This document shows, one piece after another, positions 1 through 64,000 of a DNA stretch of 64,000 nucleotides. The stretch comes from an uncultured Thermodesulfobacteriota bacterium. GTDB taxonomy: Bacteria > Desulfobacterota > WTBG01 > CAIYCZ01 > CAIRTM01. Under the pieces are notes generated by a model. The model was not told the DNA's origin. It was given only the letters and a program-made list of their open reading frames with translations, and ran no database searches. The first letter of the stretch is position 1. Each line of letters opens with the position of its first letter. Made by a program: the position numbers and the translations under genes. The stretch covers positions 10,520 to 74,519 of the forward strand of contig CAZFIB010000003.1 of the NCBI GenBank assembly GCA_964518865.1, given 5' to 3'.

Positions 1-2
1 AC

Positions 3-917
3 AGCTGCCAGAAGTGCCACACATCACAAGAACACCGCATTGAAGGGCGCATCTATTCACAGGCTGCGCGGATTTCGCACACCATTGCCCTCCCCGATGA
101 TGACGGCCGGCGAATCGGCTGTGAAAACTGTCACGGCGCACAGCCGCACACACGGAAAGCCAAGCTGAACGATCATACCGAGCGGGTCGCCTGCCAGACC
201 TGCCATATTCCCGCCTACGCGCGCGGAGGTATCCCGACCAAAACCCGGTGGGACTGGAGCACGGCGGGCAGGCTGAAGGACGACGGAACACCCGTTGTGG
301 AAAAAATGGACAGCGGTCTGATACGATATCACGGCAAAAAGGGAACCATGCGCTGGGGTGAAAACCTGACACCCGACTATGCCTGGTATAACGGCTCCAT
401 GTCCTATCTGTTACCAAAGGATACGATCAACCCGGACTCCGTTGTTTTTATCAACAAACCTGCAGGAGATGCCGACAGTGCGGACGCACGCATCTTCCCC
501 TTTAAAATTCACCGGGGCAGACAGCCCTATGACCCGGTAAACAAAAGGCTTGTTGTGCCCAAGCTGTTCGGCCCAAAAGGGAGCGGCGCGTTCTGGCAGG
601 AATACGACTGGGCCCTGGCTGCTGAGCACGGAATGCGTGCAGTCGGCCTGCCGTTCAGCGGGAAGATTGCCTTTACCGAAACCGCCATGTACTGGCCGAT
701 AACCCACATGGTCGCCCCCAAGGAAAAAGCCCTCGCATGCGGAGACTGCCACGACAGAAACGGCAGGCTTGCCGGTCTCGGGGGCTTTTACCTCACCGGC
801 CGTGACCGTTCGGGAGTCATTGACATGCCGGGCTGGGCTGCCGTCTGGATCTCGATCGCCGGCGTATCCGTGCACGGTTTTCTGCGGATCGCATCAAGAG
901 GAAGGAGAAAGCGATGA
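3..917 (+). CDS. multiheme cytochrome c (5' partial, HAO/OTR-like multiheme family)
   Basis: Frame 3 is open from the window edge. The translation has four CxxCH heme motifs (CQKCH, CENCH, CQTCH, CGDCH). The stop overlaps the start of the downstream cytochrome b gene. Confidence 0.75.
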   Translation, partial: SCQKCHTSQEHRIEGRIYSQAARISHTIALPDDDGRRIGCENCHGAQPHTRKAKLNDHTERVACQTCHIPAYARGGIPTKTRWDWSTAGRLKDDGTPVVEKMDSGLIRYHGKKGTMRWGENLTPDYAWYNGSMSYLLPKDTINPDSVVFINKPAGDADSADARIFPFKIHRGRQPYDPVNKRLVVPKLFGPKGSGAFWQEYDWALAAEHGMRAVGLPFSGKIAFTETAMYWPITHMVAPKEKALACGDCHDRNGRLAGLGGFYLTGRDRSGVIDMPGWAAVWISIAGVSVHGFLRIASRGRRKR

Positions 918-1513
918 AAACTAAAATCAGCATGTACACCCGTTTTGAGCGCCTCTGGCACTGGCTGCAGGCACTGCTCATCGCCGTTCTGATCGTGACC
1001 GGCTTTGAAATCCACGGCACCTGGCAGCTACTCGGCTTTGAGAACGCCTGTGAAGTGCACAACACGTCCGGCGGGACGCTCCTGATACTGTCCGTATTCG
1101 CTATTTTCTGGCATATCACAACAGGAGAGTGGAAGCAGTATCTGCCGACACTGTGCGACACCGGTGCCGTAACACGCTATTACCTCGTCGGCATGTTCCG
1201 GGGTGAATCACATCCGTTCCGCAAAACGCGCGAGCAAAAGCTCAACCCCCTGCAGCGCCTTGCATATCTGAGCCTCAAAATCATTTTGCTGCCCGCTGCC
1301 CTGCTGAGCGGGCTGGTGTATTATTATCCTGAATTTGTTGAAAAAGCAGCAGGCGGTCGTCTGGAACTCGTCGCCTACGTTCACACGGCCGCAGCCTTCG
1401 CCCTGATGGTTTTTTTCGTCATGCACACCTATCTGACCACAACAGGCGGAACACTGCTGCAGTATATCACTGCCATGATTACGGGGTGGGAAAAACAAAG
1501 CGATAGCGCCTGA
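914..1513 (+). CDS. membrane b-type cytochrome (Ni/Fe-hydrogenase CytB / cytochrome b561-like)
   Basis: ~200 aa with four predicted TM helices carrying conserved His. It is translationally coupled (ATGA) to the multiheme cytochrome c gene. Confidence 0.7.
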   Translation: MKTKISMYTRFERLWHWLQALLIAVLIVTGFEIHGTWQLLGFENACEVHNTSGGTLLILSVFAIFWHITTGEWKQYLPTLCDTGAVTRYYLVGMFRGESHPFRKTREQKLNPLQRLAYLSLKIILLPAALLSGLVYYYPEFVEKAAGGRLELVAYVHTAAAFALMVFFVMHTYLTTTGGTLLQYITAMITGWEKQSDSA

Positions 1514-2033
1514 AGCCGGAATCATCCCGCACTTTTTTACACCAGCTGCAAATCGGAAGAAGGCCCTGGAGCTGCTTTACCGCGGAAAAGGCCTCCGTCA
1601 GTCGTTTTTCGGCCTCCTTGCGCTCCGGTATGTCATGAAATATCGAACCGAAGTAAATAGTATCACCACGCTTCCATGCAAAGTTCGATGTCTCTATGGC
1701 CACCTGACCGCCTGTTTTCTTCAGGCATCTGGTCTCTATAATCGACCCGTTTGTATTCATGCTGTACGCTCTGTCGGGCCTGCTCAAAAAAGCCTGAAAG
1801 GCACCGCGTATGTCTTCCGGAACAAGCAGGGCACAGGACATCCCGATCAGCTCATCTCGCTCATACTCAAACAGCGAGCAGGCCGCGGCATTGCAATAGA
1901 CGATTTGCAAGGATTGATCGGCAAGGATAACGGCATCAGGCGAGGCCTCCGTCATAGCGCTTAGGAGTGAGTTCTGCTCGACGATAAAAACTTGATCCTG
2001 TTTGCCGGACTGTCCGTTTTCTATATCGCTCAT
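1479..2033 (-). CDS. PAS domain protein with C-terminal CxxCKKxRDD motif
   Basis: The PAS-like core is followed by a C-terminal 'PICSWCKKVRDDSG' motif, which is typical of a deltaproteobacterial PAS sensor family. Confidence 0.65.
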   Translation of the reverse strand: MSDIENGQSGKQDQVFIVEQNSLLSAMTEASPDAVILADQSLQIVYCNAAACSLFEYERDELIGMSCALLVPEDIRGAFQAFLSRPDRAYSMNTNGSIIETRCLKKTGGQVAIETSNFAWKRGDTIYFGSIFHDIPERKEAEKRLTEAFSAVKQLQGLLPICSWCKKVRDDSGFRRYRFVFPTP

Positions 2034-2056
2034 CTTTTTTTCGAGTGGTATAGCCC

Positions 2057-2557
2057 CTATTCTTCCTGCTGGTTCAGCTTCTTATACTGCTTGAGAGCCA
2101 GGTCCCGCTTGATCTTTGAGACACGGTCTATAATAAGCTTGCCGTCAAGATGATCGATTTCATGCTGAAAACAGCGTGCAAGCAGATCCTCGGCATCAAA
2201 TGAAAGCGGCCTGCCGTCAAGGTCGACGCCTTGTACCTGAGCGCAGGCTTTGCGCTCGACATCGACCGTAATCTGCGGCAGGCACAGGCAGCCCTCTTCC
2301 ATCCTGGCGGTGCCTTCAACAATAGTGATTTCGGGGTTGATAAGCGTTATGAGCCCCTCGCCGACATCCAGAACAATGAGCTGCTTGGATATGCCGACCT
2401 GGGGAGCTGCTAGGCCGATGCCCTGAAAGCGATACATAGCTTCCGCCATTTCCTGCGCAATCCGGATTATCTCGTCATCGATATTTTCGATTTTCTCACA
2501 TGTCTGCCGCAAAACGGAATGCGGGTATTTTATTACCTCGAATTCTGACATGCGCAC
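2057..2557 (-). CDS. def: peptide deformylase
   Basis: PDF motifs are present: GIGLAAPQ, EGCLxxP, QHEIDHLDG (HExxH). Confidence 0.9.
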   Translation of the reverse strand: MRMSEFEVIKYPHSVLRQTCEKIENIDDEIIRIAQEMAEAMYRFQGIGLAAPQVGISKQLIVLDVGEGLITLINPEITIVEGTARMEEGCLCLPQITVDVERKACAQVQGVDLDGRPLSFDAEDLLARCFQHEIDHLDGKLIIDRVSKIKRDLALKQYKKLNQQEE

Positions 2558-2580
2558 TCCTTATCTGCTCTTTGCGTGTT

Positions 2581-3333
2581 TCATTCCAGGGCACTCAAAA
2601 CCCACGGTCCGTTGTCGGTTACCGCTACGGTGTGCTCGTAATGAGCCGAGAGCATTCCGTCGCCGGTGACGGCCGTCCAGCCGTCCTGCAGCACGTTTAC
2701 CTTATAGGTACCCTGGTTGACCATGGGTTCGATGGCAAGCACCATACCCGGCTTGAGCCGTGGGTTCATGGCTGAGGGAGAGTAAAAATTCGGTATCTGC
2801 GGATCCTCATGCAGATTGCGGCCGATACCGTGCCCGACAAAATCACGCACCACGCTGAACCCGTTTTTTTCGACATGCGTCTGAACCGCGATCGAAACAT
2901 CCGACAGGCGACCGCCGGCTTTTACCTGATCGATGGCAAGATACAGCGACTCCTCGGTAACGGTCATCAGTTTGCGTGCCTGACGGTCGACATTCCCCAC
3001 GGCTGCGGTGATGGCGGCATCCCCGTAAAATCCTTTCTTAACAACGCCGATATCCATGCTGACGATATCACCCTCCTTCAGCTTCCGTTTGCCGGGGATA
3101 CCGTGCACGACTTCCTCATTGATGGAAATGCAGAGCGTGGCAGGATAGCCGCGATAACCCTTGAAAGCCGGAACAGCGTTGCGGCCGCAGATGAATCGCT
3201 CGGCAATCTGGTCAAGCTCTCTGGTGGTAATGCCGGGTTTGATGTTTCGTTTCAGCTCCTGGAGGGTTTCCGCTACAATCAGGTTGGCTGTCCGAATAGA
3301 CTGGAGTTCCTTATCGTTTTTGAGAACAATCAT
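2581..3333 (-). CDS. map: methionine aminopeptidase type I
   Basis: Full-length similarity to MetAP-I, including the conserved metal-ligand Asp/His/Glu pattern. It sits immediately upstream of def. Confidence 0.9.
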   Translation of the reverse strand: MIVLKNDKELQSIRTANLIVAETLQELKRNIKPGITTRELDQIAERFICGRNAVPAFKGYRGYPATLCISINEEVVHGIPGKRKLKEGDIVSMDIGVVKKGFYGDAAITAAVGNVDRQARKLMTVTEESLYLAIDQVKAGGRLSDVSIAVQTHVEKNGFSVVRDFVGHGIGRNLHEDPQIPNFYSPSAMNPRLKPGMVLAIEPMVNQGTYKVNVLQDGWTAVTGDGMLSAHYEHTVAVTDNGPWVLSALE

Positions 3334-3351
3334 GCAGACACAACATTCCTT

Positions 3352-3798
3352 TCAGCTTGTCGAGCTTCCGGACCCCCGTCTGAAAGGCAGTGAGCGCGTT
3401 TTGGGGGAAAAGGAATACAGGCCGGCAAAACCCTTGAAGCGCTCTGCTACCGCACGTCGTATAATGCCGATCATTTTGCCGTTCTTTTCCACGACAATCC
3501 TGGTGCGTCCCGTTTCCTCAAAACGTTTCAGCACCGTATCGAGGCTGTCGTCACATAAACAGGTCTCGAGCGGCTGCGACATGATCTCGCCTGCCCGCGA
3601 CGTTTCAAAATCAAGGCCGTTGAGAACAGCCCGAAGCAGGTCGTTCGTCGTAACGATACCGACCGTTGTTTCACCGCGGTTTACGAGTACCGAACCCAGA
3701 TGCTCATGTACCATTATTTCAGCCACTTTTTTCAAAAGCGTACTTTCTTCACAAAACGTAATGTTTGTGCGCATTATGTGGGATACCGGCAGGGACAT
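3352..3798 (-). CDS. CBS-pair domain protein
   Basis: Two tandem CBS motifs (GIVTTNDLL..., GIIRRAV...). Confidence 0.7.
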   Translation of the reverse strand: MSLPVSHIMRTNITFCEESTLLKKVAEIMVHEHLGSVLVNRGETTVGIVTTNDLLRAVLNGLDFETSRAGEIMSQPLETCLCDDSLDTVLKRFEETGRTRIVVEKNGKMIGIIRRAVAERFKGFAGLYSFSPKTRSLPFRRGSGSSTS

Positions 3799-3995
3799 GG
3801 GCCAATCCTCCTACTGTTACTATTTAAATATAGCATATAAGGCCAATACAGTAAAAAAAAGGCCCCCGAGCAGCATAAGGAAAAGAGCACCGAAATGAAT
3901 GACCTGCGCCAGCACATACAGCAGAAAGTTCCGCCGGTCGTCTCGCCTGAGTGAATCGCGCTGAAATTCCTGCAGCAACCGACTTCTACGCACTA

Positions 3996-4649
3996 TTATG
4001 CGCTTTCTTCTGCCCGCGCGTCAAGCACGGCTTTAATTTTTTTAAGGCGGGTAAAGCTTTCGCGTTCGATCTCATCGAGCCGCATTCTGATATATTTAAC
4101 CGTGGCCTTGAGGCGGGGGATGACGATATATTCCAGAGCATTGACGCGGCGCTTGGTCTTTTCAACTTCCAGTGCAAGCCGGCGGACGGTTTCTTCTACT
4201 TCGGCCAGCTTTACGATTGTTGCCAGAGCATGCTCCATTTTAAGGGCCGCCTCGTCAAGGCGTGCACTGGTATCGGCAAAACCGTAGCCGCGGTGAACCA
4301 TGGTACGCTCGGCCTTGTCGGCCTCGATGATAGGCACCCGAACACCCATTATATTGCGGGAGCGCATGTCGATCTGCAGATCCTGTTCGGCATTCAGCGC
4401 TATTTCACCCACGGAGCCCACGCCCATGATCGCCTGGGATGCAAGAAAGGCACGGTAGGCATCGGCGAGCTGCTGCTCGGCATCCTGACGGATGGAACGG
4501 ACATTGCCCGCAATGCTTAAAAATTCGGATATCAGCGCATCACGCTTCTCCTTGAGAAGACGGTGACCGCGCTCGGCCAGCACCGCACGCTTTCTGAGCT
4601 GCAGAAGCTCCATTCTGGTCGGTTTGATACCTTCGATTACATCGGCCAT
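3996..4649 (-). CDS. atpD: V/A-type ATP synthase subunit D
   Basis: Coiled-coil protein with a start typical of subunit D (MADVIEGIKPTRMELLQLRKR...). It is the last gene of the atp operon. Confidence 0.9.
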   Translation of the reverse strand: MADVIEGIKPTRMELLQLRKRAVLAERGHRLLKEKRDALISEFLSIAGNVRSIRQDAEQQLADAYRAFLASQAIMGVGSVGEIALNAEQDLQIDMRSRNIMGVRVPIIEADKAERTMVHRGYGFADTSARLDEAALKMEHALATIVKLAEVEETVRRLALEVEKTKRRVNALEYIVIPRLKATVKYIRMRLDEIERESFTRLKKIKAVLDARAEESA

Positions 4650-4668
4650 GAGTCACACTCTCCGAAAC

Positions 4669-6075
4669 TTAGTCGCTTTTCTGACTGTGGGCTGGATGAT
4701 ATTTCTTGATATGCTCCTCATCGATGCGCTTCAGATCGCTTTCATCGAGAATGTCGAGAAGCTTCCATCCCAGGTCGAGCGTCCCCTCGGTAATCGAGCG
4801 ATTCTCGTCCCTGCCCTGAATAACAAACTCTTTTTCAAACGCTTCGGCGAATTCCAGAAATTTTTTATCGCGCTCGGTCAGCGCCTCCTCACCGACGACC
4901 GCCACCAGGTTGCGCACATCCCGCCCCTCTGCATACGCGGCATAACACTGGTCCGAAACGCCCGAGTGATCTTCACGCGTGTTGCCCTCACCGATGCCCT
5001 GGTTCATGAGGCGCGACAGGCTCGGCAAAACATCAACCGGGGGATAAATGCCACGGCGGTGCAGGTCGCGGGACAGCACGAACTGACCCTCGGTAATGTA
5101 TCCGGTCAAATCGGGAATCGGATGGGTAATATCGTCATCGGGCATTGAAAGTATCGGCACCTGGGTTATGGATCCCTTCCTGCCCCTGATCCGTCCGGCC
5201 CGCTCGTAGCTCATGGCGAGGTCGGTATACATATAGCCGGGATAGCCGCGACGGCCCGGCACCTCTTCGCGGGCGGCGGCGATTTCCCGGAGCGCCTCAC
5301 AGTAGTTCGTCATGTCGGTCAGGATTACAAGCACGTGCATATCACACTCGAACGCCAGAAACTCCGCCGTTGTCAGCGCCATGCGCGGGGTGATTATGCG
5401 CTCGATTGCCGGGTCATCGGCGAGGTTGATGAAGGCCACGATCTGCTCCATGGCGCCGGTGCGCTCGAAATCGCGCATAAAGAAGTTGGCCTCCTCGCTG
5501 GTGATGCCCATCGCTGCAAAAACGACTGAAAACGGCTCGGTGGAGCTCAGCACCTTGGCCTGGCGGGCAATCTGAGCCGCAAGCTCATTGTGCGGCATGC
5601 CGGCGCCTGAGAAAATCGGCAGCTTCTGACCGCGGACGAGCGTGTTCATACCGTCGATCGTGGAAATGCCCGTCTGAATGAATTCGTTGGGAAACGCGCG
5701 CGCCGTCGGATTAATCGAAGCGCCGTTGATGTCGAGTCTCGTGTCGGATATGATTTCAGGGCCGTCGTCGATCGGCCGCCCCAGTCCGTCGAAAAACCTA
5801 CCGACCATGTCACGGGAAACGGCAAGCTTCATGGTATCGCCGATGAACCTGACGCTGGTGTCGCTGGTATCGATGCCCGCGGTTCCCTCGAAGACCTGAA
5901 CGACGGCAATACCTTCGCGGGATTCAAGCACCTGCCCGGTGCGGTCTTCTCCGGAACCGGTCCTGATTTTGACGACTTCCCCGAAGGCCACTCCCTCGAC
6001 TCCCTCGACAACCATCAGGGGTCCGGCAACTTCCTTGACGGTTTTGTATTCCCGGATTTTTATGTCGGAACTCAT
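4669..6075 (-). CDS. atpB: V/A-type ATP synthase subunit B
   Basis: 468 aa with full-length similarity to the regulatory B subunit. The 4-nt overlap with atpA shows coupling. Confidence 0.95.
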
Positions 6076-7841
6076 TCTGCCTCTCCTAATGAAGTAAATT
6101 GTTCTTCCATTCTGCTCATCAGCTGCGCGTGCTCATCGGCAAACGTCGTGTTGTCGATATATTTCATGCGGGAAATTTCATCCCTGATCGGAAGCTTGCC
6201 GATAGCGTCGATTCCCCTGCCCCGCTCGAGCGCCTGTTCGGCAAGGTCGCTGAACCTCATAATGGTCTGCATCATTTTGGACTGCTTTTCGAGCGGGCAG
6301 TAGGTATCCATCTTGTGAAATGCGTGCTGCTGCAAAAAGTCCTCTCTGACCATGCGCGCTACCTCGAGGGTAAGGCGCTCGCGCTCGGGCAGGGCGTCGG
6401 GTCCGATAAGCTGAACGACTTCGGCCAGCTCGGACTCCTCCTGCAGAATAACCATCGCCTTGGTGCGCAGCTGCCTGAATTCCGGTGACAGGTTTTCATC
6501 ATACCAGGCCTTGGTAAAATCAAGATACAGCGAGTAGCTTCGCAGCCAGTTGATGGCCGGAAAGTGGCGGCGGTCGGCAAGCGTGGAATCAAGCGCCCAG
6601 AACGAACTGACAACGCGCAGCGTGTTCTGTGACACCGGCTCGGACAGGTCGCCGCCCGGAGGGGAAACAGCACCGATAATTGAAACGGACCCGTAGCGCT
6701 CCTCGGAGGCCATAGTCTGCACACGGCCGGCGCGCTCGTAAAAGCTTGCAAGACGCGTTGCCAAATAGGCGGGGTAGCCCTCCTCGCCGGGCATCTCCTC
6801 GAGTCGCCCGGAAATCTCGCGCAGGGCCTCGGCCCAGCGCGAGGTGGAGTCCGCCATAATCGCCACATCATAACCCATGTCGCGGTAGTACTCGGCGATG
6901 GTCACACCGGTATAAATGGAGGCCTCACGGGCCGCAACCGGCATATTCGATGTGTTGGCGATCAGGGTCGAGCGCTCCATAAGCTTGAACCCTGTTTTGG
7001 GATCGTCGATTTCAGGAAACGTGTCAAGCACCTCGGTCATCTCATTGCCGCGCTCGCCGCAACCCACATAGACAACCAGCTGGGCATCGGCCCAGCGGGC
7101 TACCTGGTGCTGGCTGACGGTTTTGCCGGTGCCGAAACCGCCGGGGATGGCCGCCGTGCCGCCCTTGGCTATCGGGAAAAACGTGTCGTAAATCCGCTGC
7201 CCGGTCAGCAGCGGCACGCTCGGATCGACTTTCTTTTTATTCGGGCGGTTGTTGCGAACAGGCCACTTCTGCTTCATAACCACCGGAATCTCGCTACCGT
7301 CCTTATCAAGCACGGCTATGACGTCATTAACGGTAAACGAGCCCTGCTTGATCTCCTTGACCGTTCCGCTTACGCCGGGCGGGACCATAATCTTGTGCGT
7401 TATGACCTTCGATTCCGGGACCGTACCCAGCACATCGCCGGCGGTCACCTGCGCGCCCTTTTCAATCGTCGGTGTAAACTCCCATTTGGCATCCGGATCG
7501 AGACCGGGGACATTGATGCCGCGCGTGATAAAGTCGCCGGCTTTTTCCTGTATGCGCAGCAGCGGCCGCTGTATGCCGTCGTAAAAATTTTTAATAATGC
7601 CGGGTCCCAGTTCGACGGACAGCGGCTCGCCTGTTCGCATGACCTTTTCACCGGGCTTGAGACCCGAAGTATCCTCGTACACCTGGATGTAGGCTTCATC
7701 GCCGTCGAGCCTGATTGTTTCCCCCATCAGGCCTTCATCGCCGACCCGCACAACTTCGTACATTTCACAGCCCTGCAGCCCTTTTGCAATAACCAGAGGG
7801 CCCGCAATGCTTTTTATGCTTCCATCTTTATACTCGGGCAA
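6072..7841 (-). CDS. atpA: V/A-type ATP synthase catalytic subunit A
   Basis: 589 aa with Walker A 'GGFGTGKTV' and the non-homologous insert region typical of A subunits. Confidence 0.95.
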
Positions 7842-7911
7842 CGTTCGTCCCTCCCTGTAAAAAGTAGTTTATCGTACAACACGACGCTTTATCATATCTC
7901 AAAGCTGTTTT

Positions 7912-8220
7912 CTATTGAATGTCGGCGCCGATTGCCCTGCGAATAAGCTCGCGTATCGGATCCTCTTTGCGCTCAATCGGTCCGGATGTATCCGGTACTT
8001 CCACGATGATCGGCAGCATGCGCTTTGACTCCTTATGGTCGTCGATAAGGCGGCGGTTGTCTTCGGCAAACCGCTCGGTAACGATAACGATGCCGTTCGC
8101 CTCATCGGAAAGAATCTGCTTGAGATCCTGCCGACCCTCATCGTCCCCGTATACTTTTTTGACTCCTGAAAGTCGAAATGACGTCGCAGTGTTCCGGTCG
8201 CCGATAACTACAATATCCAT
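7912..8220 (-). CDS. atpF: V/A-type ATP synthase subunit F
   Basis: 102 aa starting 'MDIVVIGDRNTATSFRLSG', the subunit F signature. Confidence 0.85.
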   Translation of the reverse strand: MDIVVIGDRNTATSFRLSGVKKVYGDDEGRQDLKQILSDEANGIVIVTERFAEDNRRLIDDHKESKRMLPIIVEVPDTSGPIERKEDPIRELIRRAIGADIQ

Positions 8221-8223
8221 GTT

Positions 8224-9345
8224 TTACACCCTCAATACGAATTCCCGTATGCTGTCGGCAGCCAGGCCGGCCTCTTTCGCGCGGGAGATAGCCCGAATGT
8301 TTCTTATTTCCGTCTCTTTAAGCGCCAGGTACCCCAGTATCGGGGCGATGCCGTACGGCTGCTTGACGGCGGTCTGCCGGCCGATCGAAAGCACGGTCTC
8401 GTCGATCGCTTTTTCAAGCGCATACATGGTTTTGTCGCGCTCATACTCGGGAAGCGCATCCATCAGCGGCTTGAAAAAAACCGTGCCGTCGACCTCGGCC
8501 ACAAGCGCCGGGACCTCGTCTACCTCATCAAGAACGTTGAACAGCGAGGCCGGCAAATCCCCGCCGTCGATAAGATAGCGCTCGACATCGCTCAGCACGA
8601 GATGGTCGGACTTGGCACGCAGAAGAATTTTCAGATTGAGGCCGTCGATACGGGCGGCAAAGCTCGGCCGCAGATCGGACAGTTCCCGGTCGGCGGTAAC
8701 GTTTTTCCACATGGATTCAAGCAGGGTCTTGTCAAGCAGCGCCTCCAGCGGCAGCAGGCTGTTCTCCTGCTCATAGACCGAAAGCCTGCCTGCAAGAGGC
8801 TCGTAGCGGGTTCCCTCGAAAACGGGCAGCAGGTCTTCTATGCTGACGGCTTCACACATTTTCTTTAAAACCTCGGCATCGATCTCGCCGAACGGTATGG
8901 CAGCCGCAATGATTTCTTCCGACGGCAGCCCTGCCCGCACGCCGCGCATCACCGTTTTCAGATTGCGAACATCCCACTGCTGCTGCAGATAGCTGAACGC
9001 GCTTGAGACTTTTGCAGGCAGCATCCCGGCTATTTCGCTGTACACGTCGGCGCTTTGCCGCGTCAAAAGTGATTCGATCGACTCGGCGCTTTCGAGCACA
9101 AGCCCCTGCATTGCAGATGCATATTCTGAGTTTTCAAGAATTGATGCGATCTCGGCGACCGACCCCGCATTGATCATATCGTCAACCGTTTCGGGTTTGA
9201 GCAGCCGGGCTTCCTTGGCCCTGACCCTGGCCGTCACATACAGGTACGGCAGGATTGATCGCAGGTTGCGGATCAGAAAAACAAGAAACGGCAGCAGAAA
9301 GCCGAGCAGCAGCAGTAGTATCACAAGAAAAAAGTTTGCATCCAT
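8224..9345 (-). CDS. atpC: V/A-type ATP synthase subunit C (V0 d-like) with N-terminal hydrophobic extension
   Basis: The 'YLYVTARVRAKEARLL' motif matches the subunit C N-terminus. The ATG at 9345 with a GGGAG RBS is the only in-frame start. It adds a ~28-aa hydrophobic segment (FFLVILLLLLGFLLPFLVFLI). Confidence 0.8.
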   Translation of the reverse strand: MDANFFLVILLLLLGFLLPFLVFLIRNLRSILPYLYVTARVRAKEARLLKPETVDDMINAGSVAEIASILENSEYASAMQGLVLESAESIESLLTRQSADVYSEIAGMLPAKVSSAFSYLQQQWDVRNLKTVMRGVRAGLPSEEIIAAAIPFGEIDAEVLKKMCEAVSIEDLLPVFEGTRYEPLAGRLSVYEQENSLLPLEALLDKTLLESMWKNVTADRELSDLRPSFAARIDGLNLKILLRAKSDHLVLSDVERYLIDGGDLPASLFNVLDEVDEVPALVAEVDGTVFFKPLMDALPEYERDKTMYALEKAIDETVLSIGRQTAVKQPYGIAPILGYLALKETEIRNIRAISRAKEAGLAADSIREFVLRV

Positions 9346-9348
9346 CTG

Positions 9349-9999
9349 CTATGACTCCCGGCTGAAGAGCTCTTTGGCGACATGGGTACGTATTTCGTCC
9401 CGAAAACGATCGATACGCGATTCAAACGTATTATCAACCCGCACCGTACCGCTGCTGCTGCGAACGGCGACACCGCCCATGCTGCTCAGCGATTCTTCGG
9501 ATATGCGCAGTCTGATCTGCGTTCCGGTCCGGCCGCCTGCCTGACCGGCAATTCTGTCGAGCAGGTCCTGACCCACAAGCTGCCTGTCGCGCCGGGGTAC
9601 CATCACTTCGAGATCGGTTTCGCCGGAAGAGACAACGGATTCGGAAATAAGCCGCTCCAGCACACCGGCGTAAGAAATACCGTCGGCGCTGCCCTGCTCG
9701 GCCAGGCTGCGGAGCGTATCCATGGCGGTATCAAAGGATTTCTGCACGACAGATTCCTGAGCTCTGACCTTCTCGCGGCGGGCTTTTATGCGGGCTTCCG
9801 CGAGAATGCGCTGTGATTCGCGGCGGGCCTCCTGCCCGGCGCGGGCAAGAATAGCCTGTTTCTTCTGCTCGGCCTGCCTGCGCGCCTCACCAAGACGCGC
9901 ATCGACCTTTTCCTGTGCTTCCGCCATGCCGGCCGATTCAGCTTCCGCGGCGCTTTTTTCAATCTGTTCGATAATCTTCCGGACTCCATCGGTTGCCAT
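9349..9999 (-). CDS. atpE: V/A-type ATP synthase subunit E
   Basis: Start chosen at internal Met55 (MATDGVRKIIEQIEK...), which is preceded by a GAGAGG RBS. The coiled-coil, charged sequence is typical of subunit E. The upstream extension of the ORF has no homology. Confidence 0.8.
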   Translation of the reverse strand: MATDGVRKIIEQIEKSAAEAESAGMAEAQEKVDARLGEARRQAEQKKQAILARAGQEARRESQRILAEARIKARREKVRAQESVVQKSFDTAMDTLRSLAEQGSADGISYAGVLERLISESVVSSGETDLEVMVPRRDRQLVGQDLLDRIAGQAGGRTGTQIRLRISEESLSSMGGVAVRSSSGTVRVDNTFESRIDRFRDEIRTHVAKELFSRES

Positions 10000-10221
10000 A
10001 TGGAACCTCTCAAAAAAAATGAGTTGATAAATATCGTGATCAATACATGCCCAAAAAATACGACTTGACAGCAAAACAGCATGCGGAAACATCTGCTGTC
10101 TGTGAACACACTGCCCGGCCCCCCGTATGCAGGAGGGAGATCCGGCGATCATACCGCACACCCGCTTTTTAAAAGCGGTGCGTTCGCACAGGGCCCGTTC
10201 AGTCGTTCTATTAGTGCGGCA

Positions 10222-10701
10222 TTACATAATGCCGGCGCCGACCATGATCAGAATCGCAATCAGCAGTGCGAATACCGCAAAGGTTTCGGACATGACCGAA
10301 AGAACCATATTCTGGCCCAGCGTTTCAGGCTTTTTGGCTACGGATCCCATGGCGGCCCCGGCCGTCATGCCCTGACCGATCGCGGTCAGGCCGCCCAGTG
10401 CGGAAGCAAGACCTGCACCGAGGCTGATAAGCCCCAGCTCCATGGAAATCGGCTTTATCTCGCCGCCGAGCAGCCCGACGCCCATCAGGATGAGTACGGC
10501 CGTTACGAACCCGTAAATTCCCTGCGTCTGGGGAAACGCCTGCAGGATCAGTACCGGGCCGAATTTTTTAGGGTCTTCGGCTATAACGCCCGCGCCGGCG
10601 GCGCCCGCAATACCGACACCGATTCCGGAACCGATAGCGGCAACGCCCATCGCAAGCCCGGCACCAAGTGCCGCCAGTCCTAAGCCAAGTGTAAATTCCA
10701 T
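10222..10701 (-). CDS. atpK: V/A-type ATP synthase proteolipid subunit K (duplicated 4-TM c subunit)
   Basis: 159 aa, Gly/Ala-rich, two-hairpin proteolipid. It contains TQxxY, Q110 and E139, which align to the E. hirae NtpK Na+ site. Confidence 0.9.
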   Translation of the reverse strand: MEFTLGLGLAALGAGLAMGVAAIGSGIGVGIAGAAGAGVIAEDPKKFGPVLILQAFPQTQGIYGFVTAVLILMGVGLLGGEIKPISMELGLISLGAGLASALGGLTAIGQGMTAGAAMGSVAKKPETLGQNMVLSVMSETFAVFALLIAILIMVGAGIM

Positions 10702-10780
10702 ACCTGTATACCTCCTTACTGCGTTATATGAAATGTATTAATTCTGTTTGCATATCACGAGTCGGCTAAAAAAACCGGCC

Positions 10781-12748
10781 TTACGTTGAAGCCTGTCGTG
10801 CTTCCGTCACTTCCCGCTTGACGCGGAAGGGTTCAAAATCCTCTCCCCCGCCGCTGTAAAACTTGCCGAAAAATTCGACAAAATGAAGGCGGATGCCGTG
10901 GGCAAAAGCCCCCATCAGGTTAAGCACAAAGCTGAACAGATGGCCGCCTGCCAGTATCAGAATCGCCACGATCCAGCCGAAATACGGGATGCCGAACACC
11001 ATCTTTGCGAGCGCGTTGATAGCCACCGCAAGACCGAAGCTCACCAGCCCCAGCGCCATAAGGCGCGCATAGGACAGCGAATCGCCCAGCAGCCCGGTCA
11101 CGCCGAACAGCGCCATGCCTTTTTCGGCATACAGCAGCAGCAGCAGTGCCGGTACCGCGAAAACGATCGCCAGGGTCGATGCCTTGAGATAAAAGCAAAT
11201 CAGGGACAGCTCAAGAAAAAATATCCAGACGTTTTTGAGCGCTTCCGGAATATCGTTCCTGCGCATGTCCTTAATGATACCGACGACGATACCGAGATTG
11301 AGGTGCAGCAGGCCGACGCCGATGGCGAACAGGAGAAAATTGGACACGTCGACCATCGGATTTATAACCACTATTTTGTTCAAAAACGTCATGCCCAGGT
11401 ACTCGGTGGCGAGGTTGCCGAACCACCCCCCCGTCAACGAGCCGAGCACGACTGTGGAGGCTCCGCCAAGGGTCAGCAGCATGCCTGCGCTGCGGTACAG
11501 CGAATAGTATTTGCCGCCGCCGCGCAGGATAAAAACCCCCAGCAGCAGACACATCAGCCCGTACATGGCATCGGTTATCATGAGCCCGAAGAAAAAGAGA
11601 AACGAGGGGAATATGAGCACGGTCGGATCGACCTCGTCATATCGGGGCGGCGCATACAGTTTGACAAGCAGTTCGAAGTGCTTGAGAATGCCCGGGTTGT
11701 CGAGTGCGACCGGCAGTTTTTCCACCGGCTCGTCGGGTTCGGTCGCCTGACCGATTGCAAGCCCGTCACATGCACCCTCAATATCCTGAATCACTTTCTG
11801 CGCATGCTTTGCTGTCACAAAGCCCTCAATGGCAACGACATGCTCTGTGCGAGCGAAGCCGGTATAGGCCTCGGCGCGTTCGCGCTCGATAAGAAGGAGC
11901 TCACGCAGGGCTTTCAGGCGATTGCGGTAGGTTGCAGCGGTTCCCGCAATGAGTTTCCGGCAATGCTGCTGTTTTTCATCGAGGGCGTCGATACGCCTGG
12001 TTATGTCCGCAATGGCGTCGGCGGGTGTCCCCGCGGTGTCGACCGGCTGAATGCGCTCGACATCCCGGCGCCGCAGACAGGCTGCTGCTTCATCCGCATC
12101 ACTGTTCAGGCAAACAAGCAGAATACAGCTTTCAGAATCCGAGACAGCGGTCTCGGCAAAAAACGAGCAGCCGTTGGTAACTTCTTCAATTTCTTCGCGC
12201 AGCGGCCCGAATTCTTTTCCGGGTGCGACCCCGAGCAGTGCGGTGACAAAAGCTCCCTGACCCAGAAGCTCGATGGACACCTGCACTGATTTGATCCGCT
12301 GCAGGGCATCGCGCTGGGCAACGAGGTCCGTTTTTTCGGCCTCGCATTTTTCAAGCAGGGCCAGCTGGTCAGACACTTCCGCCTCAACCGTGGCAACAGC
12401 CGAATCGGTTTCCTTAAACAGGTCCTCTCCCGCAATATCCTCTATTGCTATTTTTTCGGGAGGCGCCGGCGCAAACAGTGTTTTAAAAAAGCCCTCCTCC
12501 TGCTCGGGCGCGACCATGGTAAAAATATCCAGAAGCCGGTTGACGGCCATTATCTGTGTCATTACCCGCCGAACATCGACGGACATGGGGTGTGAGCTCA
12601 GCAGATCGCTCCACTCCTGCGTTGCAAGACGACTGCGAAAGTCGGTAATCTGTACGGCGCCCAGCTCGTGCAGACGCTTGACCGCCTGCTGCTTGACTGA
12701 TTCATGAACGGCAAAGCGGACCCTCTGCATTCTTTCAGGGTAAAACAT
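10781..12748 (-). CDS. atpI: V/A-type ATP synthase subunit I (a subunit)
   Basis: 655 aa with an N-terminal soluble coiled-coil domain and a C-terminal polytopic membrane domain. The start (MFYPERMQRV) is typical. Confidence 0.9.
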   Translation of the reverse strand: MFYPERMQRVRFAVHESVKQQAVKRLHELGAVQITDFRSRLATQEWSDLLSSHPMSVDVRRVMTQIMAVNRLLDIFTMVAPEQEEGFFKTLFAPAPPEKIAIEDIAGEDLFKETDSAVATVEAEVSDQLALLEKCEAEKTDLVAQRDALQRIKSVQVSIELLGQGAFVTALLGVAPGKEFGPLREEIEEVTNGCSFFAETAVSDSESCILLVCLNSDADEAAACLRRRDVERIQPVDTAGTPADAIADITRRIDALDEKQQHCRKLIAGTAATYRNRLKALRELLLIERERAEAYTGFARTEHVVAIEGFVTAKHAQKVIQDIEGACDGLAIGQATEPDEPVEKLPVALDNPGILKHFELLVKLYAPPRYDEVDPTVLIFPSFLFFFGLMITDAMYGLMCLLLGVFILRGGGKYYSLYRSAGMLLTLGGASTVVLGSLTGGWFGNLATEYLGMTFLNKIVVINPMVDVSNFLLFAIGVGLLHLNLGIVVGIIKDMRRNDIPEALKNVWIFFLELSLICFYLKASTLAIVFAVPALLLLLYAEKGMALFGVTGLLGDSLSYARLMALGLVSFGLAVAINALAKMVFGIPYFGWIVAILILAGGHLFSFVLNLMGAFAHGIRLHFVEFFGKFYSGGGEDFEPFRVKREVTEARQAST

Positions 12749-13063
12749 TTAGCCCTCTCCTATCATCCGGCTGACTATAATCTTTGCAGCTGCCTGCACA
12801 TGGGCTTCGCCGCTTTCGGTGACGCTCCGTGCGCTTTCCCCGCCTTCCTTGACAATTGACTCAGCCTGTGCCTCAGCTTCAGCGCAGGCTTTTTGTATGA
12901 TTTCATCTGCCGTGCGTTCAGCCTCCTTTTCGGCGTCGGCAATGATCTGCTTTGCCTCGGATTCTGATTTTGCCAGCATATCGGCCGCTTTTTTCTTTGA
13001 CGCCTCTATGCGTTCCTGAACTTTCTGTTCGGCTTCCTTGATTTTTTTAAGGGAATCGATCAT
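12749..13063 (-). CDS. atpH: V/A-type ATP synthase subunit H (G-like stalk subunit)
   Basis: 104 aa charged helical protein (KE-rich). It is the first gene of the operon, immediately upstream of atpI. Confidence 0.6.
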   Translation of the reverse strand: MIDSLKKIKEAEQKVQERIEASKKKAADMLAKSESEAKQIIADAEKEAERTADEIIQKACAEAEAQAESIVKEGGESARSVTESGEAHVQAAAKIIVSRMIGEG

Positions 13064-13311
13064 CGATGCCTCCCAAAAGTGAACTGCGATGCTGTATGCT
13101 CCGGGTACACGTTAGTCAACAGCACGGTGACGTGCGGGTTCTAAGATTTACCTAAAAAACCGTATTAAATCAAGGACATTTTTAGCGTGGGTGTTTTTTT
13201 AAAACCAGTATAGTTTTTTATAGTCCTGTGTATAAAAAAATGTTAAAGTTTTCTAAACTATTCCTATAAATCATATGATTACTTGATATATTTTCAAAGC
13301 ATTCTGAAAGA

Positions 13312-16300
13312 ATGAGGTGCACTGATTCTATGATAACACAAACTGCAGGACACAGTTCTAAAGTCATAGGCAGACTTGCAATCATGCTCCTGCTGCTATG
13401 CCCGTCCGCGCACGGAGCAACGCTTGGCGTTCAAAAGGAGGGCGGCGCCTGCGACCCGAGCGGAACACCCTATTATTGCACAATCCAAAGCGCTCTTGCG
13501 GCTGCAAGCAACGGAGACACTGTATGCGTGTATGCAGCGACATCCACCGGCGCCTATGTCGAGGCGTTGACACTGACCAGGCAGGTTTCACTTGTCGGCA
13601 AAAAAAGTGACGGCAGCGATGCCTGGTCGGCGGGCCTTGCAGGCTCACTCAGCGGAGCACCGATCCTGACCATCACCGACACCTCTTCGTTTGCTTCTCA
13701 GCCGGTGGTGACGATAGGCGGGGCATCCGGAATCTCGATGCAGGGCCTTACCATTGACTCGCGCGGCTATCCCCTGACCTGCACCGCCATTACTTCGACC
13801 AGCTACGTATCGGTTACCTACTGCGATTTTCTAATGGGAGGAGATGCCGGAACCGACTGCGCGATCGGCGTGTATGACAATAACATTCCTGACAATATTA
13901 CCGTCACCTTTTGCAGGTTTGTCGGTCAGACAACCGGCACGGCCAACTGGTTTGCGGTTATGGGCGGTGCGGGGATAAGCTCCGTAACGCTTTCCTGCAA
14001 TCAGATAACGCGCACAAGCTCACTGCTCAGCCTTGGCAGTGCCGGCGACGTGCGTAATGTTCTCTACAACCGCAACACGTTTTACGGTACCGCGGGAGCC
14101 ATATTACTCAGTGATCCGCTCGGTGTGTCGGCAAAGGACTTTGCAAACATCCGTATCATTGACAACGAATTCGATGCAACCAATGAATATGCGGTTGTTG
14201 TAAGCAGTAACGTTGGCACAGATGATGCGGAAAACGGCGACTGGCGCTCGAACCTGGTTGTCAACAACAATGCCATCAAGACTTTGACGTCCTCAAGCTA
14301 CCCTGTCGTCGGTTTCGTCAGTTCCACGTTCAATATCACCCCGACCTATTATATGGACGCACAGCTGAACTGGTGGGGCGATCTGGACGGACCGGCGGAT
14401 GTTTCGTCCCGCGTGGATTACAGCCCCTGGATTGCCCAGGCGCAGGAGTACCGCACCGGCGGGGACCCGGCCTACTGGGGCACAAACGACAGCATTACCG
14501 ACGCCCTGGCGCAGGCCGGTGCAAACGACACGGTGTATGTGGTTGCCAAAGGCAGCCCCTTTGCCGAGTCGGTAACCGTGACGACCAGCCTGACCCTTAC
14601 GGGCAGAACAAGCGCGGGTGCGGACGCCTGGACCACCGGCACGGCCGGCGCCGCATCGGGAGCGCCGATTCTCGCTATTACGAATACGTCATTTTCAAAT
14701 CCCTTGATGCTTATTCGATCAACCGCAAACAATACGACTCTCAAAGGGTTTAAAATTAATACGGGTGGTGCTGTGGCACAGCAAATATCATGTACAACTT
14801 TTGGAGGCGCTGTAAGCAATGTTGATATTTCATATTGTGACTATGCGCTTGATGAAGGAGATAAAGCTATCGCTGTTGATTACGGAAACAGCATCAGCAA
14901 CCTTACTGCTACGTACAATACCTTCACCGGCCAAAATGACAATATTAGTAATTGGTTTTTTGTTGGCGAAAATGGGAGCGGAGGTGCAGTAAACAATGCA
15001 ATCCTTTCAAACAATTCAATAACAAATGCGATGTCAACGCTGCAGCTGAACAACTCAATTAAAAAAATACGTTATTCCAATAATACATTTAACAACAGCT
15101 GGGACGGGGGCGCAATTGCAACAAAAGCCGGGTATCTTCTTATTGAAGAACCTAACGATGACAATCCGAACATTATTCAAGGTATTACGATAACGCACAA
15201 CACCTTTAATAACGGTAATCCGGACACCGAGCCGAATGAATTCGGCGTTTTGATAGCAAATACCGTCGATCTTAATGAAACCGACTGGGAATCAAATCTT
15301 GCGATTCATTTCAATAATTTCCTTCAGGATGATGATAACGGAGGTTTCCCAATCGCAGGTTTTCAAACGGGTTCCCCGGATCATGCTAGCGAGATAACCG
15401 CGACAAAAAACTATTGGTCAGCGGCACCTAATGTGAGCAGCAACGGTATGGTTTCCGACAATGTGAAATATAACCCCTGGGTCAGAAGCGGAATCGATGG
15501 CGGATCCTATGCGGTACTCGGCGCCAACACAGTCGACTATATAACCGACACCACGAACGGCATTTACCTGACCGTCGAAACCGGTGCCGGTGGCGCGACC
15601 CTGCTGCCCACAAAATACGTCGGCAATCCCACCTCCACCTCACTGACAAGCGCGCAGGGGTATTTCGATCTCGGAATCAAGTCCGGCACAATCGATAAAA
15701 TAACCGCGACATTCACCTACTCCGGCAGCGACCCGAGCATCTCGAACCCGGCTGTCTGGTATAACGGCAGCACATGGGTTTCCTGCTCCAACCAGTCCCT
15801 CGATGCCTCGGCAAATGCGGTTACCGTTTACATCACCGACACAAGTCAGATTACGCCGACCATGAGCGATGTCGGAACCATTCACAATATAACACCCTCG
15901 ACCTTTTTCGCTCTCGCATTCTCGACAACCACAACGACAGCGCCCTCCACAAGCACATCATCGGCTGCGGCCACAACGACAAGCGTAACCGCCACATCCA
16001 CAACCACCTCAACCGGCGGCGGGGGAGGCAGCACGACAACGTCGACGAGCACCGTCCCGTCGACAACCACATCCGCGCTGCCTGATACCGCGAGCACGAC
16101 CACGATCGGGGTACCGCAGCTGAGCATAACGCCCGCTTCGCTCGAATTCGCCGACAATGAAAGCGCAAAGCAGCTCAGCATTGCCAATACCGGCACCGGA
16201 ACGCTCGACTGGTCGATCGACGACAATGCAACCTCGTATGCTGAGACAAGCGGATGGGTCTTCTCCGCGCGTCCCTCGACAGGACAGGTCATGGATACCC

Positions 16301-17064
16301 CTGATTCCGTCACCCTGACGGTCAGCCGCACGCTTCTGTCGCCGGGCACCTACAGTGCCGAAATCCCGGTCATGTCGAATGCCGGCGATGCCGACATCGA
16401 CGTGGAGATGGAAGTCGCCCGAAGCGAGCTTCCGATCATGTCCGTGCGGCCGCGCCTGCTTCTTTTCCTGCTGGACGATATCGACAACCAGACCATGACC
16501 GTGCGAAACCTTTTTTCAGGAACGCTTCTCTGGGAACTTGAGGACCCGATATATCACCGCGGTGAGGGGTGGCTCTCCTTCACGCCCTCATCGGGCTCTG
16601 TCCGGCGCGAAGCCGACACCGTTACCGTGAGCGTAACGCGGGATGCCATGTCGCCCGGACTGTACAGCGCAACCGTTCCCGTGCGCTCCAACTTCAACCG
16701 CCGGAACATCACGGTCGTCATGCTTGTGCAGGAAGGGCCCGACCTGCAGATCTCGCCGTCGCTTCTGTTTTTCGGCCGCAATGACGAAAATGAAAAAGAG
16801 GTGCTCCTCACGAATACCGGTTCGGGAATTGCGAACTGGACGATTGATTCGGATGCCATCGACTACCGGGGTGGCGACACGCCATGGGTGGTATCGGTAA
16901 GCCCTCTGTCGGGCTCCACCGAAACGCTTGAGGAGGACACCGTTACCGTTACCGTCAGCAGGGACTCTCTCGGTTTCGGCCTGTACCGTGCGATCATTCC
17001 GATAACATCGGCAAACGGCGGCGACAAAAAAATCAACGTGTATTTACTGGTACCGTTTTTGTAA
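13312..17064 (+). CDS. giant secreted surface protein
   Basis: Signal peptide, then two parallel beta-helix modules each ending in an NWWG..DGP motif, then a Thr/Ser-rich linker, then 3x DUF1573/BACON-like Ig domains. Confidence 0.8.
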   Translation: MRCTDSMITQTAGHSSKVIGRLAIMLLLLCPSAHGATLGVQKEGGACDPSGTPYYCTIQSALAAASNGDTVCVYAATSTGAYVEALTLTRQVSLVGKKSDGSDAWSAGLAGSLSGAPILTITDTSSFASQPVVTIGGASGISMQGLTIDSRGYPLTCTAITSTSYVSVTYCDFLMGGDAGTDCAIGVYDNNIPDNITVTFCRFVGQTTGTANWFAVMGGAGISSVTLSCNQITRTSSLLSLGSAGDVRNVLYNRNTFYGTAGAILLSDPLGVSAKDFANIRIIDNEFDATNEYAVVVSSNVGTDDAENGDWRSNLVVNNNAIKTLTSSSYPVVGFVSSTFNITPTYYMDAQLNWWGDLDGPADVSSRVDYSPWIAQAQEYRTGGDPAYWGTNDSITDALAQAGANDTVYVVAKGSPFAESVTVTTSLTLTGRTSAGADAWTTGTAGAASGAPILAITNTSFSNPLMLIRSTANNTTLKGFKINTGGAVAQQISCTTFGGAVSNVDISYCDYALDEGDKAIAVDYGNSISNLTATYNTFTGQNDNISNWFFVGENGSGGAVNNAILSNNSITNAMSTLQLNNSIKKIRYSNNTFNNSWDGGAIATKAGYLLIEEPNDDNPNIIQGITITHNTFNNGNPDTEPNEFGVLIANTVDLNETDWESNLAIHFNNFLQDDDNGGFPIAGFQTGSPDHASEITATKNYWSAAPNVSSNGMVSDNVKYNPWVRSGIDGGSYAVLGANTVDYITDTTNGIYLTVETGAGGATLLPTKYVGNPTSTSLTSAQGYFDLGIKSGTIDKITATFTYSGSDPSISNPAVWYNGSTWVSCSNQSLDASANAVTVYITDTSQITPTMSDVGTIHNITPSTFFALAFSTTTTTAPSTSTSSAAATTTSVTATSTTTSTGGGGGSTTTSTSTVPSTTTSALPDTASTTTIGVPQLSITPASLEFADNESAKQLSIANTGTGTLDWSIDDNATSYAETSGWVFSARPSTGQVMDTPDSVTLTVSRTLLSPGTYSAEIPVMSNAGDADIDVEMEVARSELPIMSVRPRLLLFLLDDIDNQTMTVRNLFSGTLLWELEDPIYHRGEGWLSFTPSSGSVRREADTVTVSVTRDAMSPGLYSATVPVRSNFNRRNITVVMLVQEGPDLQISPSLLFFGRNDENEKEVLLTNTGSGIANWTIDSDAIDYRGGDTPWVVSVSPLSGSTETLEEDTVTVTVSRDSLGFGLYRAIIPITSANGGDKKINVYLLVPFL

Positions 17065-17275
17065 GTACAGCTCTGGTGCCGAAAACGAACCTTCAGCTGC
17101 AGCGCACAAAGCCGGGCTGATCTCAGCGTGTCCGTCAATACTGATGTCATTCAGGTATCTGCCGGGCTCTCTGGGCAATTCACGGAAATTCATAGCCTGC
17201 CTGATCTTCAGATGTTTCCCGGACCCTGCGATCACGTCGCAGGGTGACATATCACCAAGAGCAATAAAGCGGGGC

Positions 17276-17395
17276 CAGAGCAATTTTCAATTTTTTGCAG
17301 CCGTTTTTTTGTCATTTCGACCGCAGGGGGAAATCGCTTCAGGAGCGTGCGCTTTCTCAGTCGCCGTGCTCCCTGAAAATGACAGAATGGCCTTG
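17276..17395 (-). repeat. structured ~110-nt intergenic repeat element, copy A
   Basis: Reverse complement is ~85% identical to copies at 43221-43330 and 48621-48740. It has nested inverted repeats (GTCATTTC.../...GAAATGAC) and a conserved flank 'CGGCTGCA...AAAATTGCTCTG'. Confidence 0.7.
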
Positions 17396-17483
17396 AGTAT
17401 TGTGAAAAATGGTTTAGTCCGGACGGTTTGAGCTGGTAACCGTGCCTGTTTTGTGTGATTTATACTGCATTATGATTGCACTG

Positions 17484-19340
17484 TCATGACAGGTTGATCT
17501 TCACCCTTCCGCGCGACTTGATGAGCGCGATGATGTGCTGTGCTTCTTCGAAATCGGGTTTTATGTGCAGCACGCGGTCGAAAACCTCAAGAGCTTTGTC
17601 ATTCATGCCGGCATTTGCATATGCCGCTCCCAGAATAAACAGCGCATTGAGGTTGTAGGGCTGACGGGAGACGACACGCTCGAGCACCTCAATACCCCTG
17701 TCGAGCCTGCCGGTCGTGATATGGGCCCGGCCGGCAGTCGTCAGCACATCCATTCTGTTTTCGTTGTAAGATATAGCTTTCAGTGCGTTTTGCAGAGCCG
17801 GTTCATTGCGGCCCGTGCGCTCCATACGCATGGCCGAATAAAAGTATTTTTCACAGTACAGGTCCTTGACCGCGTACCGGGCGTAGAAAGCTCCGCAGAC
17901 AAGCACAACTGCTGCAAGCGCTGCGGCAGCAGGCCGTGGAAACGACCGCTGCATAGATGCTCTGCCGGGACGCTGTCGCGTATACATACCGCTCAGCATA
18001 CCCAGATACACAAACAGCAGCAGCGGCGGCATGGAACGCTGAAAGGGAAAACTGAAAAAAGCGGTAACCCCGAGGGATACGATGCCGCACAGCAGACCTG
18101 CGGCGATTGCCTGTTCGGACCGGCTGCTGCCGGCCCTGATAATTTTCACGGCCGGATAAAAAGCCGACATAAACAGGAAAACAAACAGCAGCATACCCGG
18201 AAGGCCGAGCTCGACTGTCATCTGGACGTAATCATTGTGCGCCCGGCGTATCTGCTTTGTTTTATCGAATGCCCTGTCGAATTCACGGCTGTAAGTATAG
18301 CGTGGATACTGCAGCTTGAACGAGCCGGGACCGAACCCCGTGACAGGCCGGTCCAGTACCATATCAAAGCTGTTTTTCCAGATGGTGACCCGATAGACTG
18401 CGCTGGGGCCGAACATTTTTCCTATCTTATCTGGACGGCCTGCAGCTAAAAAATAGAAGCCCGCACACAGGATACATGCCAGCAAAGCAGTATAACCCGC
18501 ATAAACACGCCAATGCTGCCTGCGCACAACGGCGAGCAACATCACGGCGCTGCCCGCAGCAACGAGTACGGCAAGCCATGCAGCCCTGCAGTGCGTATAA
18601 TAAAGAAATACCAGTGAACACAGGACCAGCGCCACGGCTGACATGCGACGGATGGTTTTGTGCGTAAGAAAAGCGGCCGCTGTTAAGACGGGAAGTGTTA
18701 TGGCAAGATACTGCGCAGCCATATTGGGGTTTGCAAAAACAGCCGCCGGGGACTCCCGCAGCGGCACAACCTGCAAACCGAACAGCTGCTGGCACAGTCC
18801 AAGCAGCACGACCCCTGCCCCGGCAAGTATGATAACCGCACAAAATCGTCTGAGCCATCCGGCCTGTTCGGCACACATAACGGTAAAAAAATAAGCAAGT
18901 CCGCATGCCGACCAGTGCAGTGCAGCGTACAGGCCCTCGTAGTGATTATTCGACCACAGCAGCTGCACAAGGGACCACACTATAAAAAGAGCCGCCAAGA
19001 TATCGACCAGATTGGAGCTTATGATGACCCTCCCGGCAATACAGCGGCGCACAGCCCATACAAGAGCCATAAAAAACATACACAGCTGTATGAAATAGCG
19101 CTGCGGCATATCCGCAAAATTGCTCAACCCCTTAATAAACACAAACGGAGCAAAGAGCAGCACACCGCACATAAGTATGCCCGAAACTCCCAGCAGTCGG
19201 GAATCCCACATCTGCGCGGCAAGTCCCAGAGTTTGATACACTTCGGAAACCGCAACATCAAGCTCAGCTGCGATCTGCTCCGGGGACCGGCCGGGATAAC
19301 TTTTTTTTATCTGTTTTATCTGCTTACTGGAGAGCTGCAT
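17484..19340 (-). CDS. O-antigen ligase family (Wzy_C) polytopic membrane protein with C-terminal TPR repeats
   Basis: 'RRAHNDYVQMTVELGLPG' is the Wzy_C signature. It has ~10-12 TM helices and C-terminal TPRs. Its start lies 3 nt after the stop of the upstream PQQ gene. Confidence 0.75.
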   Translation of the reverse strand: MQLSSKQIKQIKKSYPGRSPEQIAAELDVAVSEVYQTLGLAAQMWDSRLLGVSGILMCGVLLFAPFVFIKGLSNFADMPQRYFIQLCMFFMALVWAVRRCIAGRVIISSNLVDILAALFIVWSLVQLLWSNNHYEGLYAALHWSACGLAYFFTVMCAEQAGWLRRFCAVIILAGAGVVLLGLCQQLFGLQVVPLRESPAAVFANPNMAAQYLAITLPVLTAAAFLTHKTIRRMSAVALVLCSLVFLYYTHCRAAWLAVLVAAGSAVMLLAVVRRQHWRVYAGYTALLACILCAGFYFLAAGRPDKIGKMFGPSAVYRVTIWKNSFDMVLDRPVTGFGPGSFKLQYPRYTYSREFDRAFDKTKQIRRAHNDYVQMTVELGLPGMLLFVFLFMSAFYPAVKIIRAGSSRSEQAIAAGLLCGIVSLGVTAFFSFPFQRSMPPLLLFVYLGMLSGMYTRQRPGRASMQRSFPRPAAAALAAVVLVCGAFYARYAVKDLYCEKYFYSAMRMERTGRNEPALQNALKAISYNENRMDVLTTAGRAHITTGRLDRGIEVLERVVSRQPYNLNALFILGAAYANAGMNDKALEVFDRVLHIKPDFEEAQHIIALIKSRGRVKINLS

Positions 19341-19343
19341 AAC

Positions 19344-20375
19344 TCAGTTCAAACGAACACCCCTGACATAGTATTTTGCAGCGACTATTGCTTTTTCGCG
19401 TTGTATAATAATAAATCTACCCGGCGGCAGCATCGTCGTCTCCTGCTCCTTACCTGAGTCGGCATTAATTTTATAAAGACGGCCGCTGATATCTTTTACA
19501 AAAACACTTCCGGCATGCACTACCGGAGGCACAAGCCATGCCGGTCTGGCAGTTGCAAATGTCCAGAGTACGGTCCCGTATTCTGCATCATAACAATGCA
19601 GTTCACCCGCCGCCACATACAGCCTGTTCCCATAAAAAAGCGGTTTTGCAAATACAGGCCACTGAAGCTTTTTTTCCCATACAATATGACCGGTTTTTAC
19701 ATTGATTCCGAGCAAATATTTTTCCATTGTGGCAACGAATGCCGTTTGGTTTGTTGCGACAAGTACTGTAAGTCGCACGTCGTTTTCAATTCTCCAAAGC
19801 TGCTTGCCGTTAGATCCGTCATAACAGCTTAAAGCGCCCTGAGCAGCCACAAGAACGTCTGTGCCGGCCGCTGCCAGCAATATGCGTCCGCTGTCTGTCC
19901 TGACCGTCCAATGCCGGTGTCCGGTGTCGGAACTAAGACAATAGAGTTTCGATTGTATTACAATATACACAAATTCGTCCATCACTACCGGCTGTGATAC
20001 ACTCCAGTCATCGCCCCAGAAATCCCATTGCAGTTCTCCGGTGAGAGCGTCAAGGCAATACAGGCCGCCGCTCTGGAAGTAGACCCGCCCATTGTGCACA
20101 ACCGGCTTTGAAGGAGACAGCCCAAAAGGCTTAAAGGTCCAGAGCAGGCTGCCGTCCGCCGCATTAAAACAATAAATCCGGTCACTGCTGACATAAACGT
20201 TCGAATTGTTGTCTGTCGCAAGCAGCACCTGAGGAAAGCCGGTACGAAACTTCCATGCATAGTTGACTGTATCTTCGAGACAACCCGCGGAAACGATGAT
20301 AAAAACAATCAAGCAGACTGCTTTAAGCATTTTAGATTGAAATAGACAAAACGTTTGCACAATATTCTTTTTCAC
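19344..20375 (-). CDS. PQQ-repeat beta-propeller lipoprotein (BamB-like)
   Basis: Repeated 'G.LY..D...G...W' propeller blades and a lipobox (…VSAGC). The true start may be the internal ATG at ~20330 (MLKAVCLIVF...). Confidence 0.75.
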   Translation of the reverse strand: MKKNIVQTFCLFQSKMLKAVCLIVFIIVSAGCLEDTVNYAWKFRTGFPQVLLATDNNSNVYVSSDRIYCFNAADGSLLWTFKPFGLSPSKPVVHNGRVYFQSGGLYCLDALTGELQWDFWGDDWSVSQPVVMDEFVYIVIQSKLYCLSSDTGHRHWTVRTDSGRILLAAAGTDVLVAAQGALSCYDGSNGKQLWRIENDVRLTVLVATNQTAFVATMEKYLLGINVKTGHIVWEKKLQWPVFAKPLFYGNRLYVAAGELHCYDAEYGTVLWTFATARPAWLVPPVVHAGSVFVKDISGRLYKINADSGKEQETTMLPPGRFIIIQREKAIVAAKYYVRGVRLN

Positions 20376-20442
20376 AATTTAGATAAAAAAGCGTTTGGTT
20401 TGCAATCCGTGCAAAACAGTTTATAGCGACGATTTCGGAAAG

Positions 20443-20483
20443 TCAAAAACAAACAAAAAGCCCGGCTGCAGTACAGCCGGGCT
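20443..20483 (-). terminator. Rho-independent terminator downstream of giant surface protein 2
   Basis: On the minus strand: AGCCCGGCTG-tactg-CAGCCGGGCT (10-bp GC stem, 5-nt loop) followed by TTTTTGTTTGTTTTT. Confidence 0.7.
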
Positions 20484-20531
20484 GATGGTTCAATAAAGGG
20501 TTTCGCTGCCCCTCTTCGACAGCACCAAAAC

Positions 20532-23500
20532 TTATCTGAAAAACAGCGGGACAAATATGATGACTGTTATTTCCTCATCACCGCCGTTCGACGTGACCGG
20601 CACAACCGCGCGGTGAAAGCCCGGCCGCAGGCTGCTTCGGTCGACACTGATCGTAATGGTTTCTTCACTCTCTTCACCGCTGACGGTACCGCTGTCTGAA
20701 TTGAAGCTTATCCAGTCGCTGCCGCGCCAGCCGTACTGAATGTCGCCGATACTCCACTCCAGAATACCGGTTCCCGCATTCTGAACTGCACACTGCGTTT
20801 CCGACACATTGCGGCGCATAAAGCAGAACGTCCGGCCGAGAGAAAGACGTGGCTCGCCCGTCGGAGGAGGTGCAGGTTCTTCCTCCTGGACGGTCAGAGT
20901 AACAGTTATATCCTTGCTGTCGGAGCCGTCTCGAAGTGCAAGTGTTATAATGGCATTGTATGTGCCCTGGTCCAAACCCTGACGGTCGACCGACACGGTC
21001 ATATCCATGCTGTCGCCCGGAGCAAGAGAGATGATGTTGGCATCCGTGCTGAGCCAGCCGCTGACGTCCGCGTACAGCGTTTCAACATACCAGGTCCCGT
21101 CCGCATCGCCCCGGTTCGTAACCGTAACCGTGGATTGCTCCTGCATCTCGAATGACGTGAATTCAAGGCTGCCTGAGCTGATCTCTACAGCCGGAGCAAG
21201 CGGAACATAGACATCACCCACACCAAGGCGCACGAGAACCGAGTCGGAGCCGCCGCTGGATGTTATGGGGAGATAGGCCTCGTAAATTCCCTCGCTCAAA
21301 CCGTCCCGGTTTACGTAGATGGTGACAATCTGCGTACCGGTACCGCTCGGGGGCTGAATCGACTCGATCCACCCGCTGCCGTCGAGGTACTGGGGGGTCC
21401 CGATGCTCCAGGTGAGGGTGCCGCCGCCGCTGTTGCCGATGGCGATAAAGCGGTCGTCGACGTCTTCAGGGAATCCGATATAGCCGTCCACATCTAGTAC
21501 CGGCGTCGTTGTGGAGCCGCCGCCTCCGCCGGTAGTGCCGCCACCGGTAGTGCCGGAATCGTCGTCATCGCCCGACGATGATCCTTCCATTGCGCCGGCA
21601 CCGAAGTAGGTTCCGCCGAGCTGTTCGATGGACGGGCTGCTGCTGTCTGTAATGACAACCTGCAGACAGTTGCCGACGCTTATTGCTGCCGGGTCGGTCG
21701 GTTTCCATTCGCCGGTATCACCGTTGAACCACATGACCGTATCGCCGCCGCTGCCGCAGATTTCGATTGTTATACTTGTCAACCCGTCAGGATCGGGGAC
21801 AAAAATATCGACATACTTTGCACCGGCCTTCAGCCCGCTGGACTTCCCGGTCGGTGTGCCGCTGTAGCTTGCAGCCATTATTTTGGCCGATCCCTCTACT
21901 TCAAGATTGACACCCGGCACCACGTCCGAGGCGCTGCTGCCGTTCATTTCCATCATGACAACCGAGCCTTCAAACGGACTTTCAAGGTGAGGAGAGAAGC
22001 AAACCAGGCCGCTGACGGATGCACCGCTGCCGGCAGCGGTTTTTCCCGCCGTGCAGTTGTCGGCCGTGTCGCCCGACGGACCGTCCTCAGCACCCCACCA
22101 GTTGTTGCGGGCATCCACGTGCTCGGTTCCGCTGTGCTCCAACCCAACCGGAACTGCAGGTTTGCATATATCCTCATTCTGGTCAGGATTGTACGTAGAC
22201 GGGCAGTTGTCGTCGTCATCCGCTATGCCGTCGCAGTCGGTATCATCAAGCGTAACCGTCTCTTCCTCGGGTGTTGACGGTATTGTTACGTTGCAGTTGC
22301 TGCCGCATGCATCGCCGATTCCGTCATCATCTGAATCCCGCTGATCGGGATTATAAACGTAAGGACAATTGTCATCACATGCTTCTGTCTCACCCTCCGC
22401 ACAGGCAACATCGCCGACGATACCGTTTTGGTCGCCGTCATCCGCTATGCCGTCGCAGTCGGTATCATCAAGCGTAACCGTCTCTTCCTCGGGTGTTGAC
22501 GGTATTGTCACTGTGCAGTTCTCCTGCACACCACCCTCCCCCGGAGTAAACTTGATGTTGTTGAAACTGATCTGCGTACCGTTGACATCATCGACGACAA
22601 AAGCTTTTTGATAGGTGCCGCTATCCATATCAATGGTCAGGCCGAGGATGGTGGCATTTTCCGCACGTATAGAAATCGCGGTGCTGTTCTCTGCAGGCAC
22701 ACCGTTTATAACCGGTGCAGCACCTTCGGCTGCCTTTATCGTCAGATTGGCAACATCAATCGCAAAACCGTCATAATCGCCGGTTTGAAGCTCAATAACC
22801 TTTTCTTCTTCGGGCGGAAGGGCGGCAAAAGCCGTAATGACATCGTTGATAGTTGCATACCCTGATCCGCCGCCCCCTGGACTGAAAAGAATGCTGTTGC
22901 TGTCATCACAGGTATCGCCGCGACCATCCTGGTCCGCATCATTTTGATCTTCGTTGTCCGTGTACGGACAGTTATCGCAGGCATCACCACGAGTGTCACC
23001 GTCACTGTTTGCCTGATCGCCATTTGCAATATCCGGACAGTTGTCACACGCATCACCGATAGTGTCATTATCAAAATCCAACTGATCGGCATTCGCGGTA
23101 TTCGGGCAATTGTCGCAGGCATCACCTACATCGTCACCGTCAAAGTCGGCCTGGGATGTATTGTTATCATACTGGCAGTTGTCGCACGCATCACCGATAG
23201 TGTCATTATCGAAATCCAACTGATCGGCATTCGCGGTATTCGGGCAATTGTCTTCTCCATCCTCAATACCGTCATTATCATCATCATCGTCACAGATATC
23301 GCCGATACCGTCGCCGTCGCTGTCACCGATATCGGGTGCAAATGAAGTAAATGCGGCGTCTTTGGCATAGGGATAAAAGCTCAGATTGGCGCTGACGCCC
23401 ATGACGGCAAGTTCACCGCCGGACCCGTCAGCAGCAGGGGTGCAGCCCAGAAAAGATTCGGAATTGTTAATTCCTCCTGACGGTCCGTCATCGGCTCCCC

Positions 23501-24254
23501 ACCAGTTATACCGCATATCTATGGCAGGCGGATTGTTTGTTGACAAATACTGCCCGAAAGCATGTCCCGCGTAATCAGGATTTCCTTCCCAGGCACTGCT
23601 GTTGTCGTTACCGCTCAAATCATTATATTGTATGAACAATTTCGGGACGTTACCGTAGACCCCGATCCCGCGGTGGTTGCCGGTAATACTGTTTTTCATA
23701 GAAATGTCGCCACCAATAAATATCCAGGACGAACTGGACCCGTTAATAAAAATACCGTAACCGTAGTCCGGGTGTTTGGTAGCATTATCTGGCGCAAAGC
23801 CGGCTATGGTATTATTTCTAATTGCAATGGAAGACCCGGAGTTGATAAAAATGCCGCAATCAGAACCGGTAATGGTAAAACCTTGGAGTGTTGTTAGACT
23901 TCCGGGAGGAGTCTGAATAAATACTGATGCGTATATATCAAGTATGTCAAGTGGAGAAATACCTGACTCGGGGGAAATCTGCTCTCCTTCGATAACCGGT
24001 GCAGCCCCGTCTGCAGCCTTGATGGTCAATCCCTGTTTCCAGATGATAAAACCGTCATAACTGCCGTCAGCCACCTCGATGGTAGAACCGGGGGCCGACA
24101 GATTTATCGCACTTTGAATGTCTAAAAAGTCGGCTGCACCTGTGGCGTTATCGTCATCCACCAGCAACGTGGCGGATTGCGCATTAGCATTAGAAATACA
24201 GACTGCATATGCCAGTAGTGCTATGAATAAACCGTGCATCCATGAAACTTTCAT
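20532..24254 (-). CDS. giant secreted Ca-binding surface protein
   Basis: Signal peptide (…ISNANAQS), then beta-helix modules with NWWG..DGPS motifs, then ~10 TSP3 repeats (DxDxDGxGDxCDNCPxxxNxDQ), then a Gly/Ser/Thr linker, then 3x DUF1573/BACON-like domains. Confidence 0.85.
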   Translation of the reverse strand: MKVSWMHGLFIALLAYAVCISNANAQSATLLVDDDNATGAADFLDIQSAINLSAPGSTIEVADGSYDGFIIWKQGLTIKAADGAAPVIEGEQISPESGISPLDILDIYASVFIQTPPGSLTTLQGFTITGSDCGIFINSGSSIAIRNNTIAGFAPDNATKHPDYGYGIFINGSSSSWIFIGGDISMKNSITGNHRGIGVYGNVPKLFIQYNDLSGNDNSSAWEGNPDYAGHAFGQYLSTNNPPAIDMRYNWWGADDGPSGGINNSESFLGCTPAADGSGGELAVMGVSANLSFYPYAKDAAFTSFAPDIGDSDGDGIGDICDDDDDNDGIEDGEDNCPNTANADQLDFDNDTIGDACDNCQYDNNTSQADFDGDDVGDACDNCPNTANADQLDFDNDTIGDACDNCPDIANGDQANSDGDTRGDACDNCPYTDNEDQNDADQDGRGDTCDDSNSILFSPGGGGSGYATINDVITAFAALPPEEEKVIELQTGDYDGFAIDVANLTIKAAEGAAPVINGVPAENSTAISIRAENATILGLTIDMDSGTYQKAFVVDDVNGTQISFNNIKFTPGEGGVQENCTVTIPSTPEEETVTLDDTDCDGIADDGDQNGIVGDVACAEGETEACDDNCPYVYNPDQRDSDDDGIGDACGSNCNVTIPSTPEEETVTLDDTDCDGIADDDDNCPSTYNPDQNEDICKPAVPVGLEHSGTEHVDARNNWWGAEDGPSGDTADNCTAGKTAAGSGASVSGLVCFSPHLESPFEGSVVMMEMNGSSASDVVPGVNLEVEGSAKIMAASYSGTPTGKSSGLKAGAKYVDIFVPDPDGLTSITIEICGSGGDTVMWFNGDTGEWKPTDPAAISVGNCLQVVITDSSSPSIEQLGGTYFGAGAMEGSSSGDDDDSGTTGGGTTGGGGGSTTTPVLDVDGYIGFPEDVDDRFIAIGNSGGGTLTWSIGTPQYLDGSGWIESIQPPSGTGTQIVTIYVNRDGLSEGIYEAYLPITSSGGSDSVLVRLGVGDVYVPLAPAVEISSGSLEFTSFEMQEQSTVTVTNRGDADGTWYVETLYADVSGWLSTDANIISLAPGDSMDMTVSVDRQGLDQGTYNAIITLALRDGSDSKDITVTLTVQEEEPAPPPTGEPRLSLGRTFCFMRRNVSETQCAVQNAGTGILEWSIGDIQYGWRGSDWISFNSDSGTVSGEESEETITISVDRSSLRPGFHRAVVPVTSNGGDEEITVIIFVPLFFR
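22211..22508 (-). repeat. intragenic near-identical ~78-bp direct repeats (2 copies, ~220 bp apart)
   Basis: The same 78-nt string (…gtcatccgctatgccgtcgcagtcggtatcatcaagcgtaaccgtctcttcctcgggtgttgacggtattgt) occurs at ~22211 and ~22431. It encodes NVTIPSTPEEETVTLDDTDCDGIADD twice. Confidence 0.85.
23043..23251 (-). repeat. intragenic near-identical ~72-bp direct repeats in TSP3 region (2 copies, ~137 bp apart)
   Basis: 70/72 identical copies at ~23043 and ~23180. They encode DNCPNTANADQLDFDNDTIGDACDNC. Confidence 0.85.
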
Positions 24255-24276
24255 GGTTCTTCCCCCCTCTTAGTCT

Positions 24277-24603
24277 TTAGTTATCCATCATGCCGCCGTG
24301 CGGCATTATTTTATGATCGCCGAACTTTACGGCAATTCCGTCCGCATCACAGCGAACAACGGTACCTGTTACTTTTATGCAACCTTTATGCCCTGTCATG
24401 TCAAACAAAGTTGAATTATCGAGAATAATTTCCACCCGTACCTTCGTCCCCACATCGAACGGCCGGCTGGTGGTCAGAAATGCACCCCCGGCACTGATAT
24501 CACGGGTGGCGAGCTGCATACTGTCAAAGCCGTTGAGCATGGTCGCCGGAAAATTAACATCGAACCGTTGATGCTCGCGCTTGTTTTCAATGGTCTGCTG
24601 CAT
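24277..24603 (-). CDS. PilZ domain protein (c-di-GMP receptor)
   Basis: RxxxR (REHQR) and DxSxGG (DISAGGAF) motifs. It lies 22 nt upstream of giant protein 2, which has a GAGGGGGGA RBS. Confidence 0.75.
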   Translation of the reverse strand: MQQTIENKREHQRFDVNFPATMLNGFDSMQLATRDISAGGAFLTTSRPFDVGTKVRVEIILDNSTLFDMTGHKGCIKVTGTVVRCDADGIAVKFGDHKIMPHGGMMDN

Positions 24604-24881
24604 GGGTGCTGCCTTTTATTAAATCGATACCTGAATAAATTTATATTTTGTTAGTTTACAGTTAAAATTATACCATTCAAACCTGAACATAGGCAATCAC
24701 CCTAAGGTATGATTTTGCTTCGTATTTTTTCAGTGCTCATGCAAGAGACATATACGAAAAAAGTATTAAATAAAAATAAGCTTGTATAATTCCTGTTAGA
24801 GACAAAATGTTGCTGCCTGCATGAAAACCGGATACGGAACAAGACGCGGGGAAGGGAGGATAATATATTTATAAAGTAAAA

Positions 24882-25553
24882 TCAGAGGTTTTTGGCTGCC
24901 CACAGGGTGGCCTGCAGGCGGTTGGCAACATTGATCTTTTTATAGATATTGTAAAGATGTGTTTTGATAGTATGAGGACTGACACACAGCTTGTCGGCGA
25001 TTTCCTCATTCTTGCGTCCGATCGCCACGTGCGAAAGTATTTCTATTTCACGCTGCGTCAAAATTTTTCTGACTTTTATGCCGCTTATGTCCTCGTCGCG
25101 GTCTTCGAGAATATACCTGGTCATAACATCGCGGGTGAACCAGAGTTCCTGATTATATAAAGCCGTAATGCCCTTTATAAACAGGTCGGTGTCGGTATCC
25201 TGATAAAAAATACCCCGCACGCCATGTCCCATGCAGCTTTCTTCGATACCCAGTCCCGGCTTGACATTGAACAGCGCAACCACGGAGGCATCAGTCACTT
25301 CACAGATTGATGCAAGCAGGCCGGACATGAAATCGTCCATGGTCTTACCCATACAGTCCCAGAGATAAAGTTCGCTTTCAAACTGTTTTCTTTTTTCCTG
25401 GGATAGTACACTGATATCCTTGATACAGGTACATGACGCCCCTGTTTCAGTCTCGATAAGACTTCCGAGGGCCTGACTGCTCAAAATGTGTGCGCCTACG
25501 ATAAAAATGGTGTGTCCCGCCAGAACTTTGCCTGCCTGTACGTCGTTTTTCAT
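24882..25553 (-). CDS. CsgD-family transcriptional regulator (LuxR-type HTH)
   Basis: Alignable along its whole length with E. coli CsgD. This covers both the N-terminal receiver-like domain and the C-terminal LuxR HTH (LTQREIEILSHVAIGRKNEEIADKL…TIKTHLYNIYKKI). Confidence 0.8.
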   Translation of the reverse strand: MKNDVQAGKVLAGHTIFIVGAHILSSQALGSLIETETGASCTCIKDISVLSQEKRKQFESELYLWDCMGKTMDDFMSGLLASICEVTDASVVALFNVKPGLGIEESCMGHGVRGIFYQDTDTDLFIKGITALYNQELWFTRDVMTRYILEDRDEDISGIKVRKILTQREIEILSHVAIGRKNEEIADKLCVSPHTIKTHLYNIYKKINVANRLQATLWAAKNL

Positions 25554-25805
25554 ATCGTACCCTGAATATATCTGACGTGAAGCGGTAATAAATATGTGTG
25601 ACAGTCTAATACTTTACAACAAAACAAAAAATTATACAATTGATTATTTTCAATAACTTTAAATAATTTTATAAAAAAAGATATCTATGGCAAACCTTCC
25701 GGTAAGGAAAGAAACTGCAAATCGCTGTATTATTATTTTCTGACTACAGCAGTATAAGGTATAATACGTATCAGACAATTCAAAACAACCTATGAGGTGA
25801 ATTAA

Positions 25806-26822
25806 ATGAATCCTGATGTATATGCATTCGGCAGTGCCCTGGTTGACATTCAGGCTACGGTAGATGATCGTCTGCTGATGGAAATCGGTGTTGAAAAAGG
25901 CAATATGTTTCTCACGGACCGCATTCGACAGGAAGAAGTACTAAAGCGTATAATGTCCGCCGAAACCCTTGACCTCGACAGTATCGGATCCGCCCTGGAC
26001 ACGGCGGCAGGGGGCAGCGCAGCAAATACTGTCTATGGTATCAGCCAATTGGGAGGGATGTCGGCCCTCTGCGGCAAGGTCGCCGACGACGGACTCGGCA
26101 GGCTGTATGTCGACAGCATGAATAACAGTGGTGTTACGTTCAGTCACACTACTGCGACCGGCATGACCGGCTCGTGCGTTGTGCTGGTGACAGACGATGC
26201 CCAGCGGACGATGCTGACCTGCCTGGGGGTTTCCAGCGAAATAGGGCAGGACGATATCGATGAGGGGCTCCTGAGCAACGCATCTTATGTATATATCGAG
26301 GGCTACCTCTTTGACAGTCCGCTTGCAACACAGACAATTCTTCACGCCATAGGGCTGGCCCGCAAAAACGGCGTTCGGGTTGCTCTGACCGCCTCGGATG
26401 CCTTCTGCATAGAGCGCCACCGGGATATATTTCTCAGTCTGATTGAGAATGAGATCGACCTGCTGTTTGCAAATGCCCAGGAAGCACAGGCCGTTACCGG
26501 AAAAGGGTCGCTCGGAGAGGCGTGTACGGCACTGTCGGCGCACTGCAGCTGTGCGGTTACGGACGGTCCTGCCGGATCGGTACTCTGCTTCGACGGCCGG
26601 CAGGTAAAAATACCTGCTTTTTCCGTAGAGGCCCGCGACACAACCGGTGCCGGGGATGCCTATGCAGCAGGCCTGCTGTTCGGCCTGACGCATAATTACC
26701 CGCTGGAAACATGCGGCCGCCTCGCGAGCTTTTTTGCATCGCGTGTTGTAGCTCAGACCGGGCCCAGGTACTGCGGTGATATCTGGTCTGAGATTCCGGA
26801 CCTTGGACTTGAGCAGGGATGA
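25806..26822 (+). CDS. PfkB-family carbohydrate/nucleoside kinase (adenosine kinase-like)
   Basis: N-terminal GG motif (AAGGSAANT) and C-terminal DTTGAGDAYAAG anion hole. Confidence 0.85.
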   Translation: MNPDVYAFGSALVDIQATVDDRLLMEIGVEKGNMFLTDRIRQEEVLKRIMSAETLDLDSIGSALDTAAGGSAANTVYGISQLGGMSALCGKVADDGLGRLYVDSMNNSGVTFSHTTATGMTGSCVVLVTDDAQRTMLTCLGVSSEIGQDDIDEGLLSNASYVYIEGYLFDSPLATQTILHAIGLARKNGVRVALTASDAFCIERHRDIFLSLIENEIDLLFANAQEAQAVTGKGSLGEACTALSAHCSCAVTDGPAGSVLCFDGRQVKIPAFSVEARDTTGAGDAYAAGLLFGLTHNYPLETCGRLASFFASRVVAQTGPRYCGDIWSEIPDLGLEQG

Positions 26823-27679
26823 CCGCATCAGCCGACGCCAGAACCATTGTTTTCATTCTCTCGACCAACTATGCGGGCTCCCACTTTCTCTCGCTCATGC
26901 TCGGGAGCAACCCCGGAGCCCGGCACATCGGAGAGGCAAAAGCGTTCAGGAAAAAAAAGCGAAATCCCGGAAAAACTTACTGCAGCCTGTGCGGCAGCGA
27001 AGATCGCTGCCCGCTGTTCAGAAGCGTGACCCCGGACACTATCAGGGATATTTTTGATATTATTTTCACAAACGCGCCGGCCGGTACCGAGGTGCTTGTC
27101 GACATATCCAAAAAACCGTTCTGGGCCCAACGTTTCCTGCACGACAGCCGCTACCACAAAAAGTATATCCACCTTGTCCGGGACCCGCGGGCCCTGATAC
27201 GACGCTGGATTCTGACCTATGACGGCCGTCACCTCTCTCAGCGCTTCAAGGCAGTCCGTTCACGCCCCTCAAAGTGTATTCCTCTGATGCTGCGCGGGTT
27301 GTGGTATGTATATCTGTATAAATGGCTGATACAAAACCGTGAAATAACGGCGTTCCTGAGAGAACATGCACCGGCATACCGGATCGTTACCTATCGGGAT
27401 CTTGCAATCGAAACGGAACGAACCCTCAGTGACATTACGGAGTGGATCGGCCTTGATTTCCGGCGCGATCAGCTCGAATACTGGAAGTTCGAGCATCACG
27501 GCACACAAAAAAGGGGGTATGACCGGGTGCGTCAGGACGGACGATCATATTTCGACGACCGATGGAAGGACTTTCTCTCACCCGAAATAAAAAAGGCAAT
27601 AACAGAAAACGGCAGTATACTGGCCTACCTCCGTGAACAGGGCCTGGTTTTTACGGAAAAAGGTCTTACCTGCGCATAG
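26819..27679 (+). CDS. sulfotransferase-family-like protein
   Basis: The 5'-PSB-like segment ILSTNYAGSHFL and the 3'-PB-like motif LVRDPRALIRRW match the sulfotransferase signature. It has an ATGA overlap with the upstream kinase gene. Confidence 0.45.
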   Translation: MTASADARTIVFILSTNYAGSHFLSLMLGSNPGARHIGEAKAFRKKKRNPGKTYCSLCGSEDRCPLFRSVTPDTIRDIFDIIFTNAPAGTEVLVDISKKPFWAQRFLHDSRYHKKYIHLVRDPRALIRRWILTYDGRHLSQRFKAVRSRPSKCIPLMLRGLWYVYLYKWLIQNREITAFLREHAPAYRIVTYRDLAIETERTLSDITEWIGLDFRRDQLEYWKFEHHGTQKRGYDRVRQDGRSYFDDRWKDFLSPEIKKAITENGSILAYLREQGLVFTEKGLTCA

Positions 27680-27937
27680 AGCATGCCGGGGCATTCCAGT
27701 ACTCTGAAAAAACGGGATTCCTCAGCATTGTTTTTGCTCCGGCAGCAGGCCATGCCATAGCGTGCTGCAAAACTGCAGGAGCTGCTTTAGCTGCGATTTT
27801 TTCGCGGCCGGAGGCCGCTCTACCCGGCTGCACTATTTTGATACATGCTTTGGCGAAGACACCCGCCGAAGGTTTTGGTTTTAAATACATAAATAACTGG
27901 CGGCTCTTCGGCGCAATGCCTGTTTGAGCGCTCCGTC

Positions 27938-29290
27938 TCAGGACTCCTGCAGCAGTTGCTGCACGGCCGTCTCGACCTCCTGCCTGATCGCCTCGAGCCC
28001 CTTCTGCGTGTCCGCCTCAAAACGAAGCACAAGCACCGGCTGCGTGTTTGACGCCCGCACCAGCCCCCAGCCTCCCGGCATACAGATACGTGCCCCGTCG
28101 ATATCGATTATTGAATACTTAGGTCGAAACAGATTTTTAACGGATTCTATTATCTCAAACTTTCTCGAGTCGGGGCAGTCAATGCGGATCTCCGGGGTCG
28201 AGCAGGTTTGCGGCACATCCCGCAGCAGCCCGCTCAGGGGTCCTTCGGCTGCGGAGAGAATTTCAACCAGCCTGCAGGCTGCATACACGGCATCATCGAA
28301 ACCGAAATACCGGTCGGCGAAAAACATGTGGCCGCTCATCTCACCGGCAAGCACGGCACCGGTCTCCTTCATCTTGGCCTTGATGAGCGAATGGCCCGTC
28401 TTCCACATTATTGCCTTGCCGCCGCGCGACGCGACATCATTATAAAAATTCTGCGAACCCTTGACCTCGGAGATGAAGGTTGATCCGGGATGTCGCTTTA
28501 AAATATCCCGGGCAAAAAGAATCATCAGGTGGTCTCCCCATATGATCTTACCCCGTTCATCGACCACGCCGATCCTGTCGGCGTCACCATCGAACGCTAT
28601 TCCCATATCGGCGTCATTGCTGCGCACCGCTGCGATAAGATACTGAAGGTTGTCCGGGACCGTTGGGTCGGGATGATGGTTCGGAAAGTGCCCGTCCATT
28701 TCGCAGTACAGAGCGGTAACCTCGCAGCCCAGCCGCTGCAGCAGCGGCAGGACCGCCGGCCCGGCGGTTCCGTTACCGGCGTCTACGACAACCCGCAGCT
28801 TTCTGCCCGCGGATATGTTGCCGGCTATCCGGTCGATATATGCCGGCAGCACATCCACGGCCGTGCAGGAGCCCTCACCGGAGGAGTAAGAACCCTGCTG
28901 CATTATTTTTTGCAGACTCTGTATCTCGGCGCCGTGAATGGTCGTTTTTCCGCAACAGATCTTAAAGCCGTTGAATTCCGCAGGATTGTGGCTGCCGGTT
29001 ATCATGACGCCGCCGTTTTTTTCGAGGTGAAAAAGCGAAAAATACACAAGGGGGGTGTGACATGTTCCGATATCCGTCACCGCCATCCCGGTTTGCATGA
29101 GCCCCTGCAGCAGTGCTTTGAACAGGTCAGGCGATGACAGGCGGCAGTCCCTGCCGACAACCGCCTCACGGATATCGCGGCGCTGCAGGTAGGTGCCGAT
29201 TGCCCGTCCCAGATCGACAACCGTATTTTCATCAAGGTCCTCGCGCACCACCCCCCGAATGTCGTATTCACGAAATATGTGTTCATTCAT
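27938..29290 (-). CDS. phosphomannomutase/phosphoglucomutase (alpha-D-phosphohexomutase)
   Basis: 'FREYDIRGV' start and the 'TGSHNP' catalytic Ser loop. Start chosen at the internal ATG with a GAGGGA RBS (MNEHIF…). Confidence 0.85.
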   Translation of the reverse strand: MNEHIFREYDIRGVVREDLDENTVVDLGRAIGTYLQRRDIREAVVGRDCRLSSPDLFKALLQGLMQTGMAVTDIGTCHTPLVYFSLFHLEKNGGVMITGSHNPAEFNGFKICCGKTTIHGAEIQSLQKIMQQGSYSSGEGSCTAVDVLPAYIDRIAGNISAGRKLRVVVDAGNGTAGPAVLPLLQRLGCEVTALYCEMDGHFPNHHPDPTVPDNLQYLIAAVRSNDADMGIAFDGDADRIGVVDERGKIIWGDHLMILFARDILKRHPGSTFISEVKGSQNFYNDVASRGGKAIMWKTGHSLIKAKMKETGAVLAGEMSGHMFFADRYFGFDDAVYAACRLVEILSAAEGPLSGLLRDVPQTCSTPEIRIDCPDSRKFEIIESVKNLFRPKYSIIDIDGARICMPGGWGLVRASNTQPVLVLRFEADTQKGLEAIRQEVETAVQQLLQES

Positions 29291-29364
29291 AAAAAATCCC
29301 TCGTTTGCACCCTCCGGCCGGTTCAAAAGCCGACGCGACGGAGCGCAGCGCGCCAAAGGCGCTT

Positions 29365-29841
29365 TTAAAGATCGTAAAGAGTTTCATCCCGCTGCGGTTC
29401 TTTTTTGTGCCTGCCCTTTTTGCCGCCGAGCTCGAAGGGATCTTCGCTTTCGAGAACATCGCCCAGCTCTGCTTCGATTGCTTCCGGGTCTTCGCCGGAC
29501 TCCATCCGGGAAAGGGCCTCCTCCATACCGCTGCCGAGCTTCATGCCCGTCATGTCTGAAAATTTACGCATCAGGTTTGCCGCCTGGCGCGGATCATCCT
29601 CATTCAGTCCTTCCGCTTCAGCGGCAAGCTTTCCGATAGCGCCTTCCAGCCTGGATTCATCAAACGGCAGGTCGTCGGGCCCCTCTTCACGGGCCCTGCC
29701 GATGCAGGAAAACACCGAGGCCTGCCGCTGCAGCCTGCGCTTACAGCGCGGACAGGCCGGCTTTTTGGTCACGTTTATCGTACGTGAAAAAAAATTAAAA
29801 ATGGTATTGCAGTGCTTGCAGTAAAACTCATAAATGGGCAC
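29365..29841 (-). CDS. FmdB-family zinc-ribbon protein with acidic C-terminal tail
   Basis: 'MPIYEFYCKHCNTIF…CPRCK' CxxC…CxxC zinc ribbon, followed by an acidic, low-complexity tail. Confidence 0.6.
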   Translation of the reverse strand: MPIYEFYCKHCNTIFNFFSRTINVTKKPACPRCKRRLQRQASVFSCIGRAREEGPDDLPFDESRLEGAIGKLAAEAEGLNEDDPRQAANLMRKFSDMTGMKLGSGMEEALSRMESGEDPEAIEAELGDVLESEDPFELGGKKGRHKKEPQRDETLYDL

Positions 29842-29911
29842 GCCGGCATCCTCCCTGCAAGATGGGTCTGCGTCTGAATAACAGCACCATGACAGATTTT
29901 TCCGAATCTTT

Positions 29912-40421: not shown

Positions 40422-41014
40422 GCCGGGTGCCTCCGCTGCGGAAACGGATTTCGCCTGCCCGCAATAATCTCCTGGAGTTTCAATATGCCCTCTATCAGCC
40501 CTTCCGGCCGCGGCGGACAGCCCGGCACATAGACATCAACCGGTATCAGCCTGTCGACCCCCTCTATGACATAGTAGTTTCCTTCACCGGCAAACGGCCC
40601 GCCGGAAACCGCGCAATTGCCCAGAGCGATAACCCACTTGGGGTACGGCATCTGCTGGTACAGGGTAATGACCGACTCTGCCATCTTTTTGTTGACCGTG
40701 CCGGCCACGATCATAAGGTCTGCCTGTCGCGGCGAAGGCCGAAACACTTCGGCACCGTAGCGGGAAAGGTCAAAGCGGGCCATGCCCGCGCTCATCATCT
40801 CGATGGCACAGCACGACAGACCGAATGTCAAAGGCCACAGGGAGTTGGCGCGGCAGAGATTCTGCAGCTTTTCGCTGAGCCGCATGCGTCCGAGCACGCC
40901 GGCCTGCTGCAGCTCCTGCCCCTCTTCAAACTTTGAGCGCAGGCGGGAGGCAAACTCGTTGATGTCTAATAAATCTTTTTTTCGCTGCTCCAGAGAAAGA
41001 CTCCTTTCCTCCAT
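40418..41014 (-). CDS. nuoB: NADH-quinone oxidoreductase subunit B (20 kDa, N2 cluster)
   Basis: '[17 protein letters not shown]', '[10 protein letters not shown]' and '[10 protein letters not shown]' cysteine motifs. The exact start is uncertain (overlaps nuoA). Confidence 0.85.
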
Positions 41015-41361
41015 GCATATACCAGCCCCAGTGACAGAATGCCCAGGAACAGAACAAAAGCCGTTATGCCGCGAACCCGTTCGACCGCGTCAAAGGCGGC
41101 CGCAACGGGATACAGATAGAGAACATCAACCTCGAATGCCAGAAATATGAGGGCGTATAAATAATAGGCTATGCCGTGGCGAAAGTCCCACGACTGTCCG
41201 AAGGGCACGATCCCGCACTCATACGTCTGCAGCATGGCTGGCGAAATTCGTGCCGCAGGGCGCAGAAGGCGGGAGGCAAGAAACGGCAGACATGCAGCTG
41301 CAATACCGCTGCCCGCAAACAGGCTGATGTAAATGTATGCTCTGAGGTCTGCAAATTCCAT
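40966..41361 (-). CDS. nuoA: NADH-quinone oxidoreductase subunit A
   Basis: Start chosen at the internal ATG giving ~131 aa and 3 TM. 'YECGIVPFG' is the NuoA motif. The upstream extension lacks homology. Confidence 0.8.
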
Positions 41362-41400
41362 GAAAAGAACTAACAAACACCGCTGTAGTACACTGCGGAC

Positions 41401-41419
41401 ATGCAGGCAACACCTGCAT
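41401..41419 (-). promoter_or_regulatory. perfect 7-bp inverted repeat (ATGCAGG-N5-CCTGCAT) ~40-58 nt upstream of nuoA
   Basis: The palindrome is read directly in the nuo leader. It is a candidate operator or 5'-UTR hairpin. Confidence 0.3.
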
Positions 41420-41636
41420 GCGGAGAACGCGCACCCGCACGCTGCACCGTATGCGGTTTGCCCGTTGAAGACCCTCACCGGCCGGAGCACAGTAGTGCCG
41501 GCTGGAGGGGAGGCACCCTGATATAAAAAAGTAAAGTATACAGAAGCTGCCGGACGTGTCAACCGCTATCAGCGGCATACGGACGGCACGAACGGATGCC
41601 CTATAAGCCATTAAGTATTATTCTATTAAAATACTA

Positions 41637-43148
41637 CTAAACGGATTCACTGTCAAGAGCTGTGGGCTCCTGCGGTTTTTCTCTGCCTGATATCAGCCGA
41701 AACACAGCCCCTGCGCACAGCACGAGAAAAGGCGCATCAACCGGCAGGCGGAATCGGTTGTTCTCCCCGAATTCGATCAGCGATGATACCGACAGCACAT
41801 ACACGTGAACCAGCAGGCAGAGCAGCAGCACCGGCACGGCTGCGTCACCTGATGTTTTTCTGCGCAGTGCGGCATAAAGCGCTCCGGCATAGGCGGCAAG
41901 CAGCACTGCGCTCATACATGCCGTGCGAATCCACACGCCCGGCACCTCGTGCTTGCTTCGCACACCCAGAAAGCCGAAATGCAGAAAGCGGTACACCTTT
42001 TCCATGCCGCTCAGCAGTTCCATATGTTTTTCAAACAGACCGTGCACCGAATCGGATGAATGCCAGAGCGTCAGGCTGTAGGAGCCCAGCGTGTAAAAGG
42101 CGAACAGCCCCGGGTCATGACGGATAAGGCGCAGTGCATCCCGGCCGAGCTGACGCGAAAGCCGTACATAGCCGATATGATTGAAGTTCGGCTTGCCGCT
42201 GCTTTTCCACTCGGCGCAGTCCGCTTGATGATGGCACGGCATAGCTTCCAGCTCGACCCCGCTGTAAAACCTGCTGATCGGCACAAATGCCTGCAGTTGG
42301 GCCCGGCAGGCAAGCCTGCTGACGGTCCCCCGCTCGTACAGAGCCTCAATCCGCTCAGGGGGCAGACCGTTCGCCTTGGTCCACAGGCTCATACCGGTCC
42401 ATGAGGATGTTCCGAAAAAGCCGAAAATTAACAGATTTTTGCAGCAGACAAGCCCGAGGGGAACAAGCGCGACAAGCGAAAACCGCAGCATCCGCGCGGC
42501 GTCGGCGCGCTGCCTGCGCACAAAAAGCAAATAGGCCCATAAAAGTCCGGCAGCTGCAGGAAAAAACACCGGATGAAACAGCGATCGAACCAGACCCAGA
42601 CATCCAAGCGCAGCCCAGAAAAGAAACAGGGGAAGCCGTGTGCCCGAACAGCTCCACCAGGAGAGAAAAAACACAGCCGCGATGACAAGAAACACCTCAC
42701 AGTACGTGTAGTAAAGAAGGTGTTCATAAAGCAGCAGACTCGGGTTCAGCATAAAAACAAGTGTCAGCACAAAAGACACCGGGCGCCGGACACCCACCAG
42801 CACGAGGCTGCCGAACAGCAGAAGCGGTATTAGAGCACCCCAGGTTGTAAAGCATATGTTGAAGGTGAGGCTCGGGTCCGGTGATATTTTCAGCGCAGTG
42901 CCGAGAAACAGGTTGAAACACGGCGGCTGGCTGTGAAGATAGAAAAGCCCCTCGAGCAGATCGTTTCGAAGTACCGTCGGATCAAGGTATTGTTTCGCAA
43001 AGCCGATGGGGCTGTCGAGAAACTTACCTCCGGCCCGGTAAAATACAATCCTGCTGAGTGCAAAAACGAACAGCAGCACAAGGCCGTAGCCCGGTTCGCG
43101 AAGAAGCAGTATGCGGTCTGATTTCTCTTTCGGATTAACAGCATTCAT
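41637..43148 (-). CDS. polytopic membrane protein, possible GT-C-like glycosyltransferase paralog
   Basis: 503 aa with ~9 N-terminal TM helices and acidic/PP motifs in the first loop (…LDPTVLRNDLLEGLFYLHSQPP…). It is distantly similar to the protein at 45620-47257. Confidence 0.4.
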   Translation of the reverse strand: MNAVNPKEKSDRILLLREPGYGLVLLFVFALSRIVFYRAGGKFLDSPIGFAKQYLDPTVLRNDLLEGLFYLHSQPPCFNLFLGTALKISPDPSLTFNICFTTWGALIPLLLFGSLVLVGVRRPVSFVLTLVFMLNPSLLLYEHLLYYTYCEVFLVIAAVFFLSWWSCSGTRLPLFLFWAALGCLGLVRSLFHPVFFPAAAGLLWAYLLFVRRQRADAARMLRFSLVALVPLGLVCCKNLLIFGFFGTSSWTGMSLWTKANGLPPERIEALYERGTVSRLACRAQLQAFVPISRFYSGVELEAMPCHHQADCAEWKSSGKPNFNHIGYVRLSRQLGRDALRLIRHDPGLFAFYTLGSYSLTLWHSSDSVHGLFEKHMELLSGMEKVYRFLHFGFLGVRSKHEVPGVWIRTACMSAVLLAAYAGALYAALRRKTSGDAAVPVLLLCLLVHVYVLSVSSLIEFGENNRFRLPVDAPFLVLCAGAVFRLISGREKPQEPTALDSESV

Positions 43149-43220
43149 GCTGATCCACTTCTCGACCCGGGAACGGACGAAAAATACATACTAAAGAATT
43201 ATTCACAATACGTATAGCCA

Positions 43221-43330
43221 CTCTGTCATTTCGAAGGAGCACGGCGACTGAGAAATCTCACGCCCCTGAAGAGATTTCTCCCTGCGGTCGAAATGACAAA
43301 AAACAGACGGCTGCAGAATAAAGGGGTCTG
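43221..43330 (+). repeat. structured ~110-nt intergenic repeat element, copy B (best-preserved)
   Basis: GTCATTTCGA[…]GAGAAATCTC[loop]GAGATTTCTC[…]TCGAAATGAC followed by AAAAAACAGACGGCTGCAG. Confidence 0.7.
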
Positions 43331-43539
43331 CTTTAAAACGCTAAACTGATTATTACATACTTACTATGGAATTACAAAGGCTTATATGGTCAGGCAGGCA
43401 TGCCGTTCCCTCTCTCAAGGCAGATACTGCATCATGCTGCTCTGCGTACTTAAGGCGGGTTCCGGCTCTTTTTTTTAGATAATATGAAATGCACAAAAGG
43501 TGTCTGATCAAAGAAGGGTAACGGGTCGAGCAAGGTCAG

Positions 43540-44628
43540 CTAATGCGCGTGGTCGGTACTGTGCCGGTCGGCAATCAAGTCATTCGAGGGAGGCACCGGC
43601 CCGCTCACCCCTCTGTTGCGGCCCTGATGCTTGGCCTGATATAAATATGTATCGGCGGCATGAATAAGGCTGTCAAACAGGGTATCGCTGTCTTCCGTTA
43701 TGAGGTCGAATCCGGCAATGCCGTAGCTTGACGTAACGACGATCGAATGCTGTTTCACGGCAACAACCATGTTCGAGAGATTCTCCTGAAGGCGCTCTAC
43801 CATCCGGCAGGCCCGGTCAATTCCGGTAGCGGGCAATACGATCAGAAATTCCTCGCCGCCGAACCGGGCGATCCAGTCGACATTTTGCCTGATCGTCTGT
43901 CGTATGCAGGCAACAAACGCCTGCAGAACTGTATCGCCCGCCTGGTGGCCGTAGGTATCGTTGACTTTCTTGAAATGATCGATATCGCACAGCACAATAG
44001 ACAGAGGCGACCCGTACCGCTTTGCGCGCTTGAGCTCCCCAGGTAAAAATTCATTGATATATGCCCTGTTATAACAGCCGGTCAGGCTGTCGGTAATGGA
44101 AAGAAGCTGTATTTTTTCATTCGCCTTCTTGCGTTTTTTGACTTCGCGCTGCAGCCTGATATTGGCCATTTCAGCTTTCAGCGCCATTTCGTTTGCCCGC
44201 TCGATGGCGGACTCAAGCTGCTCGTTCATCATTCTGAACTTGTGAAGGATTTCCCGCTCCCGTTTTATTCTGACAATTCGTGCTTTCAGCTCCTTTATCT
44301 CAAAAGGCTTGACCATGTAGTCTGCGGCGCCGGCCTCGATTATGTCGACATACGGGTAGTCGGAGGCATAACCGGTCATGATAATGAAATCAAGTTCCGG
44401 AAATGTTCTTTTTGTTTCCTTCATGAACTGAAGGCCGTCCTTAACCGGCATTTCAATATCAGACAGAACAAGGTCGAAACGGTGTTGTGCAAGATGCCGG
44501 TCAGCTTCTGCCGGGTCGAGAGCGGTTGTACATGAGTAACCCTCTCCCGTGAGATTGCTGTGAAGAAAATCGAGCATCGCTTCGTCATCATCGACAACGA
44601 GAATGTTTTTCAGGGAGGCCATTTCCAT
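43540..44628 (-). CDS. response regulator receiver-GGDEF diguanylate cyclase
   Basis: REC domain (ILVVDDDEAM…LSDIEMP), then a coiled coil, then a GGDEF domain with an intact 'RFGGEEF' motif. Start chosen at the internal ATG (MEMASLKN…). Confidence 0.85.
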   Translation of the reverse strand: MEMASLKNILVVDDDEAMLDFLHSNLTGEGYSCTTALDPAEADRHLAQHRFDLVLSDIEMPVKDGLQFMKETKRTFPELDFIIMTGYASDYPYVDIIEAGAADYMVKPFEIKELKARIVRIKREREILHKFRMMNEQLESAIERANEMALKAEMANIRLQREVKKRKKANEKIQLLSITDSLTGCYNRAYINEFLPGELKRAKRYGSPLSIVLCDIDHFKKVNDTYGHQAGDTVLQAFVACIRQTIRQNVDWIARFGGEEFLIVLPATGIDRACRMVERLQENLSNMVVAVKQHSIVVTSSYGIAGFDLITEDSDTLFDSLIHAADTYLYQAKHQGRNRGVSGPVPPSNDLIADRHSTDHAH

Positions 44629-44862
44629 AGCGGTATACGTTCGCCGGCATGCACTGTTCTTCGGTACGGGCGCCATTCTGATGCATGGCAACGTGTCTGG
44701 AAATAGTATCGGTCGGAAGAGATCAGCAATTGATTGATAATGTACTGTTTAACGCTTTTTTAATCATTTTTTTAAAAACTATGCCCCGGCACCTGTTCAC
44801 AGCGGAAAATCGGAAATTATACATGCGATTATCGAAAAAAGCCGGGAGGGGGTCGGCACAGG

Positions 44863-45540
44863 CTATTCGTCATATCTTTCAGGCAGCATTCCGTTTGAGG
44901 ACGGGGCAATAGGGCTTTTGCACTTCACGATATAGTGACAAAGGTCTTCGATTTTGTGGACGGTTGAGAAGTGAAACCTTTTTTCCAGCATATTGAAAAA
45001 CACATGCGAATTGTCAAGCCATTTAAAGTAGGTTTCACCCTCTTCAATAAGTGCTGCGTTACGCAGCTGCACCAGGGGCGGAATAATGTTTACCAGCGGA
45101 GAGAGCAGCACAACGTGATACAGGTCACGAAACCAGGTTTTGCGGGGCTCTATAAAACAGAAATAGCCCTCCGGCTTGAGCAGCCGTTTGACCTCAGTGA
45201 TTAACGGGTCGAGGTCGAGGAAATGATGCAGCGCCTTGTGTATGATAATAGCGTCAAAAATGTCTTCCCTGAAGGGGCAATGGTTTGCATCTGCCTGAAC
45301 AAGCGGAATGTTGTTTTTTGCGCGTTTCAAAAGGTTATTTGAAACATCCAGACCGGTAAGGTTGCGGTATCCGGCCCGCCTGAAAACATCAAGGGTGCCC
45401 CCGTTTCCGCAGCAGAGATCAAGTATACGGGAATCATGGTGCAGGTTCCACTTTTTCATTACCTTGGCGAACTTACCCGGGTTGGTAACGATCCGGACAA
45501 GCCTCAGGTAGGTTTGCTCCCATTCCTCCGAGCATATCAT
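44863..45540 (-). CDS. class I SAM-dependent methyltransferase
   Basis: Motif I 'ILDLCCGNGGT' and an acidic loop 'LTGLDVS'. Confidence 0.8.
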   Translation of the reverse strand: MICSEEWEQTYLRLVRIVTNPGKFAKVMKKWNLHHDSRILDLCCGNGGTLDVFRRAGYRNLTGLDVSNNLLKRAKNNIPLVQADANHCPFREDIFDAIIIHKALHHFLDLDPLITEVKRLLKPEGYFCFIEPRKTWFRDLYHVVLLSPLVNIIPPLVQLRNAALIEEGETYFKWLDNSHVFFNMLEKRFHFSTVHKIEDLCHYIVKCKSPIAPSSNGMLPERYDE

Positions 45541-45619
45541 AATGCACTCTGCCGCATGTCAACGTAGTACTGGTTTCTGGCAATACATACTACATTTGAT
45601 TAGGAAATGAAATAAAAAG

Positions 45620-47257
45620 CTATCGTTCGGCGTGCGGATCCTTTGGAAGGAGAACAATTTCCGGCCGTGTCATAAACCCTGTCGGGTTTCTGAAAACATC
45701 TTCACCCTGGTAGTCTATCCGGCGGGCAGGGTAATAATGCCGTTCGATTGCACGGGAGAGCGGCTCGTCGCTTTCCAGCAGAAGATCAACATTTTTAAAG
45801 GCATACCGCTTTTCCATATGCGTATAGTAGCTTGTATCGTCGATAATAATCGCTGCGAAGTGATGGTTTGATATTTTTGCAATGAGATCATTCGGCACAA
45901 ATCCTTCCGGTGAAAGAATTTGATAGCCCCAGAATGCACCGGCATTAAAAATCATATCTTTTCCGGCCATAACAGCATACATTGAATGATAGGGAATATA
46001 CACCTCTCCGGGCAGCTCGCGGACCATTTCCATAAACCGGTTTCCCGCTTCAGTCGAGCCCGGGGCCGGTATGACACTTTTAGGATCATACAGCTGCAAA
46101 GCAAGCTGTACGGCCAGCAAACCATACAGCACTGAGCCCGCCACACAGCGAAGCCGTACGGAGCGAAGCGCTTGAACGCGTCCAAGCAGCATGCCCAGCA
46201 GAACCGCACCCCAGATTGTCAGGTACATAAAATCGTTTTTCTCTGAGCCGACGTTCGGCCTGATCATGCAATACGATACGACAGCGGCACCGGCGGTATA
46301 CTCCCATACCGAATAGTCGGAAGGCTTTCTGCGTGTCACCAGGGAACACACGACGAAGGCAAGCAAAAGGGAAAAAAATATCGGCAGGCGGTAGCAGATT
46401 TCATAGCGGATTTCCGCCGGCAGCTTGCTTTTGATATCCATAATAAGATCGTAGTAAAGATTGGGCATTGAGGATGCCACACTGTCCGAGTAGCGCAGGG
46501 GATTGAGAAGCGTGTAAACGGCAAACCAGCCGTCGGTGACGGCGGTCAGCACCAGAAAAACTGCGACAACAGCGCCGAGCGTTGCAGCGGTAAACACGAA
46601 CGCCTTTTTGCGGTCCACACTCAAAAGATACAGCCCTGCAAAGGGCACATACACCAGCGCCGACTGCTTTGTGAAGCAGGCCAGCACAAAAAAACCGACA
46701 GCTGCCGGCAGCCAGCGGCTTCGGCTGCTGTAGTTGCCAACCGCCAGGCAGCCGCCCAGAAGCAGCAGAAAAAAAACCATGTCAACCCGCCCCACGTCAT
46801 ACCAGGGGCCGTGCAAATGATAAAAGCTCACAAACATGCTGCAGCTCACAAAGGCGGCTGCCGCACCGGCCCCCTGTGACCGAACGATGCGGTAGATAAC
46901 AGCTATAATACCCGCGCAGGCTGCAAGAGAAACCAGGCGCTGACTGAAAAAGGAAACCCCCAAAAGCCTGGCGGCCGCAGCCACGACGACATAATATACC
47001 GGCGGATACAGCTCGGCGACCAGCTCGGTTGACGGTGCAGCATACACAGGCTCGCCATCCATAAGCCGGATGACATGACACAGCAGTTCTCCCTCGAGCC
47101 ACTCAAGCTCAAACGGGTACATCAGGCGCACGAGAGCACAGTACAGAAAACAAAGCCAGAATACCGCCAGCAGTACACAGACAGCTGTCCATGCGGCATT
47201 GTAAAAACCTCGCGCGGCTGACAGGCCTGTTGGATGTGTTGCCGGTGCAGTTCCCAT
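45620..47257 (-). CDS. GT-C-fold (ArnT/PMT-like) membrane glycosyltransferase candidate
   Basis: 545 aa with ~11-12 TM helices and a C-terminal soluble domain. The acidic first loop (ELEWLEGE…ELYPP) resembles the GT-C catalytic loop. Confidence 0.55.
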   Translation of the reverse strand: MGTAPATHPTGLSAARGFYNAAWTAVCVLLAVFWLCFLYCALVRLMYPFELEWLEGELLCHVIRLMDGEPVYAAPSTELVAELYPPVYYVVVAAAARLLGVSFFSQRLVSLAACAGIIAVIYRIVRSQGAGAAAAFVSCSMFVSFYHLHGPWYDVGRVDMVFFLLLLGGCLAVGNYSSRSRWLPAAVGFFVLACFTKQSALVYVPFAGLYLLSVDRKKAFVFTAATLGAVVAVFLVLTAVTDGWFAVYTLLNPLRYSDSVASSMPNLYYDLIMDIKSKLPAEIRYEICYRLPIFFSLLLAFVVCSLVTRRKPSDYSVWEYTAGAAVVSYCMIRPNVGSEKNDFMYLTIWGAVLLGMLLGRVQALRSVRLRCVAGSVLYGLLAVQLALQLYDPKSVIPAPGSTEAGNRFMEMVRELPGEVYIPYHSMYAVMAGKDMIFNAGAFWGYQILSPEGFVPNDLIAKISNHHFAAIIIDDTSYYTHMEKRYAFKNVDLLLESDEPLSRAIERHYYPARRIDYQGEDVFRNPTGFMTRPEIVLLPKDPHAER

Positions 47258-47636
47258 ACGAGTCCTCTGAAACGGTCTGTTCGCAAAATGCCGCAGGCAG
47301 CAGATTACAACAGCATCACGTTATAACCAACAAAAAACCTCCAATGCAAGCTAAACCTGAATCGTCGTTGCTGTTGGCCTGATAATAGATCGTATTGCGA
47401 TTGATTGGAATAGCAACTATTGAATTACAATACTTATTATTTTATACTAATACTTTAGTAGTATATTTTAAAAAATTAAAATAAGAATATAAATACGCTG
47501 AACGGTCGATTGTGCTTTTTGCCCGATAAAACTATATTTTTATATAAATAATCACCTTTGAAACGCATACGGTCAGACGTCTATACCAGAAAAAGTAGTA
47601 TTATTTGACAGTAAAAATTCATACAAAGGGCATGAA

Positions 47637-48593
47637 ATGAAAAATATAGGAATCGCAACGGCAATACTTTTTATGGTACTTATTATATTAGATACGCCAT
47701 CTGCAGTATCATATGAATACCTGGATGACAACAGCAATCCCGGGCATGAACAGGATCTGTATGAAATATTCAATACTGTTTTCGATACCGACTACACTTC
47801 ATCTGATCACATATATTACGATTGCGGTCTTGCCGACGAAGATGATGATCAGTGGCATGAAATCGGCAGCGGCCATATCAGCATAACCGTCCGCTATGCC
47901 GGATACGAGCAGGAGCTCGGTATCATCGACACCTCCGGCACCTATTACACGATAGCTGCCGACATTCCGAAAGGTTTTTCCAACATACAGGCCCTGCTGC
48001 CCATTCCGGATGACTTTGTTTTTGTCGAAAAGCTTGGCGGCAAAGGAAGCGGCACGGGGCCCTGGTACTCAGACGACCGGAATTCTGAAAATGTCGATCA
48101 TTTCATGGCGTTTGACGTAACAGAGCTGTACAGAAAAAAATTTTCATCTGATGTCGACCGGGCATGGTTTATTGCATTCGAGGACGGGCCGGACGGGGCC
48201 GATTTTGACTATAATGATTTGATCTGTGTTGTTGCAGATGTGGAACCGACCCTCATCGAGCTGTCGTCGTTTACGGCTGTACCGTTCAGCAACAAAGTCA
48301 TGATTAACTGGTCGACTGCCTCCGAAGTCGATTGCGTAGGGTTCAATATGTATCGCGCAGAATCATCCGACGGAGACTACCGGAAAATCAACGAGGCTGT
48401 TATACCTTGCACAGGTTCTCCCGTAAGCGGTGACTCATATCTTTTCATCGACGAATCCGCGGTTAACCGAAAGACGTATTTTTACCGGCTTGAAGATATC
48501 GACCGTTTCGGCGAAACAACCCTTCACAGGCCCGTTCAGGCTACACCCCGGTTCATTTTTGCCCTTTTGCAGGGCCTGGCTTCGTACCGCTAG
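47637..48593 (+). CDS. secreted protein with DUF4114-like domain and C-terminal Fn3/Ig-like domain
   Basis: Signal peptide. 'AWFIAFEDGPDGADFDYNDLICVV' matches the DUF4114 core. The C-terminal 'IELSSFTA…INWSTASEVDCVGFNMYR…YFYRLEDID' is a conserved beta-sandwich module. Confidence 0.55.
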   Translation: MKNIGIATAILFMVLIILDTPSAVSYEYLDDNSNPGHEQDLYEIFNTVFDTDYTSSDHIYYDCGLADEDDDQWHEIGSGHISITVRYAGYEQELGIIDTSGTYYTIAADIPKGFSNIQALLPIPDDFVFVEKLGGKGSGTGPWYSDDRNSENVDHFMAFDVTELYRKKFSSDVDRAWFIAFEDGPDGADFDYNDLICVVADVEPTLIELSSFTAVPFSNKVMINWSTASEVDCVGFNMYRAESSDGDYRKINEAVIPCTGSPVSGDSYLFIDESAVNRKTYFYRLEDIDRFGETTLHRPVQATPRFIFALLQGLASYR

Positions 48594-48620
48594 AGCATTT
48601 TTCACGCTGCTGCAGTCCTT

Positions 48621-48740
48621 CCGTCATTTTTAAGCAGCACAGCGACTGAGAAATCTCAAGCAAATGAATATATTTCTCTCCCTTCGGTCGAAACAACAAA
48701 AAAAGACGGCTGCAGAAAACAGAAAATTGCTCTGTCCTCC
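48621..48740 (+). repeat. structured ~110-nt intergenic repeat element, copy C (partly degenerate outer stem)
   Basis: Alignable with copy B throughout. It shares 'GACGGCTGCAGAAAACAGAAAATTGCTCTG' with the reverse complement of copy A. Confidence 0.65.
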
Positions 48741-48878
48741 GGTGCTGTTTCTCGATGCCGTGCCGACAAACTAGTTTTTGCAATAGCGCACGTATTGTTC
48801 TAAAATACTGACTCTGCACCCCGGCTGAGGGAACAAAACGGCGTTCGTTTTTTCCGCTATCAGGCACAAGGAGTCCGT

Positions 48879-49820
48879 ATGGGTATCAAAATGACAACGG
48901 CTGAAATCGTGAAGGCCACGGGAGGAAGGCTTGCAACCGGTTTTGCGCTTTCCATGATTCAATCCCTGTGCACAGACCCGGCCCGGGTTGAAGACGGCGC
49001 GTTGTTTATACCACTGGAAACCAGTGGTCTGCAGCATTCGGTCGACCGGGCCTTCCGTTGCGGCGCCATAACGGCGCTGGTTCCCGGCTCCGACACTGCA
49101 TGTGCCGCCACGCTGAAAAAACATCCGAAAAAAATTATTATCGAAATCGATGACCCGCACAGAGCTGTCGGTGAGATCGCCCGCTACTGGCGGCAGCAGT
49201 TACGGATTCCGATCGCACTGATTGTCGGGGCCGAAAAAGCCGCTGCCGTCAGGCACATCTCCTGGAGCATTACCCGTACCATGCTCGGAAGCCGCACAGT
49301 TGAAAACAACGACAGCCCTTTGTCAACAGCGTTGTTTCTGGCTGATTTAAATGCAGATTCCCGGGCGGCAATTATCGATGCCGGAACAATGAATGAAGCC
49401 GATCTCATGCGGTGCTTTGATATCTGCGTTCCCGATATCGGCATGGTAACCGATTCCGAACCGGCGCAAAGCCGGATGCATACGGCATTTATGCAGCGTT
49501 TTGAAAAAGACACAATTATCATCTGCAACAATGACGACCGCCGGGCTCTGAAAAGTGCAGAAAAAGCATCTGCCCGCACAATTTCATTCGGTACGAAAAA
49601 AGCCGATATACATGCCTCGTCGACAAAGCATGCAAAAAGCGGTATCGTCTCTTTTGACCTGCACCTGCCCGATAACGCTGTACAGCTTCGCATGACGCTG
49701 CCTGCCGGCATCGACCTGAGCTGCATTCTGGCAGCAGCTGCCCTGGCACACGGCTTCGGTCTTACCGCCGAAGCGGTTAAACAGGGGCTCGAAAATCTGC
49801 AGAACCATCAGGTTTCCTGA
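48879..49820 (+). CDS. Mur-ligase (MurF-like) N-terminal/central-domain protein lacking P-loop
   Basis: AAGGAG RBS. The N-terminus 'VKATGGRLATG…DPARVEDGALFIPL…GAITALV' resembles the MurF N-terminal domain. The expected GxxGKT/S position reads 'GAEKAAAV', and at 313 aa the protein is too short for a full ligase. Confidence 0.45.
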   Translation: MGIKMTTAEIVKATGGRLATGFALSMIQSLCTDPARVEDGALFIPLETSGLQHSVDRAFRCGAITALVPGSDTACAATLKKHPKKIIIEIDDPHRAVGEIARYWRQQLRIPIALIVGAEKAAAVRHISWSITRTMLGSRTVENNDSPLSTALFLADLNADSRAAIIDAGTMNEADLMRCFDICVPDIGMVTDSEPAQSRMHTAFMQRFEKDTIIICNNDDRRALKSAEKASARTISFGTKKADIHASSTKHAKSGIVSFDLHLPDNAVQLRMTLPAGIDLSCILAAAALAHGFGLTAEAVKQGLENLQNHQVS

Positions 49821-50383
49821 TCGGGCAGCGCCACATCAATTTCGCGCTCGCTTGTGCAGAAACGGTCGCCGCCGAGATGATGCAGCAGCTGCAAACCGTT
49901 CTCATAACACCAGCCGCCGTCTTTGAAATGCAGCTCTGCGGCACACGCAGCAAGAATCTGTGCGATAAGCAGCGATGATGCACCGAGGTCGACAATCTGG
50001 CACACACGGCACTCCAGATTTCCGACCGCTTCCGTTACCAGGGGGGCGCGAATCCTTTCGGCATTCTGACGCGTAAGCCCGAAACGCTCGAACTTGTCGG
50101 CAACCGTGCTGCCGCTTGTACGGCCGCACCCGAGCACGGCACCGGCTATGTCCGCCCCGGGAATATTGATGCCGAACTCACCCGTACGCTCAATGAAGGG
50201 ATAAGAATAATGACGCTTTCCGGACAGAATTGCAATCATTCCGGGATCCCGCCGCACCGGCATATTCCAGGTTACGGAAAATAAATTATCCTTTGTGCCG
50301 TCTCCCACGCTGATCAGGGCTACCGCGCCGGGGTTAAGCAGCCGGTAGGCATCCGCCGCTTTTGTGATAGCTGTTTTTTTCAT
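49808..50383 (-). CDS. flavin reductase-like (FMN-binding split-barrel) protein
   Basis: Start chosen at the internal ATG with an AGGAGG RBS (MKKTAITKA…). It is similar to the flavin reductase domain family. Confidence 0.7.
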   Translation of the reverse strand: MKKTAITKAADAYRLLNPGAVALISVGDGTKDNLFSVTWNMPVRRDPGMIAILSGKRHYSYPFIERTGEFGINIPGADIAGAVLGCGRTSGSTVADKFERFGLTRQNAERIRAPLVTEAVGNLECRVCQIVDLGASSLLIAQILAACAAELHFKDGGWCYENGLQLLHHLGGDRFCTSEREIDVALPDQET

Positions 50384-51026
50384 GCAATCCTCCTTGAGTT
50401 GTCTCGTCATCACAGTCCGCACCCGCCGGATGAGGGCTCGGCAATTCAACTAACGGGTGCTGAGTACGAAATACAGAATACGTGGTTATCCATACCGGTC
50501 GGGGTGCCGTACCGCCCGGCATGTTCGGAAACTTCCCCGTAGAAGTCATAAGATGCTATGATACCCTCTTCCAGGTCCGTCTGCAAGCGGCGGGAGGAAC
50601 CATGCCAGCGATTACTGTTACCGGATTCGGCTGTTTTTAATGCGTCATTATACCGGGATACCGGAACGAAAAAACTTTTTCCCTTGACTCGTCATACTGA
50701 ATATGCGATGGGTTGAAGAGAATCGCACTGCTGCAGACTGATGCAGTCAGTATCGGCACCGGCTTCACAGAAGCTGAAGAAAAACAAAACAGCACTGAAA
50801 TTTTCACGAGGATTTTACTGGATAAACAAGCTCTGCTCGTGCATACGCAAAGTCTTCGCCTGTCGAAAATCCCGACCGGTTGTCGGGGAAGGCGGGGGTT
50901 TTTCTCTTCGAGTGAGACAATAAAATTCGCTTTTGCGAGATTTATTATCAATTCCATCGAAGCAGACTCATGTACTGAGCCCTCGGGATTATAATTGATC
51001 TTGAGGGCTTTTTTTATGGAGGAAAT

Positions 51027-52076
51027 ATGCTGAAAATAAAAAAAACCGTTTATTATCATTCAGTTATGGCAGTAACCGTTATCCTTCTCAGCGGCTGCAG
51101 CAACAGTTCACCTCCGGCTGTATCCGAAAAAAACAACTCGCGGGAGATGCAGCCCGCGCGAACCGAACAGCAGGAGACTACTATGGTTGCACGAGTCAAT
51201 GGCGTTACCATTGCGGCGGCAGAAGTTGAAGATGAACTCAATAATTTTATTGCCCAGTATCGGGACAAGGTCCCGCCCGAAACCCTGCAGAAGATGAGAC
51301 CGACCCTGCAGCAGCAGGCTCTGGATAAGCTCATCAATACCGAGCTTCTTATGCAGGAAGCGGGACGCACAAACGTGAAACCGACTGAAAAAGAAATCGA
51401 GGCTGAGGTCGATGAGCTGAAAAACCGTTTTCCGTCACCTGAAGCATTTCAGCAGCGACTGGCCGATATCGGTGTAACCGACCAGAACCTTCGAGATGAT
51501 ATTATCAAGCAGCTGAAGATTACGTCTGTTGTAGAAACGGTGGTTGAAAATGTGCCTTCTGCCGAAGATGCTGCCATCAAAGACTATTACGACAGCAATC
51601 CCGATGATTTCCTGGTTCCTGAAAAAGTACGCGCAAGCCATATTCTTTGCATGATCAAGCAGGATGACAGCCAGAAGGCAAAAGAGATAAAACGAAAAAA
51701 AATTGAGCTGCTTAAAACGCAAATCGATAATGGCGCTGATTTTGCCGAAATTGCGCAGGAGCATTCCGAATGTCCCAGCGGAAAGCAGGGTGGAGATCTC
51801 GGTTTTTTTGAACGCGGCAAAATGGTAAAGCCGTTTGAGGATGCCGCTTTCAGTCTCAAAACCGGCGAGGTCAGCGATATTGTCGAAACTCCGTTCGGAT
51901 ATCACCTGATAAAAGTCTTCGACCGCATGCCTGAAAAAACACTTTCTTTTGACAATGCTTCAGACAAAATTGCCGACTATCTCAACGAGCAGAAGAAAAA
52001 TGAAGCAATTAATTCATTCATTCAGCAGCTGCGTGAGAAGGCAAAAATCGACTACGCCGATTCCACGCAAAACTAG
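51027..52076 (+). CDS. SurA/PrsA-like peptidyl-prolyl isomerase (parvulin domain) lipoprotein
   Basis: Lipobox (LLSGCSNS), an N-terminal chaperone-like domain, and a parvulin domain (…GGDLGFFERGKMVKPFEDAAF…FGYHLIKV). Confidence 0.85.
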   Translation: MLKIKKTVYYHSVMAVTVILLSGCSNSSPPAVSEKNNSREMQPARTEQQETTMVARVNGVTIAAAEVEDELNNFIAQYRDKVPPETLQKMRPTLQQQALDKLINTELLMQEAGRTNVKPTEKEIEAEVDELKNRFPSPEAFQQRLADIGVTDQNLRDDIIKQLKITSVVETVVENVPSAEDAAIKDYYDSNPDDFLVPEKVRASHILCMIKQDDSQKAKEIKRKKIELLKTQIDNGADFAEIAQEHSECPSGKQGGDLGFFERGKMVKPFEDAAFSLKTGEVSDIVETPFGYHLIKVFDRMPEKTLSFDNASDKIADYLNEQKKNEAINSFIQQLREKAKIDYADSTQN

Positions 52077-52111
52077 CGGTGCAGTACTGCGACGAGAAAG
52101 GAGACCAGGGC

Positions 52112-52405
52112 ATGTTTAAAGTAACCACAGCAGCAATGGAGGTACTGGCAGGAGCCCTCAAGCAGGATCAGACTGATGCTGAAATGCGTATCAGGCTGTA
52201 TGCTTCTGAGGAGGACCCGCAGCGCCTTGAGTTCGGCCTCGACAATGAGCGCGAAAATGACGTAGTGCTTTCAAGTGCTTCCGGCTCGGAGGTGCTGGTT
52301 ATTGAAAACGGACTTGCCGACAAAATCGACCGGCTTCAGCTGGACTTTCAGGAATCCGAGCAGGGCCCCGGATTCGTTCTCGAGCCCCAGCAGCTTGATT
52401 CGTAA
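52112..52405 (+). CDS. HesB/IscA-fold protein lacking cluster-ligating cysteines
   Basis: ATG preceded by an AGGAGA RBS. '…RLQLDFQESEQGPGFVLE' aligns with IscA '…TQLDFVKEGLNEGFKF', but all three Cys are absent. Confidence 0.45.
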   Translation: MFKVTTAAMEVLAGALKQDQTDAEMRIRLYASEEDPQRLEFGLDNERENDVVLSSASGSEVLVIENGLADKIDRLQLDFQESEQGPGFVLEPQQLDS

Positions 52406-53408
52406 GAGTATCTGCACACTCTGCCTGCAGATAATGCCGCAGCATATCTGAGGCCTCCCGCAGCCCGCTGAGCATTTCGTGTGCGGCAGCACCCCACATG
52501 ATTGAGGCATGCCCCAGCCCTTTGAGCTGCAGATATCTGACAGGTACTCCGGCATCCTCAAGACGCACGGCATAGGCCCTGCCCTCGTCACGCAGCACAT
52601 CCCTCTCCCCGGTGATGATCAGTGCCGGCGGCATACCGTTGAGATCATCGGCCAGCAGGGGCGATACCAGCGGATTGAAACGATCCGCAGGACGGGTAAG
52701 ATAACAGGACCGGAACAATATCATCTGCGATTTCAGCAGACCCGGCGGCTCTGAGAATCGCCGGTAGGAGTCCGTGTCGAAAGAGGCCAGATTGAGGGCG
52801 GGAAACACCAGGAGCTGAAAACGCGGTAACGGGCCGTCTCTCTTTTTTGCAAGCAGACACACTGCGGCAGCCAGATTGCCGCCGGCGCTCGATCCCCCCA
52901 CGCCGATCCGTTTTGTATCGCCACCGATGGTATCGGCATAGCGGTCGCACCATGAAAGAACCGCGTAGACATCCTCAAGCGCAGCAGGAAACCTGTGCTC
53001 AGGAGCCAGGCGATACGCTACGGATAAAACAATACATTTGCTGTCCGTTGCCAGAAAACGGCATGCCGGATCATGGGCCGCAATGCTTCCCGCTATCCAG
53101 CCGCCGCCATGCAGGTATATCAATACCGGATGAACACGGGTATCGCTGAACAACGGCCGGTACAGCCTGACATTGACCGGCCCATCGGGTCCGGGAATAG
53201 TTTCTTCTAAAATACTGCCGCTGAATACAATGGATTGACGGTGCTTTTCAGCCTGCTGCTGTAAAGCGGCACGTATCAGATCGGTACGCGTATGAACGGA
53301 GCACGCTGAAGCATGCACTACAATTAGTGTAATTAAAATTTTTTTTCCGGCAAAAAACACATTCCTCATATCTGTCTCCCTGCCGCTGAATGGATCGTCA
53401 GACAACAA
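52299..53408 (-). CDS. alpha/beta-hydrolase fold-3 esterase/lipase (HSL family), secreted
   Basis: Oxyanion 'HGGGW' and the nucleophile elbow 'GGSSAGG'. There is an N-terminal signal peptide. Confidence 0.8.
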   Translation of the reverse strand: MLSDDPFSGRETDMRNVFFAGKKILITLIVVHASACSVHTRTDLIRAALQQQAEKHRQSIVFSGSILEETIPGPDGPVNVRLYRPLFSDTRVHPVLIYLHGGGWIAGSIAAHDPACRFLATDSKCIVLSVAYRLAPEHRFPAALEDVYAVLSWCDRYADTIGGDTKRIGVGGSSAGGNLAAAVCLLAKKRDGPLPRFQLLVFPALNLASFDTDSYRRFSEPPGLLKSQMILFRSCYLTRPADRFNPLVSPLLADDLNGMPPALIITGERDVLRDEGRAYAVRLEDAGVPVRYLQLKGLGHASIMWGAAAHEMLSGLREASDMLRHYLQAECADTLTNQAAGARERIRGPARIPESPAEAGRFCRQVRFQ

Positions 53409-53713
53409 TTAAGATATATTTAAGAAGCACCAAAGGCATCTCTCTGCTTTGTTTTGGCATACTGGACAGCATGGAAACAAAGTAATGTGTAAAAAAGTTT
53501 TAACCTCTTTCTCAACTCTAATGATCCAACAGTCTAAAAGCAATTACCTTTTCTGATTGGCCACTGTTTTTCCCCGCTGCGGAATCGGTTTTATTAATTT
53601 ACTTTTATTATAATAAATCTATAAAACAGGTCTTTTAGAATGGTCTATAATTAAATATATTTTTAGATTTTTACAACAAGCACAAATTTTTTTAATAAAT
53701 GTGCATTTTTTTC

Positions 53714-53743
53714 TTGACATATTTTTTTCAAAACATTAATAAT
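53714..53743 (+). promoter_or_regulatory. candidate sigma70 promoter TTGACA-N17-TAATAA
   Basis: Read in the AT-rich leader, ~65 nt upstream of the ATG at 53806. Confidence 0.4.
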
Positions 53744-53757
53744 GATTATCAAATTCT

Positions 53758-53793
53758 ATATGTGGTGTGTTAATTATCGGTTAACCACAATAT
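53758..53793 (+). promoter_or_regulatory. inverted repeat (ATATGTGGT-N17-ACCACAATAT) between promoter and RBS; embeds GGTTAACC palindrome
   Basis: Operator-like dyad overlapping the probable TSS. The half-sites resemble NrdR-box halves (aCACaATAT) only partially. Confidence 0.3.
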
Positions 53794-53805
53794 CAGGGGG
53801 GAGTC

Positions 53806-54120
53806 ATGACACGAAATGAATTAAGCAGTTACCTGGAAAGCAACCAAAACATTGAGTGGTTTGACAGCCCGGAAGAACAGCAGATGCACTTCAGAAACAT
53901 GCTGCTTGACTGGTATAGAAAAGATGAAAGCCGGTCAACAGCGGTAAAGTACTGGAAACTGGACAACATTACCCCGGAAGAACTGGAACGTGAAATCAAC
54001 AGAGGCTTGATGGTGGAAGGCATCACCCGCATTACCGGCTATTTTACCAAGGTCCCCGGCTGGAATCCCGGAAAACGTGCTGAGCTTCGTGACCGCAGAA
54101 AATTTTCGCTCAGCGCATAG
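53806..54120 (+). CDS. small glycyl-radical-domain-like protein resembling the NrdD C-terminus
   Basis: GGGGGAG RBS. 'RITGYFTKVPGWNPGKRAELRDR' has the same spacing and residues as the class III RNR C-terminal 'R-x-C-G-Y-x6-W-N-x-G-K-x2-E-x3-R' region. It has no Zn-ribbon cysteines. GC is lower than the genome average. Confidence 0.45.
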   Translation: MTRNELSSYLESNQNIEWFDSPEEQQMHFRNMLLDWYRKDESRSTAVKYWKLDNITPEELEREINRGLMVEGITRITGYFTKVPGWNPGKRAELRDRRKFSLSA

Positions 54121-54427
54121 TTCTGAAAAATTTGTACTCTAAAAAAGCAGTGCATGATTAAATTGTTACTGCTTTTTTTATTTAAAGACACTGCTCGATT
54201 TTCGGGCTGCCTGGCTGAATGCTGCCGGTGACGATAGCAAATAAATCACAGCAACCAGCATTATCAACAGGCAGTCAACAATAGTCGTTGCATGACCATT
54301 ATACTGAATATATTGTGGTATCAGACGTTGCACACACAAGATATCAACAGTAAAGAGCATTTCCAATCGTATGCCTGCTGCATTCATTCAGCGGTATAAA
54401 ATACATCCTGGCATACGGAAATTTTCA

Positions 54428-54730
54428 TTAAGCCCTGAGTGTAAGAATTTTGGCTGATGCCGTGCCGGGGGTAAGCTGGGATGAGTTGAAAGAGTTGCTG
54501 TAGGGTTCTATCTCCAGAAAACTCGAGAGAAGTTCGCTGTTTTTTTTCCATACGGATTCATCCTCATGAAGCCAGTCCGGAAAAATCCCGCTGGCGACAT
54601 ACCATTTGACCCTGTGCCGTCTGCAGATAAACCAATGGTCTCTCCCGATATTCAGGTATCCGCTGGTCCGGCCGCATTTGGGACAAACACCGAAATGAGC
54701 AGACTTTCTTAATTTTATTACTTTTTTCAT
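54428..54730 (-). CDS. small CxxC zinc-ribbon-like protein
   Basis: 100 aa with 'VCPKCGRTSGYLN…HWFICRRH'. No family is recognised. Confidence 0.35.
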   Translation of the reverse strand: MKKVIKLRKSAHFGVCPKCGRTSGYLNIGRDHWFICRRHRVKWYVASGIFPDWLHEDESVWKKNSELLSSFLEIEPYSNSFNSSQLTPGTASAKILTLRA

Positions 54731-54858
54731 TAAAACACCTTATTGCACTAAAATCATCTATGAACAATATATAGTGGTTTGCCATTTTCCTGCTCTATAT
54801 ATTGTATATTTTCGACACCCGAAAGAACAACTTGAACGTTTTTTTGCCTTTACGGTAA

Positions 54859-55254
54859 TTACATCCACCTGATCCTGATGAGGATATATCCCGGCACAGT
54901 TCCGATACATGCTGCAATAAAATTTATCAGCATATCCATATTTGAACACTGTCTGTAGGGTATTCGCAGCTGCAGAAACTCGACTAGTATTCCATATGCT
55001 GCGGCCAGCAGCACAGCGAAAAAACAGGGATGGGTAATACGTCGATCATGCAGATAAAAAACCAGCATGAATGAAAAAAGTGCATAGGCACCGATATGTG
55101 CTGAAAACCCCGAATTCAGCCCGTCATCCCGGGCCGGAATAATCGAAAAAAACAGTATAAGTGCTGCCAGCACAAAAACAGCACCCGCGTAGGCATCATA
55201 CTGCCTGGCGATTGAATCGATTTTTACAAATATTTTTTTAAGCGTGTTCTGCAC
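54859..55254 (-). CDS. VanZ-like family membrane protein
   Basis: 131 aa, 4 TM, with 'ILVEFLQLRIPYRQCSNMDMLINFIAACIG' matching the VanZ motif (E..Q…R…D…N). Confidence 0.55.
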   Translation of the reverse strand: MQNTLKKIFVKIDSIARQYDAYAGAVFVLAALILFFSIIPARDDGLNSGFSAHIGAYALFSFMLVFYLHDRRITHPCFFAVLLAAAYGILVEFLQLRIPYRQCSNMDMLINFIAACIGTVPGYILIRIRWM

Positions 55255-55342
55255 AGGCTTATCGTGCCTCGCCTAAATTTTATTCTTTGACCTAAAGACA
55301 GGTTTATGATTTAACCTACCATATATCCGTGTATATGGTTGC

Positions 55343-55888
55343 ATGAAAAAACCGATGTGTAAAAACAAGCCAGAAAAGCTTCTCTTTTTCCTTGCAGTGC
55401 TGCTCTCGACAGCATCGGCCCATGCCGGAAATGAAACCGTCAAGTTTCATTATCCCGACGGAACGCTCCAGGCCGAATATCGGCTCAAAAACCGGGTGAT
55501 CGACGGTGTCAGCAAAAAATATTATAAAAAGGGTACGCTGCAGTCAGAAGAGTTGTACAAAAACGGAACACTTGACGGTGTCTGCAGGTATTATTACCGG
55601 AACGGAAAGCTGAAAAAACAGGAGACGTATGTCGAGGGCTCGCGCCACGGTACCAGCAGGCTCTACCATAAAAACGGCTCTTTGAAAGCGAAGTTCGAAT
55701 TCATCCACGGAAAAATAAACGGAATCGGCAACGTCTATGCCCCTGACGGAACACTGCTTGCTGAAGGAATATATAAAAACGGCAGGCGCCACGGCGAGAC
55801 GCGGCTCTATAATCCGGATGGAACGCTGCGAAGCATTGATACGTACCGTGACGGTGTGAGAATCAAACGCACACCGGCTGAGAAGTGA
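55343..55888 (+). CDS. secreted MORN-variant repeat protein (YwqK-like)
   Basis: Signal peptide plus ~6 tandem 'Y..NG.L…G' repeats. Confidence 0.6.
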   Translation: MKKPMCKNKPEKLLFFLAVLLSTASAHAGNETVKFHYPDGTLQAEYRLKNRVIDGVSKKYYKKGTLQSEELYKNGTLDGVCRYYYRNGKLKKQETYVEGSRHGTSRLYHKNGSLKAKFEFIHGKINGIGNVYAPDGTLLAEGIYKNGRRHGETRLYNPDGTLRSIDTYRDGVRIKRTPAEK

Positions 55889-55929
55889 TTTATATAATTT
55901 TCTTTCAAGGCTGTCGCTCGACAGCCTCG

Positions 55930-56820
55930 CTAAACGATCTTCCTCTCTTCATCAAGCGCCTTGATATACATATCCGCCTCGAAATAATAATAGGCACCGG
56001 TTTCCGGGAAGTCGTACTGAATGCGTTTCAGAAGACTGCGCAGCAGCTCTTTATCGCCGCGCGGTAATGCTGCCTGAAACTGATCGATCACATCGAGCTT
56101 GCGGCTCATGGGCACCTTTTGAGTAAAATGATCCCCCAGATGTTCTATGCCCAGTTCCCTGTTTATTATTTTTTTCAAAAGGCGGAAGAGCGGCTGTTCG
56201 ATATCCGAAAACAGTATACTGAGCCAGGATTCCGTGTTAAGGCCCGACACCCAGTACGGTGGCGTGTAGTATGAGTAATAGCCCTGGTTGAGTTCCGTCA
56301 GGCGGTCCATCAGTCCGTATACATCTTCGGGCTTGAACTCAGCACCGTCACAGGATGATTTGGGACAGTGAACACTGTATTTGAGACCGGTCTGCTCGAG
56401 CACGGGATGCCCGTGCAGCCTGCAGGCCAGGCTTCGCCCCGGATATACACCGCACAGCTTATCGGCTGTTTGAAATCGGCACATGAGATGGCCGGGAAAA
56501 TCAGGATGCTCGGGAACGGTGCGGGAAAGTGCAGACACAAGAAAATCAGGGGTTTCGAGCATATGGCTCATCAGGAAACAAAACTCGATGAGCGTCATAT
56601 GCGGACTGACACAGCACTCTCCGCACGCCTTGCACATTACCGCCGGAACATGGTCGTAAATATCGTTACGTAGGGCTTGATAGGAAGAGGCAAGAATGCC
56701 CACTATGCAGTCGCCTCCCTGCGCCTGATACGGTTCATTGGTGAATTGCCTGCATCCGGCACGTCCCTGCACCGGAACCGATCTATTACTTTTCTTAGTA
56801 CGTATCGGCTGTTCAGTCAT
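55930..56820 (-). CDS. YkgJ-family CxxCxxCC cysteine-cluster protein
   Basis: 'CKACGECC' matches the PF03692-type zinc/iron-chelating motif. Confidence 0.65.
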   Translation of the reverse strand: MTEQPIRTKKSNRSVPVQGRAGCRQFTNEPYQAQGGDCIVGILASSYQALRNDIYDHVPAVMCKACGECCVSPHMTLIEFCFLMSHMLETPDFLVSALSRTVPEHPDFPGHLMCRFQTADKLCGVYPGRSLACRLHGHPVLEQTGLKYSVHCPKSSCDGAEFKPEDVYGLMDRLTELNQGYYSYYTPPYWVSGLNTESWLSILFSDIEQPLFRLLKKIINRELGIEHLGDHFTQKVPMSRKLDVIDQFQAALPRGDKELLRSLLKRIQYDFPETGAYYYFEADMYIKALDEERKIV

Positions 56821-57493
56821 ATTTCTTAATACATGCGTTTTGTTTTGTCAGAATGCACAAAAAACCTTTTCATCACGCGGCATCTGCCTGACGCCGTTCC
56901 CGGAATTTCAAAAGCGCTTTACAAGCGCATCGAGCACAACGTCCTGCTGCATGCACGCGCAGGCATATGCCGGTATCAGTGAATATATGTCACTGAAACA
57001 ATGAGTCTGAATCAACAGATTGCGCTTTATGTGTTTCGAATCCGAGGATGTTCCTTTCCTGCGCCTGTCTGCCTGATCGAAATATAGAACTGTCGCCATA
57101 CGATTGTGTCTCCCGCACAGCAACATTTCAAAAACCGTTCCAAATTATTCAGCAAAAATAGTATAAGCTATTGCAACTACTTACGGGACATCGCAGAAGC
57201 GCAAGGGCCGGGACATGCTGAGCAGCGTCAAAAATCGGATAGTCGTGCATGCTTTTCCGACGAGCAGCTGAAAACATTTTCTACTGTGCTTTTATTGAAA
57301 TCGACAAAAATACACACTATTTTACTTTTCCTGACAACCGCCTTTTAAGCTTTTGCTGAAACTGCAGATACAAAGAGAGAGCGGGGGTATCCCGGAGAGG
57401 TCGGTACAAAAACGACGTTTCCGGACCGGTGCGTTCGGCTGCCCGGCCTGTGAGTAATCGCCGGAGGCAGGCGAACGCATGCTGCCGGGAGCA

Positions 57494-58834
57494 TCAGCGG
57501 CGGAAATAGTCCATCGTCTCCTGGTACACCACATAGCTGAGACCCAGCAGTCCTACCAGATTCGGCACCGCCATGAGCCCGTTCATGGCATCTGAAAAAT
57601 TCCACACCACAGCCACCTTGGCAATTGCTCCCACGACAATCAGGCAGCAGAATACGACCCGGTACGGTACCCGGGCCCGGATGCCGAACAAAAACTCGAT
57701 GCACTCCTCGCCGTAATACGACCAGCCGATAAGCGTCGAGTAGGCAAACACCGAAAGGCCGATGGCCACTATGTACTTGCCGAAACCCGGCAGAAAGGTT
57801 TCGAACGCATGGGCGGTGAGGCTCGAGCTCTGCAGCCCGCTCTGCCAGACATCCGGCGACAGAAGAATGACAAACGCTGTTGTCGAGCAGATGATGACGG
57901 TGTCTATGAGCACCTCGGTCATGGAAATCAGGCCCTGGCGGACCGGGCTGTCCGTCTTTGCCGCCGCATGGGCAATAGGTGCGCTTCCCAGCCCCGCCTC
58001 ATTGGAAAACACGCCCCGCGCAAATCCGTAGCGGACCGCCTGCGCTACGGCCGCGCCGGCGAACCCTCCGCCTGCTGCACAGGGCGTAAAGGCATGCGTA
58101 ACGATGAGCTGCAGAACCGAGGGCAGCCGTGCACTGTTCATCAGAATGATAAGCAGGCCGAAGCCCAGATAAAAAATACCCATAACCGGCACGACCTTCG
58201 CCGTCACGCTGCCGATGCGGCGAATGCCCCCGATAATAACAAGGCCCGTGAGCAGGCACAGGACGATACCGGTAACGTACGACGGCACACCGAAGGCATC
58301 CCGCAGGGCCAGCGACACGGAATTGGACTGCACCATGTTGCCTATTCCCATGGCAGCCAGCGAGCCGCAGAAAGCAAACACGATACCCAGCCAGCGCAGC
58401 CCCAGGCCCTGGCTCAGATACTGCATCGGCCCGCCCGAAATTGTGCCGTCAGGGAGGTGCTGCCGGTATTTTACGGCAAGCACCGCTTCGCTGTACTTGG
58501 TAGCCATGCCGAAAAAAGCGCAGACCCACATCCAGAAAATCGCGCCCGGCCCGCCGAGGCTGATGGCTGTCGCGACGCCGGCGATATTGCCGGTACCGAC
58601 CGTGGCCGACAGGGCGGTGGTAAGTGCCTGAAAGGGGCTGATATCCCCTTCCGTATCATCCGCCGCCGGGGTGAGCACCAGCCGTATGGAATGGACAAGT
58701 TTGCGGATATTTATAAACCGCAGAATAATGGTCAGAATAAAGCCGGTGCCGACAAGCAGCATAAGCATGTACTGGCCCCAGACAAAACTGCTCAATGCGC
58801 TCAGCATGACATCAATACGTTCCAGCATATACAA
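57494..58834 (-). CDS. alanine/glycine:cation symporter (AGCS family)
   Basis: 'SATVGTGNIAGVATAISLGGPGAIFWMW' is the AGCS signature. The protein has 11 TM helices. Confidence 0.9.
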   Translation of the reverse strand: MYMLERIDVMLSALSSFVWGQYMLMLLVGTGFILTIILRFINIRKLVHSIRLVLTPAADDTEGDISPFQALTTALSATVGTGNIAGVATAISLGGPGAIFWMWVCAFFGMATKYSEAVLAVKYRQHLPDGTISGGPMQYLSQGLGLRWLGIVFAFCGSLAAMGIGNMVQSNSVSLALRDAFGVPSYVTGIVLCLLTGLVIIGGIRRIGSVTAKVVPVMGIFYLGFGLLIILMNSARLPSVLQLIVTHAFTPCAAGGGFAGAAVAQAVRYGFARGVFSNEAGLGSAPIAHAAAKTDSPVRQGLISMTEVLIDTVIICSTTAFVILLSPDVWQSGLQSSSLTAHAFETFLPGFGKYIVAIGLSVFAYSTLIGWSYYGEECIEFLFGIRARVPYRVVFCCLIVVGAIAKVAVVWNFSDAMNGLMAVPNLVGLLGLSYVVYQETMDYFRR

Positions 58835-58895
58835 AATCTCCCTCCATGATACATCGAGTGAACCCGCCGAACACGGACAGTGCCGCTCGGCTTAC

Positions 58896-60005
58896 CTAAA
58901 CAGCCAGCATGCCGGCGGGCTCCTGCCAGGCAAGTCCGTGCGCCTCAGCCACACCCCGGTTTACAATCCGTCCTCTGATAATATTCAATCCCTTCAGAAG
59001 ATCCTCACGCGCAAAAGCAGCCTCCCCCTTGTTTGCAAGTTCGAGCGCATAGGGCAGCGTCGCACCTGTCAGCGCCAGGGTTGCGGTGCGCGGGAAAATG
59101 CCGGGCATATTCGCCACACAGTAGTGAATCACGCCGTGCTCGATAAAAACGGGGTCGCTGTGAGTTGTTGGCCGGGTGGTTTCACAGCAGCCGCCCTGAT
59201 CGACAGAGATATCCACAATGACCGACCCTGCCTCCATCGAGGCAACCATGTCTGCGGTTACCAGCCTCGGCGACCGGCTGCCCGGAACGTGAATCGTCCC
59301 GATAACGGCATCGGCTTTCTGTATCTGTTCGGCGATACTATCCTGCTGCGGCGGAGCTATCAAGGCAGCGGGGAAGGCCCGCTCAAGTTTTCCGGCCGTA
59401 TCGCTGTTTTTTTCAATGATACACACATCAGCGCCGATTCCGACGGCAACTGCCGCTGAAGCCCGGCCGGCGGTGCCGCCGCCCAGTATCAGAAATCGCG
59501 CGGGCGGCACATTCCCGACAGCGCTTGCAAGCACCCCCTTGCCGCCCGCAGGGCGGGAAAGGCAGTTTGCCGCAACCAGGGGCGCCATTTTGCCGGCGAT
59601 TTCGCTCATGGGAGCCAGCAGCGGCGTCGCGCCCGCTGCCGTTTGAACGGTTTCATAGGCCACGCATACGGCCCCGCACTCCATCATCGCGCGGGTAAGC
59701 TCGAGGCTCGAGGCAAAATGAAAAAAAGTGAACAGAATCTGCCCGCGGCGACACAGCGCATACTCGGGTGGAAGAGGTTCTTTTATTTTGACGATCAAAT
59801 CCGCGCGCCCGAACACATCCGCAGCCGAGGAAACGATCTCTGCACCGGCGTTCCGGTAGGCGTTATCGCTGCAGCCGCTCCCCTCGCCCGCACCCCGCTG
59901 GATGAGCACGCTGTGGCCTGCACTGACAAAACAGGCTGAGCTTTCAGGTGTTATCGCCACCCGGTGCTCGCTGTCCTTGATCTCTCGGACGGTACCGACT
60001 ATCAC
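58896..60005 (-). CDS. ald: alanine dehydrogenase
   Basis: Rossmann motif 'ILGGGTAGRASA'. The start is set at an internal GTG (VIVGTVREIK ~ MKIGVPKEIK) with a GGGGGA RBS. The ORF table extends to 60059. Confidence 0.85.
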   Translation of the reverse strand: MIVGTVREIKDSEHRVAITPESSACFVSAGHSVLIQRGAGEGSGCSDNAYRNAGAEIVSSAADVFGRADLIVKIKEPLPPEYALCRRGQILFTFFHFASSLELTRAMMECGAVCVAYETVQTAAGATPLLAPMSEIAGKMAPLVAANCLSRPAGGKGVLASAVGNVPPARFLILGGGTAGRASAAVAVGIGADVCIIEKNSDTAGKLERAFPAALIAPPQQDSIAEQIQKADAVIGTIHVPGSRSPRLVTADMVASMEAGSVIVDISVDQGGCCETTRPTTHSDPVFIEHGVIHYCVANMPGIFPRTATLALTGATLPYALELANKGEAAFAREDLLKGLNIIRGRIVNRGVAEAHGLAWQEPAGMLAV

Positions 60006-60094
60006 TGCCGAATCCCCCGGCGTACACACAGCACATGCTGTGTATCCAGAACATAGCAAAGGGGTGGCATCCCGTCAATACGTGCGGGCAGGTA

Positions 60095-60595
60095 TCAGGG
60101 CTGCTTGATGGGTAGCATGAAGTCTGCCAGCTGGCTGGATGTTTTTCGCAGGTTCATGCTCAGCAGACGGGCAAGACCCTTGAGGATTTTAATGCCGACC
60201 GGCGGCTGGGCTCTGAGCAGTTCATCGAAGGCTTCCCGTGTCAGCACGAGCAGGGTCGCGTTGGTACGGGCGCGAACGGTCGCAGAGCGGGGAAAATTAT
60301 CTATGACGGACATTTCGCCGATCGAGCGACCGCGGGCAAGTGAGCTTATGACGACATCCTTGCGTGAGGCTGTCTGCTTGACGATATCGAGTATGCCGTC
60401 GACGACAAAACACATGTAATTTCCCTTGTCCCCCTCTTTGAAAATAATATCGTGCCGTCTGGCTTCGACGAGGTTCATCCTGCGGGCTACGATTTTCAGT
60501 TCGGTTGCCTGCAGCTCGTCAAAGAGAGGGATATCGATCAGGAAATTGATGATCGAATCGACTATTCGGCTTTCTTTGATGTTTGATTCCGCCAT
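60095..60595 (-). CDS. cyclic-nucleotide-binding domain protein
   Basis: cNMP-binding beta-barrel with 'FKEGDKGNYMCFVVDGIL…GEMS…RSATVRA'. No DNA-binding domain is present. Confidence 0.7.
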   Translation of the reverse strand: MAESNIKESRIVDSIINFLIDIPLFDELQATELKIVARRMNLVEARRHDIIFKEGDKGNYMCFVVDGILDIVKQTASRKDVVISSLARGRSIGEMSVIDNFPRSATVRARTNATLLVLTREAFDELLRAQPPVGIKILKGLARLLSMNLRKTSSQLADFMLPIKQP

Positions 60596-60672
60596 ACCGC
60601 TGCGCTGCCTGATGCTCTATATCCGGGGCTCTCTCTGTTGATTCATACCGGACAGTTAAAATATTTCTGCGT

Positions 60673-61212
60673 TCAGCCCTCACTTTTATATCGGTTAAAC
60701 CAGGCTCTGTCTTGAAACGGTTTTTTCTCTTTTCGAGCACCCTGCTCCGCCGGAACGCCGACAGGCAGCAGCACCCTGATCACTTTATCCGGCGGCAGTC
60801 CAAGAAGCCTGCCGATCCGGCCCGCCGTCCCGCCGACCCGCAGCCATCCGTCGATCCATACCGTTGCGTATCCCAGCGCGGTAATCGCCAGCAGCATGTT
60901 CTCGACGGCTGCTGCGCAATCCTCCACCTGAAACGAGTGCCCTTCGTAAACAGGCTCCGGACGGCTGTCGATAATGCAGGCAATATAGGCCCGGGCCTGC
61001 TGCATGGCGGTATTTCTCTGGTGCAGCTCTCTGATCTCGTCAACGAGTTTCGGCTCGTCTATGATAATAAATTCTGTGGTTTGCAGGTTCTTGCCCGAAG
61101 GAGCCCGAAGTCCTGCCGTAACGATTCGTTCAAGATCTTCGCGGGGGACCTGACGTTGAAGAAACGGGCCGCGATAGCTGTGACGTTTTTCTAGTGCCTC
61201 AAAAAGATCCAT
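60673..61212 (-). CDS. nitroreductase family protein
   Basis: 'LEKRHSYRGPF' N-terminal signature. Start chosen at the internal ATG (MDLFEALEK…). Confidence 0.75.
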   Translation of the reverse strand: MDLFEALEKRHSYRGPFLQRQVPREDLERIVTAGLRAPSGKNLQTTEFIIIDEPKLVDEIRELHQRNTAMQQARAYIACIIDSRPEPVYEGHSFQVEDCAAAVENMLLAITALGYATVWIDGWLRVGGTAGRIGRLLGLPPDKVIRVLLPVGVPAEQGARKEKKPFQDRAWFNRYKSEG

Positions 61213-61237
61213 GCCTGCTTCTCCGTCCGGCTGTGTG

Positions 61238-61858
61238 TTATTCAAGTGATCGAATGACAGCCGTTACCTTGCCGATTATTTGCAACTCAGAGCTGTTATT
61301 CCTGAACGTTGTGGGATCGTAGCCCGGGTTGGCCGGCTGCAGCCGTATGCAGCCCTGATCCCGGTAAAAATACTTTACGGTTGCCTCCTCGCCGATAAGA
61401 ACAGCGGCAATTTCGCCCTGCTCGACGGTCTGCTGCGGGCGAATCAGCACAAGGTCACCGTCAAGCAGGTGTGCATCGACCATGCTGTCGCCGTCAATGC
61501 GCAGCAGAAACATGTCATCGGCGCGGGCCAGACCGACATCTACGGCAATTCGATCCTCGATATTCTCAACCGCCAGAATCGGCTCCCCCGCTCTGATGCG
61601 GCCCACAAGCGGAACACGCCGTGTCTGCCGATCCTCCCGGGCCCGATTGATCAGTTCTATTGCACGCGATGCTCCGGACCTTCGCCGTATAAAACCCTTT
61701 CGCTCGAGAATATCAAGATATTTTTTTACGCTGTTCGGTCCTGCAAGACCGAGAGACCCGGCCGCTTCGCGCACGGAAGGAGGATACCCGTTATCACGTA
61801 TGAAACGGTCAAGAAAATCCAGCATGCGCTTCTGTTTTATCGTCAGCTTTTCAGGCAC
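61238..61858 (-). CDS. lexA: LexA repressor
   Basis: The N-terminal wHTH (LTIKQKRMLDFLDRFIRDNGYPPSVRE) and the C-terminal S24 peptidase domain are present, with Ser in 'GDSM' and Lys in 'GKVTAV'. A GTG start at 61858 gives 206 aa. The ORF table's longer start at 61903 is also GTG. Confidence 0.85.
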   Translation of the reverse strand: MPEKLTIKQKRMLDFLDRFIRDNGYPPSVREAAGSLGLAGPNSVKKYLDILERKGFIRRRSGASRAIELINRAREDRQTRRVPLVGRIRAGEPILAVENIEDRIAVDVGLARADDMFLLRIDGDSMVDAHLLDGDLVLIRPQQTVEQGEIAAVLIGEEATVKYFYRDQGCIRLQPANPGYDPTTFRNNSSELQIIGKVTAVIRSLE

Positions 61859-62031
61859 AGCCCCGTTACCCTCGTTGCCTTTTTGCCTCCAGCACGTATA
61901 CACCTGTTATATTTTTACCCGCCACCGCGTAATGTCAAGAAAAATAGCTGTTTATGGTTGCAAAATCAACCGCTTTGTCCGATTATCTAACAGGTTGCCT
62001 GCAATACGTTAACATCTGAGCGGAGGATATC

Positions 62032-63693
62032 ATGAGAAGCGACAGAATGAAAAAAGGAATCGAAAAAGCCCCCCACAGATCTCTTTTCAAGGCCATGGGG
62101 TACACCGACGATGAAATAGCACGGCCCCTGATCGGCGTCGTTAACTCCGCAAATGAAATCGTACCCGGTCACATTCATCTCGATACCATCGCGGATGCGG
62201 TCAAAGCCGGTATCCGGCACGCCGGCGGGACACCCGTCGAGTTTCCGACTATCGGCGTCTGCGACGGCATCGCCATGAACCATGAAGGCATGAAATACTC
62301 GCTTGCCAGCCGCGAGCTCATAGCGGATTCGATAGAGATCATGTCCATAGCGCATCCTTTCGACGGCCTGGTTCTGATCCCCAACTGCGATAAAATCATT
62401 CCGGGAATGCTGATGGCTCTGCTCAGACTGAATATTCCGGCGATCGTTATCAGCGGCGGCCCCATGATGAGCGGTTATCAGGGAAAGAAAAAAATCGACC
62501 TCATCAGCGTCTTTGAAGGAGTGGGCGCCGTAAAAGCGGGTAAAATCACCGAAGATGAGCTGAAGTGCCTTGAGGACACGGCCTGTCCCGGCTGCGGCTC
62601 GTGCTCCGGCATGTTCACGGCAAACTCGATGAACTGCCTGACAGAGGCGCTCGGCCTGGGCCTTCCCGGCAACGGCACCGTACCGGCAGTGCAGGCGGCC
62701 CGCGTGCGGCTGGCAAAAGCCGCCGGCATGCAGGTCATGGAGCTGGTGGAAAAAAACATGACACCCCGCGATATCGCCACCCCGGCCGCGTTCAGAAATG
62801 CGATTGCCGTGGACATGGCCCTGGGATGCTCGACTAATACGGTTCTGCATGTTCCGGCTATCGCTCATGAGGCGGGCATCAGCCTGAACCTCGATCTTTT
62901 CAATGAAATAAGTGCGCAGGCACCGCACCTCTGCTCTCTGAGCCCGGCAGGCCCCAACCACATACAGGACCTGCACGCGGCAGGAGGCGTTATGGCCGTC
63001 ATGAAAGAACTCACCGGAAAAGAGATTATCGATACATCATGCATGTCCGTTACGGGCCGCCCTATCGGGGACAGCATCGATAATGCCGCAGTTGCCGACC
63101 GGAACGTTATTCGGTCTCTCGACAATCCGCACAATCCTGAAGGCGGTATCGCCATACTGCGGGGCAACCTGGCACCGGACGGCTGTGTTGTCAAGCAGTC
63201 GGGAGTCTCACCGGAAATGCTGAAAAGCAGGTGCCGGGCGCGCGTGTTCGATGCGGAGGAGGATGCCGTCGCAGCTATCCTCGGAAATGCCATACAGCCG
63301 GGCGACGTCATTGTTATCCGCTATGAGGGCCCCAAAGGCGGGCCCGGCATGCGCGAAATGCTGACACCGACCTCTGCGATTGTCGGCATCGGGCGGGACC
63401 GTGACGTCTCACTTATAACTGACGGGCGCTTTAGCGGCGGGACCAAGGGAGCTGCAATCGGACACGTCTCTCCTGAGGCTGCCGAGGGAGGACCTATCGC
63501 GCTTGTACATGATGGCGATGAAATCGAAATAGATATTCCGTCCCGGAAAATTCGCCTGTGTGTTGATGAAAAAGAAATCGAGAAAAGGAAAAAAGACTGG
63601 CAGGCACCCGAACCGAAAATCACAACGGGCTATGCCGGCCGCTACGCACGCATGGTGACCTCTGCAAGCACGGGTGCAGTTTTCAAAGACTGA
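62032..63693 (+). CDS. ilvD: dihydroxy-acid dehydratase
   Basis: 553 aa with the Fe-S ligand motifs 'CDKIIPGM' and '[10 protein letters not shown]'. Confidence 0.95.
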
Positions 63694-63734
63694 ACGCATG
63701 CGGGCCGACGGCGGGACCGGTGGTGTTCACCGTG

Positions 63735-63992
63735 TCACCTGTCCTGCCGGCCGGCTTCGGTTTTTGCAATATTGATCTTGGTCGTATCCTGCTCCCTGAC
63801 GAGGCTGAAGGTGAGCCCGAAATCGCCCTTTTTACCCTGAAGCATTTTCATCTCTCCGACACTCATCTGACCGGCCAGAACCCAGCCTTTTTCTGCAAGC
63901 GCTTTTTCATAAAAGGCATAAACGGTTTCCGGGCTGTCCGTTGTGCTGAGCGATACGATTGCATTGGCCCCGTTTTTAAAAACCTGATTCAT
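63735..63992 (-). CDS. hypothetical small protein
   Basis: 85-aa ORF at the window edge with no recognisable motif. Confidence 0.3.
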   Translation of the reverse strand: MNQVFKNGANAIVSLSTTDSPETVYAFYEKALAEKGWVLAGQMSVGEMKMLQGKKGDFGLTFSLVREQDTTKINIAKTEAGRQDR

Positions 63993-64000
63993 GAGAATTG

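What the first reader, a model, noticed from the sequence alone, without database searches (positions are those of the whole stretch)
10222..10701. V-type ATPase K subunit carries the complete Na+-binding signature: likely Na+-coupled A/V-ATPase
The duplicated proteolipid has T59-Q60-x-x-Y63 in helix 2, Q110 in helix 3 and E139 in helix 4. These correspond to E. hirae NtpK T64/Q65/Y68/Q110/E139, which coordinate Na+. Together with the archaeal-type atpHIKECFABD order, this suggests a horizontally acquired Na+-translocating V-ATPase in this bacterium.
Basis: partly seen in the sequence, partly recalled or inferred. Interest (0 to 1): 0.5.

Follow-up and report, generated by a model that had tools for sequence, protein, structure and literature searches.

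The report
Sodium-type rotor subunit of A/V-ATPase
This gene encodes the membrane rotor subunit of an archaeal-type rotary ATPase in a sulfate-reducer-like bacterium, and it carries every residue known to bind sodium in the solved Enterococcus enzyme; the same residues occur in all relatives of this subunit type, so it is a sound but ordinary prediction.

Summary
ORF 10222-10701 (-) encodes a 159-aa, four-helix, duplicated proteolipid (K/c subunit). T59, Q60, Y63, Q110 and E139 (plus F56) align exactly with the Na+ ligands T64, Q65, Y68, Q110, E139 (L61) of E. hirae NtpK. NtpK (2BL2) is also the best solved match by sequence and by predicted fold (TM 0.86).

The gene sits in an intact nine-gene H-I-K-E-C-F-A-B-D operon. 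Its I subunit is closest to the E. hirae Na+-ATPase NtpI and keeps the stator arginine (R562).

The signature is not special to this gene. It occurs in 68 of 70 four-helix homologues and in every two-hairpin K subunit of the related loci that could be typed. Most single-hairpin c subunits lack it.

The host is a Desulfobacterota bacterium. Its A subunit falls with 100% bootstrap in a clade shared by Desulfobacterota MAGs and ANME-1/Methanothrix archaea, apart from the Firmicutes V-ATPases. So transfer between domains is supported, though its direction is not. Gene order is no evidence for it, because bacterial operons have the same order.

Verdict: a probably Na+-coupled A/V-ATPase and a new member of a known kind. 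Ion use and working direction (synthase or pump) are untested.

The parts
12749..13063 (-). atpH: small peripheral-stalk subunit (G/H-like), 104 aa, first gene of the operon
   Evidence: Pfam V-ATPase_G_2 at E = 6e-6, just below the gathering score. Same position in L081 and L082.
10781..12748 (-). atpI: stator a/I subunit, 655 aa, with the essential arginine R562 in SYARLMALG
   Evidence: Pfam V_ATPase_I. Best PDB hit is E. hirae V-type sodium ATPase subunit I, 8wci_P (E = 1.6e-43), against T. thermophilus at 6.6e-15. The Arg motif aligns to SYTRLMALG.
10222..10701 (-). atpK: duplicated four-helix proteolipid, 159 aa, with one carboxylate (E139). Na+ ligand set: F56 (carbonyl), T59, Q60, Q110, E139, with Y63 as stabiliser. 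Q58 occupies the lost-carboxylate position of hairpin 1.
   Evidence: It is the only proteolipid gene in the window.
9349..9999 (-). atpE: peripheral-stalk E subunit, about 216 aa. The ORF extends to 10161, but the probable start is the ATG at 9999.
   Evidence: The Pfam vATP-synt_E domain starts at residue 67 of the 270-aa ORF. A GAGAGG site lies upstream of the ATG at 9999. The homologue in L082 is called at 210 aa.
8224..9345 (-). atpC: rotor-socket C/d subunit, 373 aa
   Evidence: Pfam vATP-synt_AC39, E = 1.3e-71.
7912..8220 (-). atpF: central-stalk F subunit, 102 aa
   Evidence: Pfam ATP-synt_F, E = 5.5e-21.
6072..7841 (-). atpA: catalytic A subunit, 589 aa, TTG start
   Evidence: Four Pfam domains, including ATP-synt_ab_Xtn, the barrel-sandwich domain of the A subunit. 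Phylogeny.
4669..6075 (-). atpB: non-catalytic B subunit, 468 aa, overlapping atpA by 4 nt
   Evidence: Pfam; overlap.
3996..4649 (-). atpD: central-stalk D subunit, 217 aa, last gene of the operon
   Evidence: Pfam ATP-synt_D, E = 1.4e-61.

Best explanation
The gene encodes the rotor (K/c) subunit of a complete, intact A/V-type rotary ATPase of a Desulfobacterota bacterium.

Shown: each K subunit is a four-helix bundle made by duplication of the ancestral hairpin. Only hairpin 2 keeps the carboxylate (E139); the matching position in hairpin 1 is Q58. The ligand positions match the E. hirae site.

Inferred mechanism: one Na+ binds per subunit, between helices 2, 3 and 4. The ligands are the side chains of T59, Q60, Q110 and E139 and the backbone carbonyl of F56, with Y63 holding E139 in place, as in the E. 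hirae NtpK ring. As the ring turns against the I subunit, R562 displaces the ion from each site in turn. This couples Na+ flow across the membrane to rotation of the D/F/C stalk and to ATP synthesis or hydrolysis in the A3B3 head.

I commit to Na+ as the physiological coupling ion. The working direction cannot be read from sequence. I lean slightly (about 55:45) towards a reversible enzyme that makes ATP from a Na+ gradient rather than a dedicated Na+-extrusion pump. Its closest relatives are the A-type ATP synthases of ANME-1 and Methanothrix-type archaea, and enzymes with this rotor type have been shown to synthesise ATP.

The operon belongs to a lineage shared between Desulfobacterota and Halobacteriota archaea, so it crossed the domain boundary at least once, long enough ago to have taken on host composition.
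For: - Ligand identity with NtpK: the phmmer alignment to 2bl2 and a MAFFT alignment of 72 four-helix sequences (70 database homologues plus the window protein and NtpK), with [FLIM]-T-Q-Y-Q-E in 68 of the 70 homologues. T59/Q60/Q110/E139 are invariant in alignment A1.
- Fold: AF2 pLDDT 96 with four helices. Foldseek top hit is 2bl2_A at TM 0.86, rmsd 2.0 A, 39% identity.
- Motif tracks subunit type: across 64 typed loci, all two-hairpin K subunits carry T-Q..Y in hairpin 1 and Q..E in hairpin 2. Most single-hairpin c subunits have a hydrophobic residue at E+2 and F/L/I at E+5.
- Stator: best solved relative is the E. hirae Na+-ATPase NtpI (E = 1.6e-43), and the arginine is conserved.
- Operon intact: nine genes, tight spacing, ribosome-binding sites. 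It is conserved in synteny in L081, L082 and L001.
- Rule and precedents: a complete ligand set predicts Na+ (PMC2359735). Na+-dependent A1AO enzymes with V-type c subunits exist, and the E. callanderi enzyme synthesises ATP (PMC9171764).
- Weak context in the window: an agcS Na+:alanine symporter and a complex-I-like cluster with two MrpD-like 'Na+/H+ antiporter subunit D' proteins.
- Lineage: the clade window + L082 + Desulfobacteraceae + Methanothrix + ANME-1 has 100% NJ bootstrap. Named relatives at 72-74% identity are both Deltaproteobacteria and Halobacteriota. K relatives include Ca. Methanoliparum (73%), ANME-1 (66%) and Methanotrichaceae (64%).
Against: - No biochemical data exist for this enzyme or for any member of its clade.
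- From my own knowledge, not tested here: ligand sets predict Na+ binding, but all such sites also bind H+, so the ion used depends on the Na+/H+ ratio in the habitat. The habitat is unknown here; the sample is SRR7048224 and no paper was found.
- From memory: the Methanosarcina acetivorans enzyme has been reported to use both ions.
- The authors of PMC13343851 could not assign H+ or Na+ specificity to the ATPases of Desulfatiglandales MAGs from c-subunit alignments.
- Differences from NtpK near the site have unknown effect: Q58 for G63, S138 for V138, F141 for Y141.
- Direction: related Desulfobacterota (Desulfatiglandales clade A) carry an F1Fo ATPase as well. That would fit an auxiliary pump role.
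- I could not see the rest of this genome.
Confidence: 0.75

Rival explanations
1. The enzyme is proton-coupled, or uses both ions, in vivo despite the Na+ ligand set. The polar cage binds H+ (or H3O+) because the organism lives at low Na+ or low pH, or because second-shell differences shift selectivity.
For: Some Na+ ligands persist in H+-ATPases, and Na+ enzymes translocate H+ when Na+ is absent (PMC2359735). T. thermophilus c keeps Q, E and T yet is regarded as H+-coupled (alignment plus my own knowledge). Second-shell differences from NtpK exist: Q58, S138, F141. The habitat is unknown. Ion specificity was reported as unresolved for related Desulfatiglandales ATPases.
Against: All five ligands plus the Tyr are present and invariant across the family, unlike the partial sets of H+-type subunits. 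The purified enzymes with this subunit type cited are all Na+-dependent. Purifying selection on Q60 and Y63, which the single-hairpin c subunits with incomplete ligand sets lack, is hard to explain without Na+.
Confidence: 0.15
2. It is Na+-coupled but works only as an ATP-driven Na+ extrusion pump, like the E. hirae Ntp enzyme. It would be auxiliary to an F1Fo ATP synthase encoded elsewhere, maintaining Na+ homeostasis and a Na+ gradient for symporters.
For: Desulfatiglandales clade A MAGs carry both F1Fo and V-type ATPases together with an NhaE antiporter. A duplicated one-site c subunit has classically been linked to pumping (PMC9171764 introduction). A Na+:alanine symporter in the window would consume a Na+ gradient.
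Against: The A subunit belongs to a clade with archaeal A-type enzymes rather than with the Enterococcus lineage. ATP synthesis by a V-type-c enzyme at 90-150 mV has been demonstrated. Whether this genome has an F1Fo operon is unknown; only ~64 kb of this genome (the window) could be examined.
Confidence: 0.35
3. The operon is native and vertically inherited in this bacterial lineage. Its similarity to archaeal sequences would then reflect archaea acquiring a bacterial operon, or contigs mis-binned as archaeal.
For: In the denser NJ tree, the archaeal subclade (ANME-1, Methanothrix, Halobacteriota) is nested among subclades that contain Deltaproteobacteria. The operon has host-like GC and GC3. 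It is syntenic in related MAGs.
Against: All outgroups to the clade are archaeal: Methanomicrobia, Hydrothermarchaeota, Thermococci, Thermoplasmatales at 58-64% identity. Archaeal membership rests on several independent assemblies, including a 1.25-Mb Ca. Methanoliparum contig. From general knowledge, A-type ATPases are the ancestral archaeal enzyme and F-type the usual one in Desulfobacterota. In either case a crossing between domains is still required.
Confidence: 0.2

Closest known systems
Enterococcus hirae V-type Na+-ATPase rotor subunit NtpK (PDB 2BL2) and the Ntp enzyme (8WCI)
   Same: Both are four-helix duplicated proteolipids with a single carboxylate. The ligand set is identical (T, Q, Q, E plus a backbone carbonyl, with the Tyr stabiliser) at aligned positions. 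It is the best match by sequence (E = 8e-20) and by fold (TM 0.86). The I subunit is also closest to NtpI and keeps the same Arg motif. The order of homologous genes is the same.
   Different: K identity is only about 39%. The lost-carboxylate position is Q58 here and G63 in NtpK; S138 replaces V138 and F141 replaces Y141. The A subunit is only ~58% identical to A subunits of the Firmicutes clade that carries NtpK-type rotors (E. hirae itself was not in the tree), and it branches with archaeal sequences instead. The host is a Gram-negative anaerobe rather than a fermenting Firmicute, so the physiological role may differ.
A1AO ATP synthases with a 'V-type' c subunit: Pyrococcus furiosus, Thermococcus onnurineus, Eubacterium callanderi KIST612
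   Same: A-type enzyme with a four-helix, one-site c subunit. These are Na+-dependent, and the E. callanderi enzyme was shown to synthesise ATP (PMC9171764). That is the mode of action I favour here.
   Different: The Thermococci-labelled locus retrieved here (L030) has a 12-hairpin proteolipid rather than a four-helix one.
Thermus thermophilus V/A-ATPase c (L) subunit and other single-hairpin archaeal c subunits
   Same: Homologous hairpin sharing Q in the odd-numbered (first) helix of the hairpin and E-T in its second helix. The overall enzyme architecture is the same.
   Different: These have a single hairpin with one site per two helices. E+2 is hydrophobic (L/I/M) and E+5 is F/L/I rather than Q and Y, so the Na+ ligand set is incomplete. 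From my own knowledge they are regarded as H+-coupled.
V-type ATPase reported in Desulfatiglandales clade A MAGs (mBio 2026, PMC13343851)
   Same: A V/A-type ATPase in uncultivated Desulfobacterota. A K homologue named 'Desulfatiglandales bacterium' (P0078, 64% identity) carries the same L-T-Q-Y-Q-E signature.
   Different: It is a different order-level lineage. Those authors left ion specificity unresolved. Here alignment to NtpK, rather than to F-type c subunits, gives a clear ligand assignment.

Membership tests
V/A-type ATPase proteolipid subunit K (Pfam PF00137 x2; NCBIfam V-type ATP synthase subunit K) | Score above the curated family thresholds | tested here: met
   Pfam ATP-synt_C scores 118.8 bits against a cut-off of 24, in two stretches. 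NCBIfam NF006219 scores 114.7 bits against a cut-off of 108. Three other K models score below their cut-offs.
V/A-type ATPase proteolipid subunit K (Pfam PF00137 x2; NCBIfam V-type ATP synthase subunit K) | Two tandem hairpins forming four TM helices, with an essential carboxylate in the last helix | tested here: met
   Internal repeat. AF2 model has four helices at pLDDT 96. E139 lies in helix 4 and Q58 at the equivalent position of helix 2.
V/A-type ATPase proteolipid subunit K (Pfam PF00137 x2; NCBIfam V-type ATP synthase subunit K) | Encoded between the I and E subunits in a complete V/A-ATPase operon | tested here: met
   H-I-K-E-C-F-A-B-D are all identified by Pfam.
Na+-binding NtpK-type rotor subunit (E. 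hirae 2BL2) | Side-chain ligands equivalent to T64, Q65, Q110, E139 and the residue giving the L61 carbonyl, plus Y68 | tested here: met
   T59, Q60, Q110, E139, F56 and Y63 fall at the aligned positions. They are invariant or nearly so in the family.
Na+-binding NtpK-type rotor subunit (E. hirae 2BL2) | Same three-dimensional fold, so that the ligands can converge between helices 2, 3 and 4 | tested here: met
   Foldseek top hit is 2bl2_A at TM 0.86, rmsd 2.0 A over 151 columns. Helix breaks lie next to the ligand positions. Inter-atomic distances could not be measured because coordinates are not exposed.
Na+-binding NtpK-type rotor subunit (E. hirae 2BL2) | Measured Na+ binding or transport: Na+-stimulated ATPase, Na+ protection from DCCD, 22Na+ uptake | not testable with these tools
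   This needs biochemistry.
Na+-binding NtpK-type rotor subunit (E. hirae 2BL2) | Membership of the Enterococcus/Firmicutes V-ATPase lineage, judged by the catalytic subunit tree | tested here: not met
   The A subunit clusters with Desulfobacteraceae, Methanothrix and ANME-1 at 100% bootstrap, apart from the Firmicutes, Synergistales and Alistipes clade. It works like NtpK but is not of that lineage.
H+-type single-site A/V c subunits (Thermus and most single-hairpin archaeal forms) | Incomplete ligand set: hydrophobic residue at E+2 and no Tyr at E+5 of the ligand-donating helix | tested here: not met
   The window has Q60 and Y63 at those positions. 36 of the 39 single-hairpin subunits typed have T-[ILMV] at E+1/E+2 and F/L/I at E+5; two more have other incomplete sets (L/I at E+1), and one (L036, Methanocellales) carries the full Q-E-T-Q-Y set.

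The most novel reading that the evidence does not exclude
The operon may represent a so far undescribed lineage of Na+-coupled A-type ATP synthases, with a one-site, four-helix rotor subunit. The lineage would have been exchanged, possibly more than once, between Desulfobacterota and the Halobacteriota archaea they live with syntrophically (ANME-1, Methanothrix, Methanoliparia). It would give bacteria near the thermodynamic limit a way to make ATP from a Na+ gradient alongside or instead of F1Fo. The neighbouring complex-I-like enzyme with two MrpD-like subunits and no NuoEFG could be the Na+-exporting partner, by analogy with MBH plus the Na+ A-ATP synthase in Pyrococcus.
Probability: 0.2. 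Interest if true: 0.55.

Novelty: new member of a known kind. Interest (0 to 1): 0.25.

Why it matters
If the prediction holds, this uncultivated Desulfobacterota lineage runs part of its energy metabolism on sodium, through an enzyme of archaeal type. That bears on how sulfate-reducer-like bacteria conserve energy in marine or subsurface sediments.

It also resolves the ion-specificity question left open for V-type ATPases in Desulfatiglandales MAGs (PMC13343851). Aligning to NtpK rather than to F-type c subunits gives a clear Na+ ligand assignment.

The shared clade with ANME-1 and Methanothrix is a tidy example of an entire bioenergetic machine crossing between domains.

None of this overturns current understanding. 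Na+ ligand sets in duplicated K subunits, and V/A-ATPases in bacteria, have been known since 2005-2008.

Tried and rejected
- Gene order as evidence of archaeal origin: rejected. The same (H)IKECFABD order is found in bacterial loci such as Finegoldia, Peptostreptococcaceae, Christensenellaceae, Omnitrophota and Actinobacteria.
- Compositional signal of recent transfer: none. Operon GC is 56.3% against 53.1% for the rest of the window, and GC3 is in the same range as other genes.
- Finding the source genome among GTDB species representatives: not found. The best A-subunit match was 72%. Exact copies exist only on Logan contigs of SRR7048224, and these add nothing beyond the window. So I could not check for an F1Fo operon, Rnf or Nqr in the same genome.
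- Literature search for the sample and assembly accessions: no hits.
- Papers on ANME and their sulfate-reducing partners (PMC9012536, PMC10553843): they do not discuss this ATPase.
- A second proteolipid gene or hybrid rotor in the window: none found.
- tRNA genes as integration markers: none in the window.
- Promoter and terminator scan of the operon: counts close to shuffled expectation, so not informative.
- The idea that the motif is a distinctive feature of this gene: rejected, because it is family-wide.

Full report
**What is at the coordinates.** ORF 10222-10701 on the minus strand encodes a 159-aa protein. It has an ATG start and a strong AAGGAGG ribosome-binding site 7 nt upstream. 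Pfam finds two ATP-synt_C hairpins (118.8 bits against a cut-off of 24). NCBIfam model NF006219, 'V-type ATP synthase subunit K', is passed (114.7 against 108). The two halves of the protein align with each other. It is the only proteolipid gene in the window.

**The claimed residues.** F56, T59, Q60, Y63, Q110 and E139 are present as stated, and I checked their codons by hand in the sequence.

- A phmmer search of all PDB sequences returns E. hirae NtpK (2bl2) as the best hit (E = 8e-20).
- The printed alignment puts T59/Q60/Y63 on T64/Q65/Y68, F56 on L61, Q110 on Q110 and E139 on E139.
- An AlphaFold model built on 53 homologues is confident (pLDDT 96, pTM 0.88). It has four TM helices, with breaks at residues 56-57 and 137-138 next to the proposed site. 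T59/Q60/Y63 lie in helix 2, Q110 in helix 3 and E139 in helix 4.
- Foldseek against the PDB gives 2bl2_A as the top match (TM 0.86, rmsd 2.0 A, 39% identity), ahead of eukaryotic V-ATPase c subunits.

**The signature is a family trait.** Of 70 four-helix homologues down to about 50% identity, 68 carry [F/L/I/M]-T-Q-Y-Q-E at these six positions. In a 53-sequence alignment with 53% mean column identity, T59, Q60, Q110 and E139 are invariant and Y63 is at least 90% conserved.

I then typed every hairpin of the proteolipids next to 64 related A-subunit loci:

- All two-hairpin K subunits, bacterial or archaeal, have x-x-[Q/G/M/A]-T-Q-Y in hairpin 1 and Q-x-E in hairpin 2 (followed by T in all but three loci).
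- Most single-hairpin c subunits have Q/E...E-T followed by a hydrophobic residue at E+2 and F/L/I at E+5, which is an incomplete ligand set.
- The exceptions with a full set per hairpin are a Methanocellales single hairpin and a 12-hairpin protein (L030).

So the Na+ ligand set marks the 'duplicated, one-carboxylate' subunit type as a whole. This is what Mulkidjanian et al. 2008 describe (PMC2359735). The window protein has Q58 at the position of the lost carboxylate, as do the Desulfobacteraceae (L001) form and three archaeal forms (L011, L041 and hairpin 1 of L030). E. hirae and the other Firmicutes-type sequences have G there (one has A), and the Thermoplasmatales forms have M.

**The rest of the machine.** The gene lies in a nine-gene operon on the minus strand:

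| Gene | Coordinates |
|---|---|
| H | 12749-13063 |
| I | 10781-12748 |
| K | 10222-10701 |
| E | 9349-9999 |
| C | 8224-9345 |
| F | 7912-8220 |
| A | 6072-7841 |
| B | 4669-6075 |
| D | 3996-4649 |

All are identified by Pfam. They have ribosome-binding sites and tight spacing, except for a 222-nt gap between K and E. The best solved relative of the I subunit is the E. hirae V-type sodium ATPase subunit I (8wci_P, E = 1.6e-43), against 6.6e-15 for T. thermophilus. The essential stator arginine is present as R562 in SYARLMALG, aligned to SYTRLMALG. Nothing suggests decay. The operon recurs in the same synteny in a 97%-identical relative (L082, GCA_028282925.1) and, with the same gene order, in a Desulfobacteraceae MAG (L001).

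**Host and origin.** The window is bacterial. It encodes LexA, SurA, a BamB-like protein, a GGDEF response regulator, IlvD and Map. All named relatives of its IlvD are Deltaproteobacteria, Desulfobacterota or Desulfobacteria MAGs at 74-78% identity.

Among one genome per GTDB species, the closest A subunits are:

| Relative | Identity to the window A subunit |
|---|---|
| Desulfobacteraceae MAG | 72% |
| Methanothrix | 68% |
| Methanophagales / ANME-1 | 67% |
| Other archaea | 58-64% |
| Firmicutes-type V-ATPases | no more than 60% |

In an NJ tree of 82 A subunits, the clade window + L082 + L001 + Methanothrix + ANME-1 has 100% bootstrap support (200 replicates). It is separate from the Firmicutes/Synergistales/Alistipes clade whose K subunits carry the NtpK (E. 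hirae)-type signature.

A wider protein search finds more than 100 clusters at 72-90% identity. The named ones are Deltaproteobacteria (including contigs of 5.1 and 3.2 Mb) and Halobacteriota archaea. K-subunit relatives include Ca. Methanoliparum (73%), ANME-1 GoMg4 (66%), Methanotrichaceae (64%), and Desulfobacterales and Desulfatiglandales (64-65%).

In the denser tree the archaeal subclade is nested among bacterial ones, while all outgroups are archaeal. Exchange between domains is therefore well supported. Its direction and number are not, and archaea-to-bacteria is only the more parsimonious reading.

The gene order is the same in bacterial V-ATPase operons, so it says nothing about origin. 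There is also no compositional anomaly, so any transfer is old.

**How it most likely works.**

Shown:
- the ligand set, the fold, the stator arginine and the complete operon.

Inferred:
- each K subunit binds one Na+ between helices 2, 3 and 4;
- rotation past R562 of subunit I loads and unloads the sites;
- Na+ flux is thereby coupled to ATP synthesis or hydrolysis in the A3B3 head.

The enzymes with this 'V-type' c subunit cited by Litty and Muller (P. furiosus, T. onnurineus, E. callanderi) are Na+-dependent, and the E. callanderi enzyme makes ATP at 90-150 mV (PMC9171764).

The working direction here is open. Related Desulfatiglandales MAGs carry F1Fo as well (PMC13343851), which favours an auxiliary Na+ pump. 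The archaeal A-type affinity favours a Na+-driven synthase. So, weakly, does a neighbouring complex-I-like cluster with two MrpD-like subunits, together with a Na+:alanine symporter. I lean about 55:45 towards a reversible enzyme that synthesises ATP.

**Rival readings.**
- The enzyme uses H+, or both ions, in vivo. Sites of this kind also bind H+, and the habitat is unknown.
- It works only as a pump.
- The operon is native to the bacteria and the archaea are the recipients.

**Novelty.** Na+ ligand sets in duplicated K subunits, the rule that predicts ion use from them, and bacterial V/A-ATPases are all established. V-type ATPases have already been noted in Desulfobacterota MAGs, with ion specificity left unresolved. 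This is a new member of a known kind. The modest added value is a clear Na+ assignment for that Desulfobacterota/Halobacteriota clade and the documentation of the shared clade itself.

**Limits.**
- The trees are neighbour-joining, not maximum likelihood.
- Few metagenomic relatives carry names.
- Statements about M. acetivorans using both ions and about T. thermophilus H+ coupling rest on my own knowledge.

Noticed in passing
window 29959-41562 (-): A complex-I-like cluster: nuoA, B, C, D, H, I, J, K, followed by two MrpD-like antiporter subunits, then NuoM and NuoN. The first MrpD-like gene (34987-36474) hits 'monovalent cation/H+ antiporter subunit D'. The second (32986-34791) hits NF009310 'Na+/H+ antiporter subunit D' at 716 bits against a cut-off of 564. 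There is no NuoE/F/G and no canonical NuoL, so this is an unusual hybrid membrane arm that might move Na+.
   Followed up: partly
window 57494-60059 (-): An agcS-family Na+:alanine symporter (TIGR00835, 527 bits) lies directly downstream of alanine dehydrogenase. It would consume a Na+ gradient.
   Followed up: partly
window 9999-10221 and 10702-10793: There is a 222-nt non-coding gap between atpK and the probable atpE start. The mechanical ORF for E runs on to 10161 with an implausible Cys/His/Trp-rich N-terminus. A terminator-like hairpin (10793..10777, minus strand) overlaps the atpI stop codon, ~75 nt upstream of the atpK start. Together these may set the high K:I:E expression ratio.
   Followed up: partly
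window 13312-17064 (+) and 20532-24254 (-): Two very large proteins (1250 and 1240 aa) that look secreted. The first has no Pfam hit and a Thr/Ser-rich linker, and a homologue sits next to the ATPase operon in L082 as well. The second has thrombospondin type 3 and BACON-like domains.
   Followed up: no
window 41637-43148 (-): A 503-aa ORF immediately upstream of nuoA has no hit in Pfam or NCBIfam.
   Followed up: no
L030 5277-8177 (+): A MAG labelled Thermococci encodes a 966-aa proteolipid of 12 tandem hairpins. Eleven carry the full Q-L-E-T-Q-Y Na+ set. It resembles the 13-hairpin Methanopyrus kandleri subunit mentioned in PMC2359735.
   Followed up: partly
L003 5844-11500 and L004 611-5740: The Methanothrix and Hydrothermarchaeota loci closest to the window's A subunit have H-E-(C)-F-A-B-D with no I or K genes in between. 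Their membrane subunits must be encoded elsewhere.
   Followed up: partly
protein P0106 (907-bp ENA contig): A 209-aa predicted protein carries both Na_H_Exchanger (PF00999) and ATP-synt_C hits. The part that aligns to the window K subunit (60% of the K sequence) is 96% identical to it. It is either an assembly or frameshift chimera, or a Na+/H+ exchanger gene abutting atpK in a close relative.
   Followed up: no

What the first reader, a model, noticed from the sequence alone, without database searches (positions are those of the whole stretch)
13312..25553. Candidate c-di-GMP/CsgD-controlled surface-matrix island: two giant paralogous adhesin-like proteins flanking a Wzy_C(PglL-like?)-TPR membrane protein and a BamB-like lipoprotein
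Reading 24.6 kb to 17.5 kb on the minus strand, the order is CsgD homolog, PilZ, giant protein 2 (terminator), PQQ beta-propeller lipoprotein, Wzy_C-TPR protein. Giant protein 1 is encoded convergently on the plus strand. Both giants share a modular plan: beta-helix modules ending in N(W/Y)WG..DGP, Ser/Thr/Gly-rich linkers, and 3 C-terminal DUF1573/BACON-like Ig domains. Protein 2 adds ~10 calcium-binding TSP3 repeats. PglL and PilO, the protein O-oligosaccharyltransferases, belong to the same Wzy_C family as the embedded ligase-like gene. No LPS core genes are nearby. I infer this may be a self-contained system that exports, possibly O-glycosylates, and anchors giant Ca-binding adhesins under c-di-GMP/CsgD control.
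Basis: partly seen in the sequence, partly recalled or inferred. Interest (0 to 1): 0.8.

Follow-up and report, generated by a model that had tools for sequence, protein, structure and literature searches.

The report
c-di-GMP-linked surface-protein and glycan-ligase gene block
An uncultured sulfate-reducer-type bacterium carries a conserved gene block that pairs a WaaL/PglL-type sugar-chain ligase and its lipoprotein partner with two large secreted beta-helix proteins and two c-di-GMP sensors. The genes are real and recur in related genomes, but whether the ligase sugar-coats those proteins is still only a plausible guess.

Summary
On the minus strand lie a LuxR-type regulator, a PilZ protein, a 1240-aa secreted protein (two beta-helix modules, about 10 TSP3 repeats, three BACON-like domains, then a strong terminator), a beta-propeller lipoprotein and a Wzy_C+TPR membrane protein. 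A convergent 1250-aa protein has two beta-helix modules, a Ser/Thr linker and three BACON-like domains.

The block recurs. Nine diverged Thermodesulfobacteriota loci carry the ligase beside the V-ATPase operon. Eight of them face a G1 orthologue, five have a G2-like protein, three have PilZ and two have the regulator.

The propeller-ligase pair also sits beside Tol-Pal in at least 12 further loci with no such proteins nearby. So it is a separable core, not a dedicated adhesin tool.

The ligase has the WaaL fold, is nearest to IctB by HMM and lacks the PglL_A signature. It does have an extra transmembrane helix and a periplasmic TPR domain, which puts it in the PglL/PglS size class. O-glycosylation of the conserved Ser/Thr linkers is plausible (about 0.3) but untested. 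Nothing supports "export" or "anchoring".

The regulator is VpsT-like, not CsgD: its WFTR aligns with VpsT's WLTR. PilZ has both binding motifs.

I rate it a new variant of known kinds, of moderate interest.

The parts
24882..25553 (-). VpsT-type LuxR-family regulator: degenerate receiver domain plus GerE HTH. Carries WFTR at about aa 138-141.
   Evidence: GerE E 2.3e-19; VpsT-like_REC 23.5 bits against a cut-off of 27. CsgD model 109 bits against 250. Best PDB relative is VpsT 3KLN, E 2.6e-25, with ELWFTR aligned to EMWLTR. The L009 orthologue has WFSR.
24604..24881 (-). AT-rich (33% GC) intergenic region upstream of PilZ-G2, with a promoter-like site (TTGCCT-18-TATAAT with a TG extension).
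   Evidence: Consensus match only.
24277..24603 (-). Single-domain PilZ c-di-GMP receptor, 22 bp upstream of G2 with a strong Shine-Dalgarno sequence between them (probably co-transcribed).
   Evidence: PF07238 E 2.5e-14. RxxxR (REHQR) and DxSxxG (DISAGG) are present. Orthologues in L009 and L010 keep both motifs. Spacing.
20532..24254 (-). G2: Sec-signal secreted protein. Beta-helix module 1, TSP3 array, beta-helix module 2 (with TSP3-like inserts), Gly/Ser/Thr linker, three BACON-like domains.
22875..23357 (-). G2 acidic Cys-containing TSP3-type (calcium-binding) repeat array, aa ~300-460. The DNA shows a 69-nt period.
   Evidence: TSP_3 E 1.4e-16. Regex and sequence. Direct repeats D1.
20459..20483 (-). 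Intrinsic-terminator-like hairpin after G2. It separates PilZ-G2 from the propeller-ligase unit.
   Evidence: 11-bp stem, 8 GC pairs, T-run.
19344..20375 (-). PQQ_2 beta-propeller lipoprotein. The likely start is M16, giving lipobox VSAGC. It ends 3 nt before the ligase start codon.
   Evidence: PQQ_2 E 4e-44. BamB models far below cut-off. Called as 328 aa in public data. Adjacent to the ligase in about 20 loci.
17484..19340 (-). Wzy_C-superfamily glycan ligase: N-terminal HTH-like cytoplasmic domain (aa 1-42), about 12 TM helices, an extra TM helix (aa ~469-490) and a periplasmic TPR domain (aa ~495-610).
   Evidence: Wzy_C E 9.8e-26. AF2 pLDDT 85. WaaL 7TPG is the top fold match, E 9.5e-6, TM-score 0.65 normalised to the target. 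Family alignment with invariant R252, R317 and H368-N-D.
13312..17064 (+). G1: Sec-signal secreted protein (public call starts at M7). Two beta-helix modules, beta-sandwich region, 65-aa poly-Ser/Thr linker, three BACON-like domains.
15919..16116 (+). G1 Ser/Thr-rich linker (aa ~870-935). It is conserved as a feature, 60-100 aa long, in the G1 orthologues of the four related loci examined.
   Evidence: L002, L004, L006, L010.
16114..17061 (+). G1 C-terminal triple BACON-like Ig module. This is the only region homologous to G2.
   Evidence: BLASTP 32% identity, E 6e-34. Relatives carry PF19190 BACON_2.

Best explanation
Two separable modules lie side by side.

Module 1 (core). A translationally coupled pair: a periplasmic beta-propeller lipoprotein and an inner-membrane Wzy_C-superfamily enzyme. 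The enzyme has the WaaL fold with an IctB-like core, plus an extra transmembrane helix that places a TPR domain in the periplasm. It most likely takes an undecaprenyl-diphosphate-linked glycan and transfers it in the periplasm to an acceptor that the TPR domain and the propeller help to present.

Module 2 (accessory, present in one subclade). Genes for Sec-exported proteins built from right-handed beta-helix modules (polysaccharide-binding or polysaccharide-cutting folds). G2 also carries calcium-binding TSP3 repeats. A Ser/Thr-rich linker and a shared triple BACON-like C-terminal module follow. The G2 operon starts with a PilZ c-di-GMP receptor and lies downstream of a VpsT-type regulator that probably binds c-di-GMP directly. 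High c-di-GMP would therefore switch on matrix and surface protein production, as VpsT does in Vibrio.

The link between the modules. My best single guess is that the ligase acts as a broad-specificity protein O-oligosaccharyltransferase and that the Ser/Thr linkers of G1 and G2 are among its substrates.

What is shown: gene content, folds, sequence motifs and synteny. What is inferred: the donor, the acceptor, the regulation and any glycosylation.
For: Anatomy.

The ligase:
- AF2 model with pLDDT 85. The N-terminal 3-helix domain, 12+1 TM helices and positively charged 457-468 loop imply that the TPR domain is periplasmic.
- WaaL 7TPG is the only solved relative.
- At 618 aa with a C-terminal periplasmic domain, it matches the PglL/PglS size class. 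For that class the literature suggests the extra domain helps recognise protein sequons (PMC9829042; PMC12645811).
- There is a near-full-length but sub-threshold Wzy_C_2 match.

Conservation:
- The pair is conserved in about 20 loci.
- A G1 orthologue lies convergent to the ligase in 8 loci, despite only 40-46% protein identity and turnover of the flanking genes.
- The 60-100-aa Ser/Thr linker is kept in the G1 orthologues of the four related loci examined.
- Variable passenger regions share the BACON-like C-terminus.

Folds and regulators:
- Beta-helix fold matches include PL6 alginate lyases, pectin methylesterases and V. cholerae RbmB.
- The VpsT WLTR/WFTR alignment, and R134 as a c-di-GMP-binding residue (PMC3359988).
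- PilZ motifs.
- A terminator separates the transcription units.
Against: - The PglL_A signature is absent in 0 of 16 family members, and Wzy_C_2 is found in only 4 of 16, all sub-threshold.
- The nearest HMM is IctB, a family of unknown function (58 bits against a cut-off of 366).
- The pair occurs in at least 12 loci next to Tol-Pal with no Ser/Thr-linker proteins within 10 kb. This fits a housekeeping envelope role such as O-antigen ligation equally well.
- All G-containing loci share one chromosomal position beside the V-ATPase operon, so vertical inheritance can explain part of the co-occurrence.
- A G1-like gene occurs without a nearby ligase.
- No shared operator was found upstream of the four transcription units.
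- A PMT_2 (GT-C) glycosyltransferase about 20 kb away is an alternative enzyme for Ser/Thr-linker glycosylation.
Confidence: 0.4

Rival explanations
1. Housekeeping glycolipid ligase. The Wzy_C-TPR protein with its propeller lipoprotein is this lineage's WaaL-type enzyme, attaching O-antigen or another polymer to lipid A-core or another envelope lipid. The large beta-helix proteins and the c-di-GMP receptors are merely neighbours: independently acting matrix enzymes or adhesins.
For: - The only solved homologue and top fold match is WaaL.
- PglL_A is absent.
- The pair is conserved beside Tol-Pal, without G proteins, in at least 12 loci.
- A terminator and a separate promoter-like site split G2 from the pair.
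- Distant relatives sit next to an ABC-2 permease and a WecA-like GT4, as in ABC-dependent O-antigen pathways.
Against: - Canonical WaaL is about 400 aa with 12 TM helices and no extra domain (established knowledge; target length 403). This protein has an N-terminal domain, a 13th TM helix and a TPR domain.
- No LPS-core or O-antigen genes lie in the annotated flanks.
- The G1 orthologue stays adjacent at 40-46% identity while other flanking genes turn over.
Confidence: 0.3
2. Exopolysaccharide machinery. The Wzy_C-TPR protein is a polymerase or scaffold of a c-di-GMP-activated polysaccharide pathway. Its TPR domain and the propeller lipoprotein guide the polymer across the periplasm, as the TPR domains of BcsC, AlgK and PelB do. 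G1 and G2 are the pathway's secreted lyases or epimerases, and PilZ is the post-translational switch.
For: - Wzy_C also covers Wzy polymerases (PMC4594306).
- TPR domains guide polymers in synthase-dependent systems, and PilZ activates such systems (PMC12220298).
- The beta-helix fold matches are alginate lyases, RbmB and the AlgE epimerase.
- A sulfotransferase and a PgmG-like mutase lie on the right flank.
Against: - There is no glycosyltransferase, flippase, Wzz/Wzc, Wza or outer-membrane porin gene in or beside the block.
- The Tol-Pal-adjacent loci also lack them, as far as they were compared.
- PilZ is co-transcribed with G2, not with the ligase.
Confidence: 0.12
3. One reading: a self-contained five-gene system that exports, O-glycosylates and anchors giant calcium-binding adhesins under CsgD and c-di-GMP control.
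For: - The five gene families are adjacent in the window.
- A G2-like protein recurs in L002, L009, L010 and L017.
- PilZ recurs in L009 and L010, and the regulator in L009.
- TSP3 repeats and Ser/Thr linkers are present.
Against: - No export or sorting component is present, and the propeller is not BamB.
- The pair exists without the large proteins, and a G1-like gene exists without the pair nearby.
- L009 lacks the propeller and G1; L004 and L006 lack G2, PilZ and the regulator.
- The regulator is VpsT-like, not CsgD.
- The beta-helix fold is as typical of polysaccharide-active enzymes as of adhesins.
Confidence: 0.08

Closest known systems
PglL / PglS O-oligosaccharyltransferases (Neisseria, Acinetobacter)
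   Same: Wzy_C core. About 550-620 aa, with an additional C-terminal periplasmic domain. The gene lies outside LPS loci and next to genes for secreted proteins with low-complexity Ser/Thr regions.
   Different: The PglL_A signature is absent in 0 of 16 members and Wzy_C_2 is only sub-threshold. The C-terminal domain is a canonical TPR array. There is an N-terminal HTH-like domain and an obligate-looking propeller lipoprotein partner. No pilin-type substrate is present.
WaaL O-antigen ligase (Cupriavidus metallidurans, PDB 7TPG)
   Same: The only solved relative: profile E 7.5e-10 and Foldseek E 9.5e-6 with TM-score 0.65 normalised to the target. Invariant Arg/His residues lie in the Wzy_C loop.
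   Different: About 200 aa longer, with a 13th TM helix, a TPR domain and an N-terminal domain. Only 18% identity. It is not in an LPS cluster.
IctB family (TIGR00947, cyanobacteria; function unknown)
   Same: Best-scoring named HMM, matching nearly its full length (model positions 39-393 of 425). The family-invariant FANPN motif resembles the IctB-group 'NPNL' pattern.
   Different: Scores 58 bits against a cut-off of 366. IctB has neither the TPR domain nor the propeller partner, as far as is known (my knowledge).
Vibrio cholerae VpsT and its vps/rbm matrix regulon
   Same: The regulator's best solved relative is VpsT, and the c-di-GMP-binding tetrad position is conserved (WFTR against WLTR). 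Its likely targets include secreted matrix-type proteins, and the beta-helix lyase RbmB is among the fold matches to G1.
   Different: A different phylum. No vps-like polysaccharide genes lie nearby. c-di-GMP binding and the target genes are untested.
BamB (outer-membrane assembly lipoprotein)
   Same: PQQ_2 beta-propeller lipoprotein fold.
   Different: Fails the BamB equivalog models (90 against 285 bits, and 70 against 423). It is about 330 aa against about 390. Its constant genomic partner is the ligase, not the Bam or der genes.
Two-beta-helix polysaccharide lyases (PL6 AlyGC type), pectin methylesterases and autotransporter-type beta-helix adhesins
   Same: Tandem right-handed beta-helix modules. 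They are secreted.
   Different: No sequence-level family membership: no Pfam hit for G1 and only 6 relatives among 5.8 billion sequences. Catalytic residues were not identifiable. There is no autotransporter barrel.

Membership tests
PglL/PglS-class O-oligosaccharyltransferase | Wzy_C (PF04932) domain | tested here: met
   E 9.8e-26, model positions 2-149 of 149. Present in 16 of 16 family members.
PglL/PglS-class O-oligosaccharyltransferase | PglL_A signature (PF15864), which distinguishes PglL from WaaL (PMC3643930) | tested here: not met
   No hit at E<=1 in any of the 16 family members. The equivalent region (aa 418-439) lacks the H..E.P pattern.
PglL/PglS-class O-oligosaccharyltransferase | Wzy_C_2 (PF11846) C-terminal periplasmic domain | tested here: inconclusive
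   25.6 bits against a cut-off of 28.5, covering model positions 18-183 of 191. Only 4 of 16 members match at E<=1. The match may simply reflect TPR-like helices.
PglL/PglS-class O-oligosaccharyltransferase | Transfers an Und-PP-glycan to Ser/Thr of proteins | not testable with these tools
   Needs reconstitution or glycoproteomics.
WaaL O-antigen ligase | WaaL fold with conserved Arg/His in the periplasmic loop | tested here: met
   7TPG is the top fold match and the top non-TPR profile match. R252, R317 and H368 are invariant; their equivalence to E. coli R215, R288 and H338 is inferred, not aligned.
WaaL O-antigen ligase | About 400 aa, 12 TM helices, no accessory domains | tested here: not met
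   618 aa with an N-terminal 3-helix domain, a 13th TM helix and a TPR domain.
WaaL O-antigen ligase | Encoded with LPS core or O-antigen genes | tested here: not met
   The flanks are the V-ATPase operon, PfkB kinase, sulfotransferase, PgmG and Nuo/Mrp genes. This feature is not universal for WaaL.
IctB family (TIGR00947) | Score above the curated cut-off | tested here: not met
   58.1 bits against 366.4.
VpsT-type c-di-GMP-binding LuxR regulator | GerE HTH plus a VpsT-like receiver domain | tested here: inconclusive
   GerE is met (E 2.3e-19). VpsT-like_REC scores 23.5 bits against a cut-off of 27. The best PDB relative is VpsT, E 2.6e-25, but the alignment covers only aa 110-222.
VpsT-type c-di-GMP-binding LuxR regulator | W[F/L/M][T/S]R c-di-GMP-binding tetrad. 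The motif definition is from my knowledge of Krasteva et al. 2010, which is not held in the library. R134 is confirmed as a binding residue in PMC3359988. | tested here: met
   WFTR aligns column for column with VpsT WLTR, and the following Y-I-L (I141 dimer contact) is also conserved. The L009 orthologue has WFSR.
CsgD (NF007505 equivalog) | Score above the curated cut-off | tested here: not met
   109.5 bits against 250.
PilZ c-di-GMP receptor | PF07238 domain with RxxxR and (D/N)xSxxG motifs | tested here: met
   E 2.5e-14. REHQR and DISAGG are present and conserved in L009 and L010.
BamB | TIGR03300 / NF008351 equivalog score | tested here: not met
   90 against 285 bits, and 70 against 423 bits.
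BACON-type Ig domains | PF19190 (BACON_2) match | tested here: met
   G2 scores 39.3 bits against a cut-off of 25. G1 has no direct Pfam hit, but its module is homologous to G2's (E 6e-34) and its database relatives carry PF19190.
Thrombospondin type-3 calcium-binding repeats | PF02412 match and DxDxDGxxDxxD-type motifs | tested here: met
   E 1.4e-16. About 10 motif copies. Calcium binding itself is not testable here.

The most novel reading that the evidence does not exclude
The Wzy_C + 13th-TM + periplasmic-TPR enzyme and its beta-propeller lipoprotein partner form a previously undescribed class of bacterial protein O-oligosaccharyltransferase. It would be PglL_A-negative with an IctB-like core. 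In one Thermodesulfobacteriota subclade its cis-encoded substrates would be mucin-like Ser/Thr linkers of secreted beta-helix matrix proteins. The enzyme's cytoplasmic N-terminal HTH-like domain would dock the neighbouring PilZ protein, so that glycosylation itself is gated by c-di-GMP. If so, this would also give a first functional handle on the large, uncharacterised Wzy_C-TPR / IctB-like family, which has 340 cluster representatives at E<=1e-30.
Probability: 0.15. Interest if true: 0.75.

Novelty: new variant of a known kind. Interest (0 to 1): 0.45.

Why it matters
Wzy_C-superfamily enzymes cannot be sorted into lipid-directed ligases (WaaL) and protein-directed ligases (O-OTases) from sequence. 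O-OTases are also sought as tools for making glycoconjugate vaccines.

This locus offers a compact, testable case: a ligase with a periplasmic TPR domain, a fixed lipoprotein partner, and next-door candidate substrates with conserved Ser/Thr linkers.

If the enzyme is an O-OTase, it defines a new class and sheds light on hundreds of uncharacterised Wzy_C-TPR / IctB-like proteins. If it is a WaaL, it shows an unusual accessory architecture for LPS maturation in Thermodesulfobacteriota.

The VpsT-type regulator with an intact c-di-GMP tetrad also extends this receptor type well beyond Vibrio.

Tried and rejected
- **First genome scan.** Scanning genome contigs with the single ligase protein found nothing. 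The alignment-based scan worked.
- **Unavailable resources.** The afdb50 fold library was not available. The Krasteva 2010 paper is not held, so the motif definition rests on my knowledge plus PMC3359988.
- **Solved structures.** A single-sequence search with the ligase's TM part found nothing; only the family profile reaches WaaL. G1 has no sequence relative among solved structures.
- **Shared operator.** A search of the four AT-rich upstream regions found only promoter-like AT-rich matches.
- **The propeller as BamB.** Rejected: the scores are far below the equivalog cut-offs, and its constant partner is the ligase.
- **A T9SS-like attachment system.** Weak PorZ and PorW hits (E about 1e-3) were rejected as generic propeller and TPR similarity. 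No CTD or Por genes are present.
- **PEP-CTERM / exosortase system.** PEP_O_lig_1 scores 47 bits against a cut-off of 188 and PrsT 30 against 312. Rejected: there is no PEP-CTERM tail, and the proteins end ...VPFL / ...VPLFFR.
- **LapA-type or RTX giant adhesins.** Rejected: the proteins have Sec signal peptides, are only about 1250 aa, and have no T1SS genes nearby.
- **PfkB as the LPS-heptose kinase RfaE.** Rejected: rfaE_dom_I scores 46 bits against a cut-off of 345, and the best hits are other sugar kinases.
- **The conserved C-terminal ...VPF(L/F) ending as a sorting signal.** Not pursued: it looks like the end of the last beta-strand, and L010's upstream protein lacks it.

Full report
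**Observation**

Pfam and NCBIfam confirm almost every domain call.

- 17484-19340(-) is a 618-aa Wzy_C protein (E 9.8e-26) with C-terminal TPR repeats.
- 19344-20375(-) is a PQQ_2 beta-propeller (E 4e-44). Its likely start (M16, as in the public gene call of 328 aa) gives the lipobox VSAGC.
- 20532-24254(-), 'G2', carries TSP_3 repeats (E 1.4e-16) and a BACON_2 domain.
- 24277-24603(-) is a PilZ protein.
- 24882-25553(-) is a GerE-type regulator with a degenerate receiver domain.
- 13312-17064(+), 'G1', has no Pfam family.

A strong terminator hairpin (11-bp stem, 8 GC pairs, T-run) follows G2 at 20483-20459(-), and a promoter-like site precedes the propeller gene. PilZ ends 22 bp before G2, with a strong Shine-Dalgarno sequence between them. 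The propeller gene ends 3 nt before the ligase start. The likely transcription units are therefore [regulator], [PilZ-G2], [propeller-ligase] and [G1].

**The two large proteins**

Both have Sec-type signal peptides.

They are significantly similar only over the last ~320 aa, a triple Ig-like module (32% identity, E 6e-34). Database relatives of this module carry PF19190 BACON_2.

The N-terminal parts share an architecture rather than alignable sequence. Each has two modules that end in N(W/Y)WG..GP. G2 also keeps a 48-nt DNA repeat between its two modules.

An AF2 model of G1 aa 35-854 has mean pLDDT 62, but the two modules reach 70-90. Its significant PDB matches are right-handed beta-helix proteins: PL6 alginate lyases (which also have two tandem helices), pectin methylesterases, the V. 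cholerae matrix lyase RbmB and phage tailspikes.

So 'beta-helix' is confirmed, but the fold is at least as typical of polysaccharide-active enzymes as of adhesins.

G2 carries about 10 acidic, Cys-containing TSP3-type repeats, encoded partly by a 69-nt-period DNA array.

G1 has a 65-aa poly-Ser/Thr linker just before the BACON module. G2 has a shorter Gly/Ser/Thr linker.

G1's N-terminal part has only six relatives among 5.8 billion sequences. At 1240-1250 aa these proteins are large, not giant.

**The ligase**

A family alignment of 16 orthologues (37-47% identity) shows invariant R252, R317 and H368-N-D inside the Wzy_C region, and an invariant FANPN loop.

The AF2 model (pLDDT 85) shows a cytoplasmic N-terminal three-helix bundle (aa 5-38), about 12 TM helices, a basic loop (aa 457-468), a 13th TM helix and then the TPR array. 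This places the TPR domain in the periplasm (the topology is inferred).

The only solved relative of the membrane core is WaaL 7TPG: profile E 7.5e-10, and Foldseek E 9.5e-6 with TM-score 0.65 normalised to the target.

The best named HMM is IctB (58 bits against a cut-off of 366), followed by the exosortase-associated putative O-glycosylation ligase (47 against 188).

The literature gives a practical discriminator. PglL and PglS O-OTases carry PglL_A (PF15864) and Wzy_C_2 (PF11846); WaaL, TfpO and TfpM do not (PMC3643930; PMC12645811). Here PglL_A is absent in all 16 members. Wzy_C_2 is sub-threshold (25.6 bits against 28.5, though nearly full-length) and is seen in only 4 of 16.

The protein therefore cannot be filed as PglL/PglS. 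It also fails the simple WaaL architecture. Its size and extra periplasmic domain resemble PglL/PglS, for which that domain has been proposed to recognise protein sequons (PMC9829042).

A whole-library phmmer search finds 340 cluster representatives at E<=1e-30. Many are matched from the TM core through the TPR domain, so the Wzy_C+TPR architecture is widespread and uncharacterised.

**Co-occurrence**

Exact-protein look-ups and two alignment-based scans gave 38 loci. I compared them by tblastn. All identifiable sources are Thermodesulfobacteriota ('Deltaproteobacteria') MAGs, apart from distant Acidobacteriota relatives.

- *Pair.* The propeller gene sits immediately upstream of the ligase in about 20 loci. 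It is missing only in L009 and in the distant relatives L014, L029 and L031.
- *Group A.* Here the ligase lies beside the V-ATPase operon: the window, L002, L004/5, L006/11, L009, L010, L017, L023 and L032.
  - A G1 orthologue lies convergent to the ligase in 8 of these 9, at 40-45% identity.
  - A G2-like protein lies upstream in 5 (window, L002, L009, L010, L017). Its passenger region varies (NosD helix plus MopE/CTDC repeats in L009; a ConA-like domain in L010), but it keeps the BACON-like C-terminus.
  - PilZ is present in all 3 loci where the sequence reaches that far (window, L009, L010).
  - The regulator is present in 2 (window, L009).
  - The flanks turn over: ETF genes replace G2 in L004, L006 and L023, and an ICMT-like membrane protein is inserted in L004 and L010.
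- *Group B.* This covers at least 12 loci, including L007, L012, L013, L015, L024-L028, L030, L033 and L034, plus the more distant L020/21 and L035. The pair lies upstream of a convergent CpoB-Pal-TolB-TolA-TolR-TolQ operon, with leuCDB on the other side in the core loci. No G-type protein lies within 10 kb. Most of these ligases lack the N-terminal 42-aa domain.
- *Stray G1.* A G1-like gene also occurs elsewhere with no ligase nearby (L038).

It is confined to one syntenic subclade, however, and the propeller-ligase pair is clearly a separable core.

**Regulators**

The regulator misses the CsgD equivalog cut-off (109 bits against 250). Its best solved relative is VpsT (E 2.6e-25). Its ELWFTRDVMTRYIL aligns with VpsT's EMWLTRKLAQEYIL.

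That stretch contains the tetrad that binds c-di-GMP in VpsT. R134A abolishes binding and I141 mediates dimerisation (PMC3359988). The W[F/L/M][T/S]R definition is from my knowledge of Krasteva et al. 2010. The L009 orthologue has WFSR.

PilZ carries RxxxR and DxSxxG, conserved in L009 and L010. A REC-GGDEF cyclase lies 19 kb away.

The targets are inferred from position only; I found no shared operator.

**Mechanism**

I read the region as two modules.

- *Core module.* The ligase takes an Und-PP-linked glycan and transfers it in the periplasm. The TPR domain and the propeller lipoprotein act as acceptor-presenting or bridging parts.
- *Accessory module.* c-di-GMP-induced secreted beta-helix proteins bind or remodel matrix polysaccharide. 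G2 is calcium-dependent. Their triple BACON module serves as a common spacer or glycan-binding foot.
- *Link between them.* The most attractive link, though unproven, is O-glycosylation of the conserved Ser/Thr linkers.

I put about 0.3 on protein O-glycosylation, about 0.3 on a WaaL-type glycolipid ligase, and about 0.12 on a polymerase or export-scaffold role. The rest is unknown (an IctB-like function). Nothing in the block exports or anchors proteins.

**Verdict**

All components belong to known kinds. The specific combination (Wzy_C + TPR + propeller partner + adjacent Ser/Thr-linker proteins + a VpsT-type receptor) did not turn up in the four full-text paper searches I ran. I rate it a new variant of a known kind, with interest 0.45.

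Noticed in passing
window 19215-19340 (-), aa 1-42 of the Wzy_C-TPR protein: A conserved cytoplasmic N-terminal three-helix, HTH-like domain (LSxKQIKQIKKxYPxKSxxQIAxEL...YKxLGL) is fused to the membrane ligase. Only sub-threshold HTH Pfam hits were found (for example sigma-70 r4, GerE, HTH_23, HTH_38 in several of the seven orthologues tested). The domain is absent from most Tol-Pal-adjacent orthologues. It could be a DNA-binding or PilZ-docking module.
   Followed up: partly
L004 12969-14795, L005 6567-8393, L010 11950-13848: A 608-632-aa protein with a weak ICMT-like (isoprenylcysteine carboxyl methyltransferase) C-terminus is inserted next to the G1 orthologue: between the ligase and G1 in L010, and beyond G1 in L004/5. 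The two versions are 57% identical. No trace of it is in the window.
   Followed up: partly
window 43540-47257 (-): A REC-GGDEF diguanylate cyclase, a methyltransferase and a 545-aa PMT_2-family (GT-C, ArnT/Pmt-like) glycosyltransferase lie in a row about 20 kb from the block. They offer a local c-di-GMP source and an alternative enzyme for Ser/Thr-linker (or lipid A) glycosylation.
   Followed up: no
L014 7180-15134 and L029 1-10773: Distant Wzy_C-TPR homologues (28-30% identity; Acidobacteriota; duplicated in tandem in L029) are flanked by an Slr4-like S-layer protein, an ABC-2 (Wzm-like) permease, an FAD oxidoreductase and a WecA-like GT4. This context is reminiscent of ABC-dependent O-antigen or S-layer glycosylation loci.
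   Followed up: partly
L007, L013, L015, L024-L028 (about 4000-18500 in each): A very stable arrangement is found in a second clade: SPOR protein, leuC-leuD-leuB, propeller lipoprotein, Wzy_C-TPR, then a convergent CpoB-Pal-TolB-TolA-TolR-TolQ operon, an aminotransferase and a small cytidylyltransferase-like gene. The neighbouring genes are 80-95% identical between loci, while the ligases are only 34-41% identical to the window's.
   Followed up: yes
window 22209-22520 and 22962-23274: G2 contains recent internal DNA duplications. One is a 90-nt segment repeated at 96% identity 222 nt apart (encoding CNVTIPSTPEEETVTLDDTDCDGIADD). The other is a 69-nt-period array of four TSP3 units. Repeat-number variation is possible.
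   Followed up: partly
window 25806-29356: The right flank encodes a PfkB-family sugar kinase (not RfaE by score), a sulfotransferase-family protein whose start overlaps the kinase's stop, and a PgmG-like phosphogluco/phosphomannomutase. The PfkB gene is also near the regulator in L009. These could supply or modify sugars, but no link was tested.
   Followed up: partly
L010 3727-5223: In L010 two FG-GAP-repeat proteins, rather than a LuxR regulator, precede the PilZ gene. The protein after PilZ has a ConA-like (3-keto-disaccharide hydrolase family) domain, two Ser/Thr/Pro linkers and a single BACON-like domain.
   Followed up: no
window 13064-13311, 20376-20531, 24604-24881, 25554-25805: All four upstream intergenic regions are strongly AT-rich (29-44% GC against about 55% for the window). 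The PilZ and regulator upstream regions share an extended -10-like TGGTATAATTT / TTGTATAATTT.
   Followed up: partly
L038 8899-11653: A G1-like gene is split into 366-aa and 550-aa ORFs, either by a frameshift or by a long-read assembly error. It lies next to xerC-hslVU with no ligase within 10 kb.
   Followed up: partly

What the first reader, a model, noticed from the sequence alone, without database searches (positions are those of the whole stretch)
15925..16105. Ser/Thr-rich low-complexity linkers in both giant proteins as candidate O-glycosylation/mucin-like spacers
Gene 1 encodes ~60 aa that are almost pure T/S/A/G (TTTTTAPSTSTSSAAATTTSVTATSTTTSTGGGGGSTTTSTSTVPSTTTSALPDTASTTT). Gene 2 has an analogous GSSSGDDDDSGTTGGGTTGGGGGSTTTP stretch at ~21520-21610. 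Both lie exactly between the beta-helix/TSP3 region and the Ig-domain stalk. Such linkers are the typical acceptor regions for general O-OTases and for mucin-like extension.
Basis: inference. Interest (0 to 1): 0.5.

Follow-up and report, generated by a model that had tools for sequence, protein, structure and literature searches.

The report
Conserved Thr/Ser-rich spacer in surface proteins
Two giant secreted proteins of an uncultured sulfate-reducer-type bacterium carry a real, family-conserved disordered Thr/Ser-rich spacer, and a neighbouring O-antigen-ligase-like enzyme makes sugar attachment plausible but unproven.

Summary
Gene 1 (13312-17064, +) encodes 60 residues at 15925-16104 that are 68% Ser+Thr, against 22% in the rest of the protein and about 10 SD above shuffles. 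Gene 2 (20532-24254, -) has a shorter Gly/Ser/Thr/Asp stretch at 21501-21584.

Both stretches precede a homologous C-terminal module of three BACON_2 Ig-like domains that ends in a hydrophobic VPF-type terminus. All 14 gene-1-type relatives found carry a 52-80 aa linker that is 53-71% Ser+Thr at the same position. Its sequence is unconserved, it is not a DNA repeat, and AlphaFold2 predicts it disordered.

Gene-1-type genes sit next to a Wzy_C+TPR enzyme and a BamB-like lipoprotein in 6 of 8 informative genomes. A seventh has two PMT-family glycosyltransferase genes there instead. The enzyme is WaaL-like, keeps the catalytic Arg/His, and its extra TPR domain is predicted to be periplasmic.

It lacks the PglL_A signature, and characterised PglL enzymes prefer Ser, whereas this linker is Thr-dominated. 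Gene-2-type linkers can be Asp/Gly-rich and often lack the enzyme nearby.

Verdict: a genuine conserved spacer. O-glycosylation is a reasonable untested hypothesis for gene 1 and weaker for gene 2.

The parts
13312..17064 (+). Gene 1: a 1250-aa secreted modular protein. Order of parts: signal peptide, two beta-helix-like head modules, a beta-rich domain, the Thr/Ser linker, three BACON_2 domains, and a VPFL C-terminus.
   Evidence: ORF and translation. Relatives at 33-49% identity over the full length. Identical gene on a Logan contig.
13312..13416 (+). Predicted Sec signal peptide of gene 1 (MRCTDSMITQTAGHSSKVIGRLAIMLLLLCPSAHG / AT).
   Evidence: Read directly from the translation: basic n-region, hydrophobic core, A-H-G cleavage motif. 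Ala36 is invariant in the family. This is an inference; no predictor was run.
13417..15501 (+). Two copies of a head module of about 390 and 310 aa, all-beta and beta-helix-like. Relatives carry 1, 2 or 3 copies.
   Evidence: Family alignment A2 shows the variable copy number. Beta_helix matches below threshold at 21.8 bits. The AlphaFold2 model shows short-strand all-beta structure with pLDDT 70-88.
15502..15924 (+). Pre-linker beta-rich domain of about 140 aa with no Pfam match. It ends in the conserved FFAL motif.
15925..16104 (+). The finding: a 60-aa Thr/Ser-rich linker (T28 S13 A7 G5 P3), predicted disordered.
   Evidence: composition and shuffle test; no tandem repeat; pLDDT 25-38; conserved in every family member.
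16105..17061 (+). C-terminal stalk of three BACON_2 Ig-like domains. It ends in the conserved hydrophobic terminus ...LLVPFL (17050-17061).
   Evidence: Pfam BACON_2 at 74 bits with 3 stretches. Three beta-sandwiches in the AlphaFold2 model. Foldseek hits to strings of ASH/HYDIN-type and cadherin-type Ig domains. Alignment A4.
17484..19340 (-). Wzy_C+TPR membrane enzyme of 618 aa, convergent with gene 1. The Wzy_C domain is at about 18180-18629 and the TPR domain at about 17487-17867. This is the candidate O-oligosaccharyltransferase.
   Evidence: Pfam Wzy_C at 90.8 bits plus TPRs. AlphaFold2 model with pLDDT 83. Best PDB fold match is WaaL 7TPG. R317 aligns with R265 of the 7TPG WaaL chain, and the AHND motif holding H368 is identical in the two. 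R317 and H368 are invariant among 17 relatives. A topology of 13 TM helices with a periplasmic TPR is inferred.
19344..20330 (-). BamB-like (PQQ_2) beta-propeller with a lipoprotein signal (..IVSAG/C). Its stop is 3 nt upstream of the Wzy_C+TPR start, so the two are probably co-transcribed.
   Evidence: Pfam PQQ_2 at E 4e-44. Translation. The pair is conserved in L004, L007, L008, L019, L087, L091 and L092.
20459..20483 (-). Terminator-like hairpin (11-bp stem with 8 GC pairs, then a T-run) between the gene 2 stop and the propeller gene. It suggests that gene 2 is a separate transcription unit.
   Evidence: This is a consensus scan only.
20532..24254 (-). Gene 2: a 1240-aa secreted protein. 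Order of parts: signal peptide, beta-helix, TSP_3 repeats, a second beta-helix-like region, a beta-rich domain, the Gly/Ser/Thr/Asp linker, three BACON_2 domains, and a VPLFFR C-terminus.
   Evidence: Relatives with the same architecture are P0050 and P0064.
21501..21584 (-). Gene 2 linker GSSSGDDDDSGTTGGGTTGGGGGSTTTP: 28 aa, G11 T7 S5 D4.
20535..21500 (-). Gene 2 C-terminal module of three BACON_2 domains, homologous to that of gene 1 at 32% identity.
   Evidence: Alignment A4. Pfam BACON_2.
24277..24603 (-). PilZ-domain protein immediately upstream of gene 2. Its position is conserved in gene-2-type loci.
   Evidence: Pfam PilZ at E 2.5e-14. Same order in L088 and L089.
24882..25553 (-). CsgD/LuxR-type (GerE) regulator. 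It belongs to the conserved PfkB-GerE-PilZ-gene-2 block.

Best explanation
The segment is a genuine, intrinsically disordered Thr/Ser-rich spacer. It is selected for composition and length, not sequence. It is a defining part of a small family of Sec-exported, adhesin-like envelope proteins of uncultured Thermodesulfobacteriota.

The spacer separates a variable head from a conserved C-terminal module. The head is one to three beta-helix-like modules, with or without TSP3 repeats, followed by a beta-rich domain. The C-terminal module is three BACON_2 Ig-like domains with a hydrophobic VPF-type terminus.

The most likely mechanism is inferred, not shown. After export, the unfolded linker of the gene-1-type protein is O-glycosylated in the periplasm. 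The enzyme would be the neighbouring Wzy_C+TPR protein, which has a WaaL-like GT-C fold, a conserved catalytic Arg/His pair and a periplasmic TPR domain. It would transfer a glycan from an undecaprenyl-pyrophosphate carrier, possibly with help from its co-transcribed BamB-like lipoprotein. The result would be a stiff, protease-resistant, mucin-like stalk.

For gene 2 the same fate is possible but much less supported. Its linker may be mainly a plain Gly/Asp/Ser/Thr flexible hinge.
For: **Shown**
- The composition is far from chance. It is not a DNA repeat.
- AlphaFold2 gives pLDDT 25-38 over the linker, flanked by folded domains.
- Both proteins have Sec signal peptides.
- All 14 gene-1-type relatives carry a 52-80 aa linker that is 53-71% Ser+Thr. 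It ends 306-326 aa before the C-terminus and its sequence is unconserved.
- Among the 146 best representatives with this Ig repeat, exactly the 7 family members long enough to include the position have an S/T-rich stretch of at least 18 of 30. None of the generic repeat proteins does.
- Synteny. The convergent Wzy_C+TPR gene and the propeller gene adjoin the gene-1-type gene in six places: the window, L004/L006, L007, L087, L091 and L092. These fall in two different flanking contexts, V-ATPase or ETF genes.
- In L002 two PMT/PMT_2 GT-C genes sit directly upstream instead.
- In 1.12 Mb around 79 Wzy_C relatives, only 4 ORFs have such S/T runs. Two of these are the orthologous neighbours.
- Enzyme. 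Wzy_C scores 90.8 bits. The best fold match is WaaL 7TPG. R317 aligns with R265 of that chain, and the AHND motif holding H368 is identical. Both residues are invariant in 17 relatives.

**Inferred**
- The enzyme has 13 TM helices, an N-terminus inside, a periplasmic catalytic loop and a periplasmic TPR domain. This matches the 13-TM-plus-periplasmic-C-terminal-domain layout described for PglS (PMC12800693).

**Literature**
- O-OTases with a dedicated substrate are usually encoded next to it (PMC12645811; PMC3643930 reports 21 of 31).
- The O-OTases WsfB and PglL carry a C-terminal TPR motif (PMC2943079).
Against: - No experiment exists, and no glycan-assembly or flippase genes lie beside the locus.
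- The Wzy_C domain is shared with O-antigen ligases and cannot assign O-OTase function (PMC12645811).
- PglL_A is absent in all 17 family members. Wzy_C_2 is below threshold.
- Characterised PglL enzymes are Ser-specific in Ala/Pro-rich regions (PMC12645811, PMC8423747). This linker is Thr-dominated, with 28 Thr against 13 Ser.
- The Wzy_C+TPR and propeller pair also occurs without any S/T-rich giant within 10 kb, in L014 and L019.
- One gene-1-type locus (L086) and two gene-2-type loci (L088, L089) have no GT-C gene nearby.
- Gene-2-type linkers can be Asp/Gly-rich with few hydroxyl residues, as in L092.
- The six syntenic genomes are related, so they are not six independent events.
- S/T-rich linkers also occur unglycosylated.
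Confidence: 0.45

Rival explanations
1. The linker is a plain, unmodified flexible spacer. It only provides reach and flexibility between head and stalk. The neighbouring Wzy_C+TPR protein is an ordinary O-antigen or polysaccharide ligase or polymerase. Its adjacency reflects a shared envelope or biofilm neighbourhood, not an enzyme-substrate relation.
For: - Wzy_C is shared with WaaL, and the closest solved structure is WaaL.
- PglL_A is absent.
- The enzyme-propeller pair occurs without the giant proteins in L014 and L019.
- More distant relatives lie beside multi-gene clusters of unrelated content, for example L013.
- Gene-2-type linkers drift to Asp/Gly-rich composition, which suggests that disorder rather than hydroxyl groups is what is selected there.
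- L086, L088 and L089 lack any nearby GT-C gene.
Against: - Gene-1-type linkers hold 53-71% Ser+Thr in all 14 members, although many other compositions would give disorder.
- Synteny with the enzyme persists in two different flanking contexts, at only 40-48% protein identity.
- A different GT-C family occupies the adjacent position in L002.
- The enzyme has an extra TM helix and a periplasmic TPR domain, which the 403-413-residue WaaL chain of 7TPG lacks.
- No LPS-core genes are adjacent.
Confidence: 0.3
2. The linker is O-glycosylated, but by a different enzyme. The candidate would be a PMT/GT39-83-type, lipid-phosphate-sugar-dependent GT-C that adds single sugars processively. That chemistry is known for Thr-rich regions of actinobacterial and eukaryotic secreted proteins. 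On this reading the Wzy_C+TPR protein has another role.
For: - In L002 the gene-1-type gene is directly preceded by two PMT/PMT_2 genes and has no Wzy_C gene in view.
- The window encodes a PMT_2 protein at 45620-47257.
- Thr-dominated acceptors fit PMT-type O-mannosylation better than PglL-type transfer. This rests on my own knowledge of Mycobacterium and Streptomyces Pmt. The Ser preference of PglL is from PMC12645811.
Against: - The window's PMT_2 gene lies 28 kb away and is not related to the L002 enzymes beyond family level.
- The PMT and PMT_2 families also include lipid-A-modifying ArnT-type enzymes (own knowledge).
- NCBIfam places the L002 proteins only weakly, near a Leptospira putative glycosyltransferase family.
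- Only 1 of 8 contexts shows PMT adjacency.
Confidence: 0.12
3. The Wzy_C+TPR enzyme and the BamB-like lipoprotein do not act on the linker. They act on the conserved C-terminal module and its VPF-type terminus. They might couple the protein covalently to a glycolipid or polysaccharide for surface anchoring, in loose analogy to A-LPS attachment of type IX secretion cargo.
For: - Every family member ends in a conserved hydrophobic terminus: VPFL, VPFF, VTPF or VPLFFR.
- No recognised sorting signal was found.
- There are weak NCBIfam echoes of PorZ for the propeller (E 1.4e-3) and PorW for the TPR (E 9e-4).
Against: - Those hits are far below cut-off and are generic propeller and TPR similarity.
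- Gene-2-type proteins keep the terminus in loci without the enzyme.
- No sortase-like or peptidase partner is present.
- This reading is purely speculative.
Confidence: 0.06
4. The stretch is an artefact: a chance low-complexity run or a mis-called ORF.
For: Low-complexity DNA produces overlapping spurious ORFs at 15774-16085, 15851-16168 and 15882-16349.
Against: - The 1250-aa frame is continuous, with homology on both sides of the linker in at least 14 relatives.
- The composition is about 10 SD from shuffles.
- An identical gene was assembled independently in a Logan contig.
Confidence: 0.01

Closest known systems
O-oligosaccharyltransferases encoded next to their dedicated substrate (TfpO/PilO-pilin, TfpM-pilin, PglS-ComP) and general PglL systems
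   Same: - The enzyme is a Wzy_C-domain membrane protein with the conserved Arg/His catalytic pair.
- Its predicted layout is 13 TM helices plus a periplasmic C-terminal domain.
- The acceptor is an exported protein with a disordered low-complexity region.
- Enzyme and candidate substrate are neighbours (PMC12645811, PMC3643930, PMC12800693).
   Different: - No pilin-like substrate is present.
- PglL_A is absent and Wzy_C_2 is below threshold.
- The acceptor would be a 60-aa Thr-dominated mucin-like tract. Known acceptors are a single Ser in an Ala/Pro-rich loop or a C-terminal residue.
- A co-transcribed BamB-like lipoprotein partner has no counterpart in those systems.
- Nothing has been tested experimentally.
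S-layer glycoprotein O-OTases of Firmicutes (WsaB of Geobacillus stearothermophilus, with the TPR protein WsaA; WsfB of Paenibacillus alvei, Wzy_C plus TPR)
   Same: - A Wzy_C enzyme is combined with a TPR motif, either fused or encoded alongside.
- The large surface protein is the substrate.
- Thr, Ser or Tyr O-linkage is used (PMC2943079).
   Different: - Those enzymes sit inside full S-layer glycan biosynthesis clusters. No such genes adjoin this locus.
- Those substrates are glycosylated at a few discrete sites, not in a low-complexity tract.
- This organism is a Gram-negative-type Thermodesulfobacteriota.
WaaL O-antigen ligase (Cupriavidus metallidurans, PDB 7TPG/7TPJ)
   Same: It is the best sequence match to the membrane domain and the best structural match overall (E 2e-10 by profile; Foldseek E 1e-5, TM 0.57). 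R317 aligns with its R265, and the AHND motif is identical.
   Different: - The 7TPG chain is 403-413 residues and has no C-terminal TPR domain.
- The window protein is 618 aa, with an additional TM helix and a periplasmic TPR domain.
- It is not in an LPS-core cluster.
Thr/Ser/Pro-rich O-glycosylated linkers of secreted bacterial and archaeal proteins: PT linkers of Cellulomonas cellulases, Pmt-mannosylated Thr-rich regions of mycobacterial lipoproteins, and the Thr-rich O-glycosylated stalk of halobacterial S-layer glycoproteins (own knowledge)
   Same: The tract is disordered and hydroxyl-rich, variable in sequence and conserved in position. It lies between a functional head and a cell-proximal module. 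One relative (L002) is flanked by PMT-family genes.
   Different: The lineage differs, the proposed enzyme family differs in most loci, and no glycan evidence exists.
BACON-domain spacers of Bacteroidota surface glycoside hydrolases, and BACON_2 of crAss-like phages (own knowledge)
   Same: BACON-type Ig-like domains are used as a stalk or spacer in surface proteins (Pfam BACON_2).
   Different: - Here three BACON_2 domains form a fixed C-terminal module with a conserved hydrophobic terminus.
- They are preceded by a long S/T tract.
- Generic BACON_2 repeat proteins lack such tracts.

Membership tests
Wzy_C / WaaL-like GT-C superfamily (the neighbouring enzyme, 17484-19340) | Pfam Wzy_C (PF04932) above the gathering score | tested here: met
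   The score is 90.8 bits against a cut-off of 31.7. All 17 relatives scanned match.
Wzy_C / WaaL-like GT-C superfamily (the neighbouring enzyme, 17484-19340) | Conserved periplasmic-loop Arg and catalytic His (E. coli WaaL R288/H338; PglL R298/H349 per PMC3643930) | tested here: met
   R317 aligns with R265 of the 7TPG WaaL chain, and the AHND motif holding H368 is identical in the two. R317 and H368 are invariant in 17 relatives. I did not map these onto E. coli numbering.
Wzy_C / WaaL-like GT-C superfamily (the neighbouring enzyme, 17484-19340) | WaaL-like multi-pass fold with the catalytic loop on the periplasmic side | tested here: met
   The AlphaFold2 model has pLDDT 83. The top PDB fold match is WaaL 7TPG. 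The side of the loop is inferred from hydropathy and the positive-inside rule.
PglL/PglS-class O-oligosaccharyltransferases | PglL_A domain (PF15864 / IPR031726) flanking Wzy_C | tested here: not met
   None of the 17 family members matches, even at E <= 1.
PglL/PglS-class O-oligosaccharyltransferases | Wzy_C_2 domain (PF11846) C-terminal to Wzy_C | tested here: inconclusive
   The score is 25.6 bits against a cut-off of 28.5, over residues 431-601, which overlap the TPR domain. Only 3 of 17 members match.
PglL/PglS-class O-oligosaccharyltransferases | Transfers Und-PP-linked glycan to Ser/Thr of periplasmic proteins | not testable with these tools
   This needs heterologous glycosylation assays or glycoproteomics.
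[quoted passage not shown] | Adjacent type IV pilin-like substrate gene | tested here: not met
   The neighbours are the giant BACON_2 proteins, the propeller and the V-ATPase genes. There is no pilin gene.
WaaL O-antigen ligase proper | About 400-420 aa, no periplasmic C-terminal domain, encoded in an LPS-core (waa) cluster | tested here: not met
   The protein is 618 aa, with a thirteenth TM helix and a TPR domain. No LPS-core genes were found among the window ORFs scanned.
Mucin-like / O-glycosylated Ser-Thr linker (the finding itself) | Long tract with at least 50% Ser+Thr, low complexity, predicted disordered | tested here: met
   The gene 1 linker is 60 aa and 68% Ser+Thr, with pLDDT 25-38. 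Gene 2's tract is only 43% Ser+Thr over 28 aa.
Mucin-like / O-glycosylated Ser-Thr linker (the finding itself) | Protein reaches the compartment where glycosylation occurs (export signal) | tested here: met
   Sec-type signal peptides are readable in both translations. No dedicated predictor was run.
Mucin-like / O-glycosylated Ser-Thr linker (the finding itself) | Glycans actually attached to the tract | not testable with these tools
   This requires mass spectrometry or a mobility-shift assay.
PMT (GT39/83) protein O-glycosylation | PMT-family GT-C enzyme genetically linked to the substrate | tested here: not met
   In the window the only PMT_2 gene (45620-47257) is 28 kb away and unrelated to the L002 pair. 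The feature is met only in relative L002.
BACON_2 Ig-like domain (stalk after the linker) | Pfam PF19190 above the gathering score | tested here: met
   Gene 1's C-terminus scores 74.4 bits with 3 stretches. Gene 2 scores 39.3 bits.

The most novel reading that the evidence does not exclude
The Wzy_C+TPR enzyme, together with its co-transcribed BamB-like lipoprotein, is an undescribed class of bacterial O-oligosaccharyltransferase. It would be dedicated to neighbouring giant surface proteins. It would use its periplasmic TPR domain to engage a roughly 60-residue Thr-rich tract and would glycosylate that tract densely. That would amount to a bacterial mucin-domain glycosylation system with Thr preference, unlike the Ser-specific PglL enzymes.
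Probability: 0.3. Interest if true: 0.65.

Novelty: new member of a known kind. Interest (0 to 1): 0.38.

Why it matters
Ser/Thr-rich interdomain linkers are common, so the feature itself is ordinary. Three things here are slightly more than ordinary.

1. The tract is a strictly conserved architectural element of a very small, undescribed family. I found about 14 members among 1.8 billion cluster representatives and related loci.
2. It is repeatedly syntenic with an uncharacterised Wzy_C+TPR enzyme and a BamB-like lipoprotein.
3. Its Thr bias does not fit the known Ser-specific PglL enzymes.

If the enzyme does glycosylate the tract, it would widen the acceptor range of bacterial O-OTases, which would interest bioconjugate engineers. 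It would also give a first handle on the envelope glycoproteins of uncultured Thermodesulfobacteriota. If it does not, the locus is simply a pair of biofilm or adhesin genes with flexible hinges.

Tried and rejected
- **Full-length gene 1 against Pfam and NCBIfam.** There were no hits. Only scanning sub-regions exposed BACON_2 and a sub-threshold Beta_helix match.
- **Profile search of the enzyme against PDB sequences.** TPR hits swamped it. WaaL 7TPG was the only membrane-domain hit.
- **Foldseek of the gene 1 model.** Strings of Ig domains dominated, so the beta-helix head could not be confirmed by fold. The model itself is only moderate (pLDDT 62, 4-sequence alignment).
- **Homologue search with gene 2.** TSP_3 repeat proteins swamped it: 6937 hits. 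Only P0050 and P0064 shared the architecture.
- **Tandem-repeat or slippage origin of the linker.** Rejected: Tandem Repeats Finder found nothing in the linker and codon use is mixed.
- **Window PMT_2 gene as an orthologue of the L002 PMT pair.** Rejected: there is no significant similarity.
- **S/T-rich ORFs near distant Wzy_C relatives (L067, L057).** These are unrelated proteins and give no independent support.
- **Cluster look-up for names or organism.** None is recorded. The taxonomy comes only from the record titles of related MAGs, which read Thermodesulfobacteriota.
- **Bacteroidota D-(S/T)-(A/I/L/V/M/T) sequon.** One DTA occurs in the linker. I judged it uninformative in this lineage.


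Full report
**Observation**

The window carries two large convergent/divergent ORFs. Gene 1 is at 13312-17064 (+) and encodes 1250 aa. Gene 2 is at 20532-24254 (-) and encodes 1240 aa.

Translating gene 1 gives exactly the quoted peptide at residues 872-931, which is nt 15925-16104. Its composition is T28 S13 A7 G5 P3, so 68% Ser+Thr against 22% for the rest of the protein. The richest 60-aa window holds 41 Ser/Thr. In 2000 shuffles of the protein the figure is 23.2 +/- 1.7, with a maximum of 30.

Gene 2 contains GSSSGDDDDSGTTGGGTTGGGGGSTTTP at residues 891-918, which is nt 21501-21584. The stretch is Gly-dominated and only 43% Ser+Thr.

Tandem Repeats Finder reports nothing in either linker, and codon use is mixed. 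So the bias is at the amino-acid level and not a product of replication slippage. Short overlapping ORFs at the linker are compositional by-products.

**Architecture**

Both proteins begin with readable Sec signal peptides.

- Gene 2 matches TSP_3 and BACON_2 as a whole protein. Its N-terminus scanned alone matches Beta_helix at 29.1 bits, above the cut-off.
- Full-length gene 1 matches nothing in Pfam or NCBIfam.
- Scanned alone, the part of gene 1 after the linker matches BACON_2 at 74 bits in three stretches. Its head matches Beta_helix only below threshold, at 21.8 bits.

An AlphaFold2 model of gene 1 residues 51-1250 is moderate overall (4-sequence alignment, mean pLDDT 62). It shows all-beta, short-strand head modules, three beta-sandwich domains after the linker, and pLDDT of 25-38 across protein residues 842-933, which contain the linker. 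Foldseek matches are strings of Ig-type domains.

The C-terminal three-domain modules of genes 1 and 2 are homologous at 32% identity. Both end in a hydrophobic terminus, LLVPFL in gene 1 and IFVPLFFR in gene 2.

One qualification applies: a beta-rich domain of about 140 aa with no Pfam match lies between the head and the linker.

**Conservation**

Gene 1 has very few relatives among 5.8 billion clustered proteins. More came from a metagenome scan, from a locus found through the enzyme (L007), and from a profile search of 1.84 billion representatives with the C-terminal module.

- All 14 gene-1-type members have a 52-80 aa tract that is 53-71% Ser+Thr. It ends 306-326 aa before the C-terminus. 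It lies right after a conserved FFAL-type motif and right before the first BACON_2 domain. Its sequence is not alignable.
- Among the 146 best representatives of this Ig repeat, exactly 7 carry a stretch with at least 18 of 30 Ser/Thr. Those 7 are precisely the family members with the C-terminal module and VPF-type terminus.
- Generic multi-repeat BACON_2 proteins have none.
- Head-module copy number varies from 1 to 3.
- Gene-2-type relatives (P0050, P0064, a 730-aa paralogue in L088 and a partial gene in L092) keep a linker at the same place. It is 28-57 aa and Gly-rich. In L092 it is mostly Asp/Gly with few hydroxyl residues.

The Thr/Ser tract is therefore a defining, selected feature of the gene-1 type. 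For the gene-2 type, what is conserved looks more like generic disorder.

**Neighbourhood**

Three features lie between the two giants.

1. A 618-aa Wzy_C+TPR protein at 17484-19340 (-).
2. Three nucleotides upstream of it, a PQQ_2/BamB-like beta-propeller with a lipoprotein signal, at 19344-20330 (-).
3. A strong terminator-like hairpin at 20459-20483, which separates gene 2 from this pair.

Upstream of gene 2 lie a PilZ protein and a CsgD-like GerE regulator. The block PfkB-GerE-PilZ-gene 2 recurs in L088 and L089. This suggests regulation by c-di-GMP and biofilm signals.

Of the eight gene-1-type loci with informative flanks:

- Six have the convergent Wzy_C+TPR gene and the propeller gene next door. 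They are the window, L004/L006, L007, L087, L091 and L092. They fall in two different wider contexts, V-ATPase or ETF genes, at 40-48% protein identity.
- One (L002) has two PMT/PMT_2 GT-C genes directly upstream.
- One (L086) has neither.

The reverse view is less tidy. The enzyme-propeller pair occurs without an S/T-rich giant within 10 kb in L014 and L019. L088 and L089 have no GT-C gene nearby. In 1.12 Mb around 79 Wzy_C relatives, only four ORFs carry such S/T runs. Two are the orthologous neighbours and the other two are unrelated proteins.

**The enzyme**

- Pfam Wzy_C scores 90.8 bits.
- The only solved relative of the membrane domain is WaaL 7TPG, at profile E 2e-10. It is also the top fold match for a pLDDT-83 AlphaFold2 model.
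- R317 aligns with R265 of that chain, and the AHND motif holding H368 is identical in the two. Both residues are invariant among 17 relatives.
- From the model's helices, hydropathy and the positive-inside rule I infer 13 TM helices, a cytoplasmic N-terminus, a periplasmic catalytic loop (about 300-382) and a periplasmic TPR domain (492-618). This is the layout described for PglS, with 13 TM helices and a periplasmic C-terminal domain (PMC12800693). It differs from the 403-413-residue WaaL chain of 7TPG.
- Reviews note that WsfB and PglL carry a C-terminal TPR motif (PMC2943079).
- PglL_A is absent from all 17 members and Wzy_C_2 is below threshold. By signature the enzyme is not a PglL/PglS member.
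- Wzy_C alone cannot tell ligases from O-OTases (PMC12645811).

**Fit to known specificity**

PglL enzymes of Burkholderia, Neisseria and Acinetobacter glycosylate Ser almost exclusively, in disordered Ala/Pro-rich regions (PMC12645811, PMC8423747). The gene 1 tract has twice as many Thr as Ser. So 'typical acceptor for general O-OTases' overstates the match.

O-OTases with dedicated substrates are usually encoded next to them (PMC12645811; 21 of 31 in PMC3643930). That is the pattern seen here.

**Conclusion**

- The linker is real, disordered and family-defining. I hold this with high confidence.
- The most likely mechanism is periplasmic O-glycosylation of the gene-1-type tract by the neighbouring Wzy_C+TPR enzyme, giving a mucin-like stalk. 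This is an inference from synteny, enzyme features and composition. I put it at about 0.45.
- Main rivals: an unmodified hinge beside an ordinary ligase or polymerase (0.3); glycosylation by a PMT-type enzyme (0.12); an enzyme acting on the C-terminal module instead (0.06).
- For gene 2 the glycosylation reading is weaker.

The feature belongs to a known kind, namely Ser/Thr-rich linkers and O-OTase-substrate neighbours. Its interest is moderate and lies in the candidate Thr-directed Wzy_C+TPR enzyme, which is directly testable.

Noticed in passing
window 17050-17061 and 20535-20552; also the C-termini of P0002-P0004, P0050, P0064, P0183-P0254, and the L007, L085 and L087 proteins: Every protein with the three-BACON_2 C-terminal module ends within a few residues of a hydrophobic motif: (L/V)(V/T/M)P(F/L)(F/L/M), or xP(F/L)F(R)(R/W). 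No known sorting signal was detected. This may be an unrecognised C-terminal sorting or anchoring signal, or it may just be the last beta-strand.
   Followed up: partly
window 24277-26822; L088 5999-12654; L089 3281-10519: The block PfkB kinase, CsgD-like GerE regulator, PilZ protein and gene-2-type giant is conserved in unrelated contigs. This hints that the TSP3/BACON_2 protein is a c-di-GMP- or biofilm-regulated matrix adhesin.
   Followed up: partly
L002 6536-9782 (GCA_964621615.1): Two tandem PMT/PMT_2 GT-C genes directly precede the gene-1-type homologue P0002. A giant protein of at least 2188 aa with NosD, Beta_helix, CARDB, TSP_3 and Laminin_G_3 matches lies upstream. No Wzy_C gene is in view.
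   Followed up: partly
window 45620-48593: A PMT_2-family membrane protein (545 aa, - strand) lies next to a DUF4114-containing protein (318 aa, + strand) in a lower-GC stretch (about 44-50% GC between 44 and 56 kb). It is not related to the L002 PMT genes beyond family level.
   Followed up: partly
window 23013-23252: A DNA-level tandem array of period 69 with 3.5 copies at 65% match lies inside gene 2. It corresponds to the TSP_3 repeats.
   Followed up: no
window 4669-13063; L004 550-9565; L091 1-7558; L092 1-7718: A complete V/A-type ATPase operon lies immediately upstream of gene 1. The same arrangement appears in four related genomes, so the adhesin/Wzy_C locus has a stable position beside it.
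   Followed up: partly
window 41637-43148 (-): A 503-aa ORF between the Nuo-type operon and a GGDEF response regulator has no Pfam or NCBIfam match.
   Followed up: no
L091 11115-12995: In one related genome a 626-aa membrane protein is inserted between the gene-1-type gene and the Wzy_C+TPR gene. Its C-terminus resembles isoprenylcysteine or phospholipid methyltransferases (RHPAYSAKLL motif). I judged this by eye only.
   Followed up: no
window 26819-29356: A sulfotransferase-family gene and a phosphoglucomutase/phosphomannomutase gene lie a few kb from the locus. They are the only nearby genes that could bear on sugar metabolism. No glycosyltransferase or flippase genes were found beside the giants.
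   Followed up: no
gene-1-type linkers in L007, P0004, P0183 and P0204: Several linkers share a loose recurring element, TTT(T)S(V/I)(K/R)PTTT. It might be a quasi-sequon or simply compositional. The window linker has only TTTSV and STVPSTTTS variants.
   Followed up: no

What the first reader, a model, noticed from the sequence alone, without database searches (positions are those of the whole stretch)
24882..25553. Clear CsgD homolog in a deltaproteobacterial-like genome, positioned at the head of the adhesin island
The protein aligns with E. coli CsgD across both domains, the atypical receiver and the LuxR HTH. CsgD is the curli/cellulose master regulator. Here there are no csgBA/bcs genes in the window, and it sits directly upstream of PilZ and giant protein 2. 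This suggests regulatory rewiring of a CsgD-type regulator onto a different matrix component.
Basis: partly seen in the sequence, partly recalled or inferred. Interest (0 to 1): 0.55.

Follow-up and report, generated by a model that had tools for sequence, protein, structure and literature searches.

The report
VpsT-like c-di-GMP regulator with PilZ partner
The gene is real and belongs to the CsgD/VpsT family of biofilm regulators, but it resembles the c-di-GMP-sensing VpsT more than CsgD, and it forms a conserved and apparently undescribed cassette (regulator, fixed DNA control element, small PilZ protein) that sits in front of surface-protein genes in many sulfate-reducer-type bacteria and spirochaetes.

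Summary
Window 24882-25553 (-) is a 223-aa ORF with a degenerate receiver domain and a LuxR/GerE HTH. It is homologous to E. coli CsgD over its full length (26% identity, profile level). A PilZ gene and a 1240-aa secreted TSP3-repeat protein follow on the same strand. No curli or cellulose domain was found in the 49 window ORFs scanned.

The protein is not a CsgD orthologue (109.5 bits against NCBI's cutoff of 250). Its closest solved relative by sequence and fold is V. cholerae VpsT. It carries an exact copy of VpsT's c-di-GMP-binding motif W[F/L/M][T/S]R (W138-F-T-R141), where CsgD has YFTQ. It lacks the acidic pair and the Thr/Ser needed for phosphotransfer.

New here:
- In species-representative genomes, 46 of 86 relatives have a small PilZ orthologue within 1 kb on the same strand (about 1.3 expected).
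- A conserved about 42-nt element (AAAATACGAA-NN-AAAAyCATAC-N7-8-yGATTG) is fused to a sigma70-like promoter between the two genes.
- This element occurs once in the window (24690-24731), directly upstream of pilZ.
- The genes downstream of the pair vary and are mostly giant secreted proteins.

Likely mechanism (inferred): c-di-GMP-dependent dimerisation, then control of the pilZ-giant operon.

The parts
24882..25553 (-). Gene for a 223-aa VpsT/CsgD-family regulator with a degenerate receiver domain (about residues 15-135), helix alpha6 (141-153) and a GerE/LuxR HTH (164-219). Key residues are D66, N96, K127, W138-F139-T140-R141, I148 and H199.
   Evidence: ORF and translation. Pfam and NCBIfam. 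PDB sequence search, top hit VpsT 3kln. AF2 model (pLDDT 86.4) and Foldseek. Alignments with VpsT and CsgD.
25666..25693 (-). Sigma70-like promoter candidate for the regulator gene (TTGCCA-16-TAAAAT), about 113 nt upstream of its ATG.
   Evidence: Consensus scan only. Not tested further.
25606..25615 (+). CTAATACTTT box, inverted relative to the regulator gene and 53 nt upstream of its ATG. It is a candidate autoregulatory site.
   Evidence: The same inverted box lies 31-64 nt upstream of the regulator start in 7 other loci. 26 of 46 CTAATACT occurrences in 1.07 Mb of related loci fall within 300 nt of a regulator gene.
24760..24769 (-). Upstream TAATACTTT box of the composite element in the regulator-pilZ spacer (family consensus TCTAATACT..TT.CTTAG).
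24690..24731 (-). Conserved 42-nt element GAAAAAATACGAAGCAAAATCATACCTTAGGGTGATTGCCTA. The ATACGAA box lies at about -60, the CATAC box at about -48, and ATTG runs into the -35 hexamer. It is the candidate operator of the regulator.
   Evidence: About 45 nt are near-identical to L008, although the flanking proteins are only 74% and 54% identical. The AAATACGA core is in 20 of 39 regulator-pilZ spacers against 0.3 expected. PWM score is 41.4 bits, the only hit above 15 bits in the window. All 38 hits in related loci are on the regulator's strand.
24667..24696 (-). Sigma70-like promoter for pilZ (-35 TTGCCT, 18-nt spacer, TG-extended -10 TATAAT), about 64 nt upstream of the pilZ ATG.
   Evidence: A TTGnnn hexamer, a 17-18 nt spacer and a TAnnnT hexamer recur after the element in the other loci.
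24277..24603 (-). Gene for a 108-aa single-domain PilZ protein with both c-di-GMP-binding motifs: RxxxR (R9-R13) and DxSxxG (D35-G40).
   Evidence: The orthologous small PilZ family next to related regulators has R9 in 53/54, R13 in 54/54 and G40 in 54/54 members.
20532..24254 (-). Gene for a 1240-aa secreted protein with a signal peptide, a NosD-like beta-helix start, thrombospondin type-3 Ca-binding repeats and BACON/Ig-like C-terminal domains. It starts 22 nt after pilZ and is the probable second gene of the operon.
   Evidence: A homologue sits in the same position in L008 (42% identity).
20459..20483 (-). Terminator-like hairpin (11-bp stem with 8 G-C pairs, followed by a T-run) after the giant gene. 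It is the probable end of the pilZ-giant transcription unit.

Best explanation
The ORF encodes a VpsT-type member of the CsgD/VpsT branch of LuxR regulators.

Proposed mechanism:
- An orphan, phosphorylation-incompetent receiver-like domain binds c-di-GMP through W138-F-T-R141 at the base of an extra helix (alpha6).
- Binding drives dimerisation or oligomerisation and lets the C-terminal HTH bind DNA.
- The most likely direct target is the promoter 64 nt upstream of the next gene. There a conserved element (ATACGAA and CATAC boxes at about -60 and -48) abuts the -35 hexamer.
- Through this promoter the regulator controls a two-gene unit: a dedicated small PilZ c-di-GMP receptor and a giant secreted Ca-binding repeat protein.
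- c-di-GMP would then act twice on the same surface component, on transcription through the regulator and after translation through PilZ.

Shown: family membership, motif, fold, gene order, conservation of the PilZ partner and of the DNA element.

Inferred: c-di-GMP binding, that this regulator binds the element, the sign of regulation (activation is favoured by the position of the boxes), and the role of PilZ.
For: Family and fold:
- The best solved relative is VpsT. phmmer gives E 2.6e-25. The family profile gives E 1.8e-40 over chain residues 10-218.
- The AF2 model has pLDDT 86.4 with a helix at 141-153. Foldseek ranks 1-4 are VpsT 3kln and 3klo.

c-di-GMP motif:
- WFTR is an exact match to W[F/L/M][T/S]R (motif cited in PMC4151990).
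- W138 and R141 are invariant in 50 relatives. W-x-[ST]-R is present in 79 of 87 relatives in genome loci.
- In VpsT, R134A abolishes c-di-GMP binding, I141E abolishes dimerisation and H193A affects DNA binding (PMC3359988). The aligned residues R141, I148 and H199 are all present.
- The third motif position is diagnostic. QstR and BrpT carry WLPR and are c-di-GMP independent. QstR P129T becomes c-di-GMP dependent (PMC6237807).

Phosphorylation unlikely:
- G20/A21 replace the acidic pair and N96 replaces Thr/Ser.
- No histidine-kinase domain was found in the 49 ORFs scanned.
- Asp substitutions had no effect in VpsT or QstR.

Link to the downstream genes:
- A PilZ orthologue lies within 1 kb on the same strand for 46 of 86 regulator copies. 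Elsewhere in the same loci there are 6 in 786 kb, so about 1.3 would be expected.
- The conserved element is unique in the window.
- In related loci all 38 hits are on the regulator's strand. 28 lie just upstream of a pilZ, 11 of these in loci not used to train the matrix.
- A motif-first metagenome scan found regulator homologues ending upstream of 25 sites, 22 of them within 66-179 nt. PilZ-family proteins were 27 of 48 first downstream ORFs.

Other:
- No Rfam family, and so no c-di-GMP riboswitch, lies in 20000-26000.
Against: - No binding was measured. c-di-GMP binding is inferred from a four-residue motif plus homology.
- The Pfam VpsT-like_REC score for this protein (23.5) is below the gathering threshold of 27.
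- The conserved element does not obviously match the VpsT T-box WR[CG]YWWR[GC]YW (PMC8754643). Only TACTT in the upstream box fits a half-site.
- The pilZ promoter has a perfect TG-extended -10 and might be constitutive.
- About a third of relatives with enough flanking DNA have no adjacent PilZ, including two fairly close ones, L005 and L007.
- PilZ-upstream arrangements showed no element at 18 bits or more.
- The element also occurs away from any regulator gene. That fits a regulon but would equally fit a different, shared factor.
Confidence: 0.6

Rival explanations
1. CsgD-like mode. The protein is a c-di-GMP-independent regulator whose activity is set by its own expression level or by phosphorylation of the conserved Asp. 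It has been recruited from curli/cellulose control to a different matrix protein.
For: - Full-length homology to CsgD.
- The CsgD model is the top NCBIfam hit.
- D66 is invariant and K127 is retained.
- Several database entries label relatives 'CsgD family' or 'regulator of csgAB operon'.
Against: - The score is far below the CsgD equivalog cutoff (109.5 vs 250).
- The receiver half is not detectably similar to the CsgD receiver structure 5xp0 by sequence. By fold, 5xp0 ranks only 42nd.
- CsgD has YFTQ where this protein and its clade have W-x-[ST]-R.
- The acidic pair and Thr/Ser are missing.
- No curli or cellulose genes are in the window.
- The clade's own conserved PilZ partner argues against a recent rewiring.
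- The database names are automatic and untested.
Confidence: 0.12
2. The regulator is VpsT-like, but the conserved element in the spacer is recognised by another factor, such as a different transcription factor or an alternative sigma factor. The regulator, PilZ and cargo would then be co-regulated neighbours, not regulator and target. The regulator's real sites would lie elsewhere.
For: - The element is also found without a nearby regulator gene in metagenome contigs.
- It does not match the published VpsT T-box.
- The part most often kept at its 3' end (ATTG) is simply a -35 hexamer.
Against: - All 38 hits of 18 bits or more in 1.07 Mb of related loci lie on the regulator's strand, and nearly all sit directly after the regulator gene, across two phyla.
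- The HTH recognition region is almost invariant in the family, as expected if the operator is conserved with it.
- The element's upstream box, CTAATACT, also recurs inverted just upstream of the regulator gene, the usual signature of a factor's own site.
- The variable ATTG-containing part does not fit a sigma28 -10 element (sigma28 consensus from my own knowledge).
Confidence: 0.18
3. A constitutive dimer of the QstR/BrpT type. The protein is a family member that dimerises and binds DNA without any nucleotide, and the WFTR motif is retained only for structural reasons.
For: c-di-GMP-independent relatives exist in Vibrio (QstR and BrpT; PMC6237807).
Against: - Those proteins carry WLPR. Restoring Thr makes QstR c-di-GMP dependent.
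- The target has the canonical Thr, and the whole clade keeps Ser or Thr at that position.
- The obligatory pairing with a c-di-GMP-binding PilZ places the locus in c-di-GMP signalling.
Confidence: 0.1

Closest known systems
Vibrio cholerae VpsT (PDB 3KLN, 3KLO), the c-di-GMP-dependent LuxR-type biofilm regulator
   Same: - Same two-domain architecture with the extra helix alpha6.
- Best hit by sequence and by fold.
- 43% identity over the C-terminal 115 residues and 28% over the multiple alignment.
- Exact W[F/L/M][T/S]R motif.
- The residues aligned to R134, I141 and H193 are conserved, as is the Asp at the phospho-acceptor position.
- Orphan, with no cognate kinase nearby.
- It regulates matrix or surface genes other than curli, so 'a different matrix component' is already normal for this family.
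   Different: - Different phylum (Thermodesulfobacteriota-like).
- The receiver half is weakly similar, and this protein scores below the Pfam PF21155 cutoff.
- vpsT is not next to a PilZ gene in V. cholerae (my own knowledge, not tested here). This clade is paired with a dedicated PilZ in about half of cases.
- The conserved DNA element is long, oriented and non-palindromic. The VpsT T-box is a degenerate 10-bp palindrome (PMC8754643).
- The probable target is a giant secreted repeat protein, not a polysaccharide operon.
E. coli and Salmonella CsgD, the curli/cellulose master regulator (NCBIfam NF007505; receiver-domain structure 5XP0)
   Same: - Full-length homology (26% identity over 210 columns).
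- 38% identity in the HTH half.
- Atypical receiver lacking the acidic pair, with the Asp retained.
- Nearly identical recognition-helix sequence (TVKTHLYN.FKKI).
   Different: - Fails the equivalog cutoff.
- CsgD has YFTQ instead of WFTR, and Asn where the target has K127.
- No csgBAC, csgEFG, adrA or bcs genes in the window.
- CsgD sits divergently from csgBA. This gene is co-directional with pilZ.
Vibrio QstR and BrpT, VpsT homologues that act independently of c-di-GMP
   Same: Same family and same dimerisation-dependent LuxR mechanism. They show that family members control quite different regulons, such as competence and T6SS.
   Different: They carry WLPR. The target carries the canonical WFTR, which in QstR P129T is sufficient to impose c-di-GMP dependence (PMC6237807).
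Two-tier c-di-GMP control of matrix components, for example FleQ plus PelD for Pel, or a transcription factor plus the BcsA PilZ domain for cellulose (established knowledge, not tested here). Also MrkH, a PilZ-domain transcription activator of fimbriae (PMC3161979, listed)
   Same: One second messenger acts both on transcription and on a post-translational receptor for the same surface structure. PilZ is the post-translational sensor.
   Different: Here the two receptors are separate small proteins encoded side by side as a conserved cassette, with interchangeable cargo genes downstream. No polysaccharide synthase is involved in the window's unit.

Membership tests
CsgD (curli/cellulose master regulator; NCBIfam NF007505 equivalog) | Whole-protein score at or above the curated equivalog cutoff (250 bits) | tested here: not met
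   109.5 bits, covering residues 44-223.
CsgD (curli/cellulose master regulator; NCBIfam NF007505 equivalog) | Two-domain architecture: atypical receiver plus LuxR/GerE HTH, homologous over the full length | tested here: met
   hhalign of the family profile against E. coli CsgD gives 210 aligned columns and probability 99.8%. GerE scores 69.2 bits.
CsgD (curli/cellulose master regulator; NCBIfam NF007505 equivalog) | Genomic association with curli (csgBAC, csgEFG) or cellulose (adrA, bcs) genes | tested here: not met
   None found among 49 window ORFs scanned with Pfam. For comparison, the E. coli csg locus is. Loci elsewhere in the genome cannot be examined.
VpsT-type c-di-GMP-dependent LuxR regulators | W[F/L/M][T/S]R motif at the base of helix alpha6 | tested here: met
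   W138-F-T-R141 aligns with VpsT W131-L-T-R134. W and R are invariant in 50 relatives. The motif definition comes from PMC4151990 and PMC6237807.
VpsT-type c-di-GMP-dependent LuxR regulators | Receiver fold extended by a sixth helix, with a hydrophobic dimer-interface residue (VpsT I141) | tested here: met
   The AF2 model has a helix at 141-153, and the Foldseek top hits are 3kln and 3klo. I148 aligns with I141. This rests on a predicted model, not a solved structure.
VpsT-type c-di-GMP-dependent LuxR regulators | Pfam PF21155 (VpsT-like_REC) at or above the gathering score | tested here: not met
   23.5 bits against 27. Many relatives at 45-63% identity do carry PF21155 in precomputed annotation.
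VpsT-type c-di-GMP-dependent LuxR regulators | [quoted passage not shown] | not testable with these tools
   Needs ITC or DRaCALA, and EMSA with and without c-di-GMP.
VpsT-type c-di-GMP-dependent LuxR regulators | Recognises a T-box (WR[CG]YWWR[GC]YW) | tested here: inconclusive
   By eye, the conserved element has no full T-box. Only TACTT in the upstream box fits a half-site.
Canonical phospho-dependent NarL/FixJ response regulators | Complete phosphotransfer pocket: acidic pair after beta1, phospho-acceptor Asp, Thr/Ser after beta4, Lys after beta5 | tested here: not met
   D66 and K127 are present. G20/A21 replace the acidic pair and N96 replaces Thr/Ser. The CheY reference positions are from established knowledge.
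Canonical phospho-dependent NarL/FixJ response regulators | Cognate histidine kinase encoded nearby | tested here: not met
   No HisKA or HATPase_c domain in any of the 49 window ORFs scanned. The neighbours are PilZ and a PfkB kinase.
PilZ c-di-GMP receptors (the neighbouring gene 24277-24603) | PilZ domain with RxxxR and [D/N]xSxxG motifs | tested here: met
   Pfam PilZ scores 53.9 bits. R9-E-H-Q-R13 and D35-I-S-A-G-G40 are present and conserved in 54 orthologues.

The most novel reading that the evidence does not exclude
The regulator is one part of a portable 'dual c-di-GMP receptor cassette'. The cassette consists of a VpsT-like transcription factor, a fixed oriented operator-promoter about 90 nt long, and a dedicated ~110-aa PilZ protein.

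It has been kept intact across Desulfobacterota (Desulfobacterales, Syntrophales, Desulfovibrionales) and Spirochaetota, while the cargo behind it is swapped. Cargo seen here includes TSP3/beta-helix giants, FecR-domain giants of 1000-2400 aa, a T2SSE-MshEN ATPase, and Wzz/GNVR polysaccharide genes.

The small PilZ would be more than a target. It would be an obligatory partner, either gating export or anchoring of whatever cargo follows, or feeding back on the regulator. No such cassette came up in the literature searches I ran.
Probability: 0.35. Interest if true: 0.65.

Novelty: new variant of a known kind. Interest (0 to 1): 0.5.

Why it matters
VpsT is essentially the only structurally understood c-di-GMP-sensing member of the LuxR/CsgD family, and the full-text searches run here returned VpsT-homologue work only from Vibrio.

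If the reading here is right, several things follow.
- VpsT-type sensing is widespread in anaerobic sulfate-reducing and syntrophic lineages and in spirochaetes, with at least 484 relatives among species-representative genomes.
- These regulators come with a recognisable DNA element, which makes their regulons predictable from sequence alone.
- They are wired to a dedicated PilZ protein and to giant secreted proteins. This gives a concrete, testable entry point into how uncultured Desulfobacterota control aggregation, surface attachment or consortium formation.
- It corrects a common automatic annotation ('CsgD family / regulator of csgAB operon') that suggests the wrong ligand logic and the wrong targets.

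Tried and rejected
- c-di-GMP riboswitch or other RNA in the spacer: Rfam E-value scan of 20000-26000 found nothing.
- Curli or cellulose genes elsewhere in the window: none in 49 ORFs.
- PfkB kinase as the conserved functional partner. It is the divergent neighbour in the closest clade only (L005, L007, L009; two genes away in L008) and is absent from the other 75 or so loci. I treat it as local synteny.
- The giant protein as a conserved partner. Homologues of giant 2 were found only in L008, L067 and L084. The cargo is variable.
- Element copies in front of giant 1, the BamB-like gene or the Wzy gene: none at 15 bits or more.
- Sigma28 promoter reading of the element: rejected, because the kept part is ATTG (a -35 TTG) followed by a TAnnnT at 17-18 nt, not GCCGATAA.
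- Match to the VpsT T-box: not found.
- Internal repeats or palindromes in the two spacers gave only short AT-rich matches of doubtful meaning.
- CdbA/CdbS of Myxococcus as a gene-pair analogue: rejected, because cdbS is not in an operon with cdbA (PMC10313047).
- Organism name: the exact-sequence look-up gave no name or accession.
- Two PMC look-ups (Krasteva 2010; Chou and Galperin 2016) were not held. The motif is therefore cited from secondary papers.
- The search for a strongly conserved motif upstream of the regulator gene gave only the inverted CTAATACT box in a minority of loci.
Full report
**1. The observation**

Window 24882-25553 holds a 223-aa ORF on the minus strand with an ATG start.
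- Pfam finds a C-terminal GerE/LuxR HTH (69.2 bits, residues 164-219). It also finds a sub-threshold VpsT-like receiver domain (23.5 bits against a cutoff of 27).
- BLASTP against E. coli K-12 CsgD (fetched) aligns only residues 112-223 (38% identity, E 5e-23).
- A profile of 50 relatives aligns with CsgD over 210 columns spanning both domains (26% identity, probability 99.8%).
- On the same strand the gene is followed by a 278-nt AT-rich spacer and a 108-aa PilZ gene (24277-24603). After a 22-nt gap comes a 1240-aa gene (20532-24254). Its product has a signal peptide, a NosD-like beta-helix start, thrombospondin type-3 repeats and BACON/Ig-like C-terminal domains.
- Pfam scans of 49 ORFs across the window found no curli or cellulose domain.
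- The cluster lies between a V-type ATPase operon and a pfkB / sulfotransferase / PGM / Nuo block. The 'island' is therefore small: giant 1, a Wzy_C-TPR protein, a BamB-like propeller, giant 2, PilZ and the regulator.

**2. What the protein is**

*Not a CsgD orthologue.* NCBI's CsgD equivalog model is the top NCBIfam hit, but at 109.5 bits against a cutoff of 250.

*Closest solved relative is VpsT.*
- By sequence, V. cholerae VpsT matches at E 2.6e-25 with the single protein. With the family profile it matches at E 1.8e-40 over chain residues 10-218.
- The CsgD receiver-domain structure 5xp0 did not reach E 0.001.
- An AlphaFold2 model built on the 50-sequence alignment is confident (pLDDT 86.4). 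It shows a five-stranded receiver fold, an extra helix at 141-153 and a four-helix HTH.
- Foldseek against the PDB ranks VpsT chains 1-4 (E about 2e-12). The CsgD receiver appears at rank 42 (E 1.5e-5).
- Direct BLASTP gives 99.4 bits and 43% identity to VpsT, against 79.7 bits and 38% to CsgD.

*The c-di-GMP motif.*
- In the alignment of target, VpsT, CsgD and six relatives, the target reads L-W138-F-T-R141. VpsT reads M-W131-L-T-R134 and CsgD reads C-Y-F-T-Q.
[quoted passage not shown] The aligned target residues are R141, I148 and H199.
- The third motif position is diagnostic. QstR and BrpT carry WLPR and work without c-di-GMP. QstR P129T, which restores WLTR, becomes strictly c-di-GMP dependent.
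- W138 and R141 are invariant in 50 relatives. W-x-[ST]-R is present in 79 of 87 relatives found in genome loci.

- D66 is retained and invariant, and the beta5 Lys (K127) is present.
- The acidic pair after beta1 is G20/A21, and the beta4 Thr/Ser is N96.
- No histidine-kinase domain occurs in any of the 49 ORFs scanned.
- Asp substitutions had no effect in VpsT or QstR. Phosphorylation control is therefore unlikely.

**3. Surroundings and relatives**

*Distribution.* The family is large. There are 290 hits at E<=1e-5 in the word-indexed protein search. Most are from Desulfobacterales, Syntrophales, other Thermodesulfobacteriota and Spirochaetota MAGs. Some genomes carry several paralogues; CP070692.1 has three. 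The nearest species representative is 74% identical (L008, a Thermodesulfobacteriota MAG).

*PilZ pairing.*
- In 79 loci from different species, I searched for homologues of the window's neighbours.
- A small PilZ orthologue lies within 1 kb on the same strand for 46 of 86 regulator copies: 41 downstream and 5 upstream. That is 46 of the 70 copies with adequate flanks.
- The rest of the same loci holds 6 such ORFs in 786 kb, so about 1.3 would be expected by chance.
- These PilZ proteins form one coherent family of about 105-145 aa. RxxxR is essentially invariant and the [DN]x[SC]xGG glycine is invariant.
- The window's PilZ has R9-x3-R13 and D35-I-S-A-G-G40.

*Other neighbours.*
- The PfkB neighbour is conserved only in the closest clade.
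- Genes after the pair vary:
  - giants with an N-terminal FecR domain, 1027-2371 aa (L010, L012, L036, L046, L051, L061);
  - TSP3 / CarboxypepD_reg / beta-helix giants (L035, L067, and L008, which is homologous to giant 2);
  - a T2SSE ATPase with an MshEN domain (L018);
  - Wzz/GNVR (L056);
  - PMT_2-TPR (L024).

**4. A conserved DNA element**

*Discovery.*
- Aligning the regulator-pilZ spacer with those of L008 and L009 revealed a block of about 45 nt. It is nearly identical between the window and L008, although the flanking proteins are only 74% and 54% identical.
- K-mer counting over 39 such spacers found AAATACGA in 20, against 0.3 expected from shuffles.
- The aligned sites give the consensus TCTAATACT..TT.CTTAG-N~16-AAAATACGAA-NN-AAAAyCATAC-N7-8-yGATTG. 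A TAnnnT hexamer follows 17-18 nt after the TTG. This is a sigma70-type promoter whose -35 hexamer is fused to the element.
- In the window the promoter scan independently called TTGCCT-18-TATAAT with a TG extension at 24696-24667, 64 nt upstream of the pilZ ATG.
- The ATACGAA and CATAC boxes then sit near -60 and -48, positions typical of class I activators. This positional reading is inference.

*Specificity.*
- A 42-nt weight matrix scores 41.4 bits at 24690-24731 (-). Nothing else in the 64-kb window exceeds 7.1 bits.
- In 1.07 Mb of related loci, all 38 hits at 18 bits or more are on the regulator's strand.
- 28 of them lie directly upstream of a pilZ, 11 of these in loci not used for training. 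Most of the remainder lie just after a regulator gene or before a second downstream gene.

*Motif-first test.*
- 66 carry the full element including ATTG, in 56 distinct contexts.
- 25 of all 120 stretches have a regulator homologue ending upstream, 22 of them within 66-179 nt.
- 27 of 48 first downstream ORFs are PilZ-family. Most of the rest are signal-peptide or lipoprotein ORFs, including a FecR-type giant.
- The 54 hits without ATTG are unrelated sequences, for example one gut sequence repeated about 15 times.

*Additional boxes and other features.*
- The element's upstream box (CTAATACT) also occurs inverted at 25606-25615, 53 nt upstream of the regulator's own ATG. The same inverted box sits at equivalent positions in seven other loci. 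This hints at autoregulation.
- No Rfam family is present in 20000-26000.
- A strong terminator-like hairpin at 20459-20483 follows the giant gene. The predicted unit is pilZ plus giant 2, and the BamB-like and Wzy genes form a separate unit without the element.

**5. Mechanism**

*Best-supported reading (confidence about 0.6 for the whole chain).*
- The protein is an orphan, phosphorylation-incompetent VpsT-type sensor.
- It binds c-di-GMP at W138/R141, dimerises through alpha6 (I148) and binds the conserved boxes upstream of the pilZ promoter.
- It thereby controls, and probably activates, pilZ and the giant secreted protein.
- PilZ adds a second, post-translational c-di-GMP checkpoint.

*Shown:* homology, motif, predicted fold, gene order, the statistics of the PilZ pairing, and the conservation, orientation and location of the element.

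*Inferred:* ligand binding, who binds the element, the sign of regulation, and the function of PilZ.

*Rivals:*
- a CsgD-like ligand-independent mode (0.12);
- the element belongs to another factor (0.18);
- a constitutive dimer of the QstR type (0.10).

**6. Comparison with known systems and novelty**

- The protein works like VpsT and meets the sequence and fold criteria I could test. Two things fall short: the Pfam domain score is marginally low, and the DNA element does not resemble the VpsT T-box (PMC8754643).
- It is not a CsgD orthologue.
- That a family member controls something other than curli is not new. VpsT controls VPS, and QstR controls competence and T6SS.
- What appears new is the conserved cassette of VpsT-like regulator, fixed operator-promoter and dedicated PilZ, with interchangeable surface-protein cargo, in Desulfobacterota and Spirochaetota.
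- Full-text searches for VpsT with PilZ and Desulfo-, and for VpsT homologues, returned nothing describing such a cassette. The homologue search returned only Vibrio work.
- I therefore rate the finding as a new variant of a known kind, with interest 0.5.

**7. Limits**

- All functional statements rest on comparative sequence evidence.
- The loci are mostly MAG contigs.
- My gene calls in the loci are crude longest-ORF calls.
- The weight matrix was trained on the same class of spacer that it then finds. The window uniqueness, the strand bias, the 11 untrained loci and the motif-first metagenome scan are the independent parts of that evidence.
- The source organism could not be named.

Noticed in passing
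window 47447-47512 (+), upstream of ORF 47637-48593 (+): An exact CTAATACTTT box is followed about 20 nt later by a degenerate copy of the element (AAAATAAGAATATAAATACGC-N8-CGATTG) and a TATATT -10-like hexamer. This lies about 125 nt upstream of a 318-aa signal-peptide protein with a weak DUF4114 hit. The full-matrix score is only 6.3 bits, so it is not significant alone. It may be a second, weaker target.
   Followed up: partly
window 25606-25615 (+): A CTAATACTTT box, inverted relative to the regulator gene, lies 53 nt upstream of its ATG. The same inverted box lies 31-64 nt upstream of the regulator start in L008, L017, L021, L022, L030, L031 and L069. This suggests autoregulation.
   Followed up: partly
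window 43540-44691 (-): A receiver-GGDEF protein (GGDEF 149 bits, Response_reg 85 bits) lies 18 kb from the regulator. It is a PleD/WspR-type diguanylate cyclase and a possible local source of c-di-GMP.
   Followed up: no
window 13312-17064 (+) and 20532-24254 (-): The two giant proteins (1250 and 1240 aa) both have signal peptides and a similar beta-helix-like N-terminal start. They also share a near-identical C-terminal tail (...ITS.GGD..I.V...VP.F). Giant 1 has no Pfam hit at all and no copy of the element upstream.
   Followed up: partly
L010, L012, L036, L046, L051, L061 (ORF directly after regulator-PilZ); also L153: A recurrent class of giant ORFs (1027-2371 aa) has an N-terminal FecR domain as its only recognisable domain. 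These ORFs sit directly behind the regulator-PilZ pair in several Desulfobacterales and Deltaproteobacteria MAGs. The family looks uncharacterised.
   Followed up: partly
L018 2768-5914 (+): Behind one regulator-PilZ pair sits a 1048-aa T2SSE ATPase with an MshEN domain, which is a third kind of c-di-GMP receptor. That gives three c-di-GMP sensors in a row.
   Followed up: no
window 25806-26822 (+); L005, L007, L009 (and L008, two genes away): A PfkB-family sugar kinase is the divergent neighbour of the regulator in the closest clade only (54-62% identity between kinases). In the window a sulfotransferase-like gene (26819-27679) overlaps its end by 4 nt.
   Followed up: partly
window 24001-26000; genes 24882-25553 and 19344-20375: G+C drops locally to 43.6%, against about 55% for the window. 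The regulator and the BamB-like gene are each 47% G+C, and the two spacers are very AT-rich. I did not test whether this reflects horizontal origin or only AT-rich regulatory DNA.
   Followed up: no
window 3996-13063 (-) and 29959-41562 (-): A V-type ATPase operon (subunits D, B, A, C, E, I, G-like) and a Nuo/Mrp-type NADH dehydrogenase block flank the surface-protein cluster. These are ordinary housekeeping genes and show that the 'island' is short.
   Followed up: yes
L036, L068, L074: Some loci carry two tandem small PilZ genes next to the regulator. In L036 each has its own copy of the element (33.8 and 43.6 bits).
   Followed up: no
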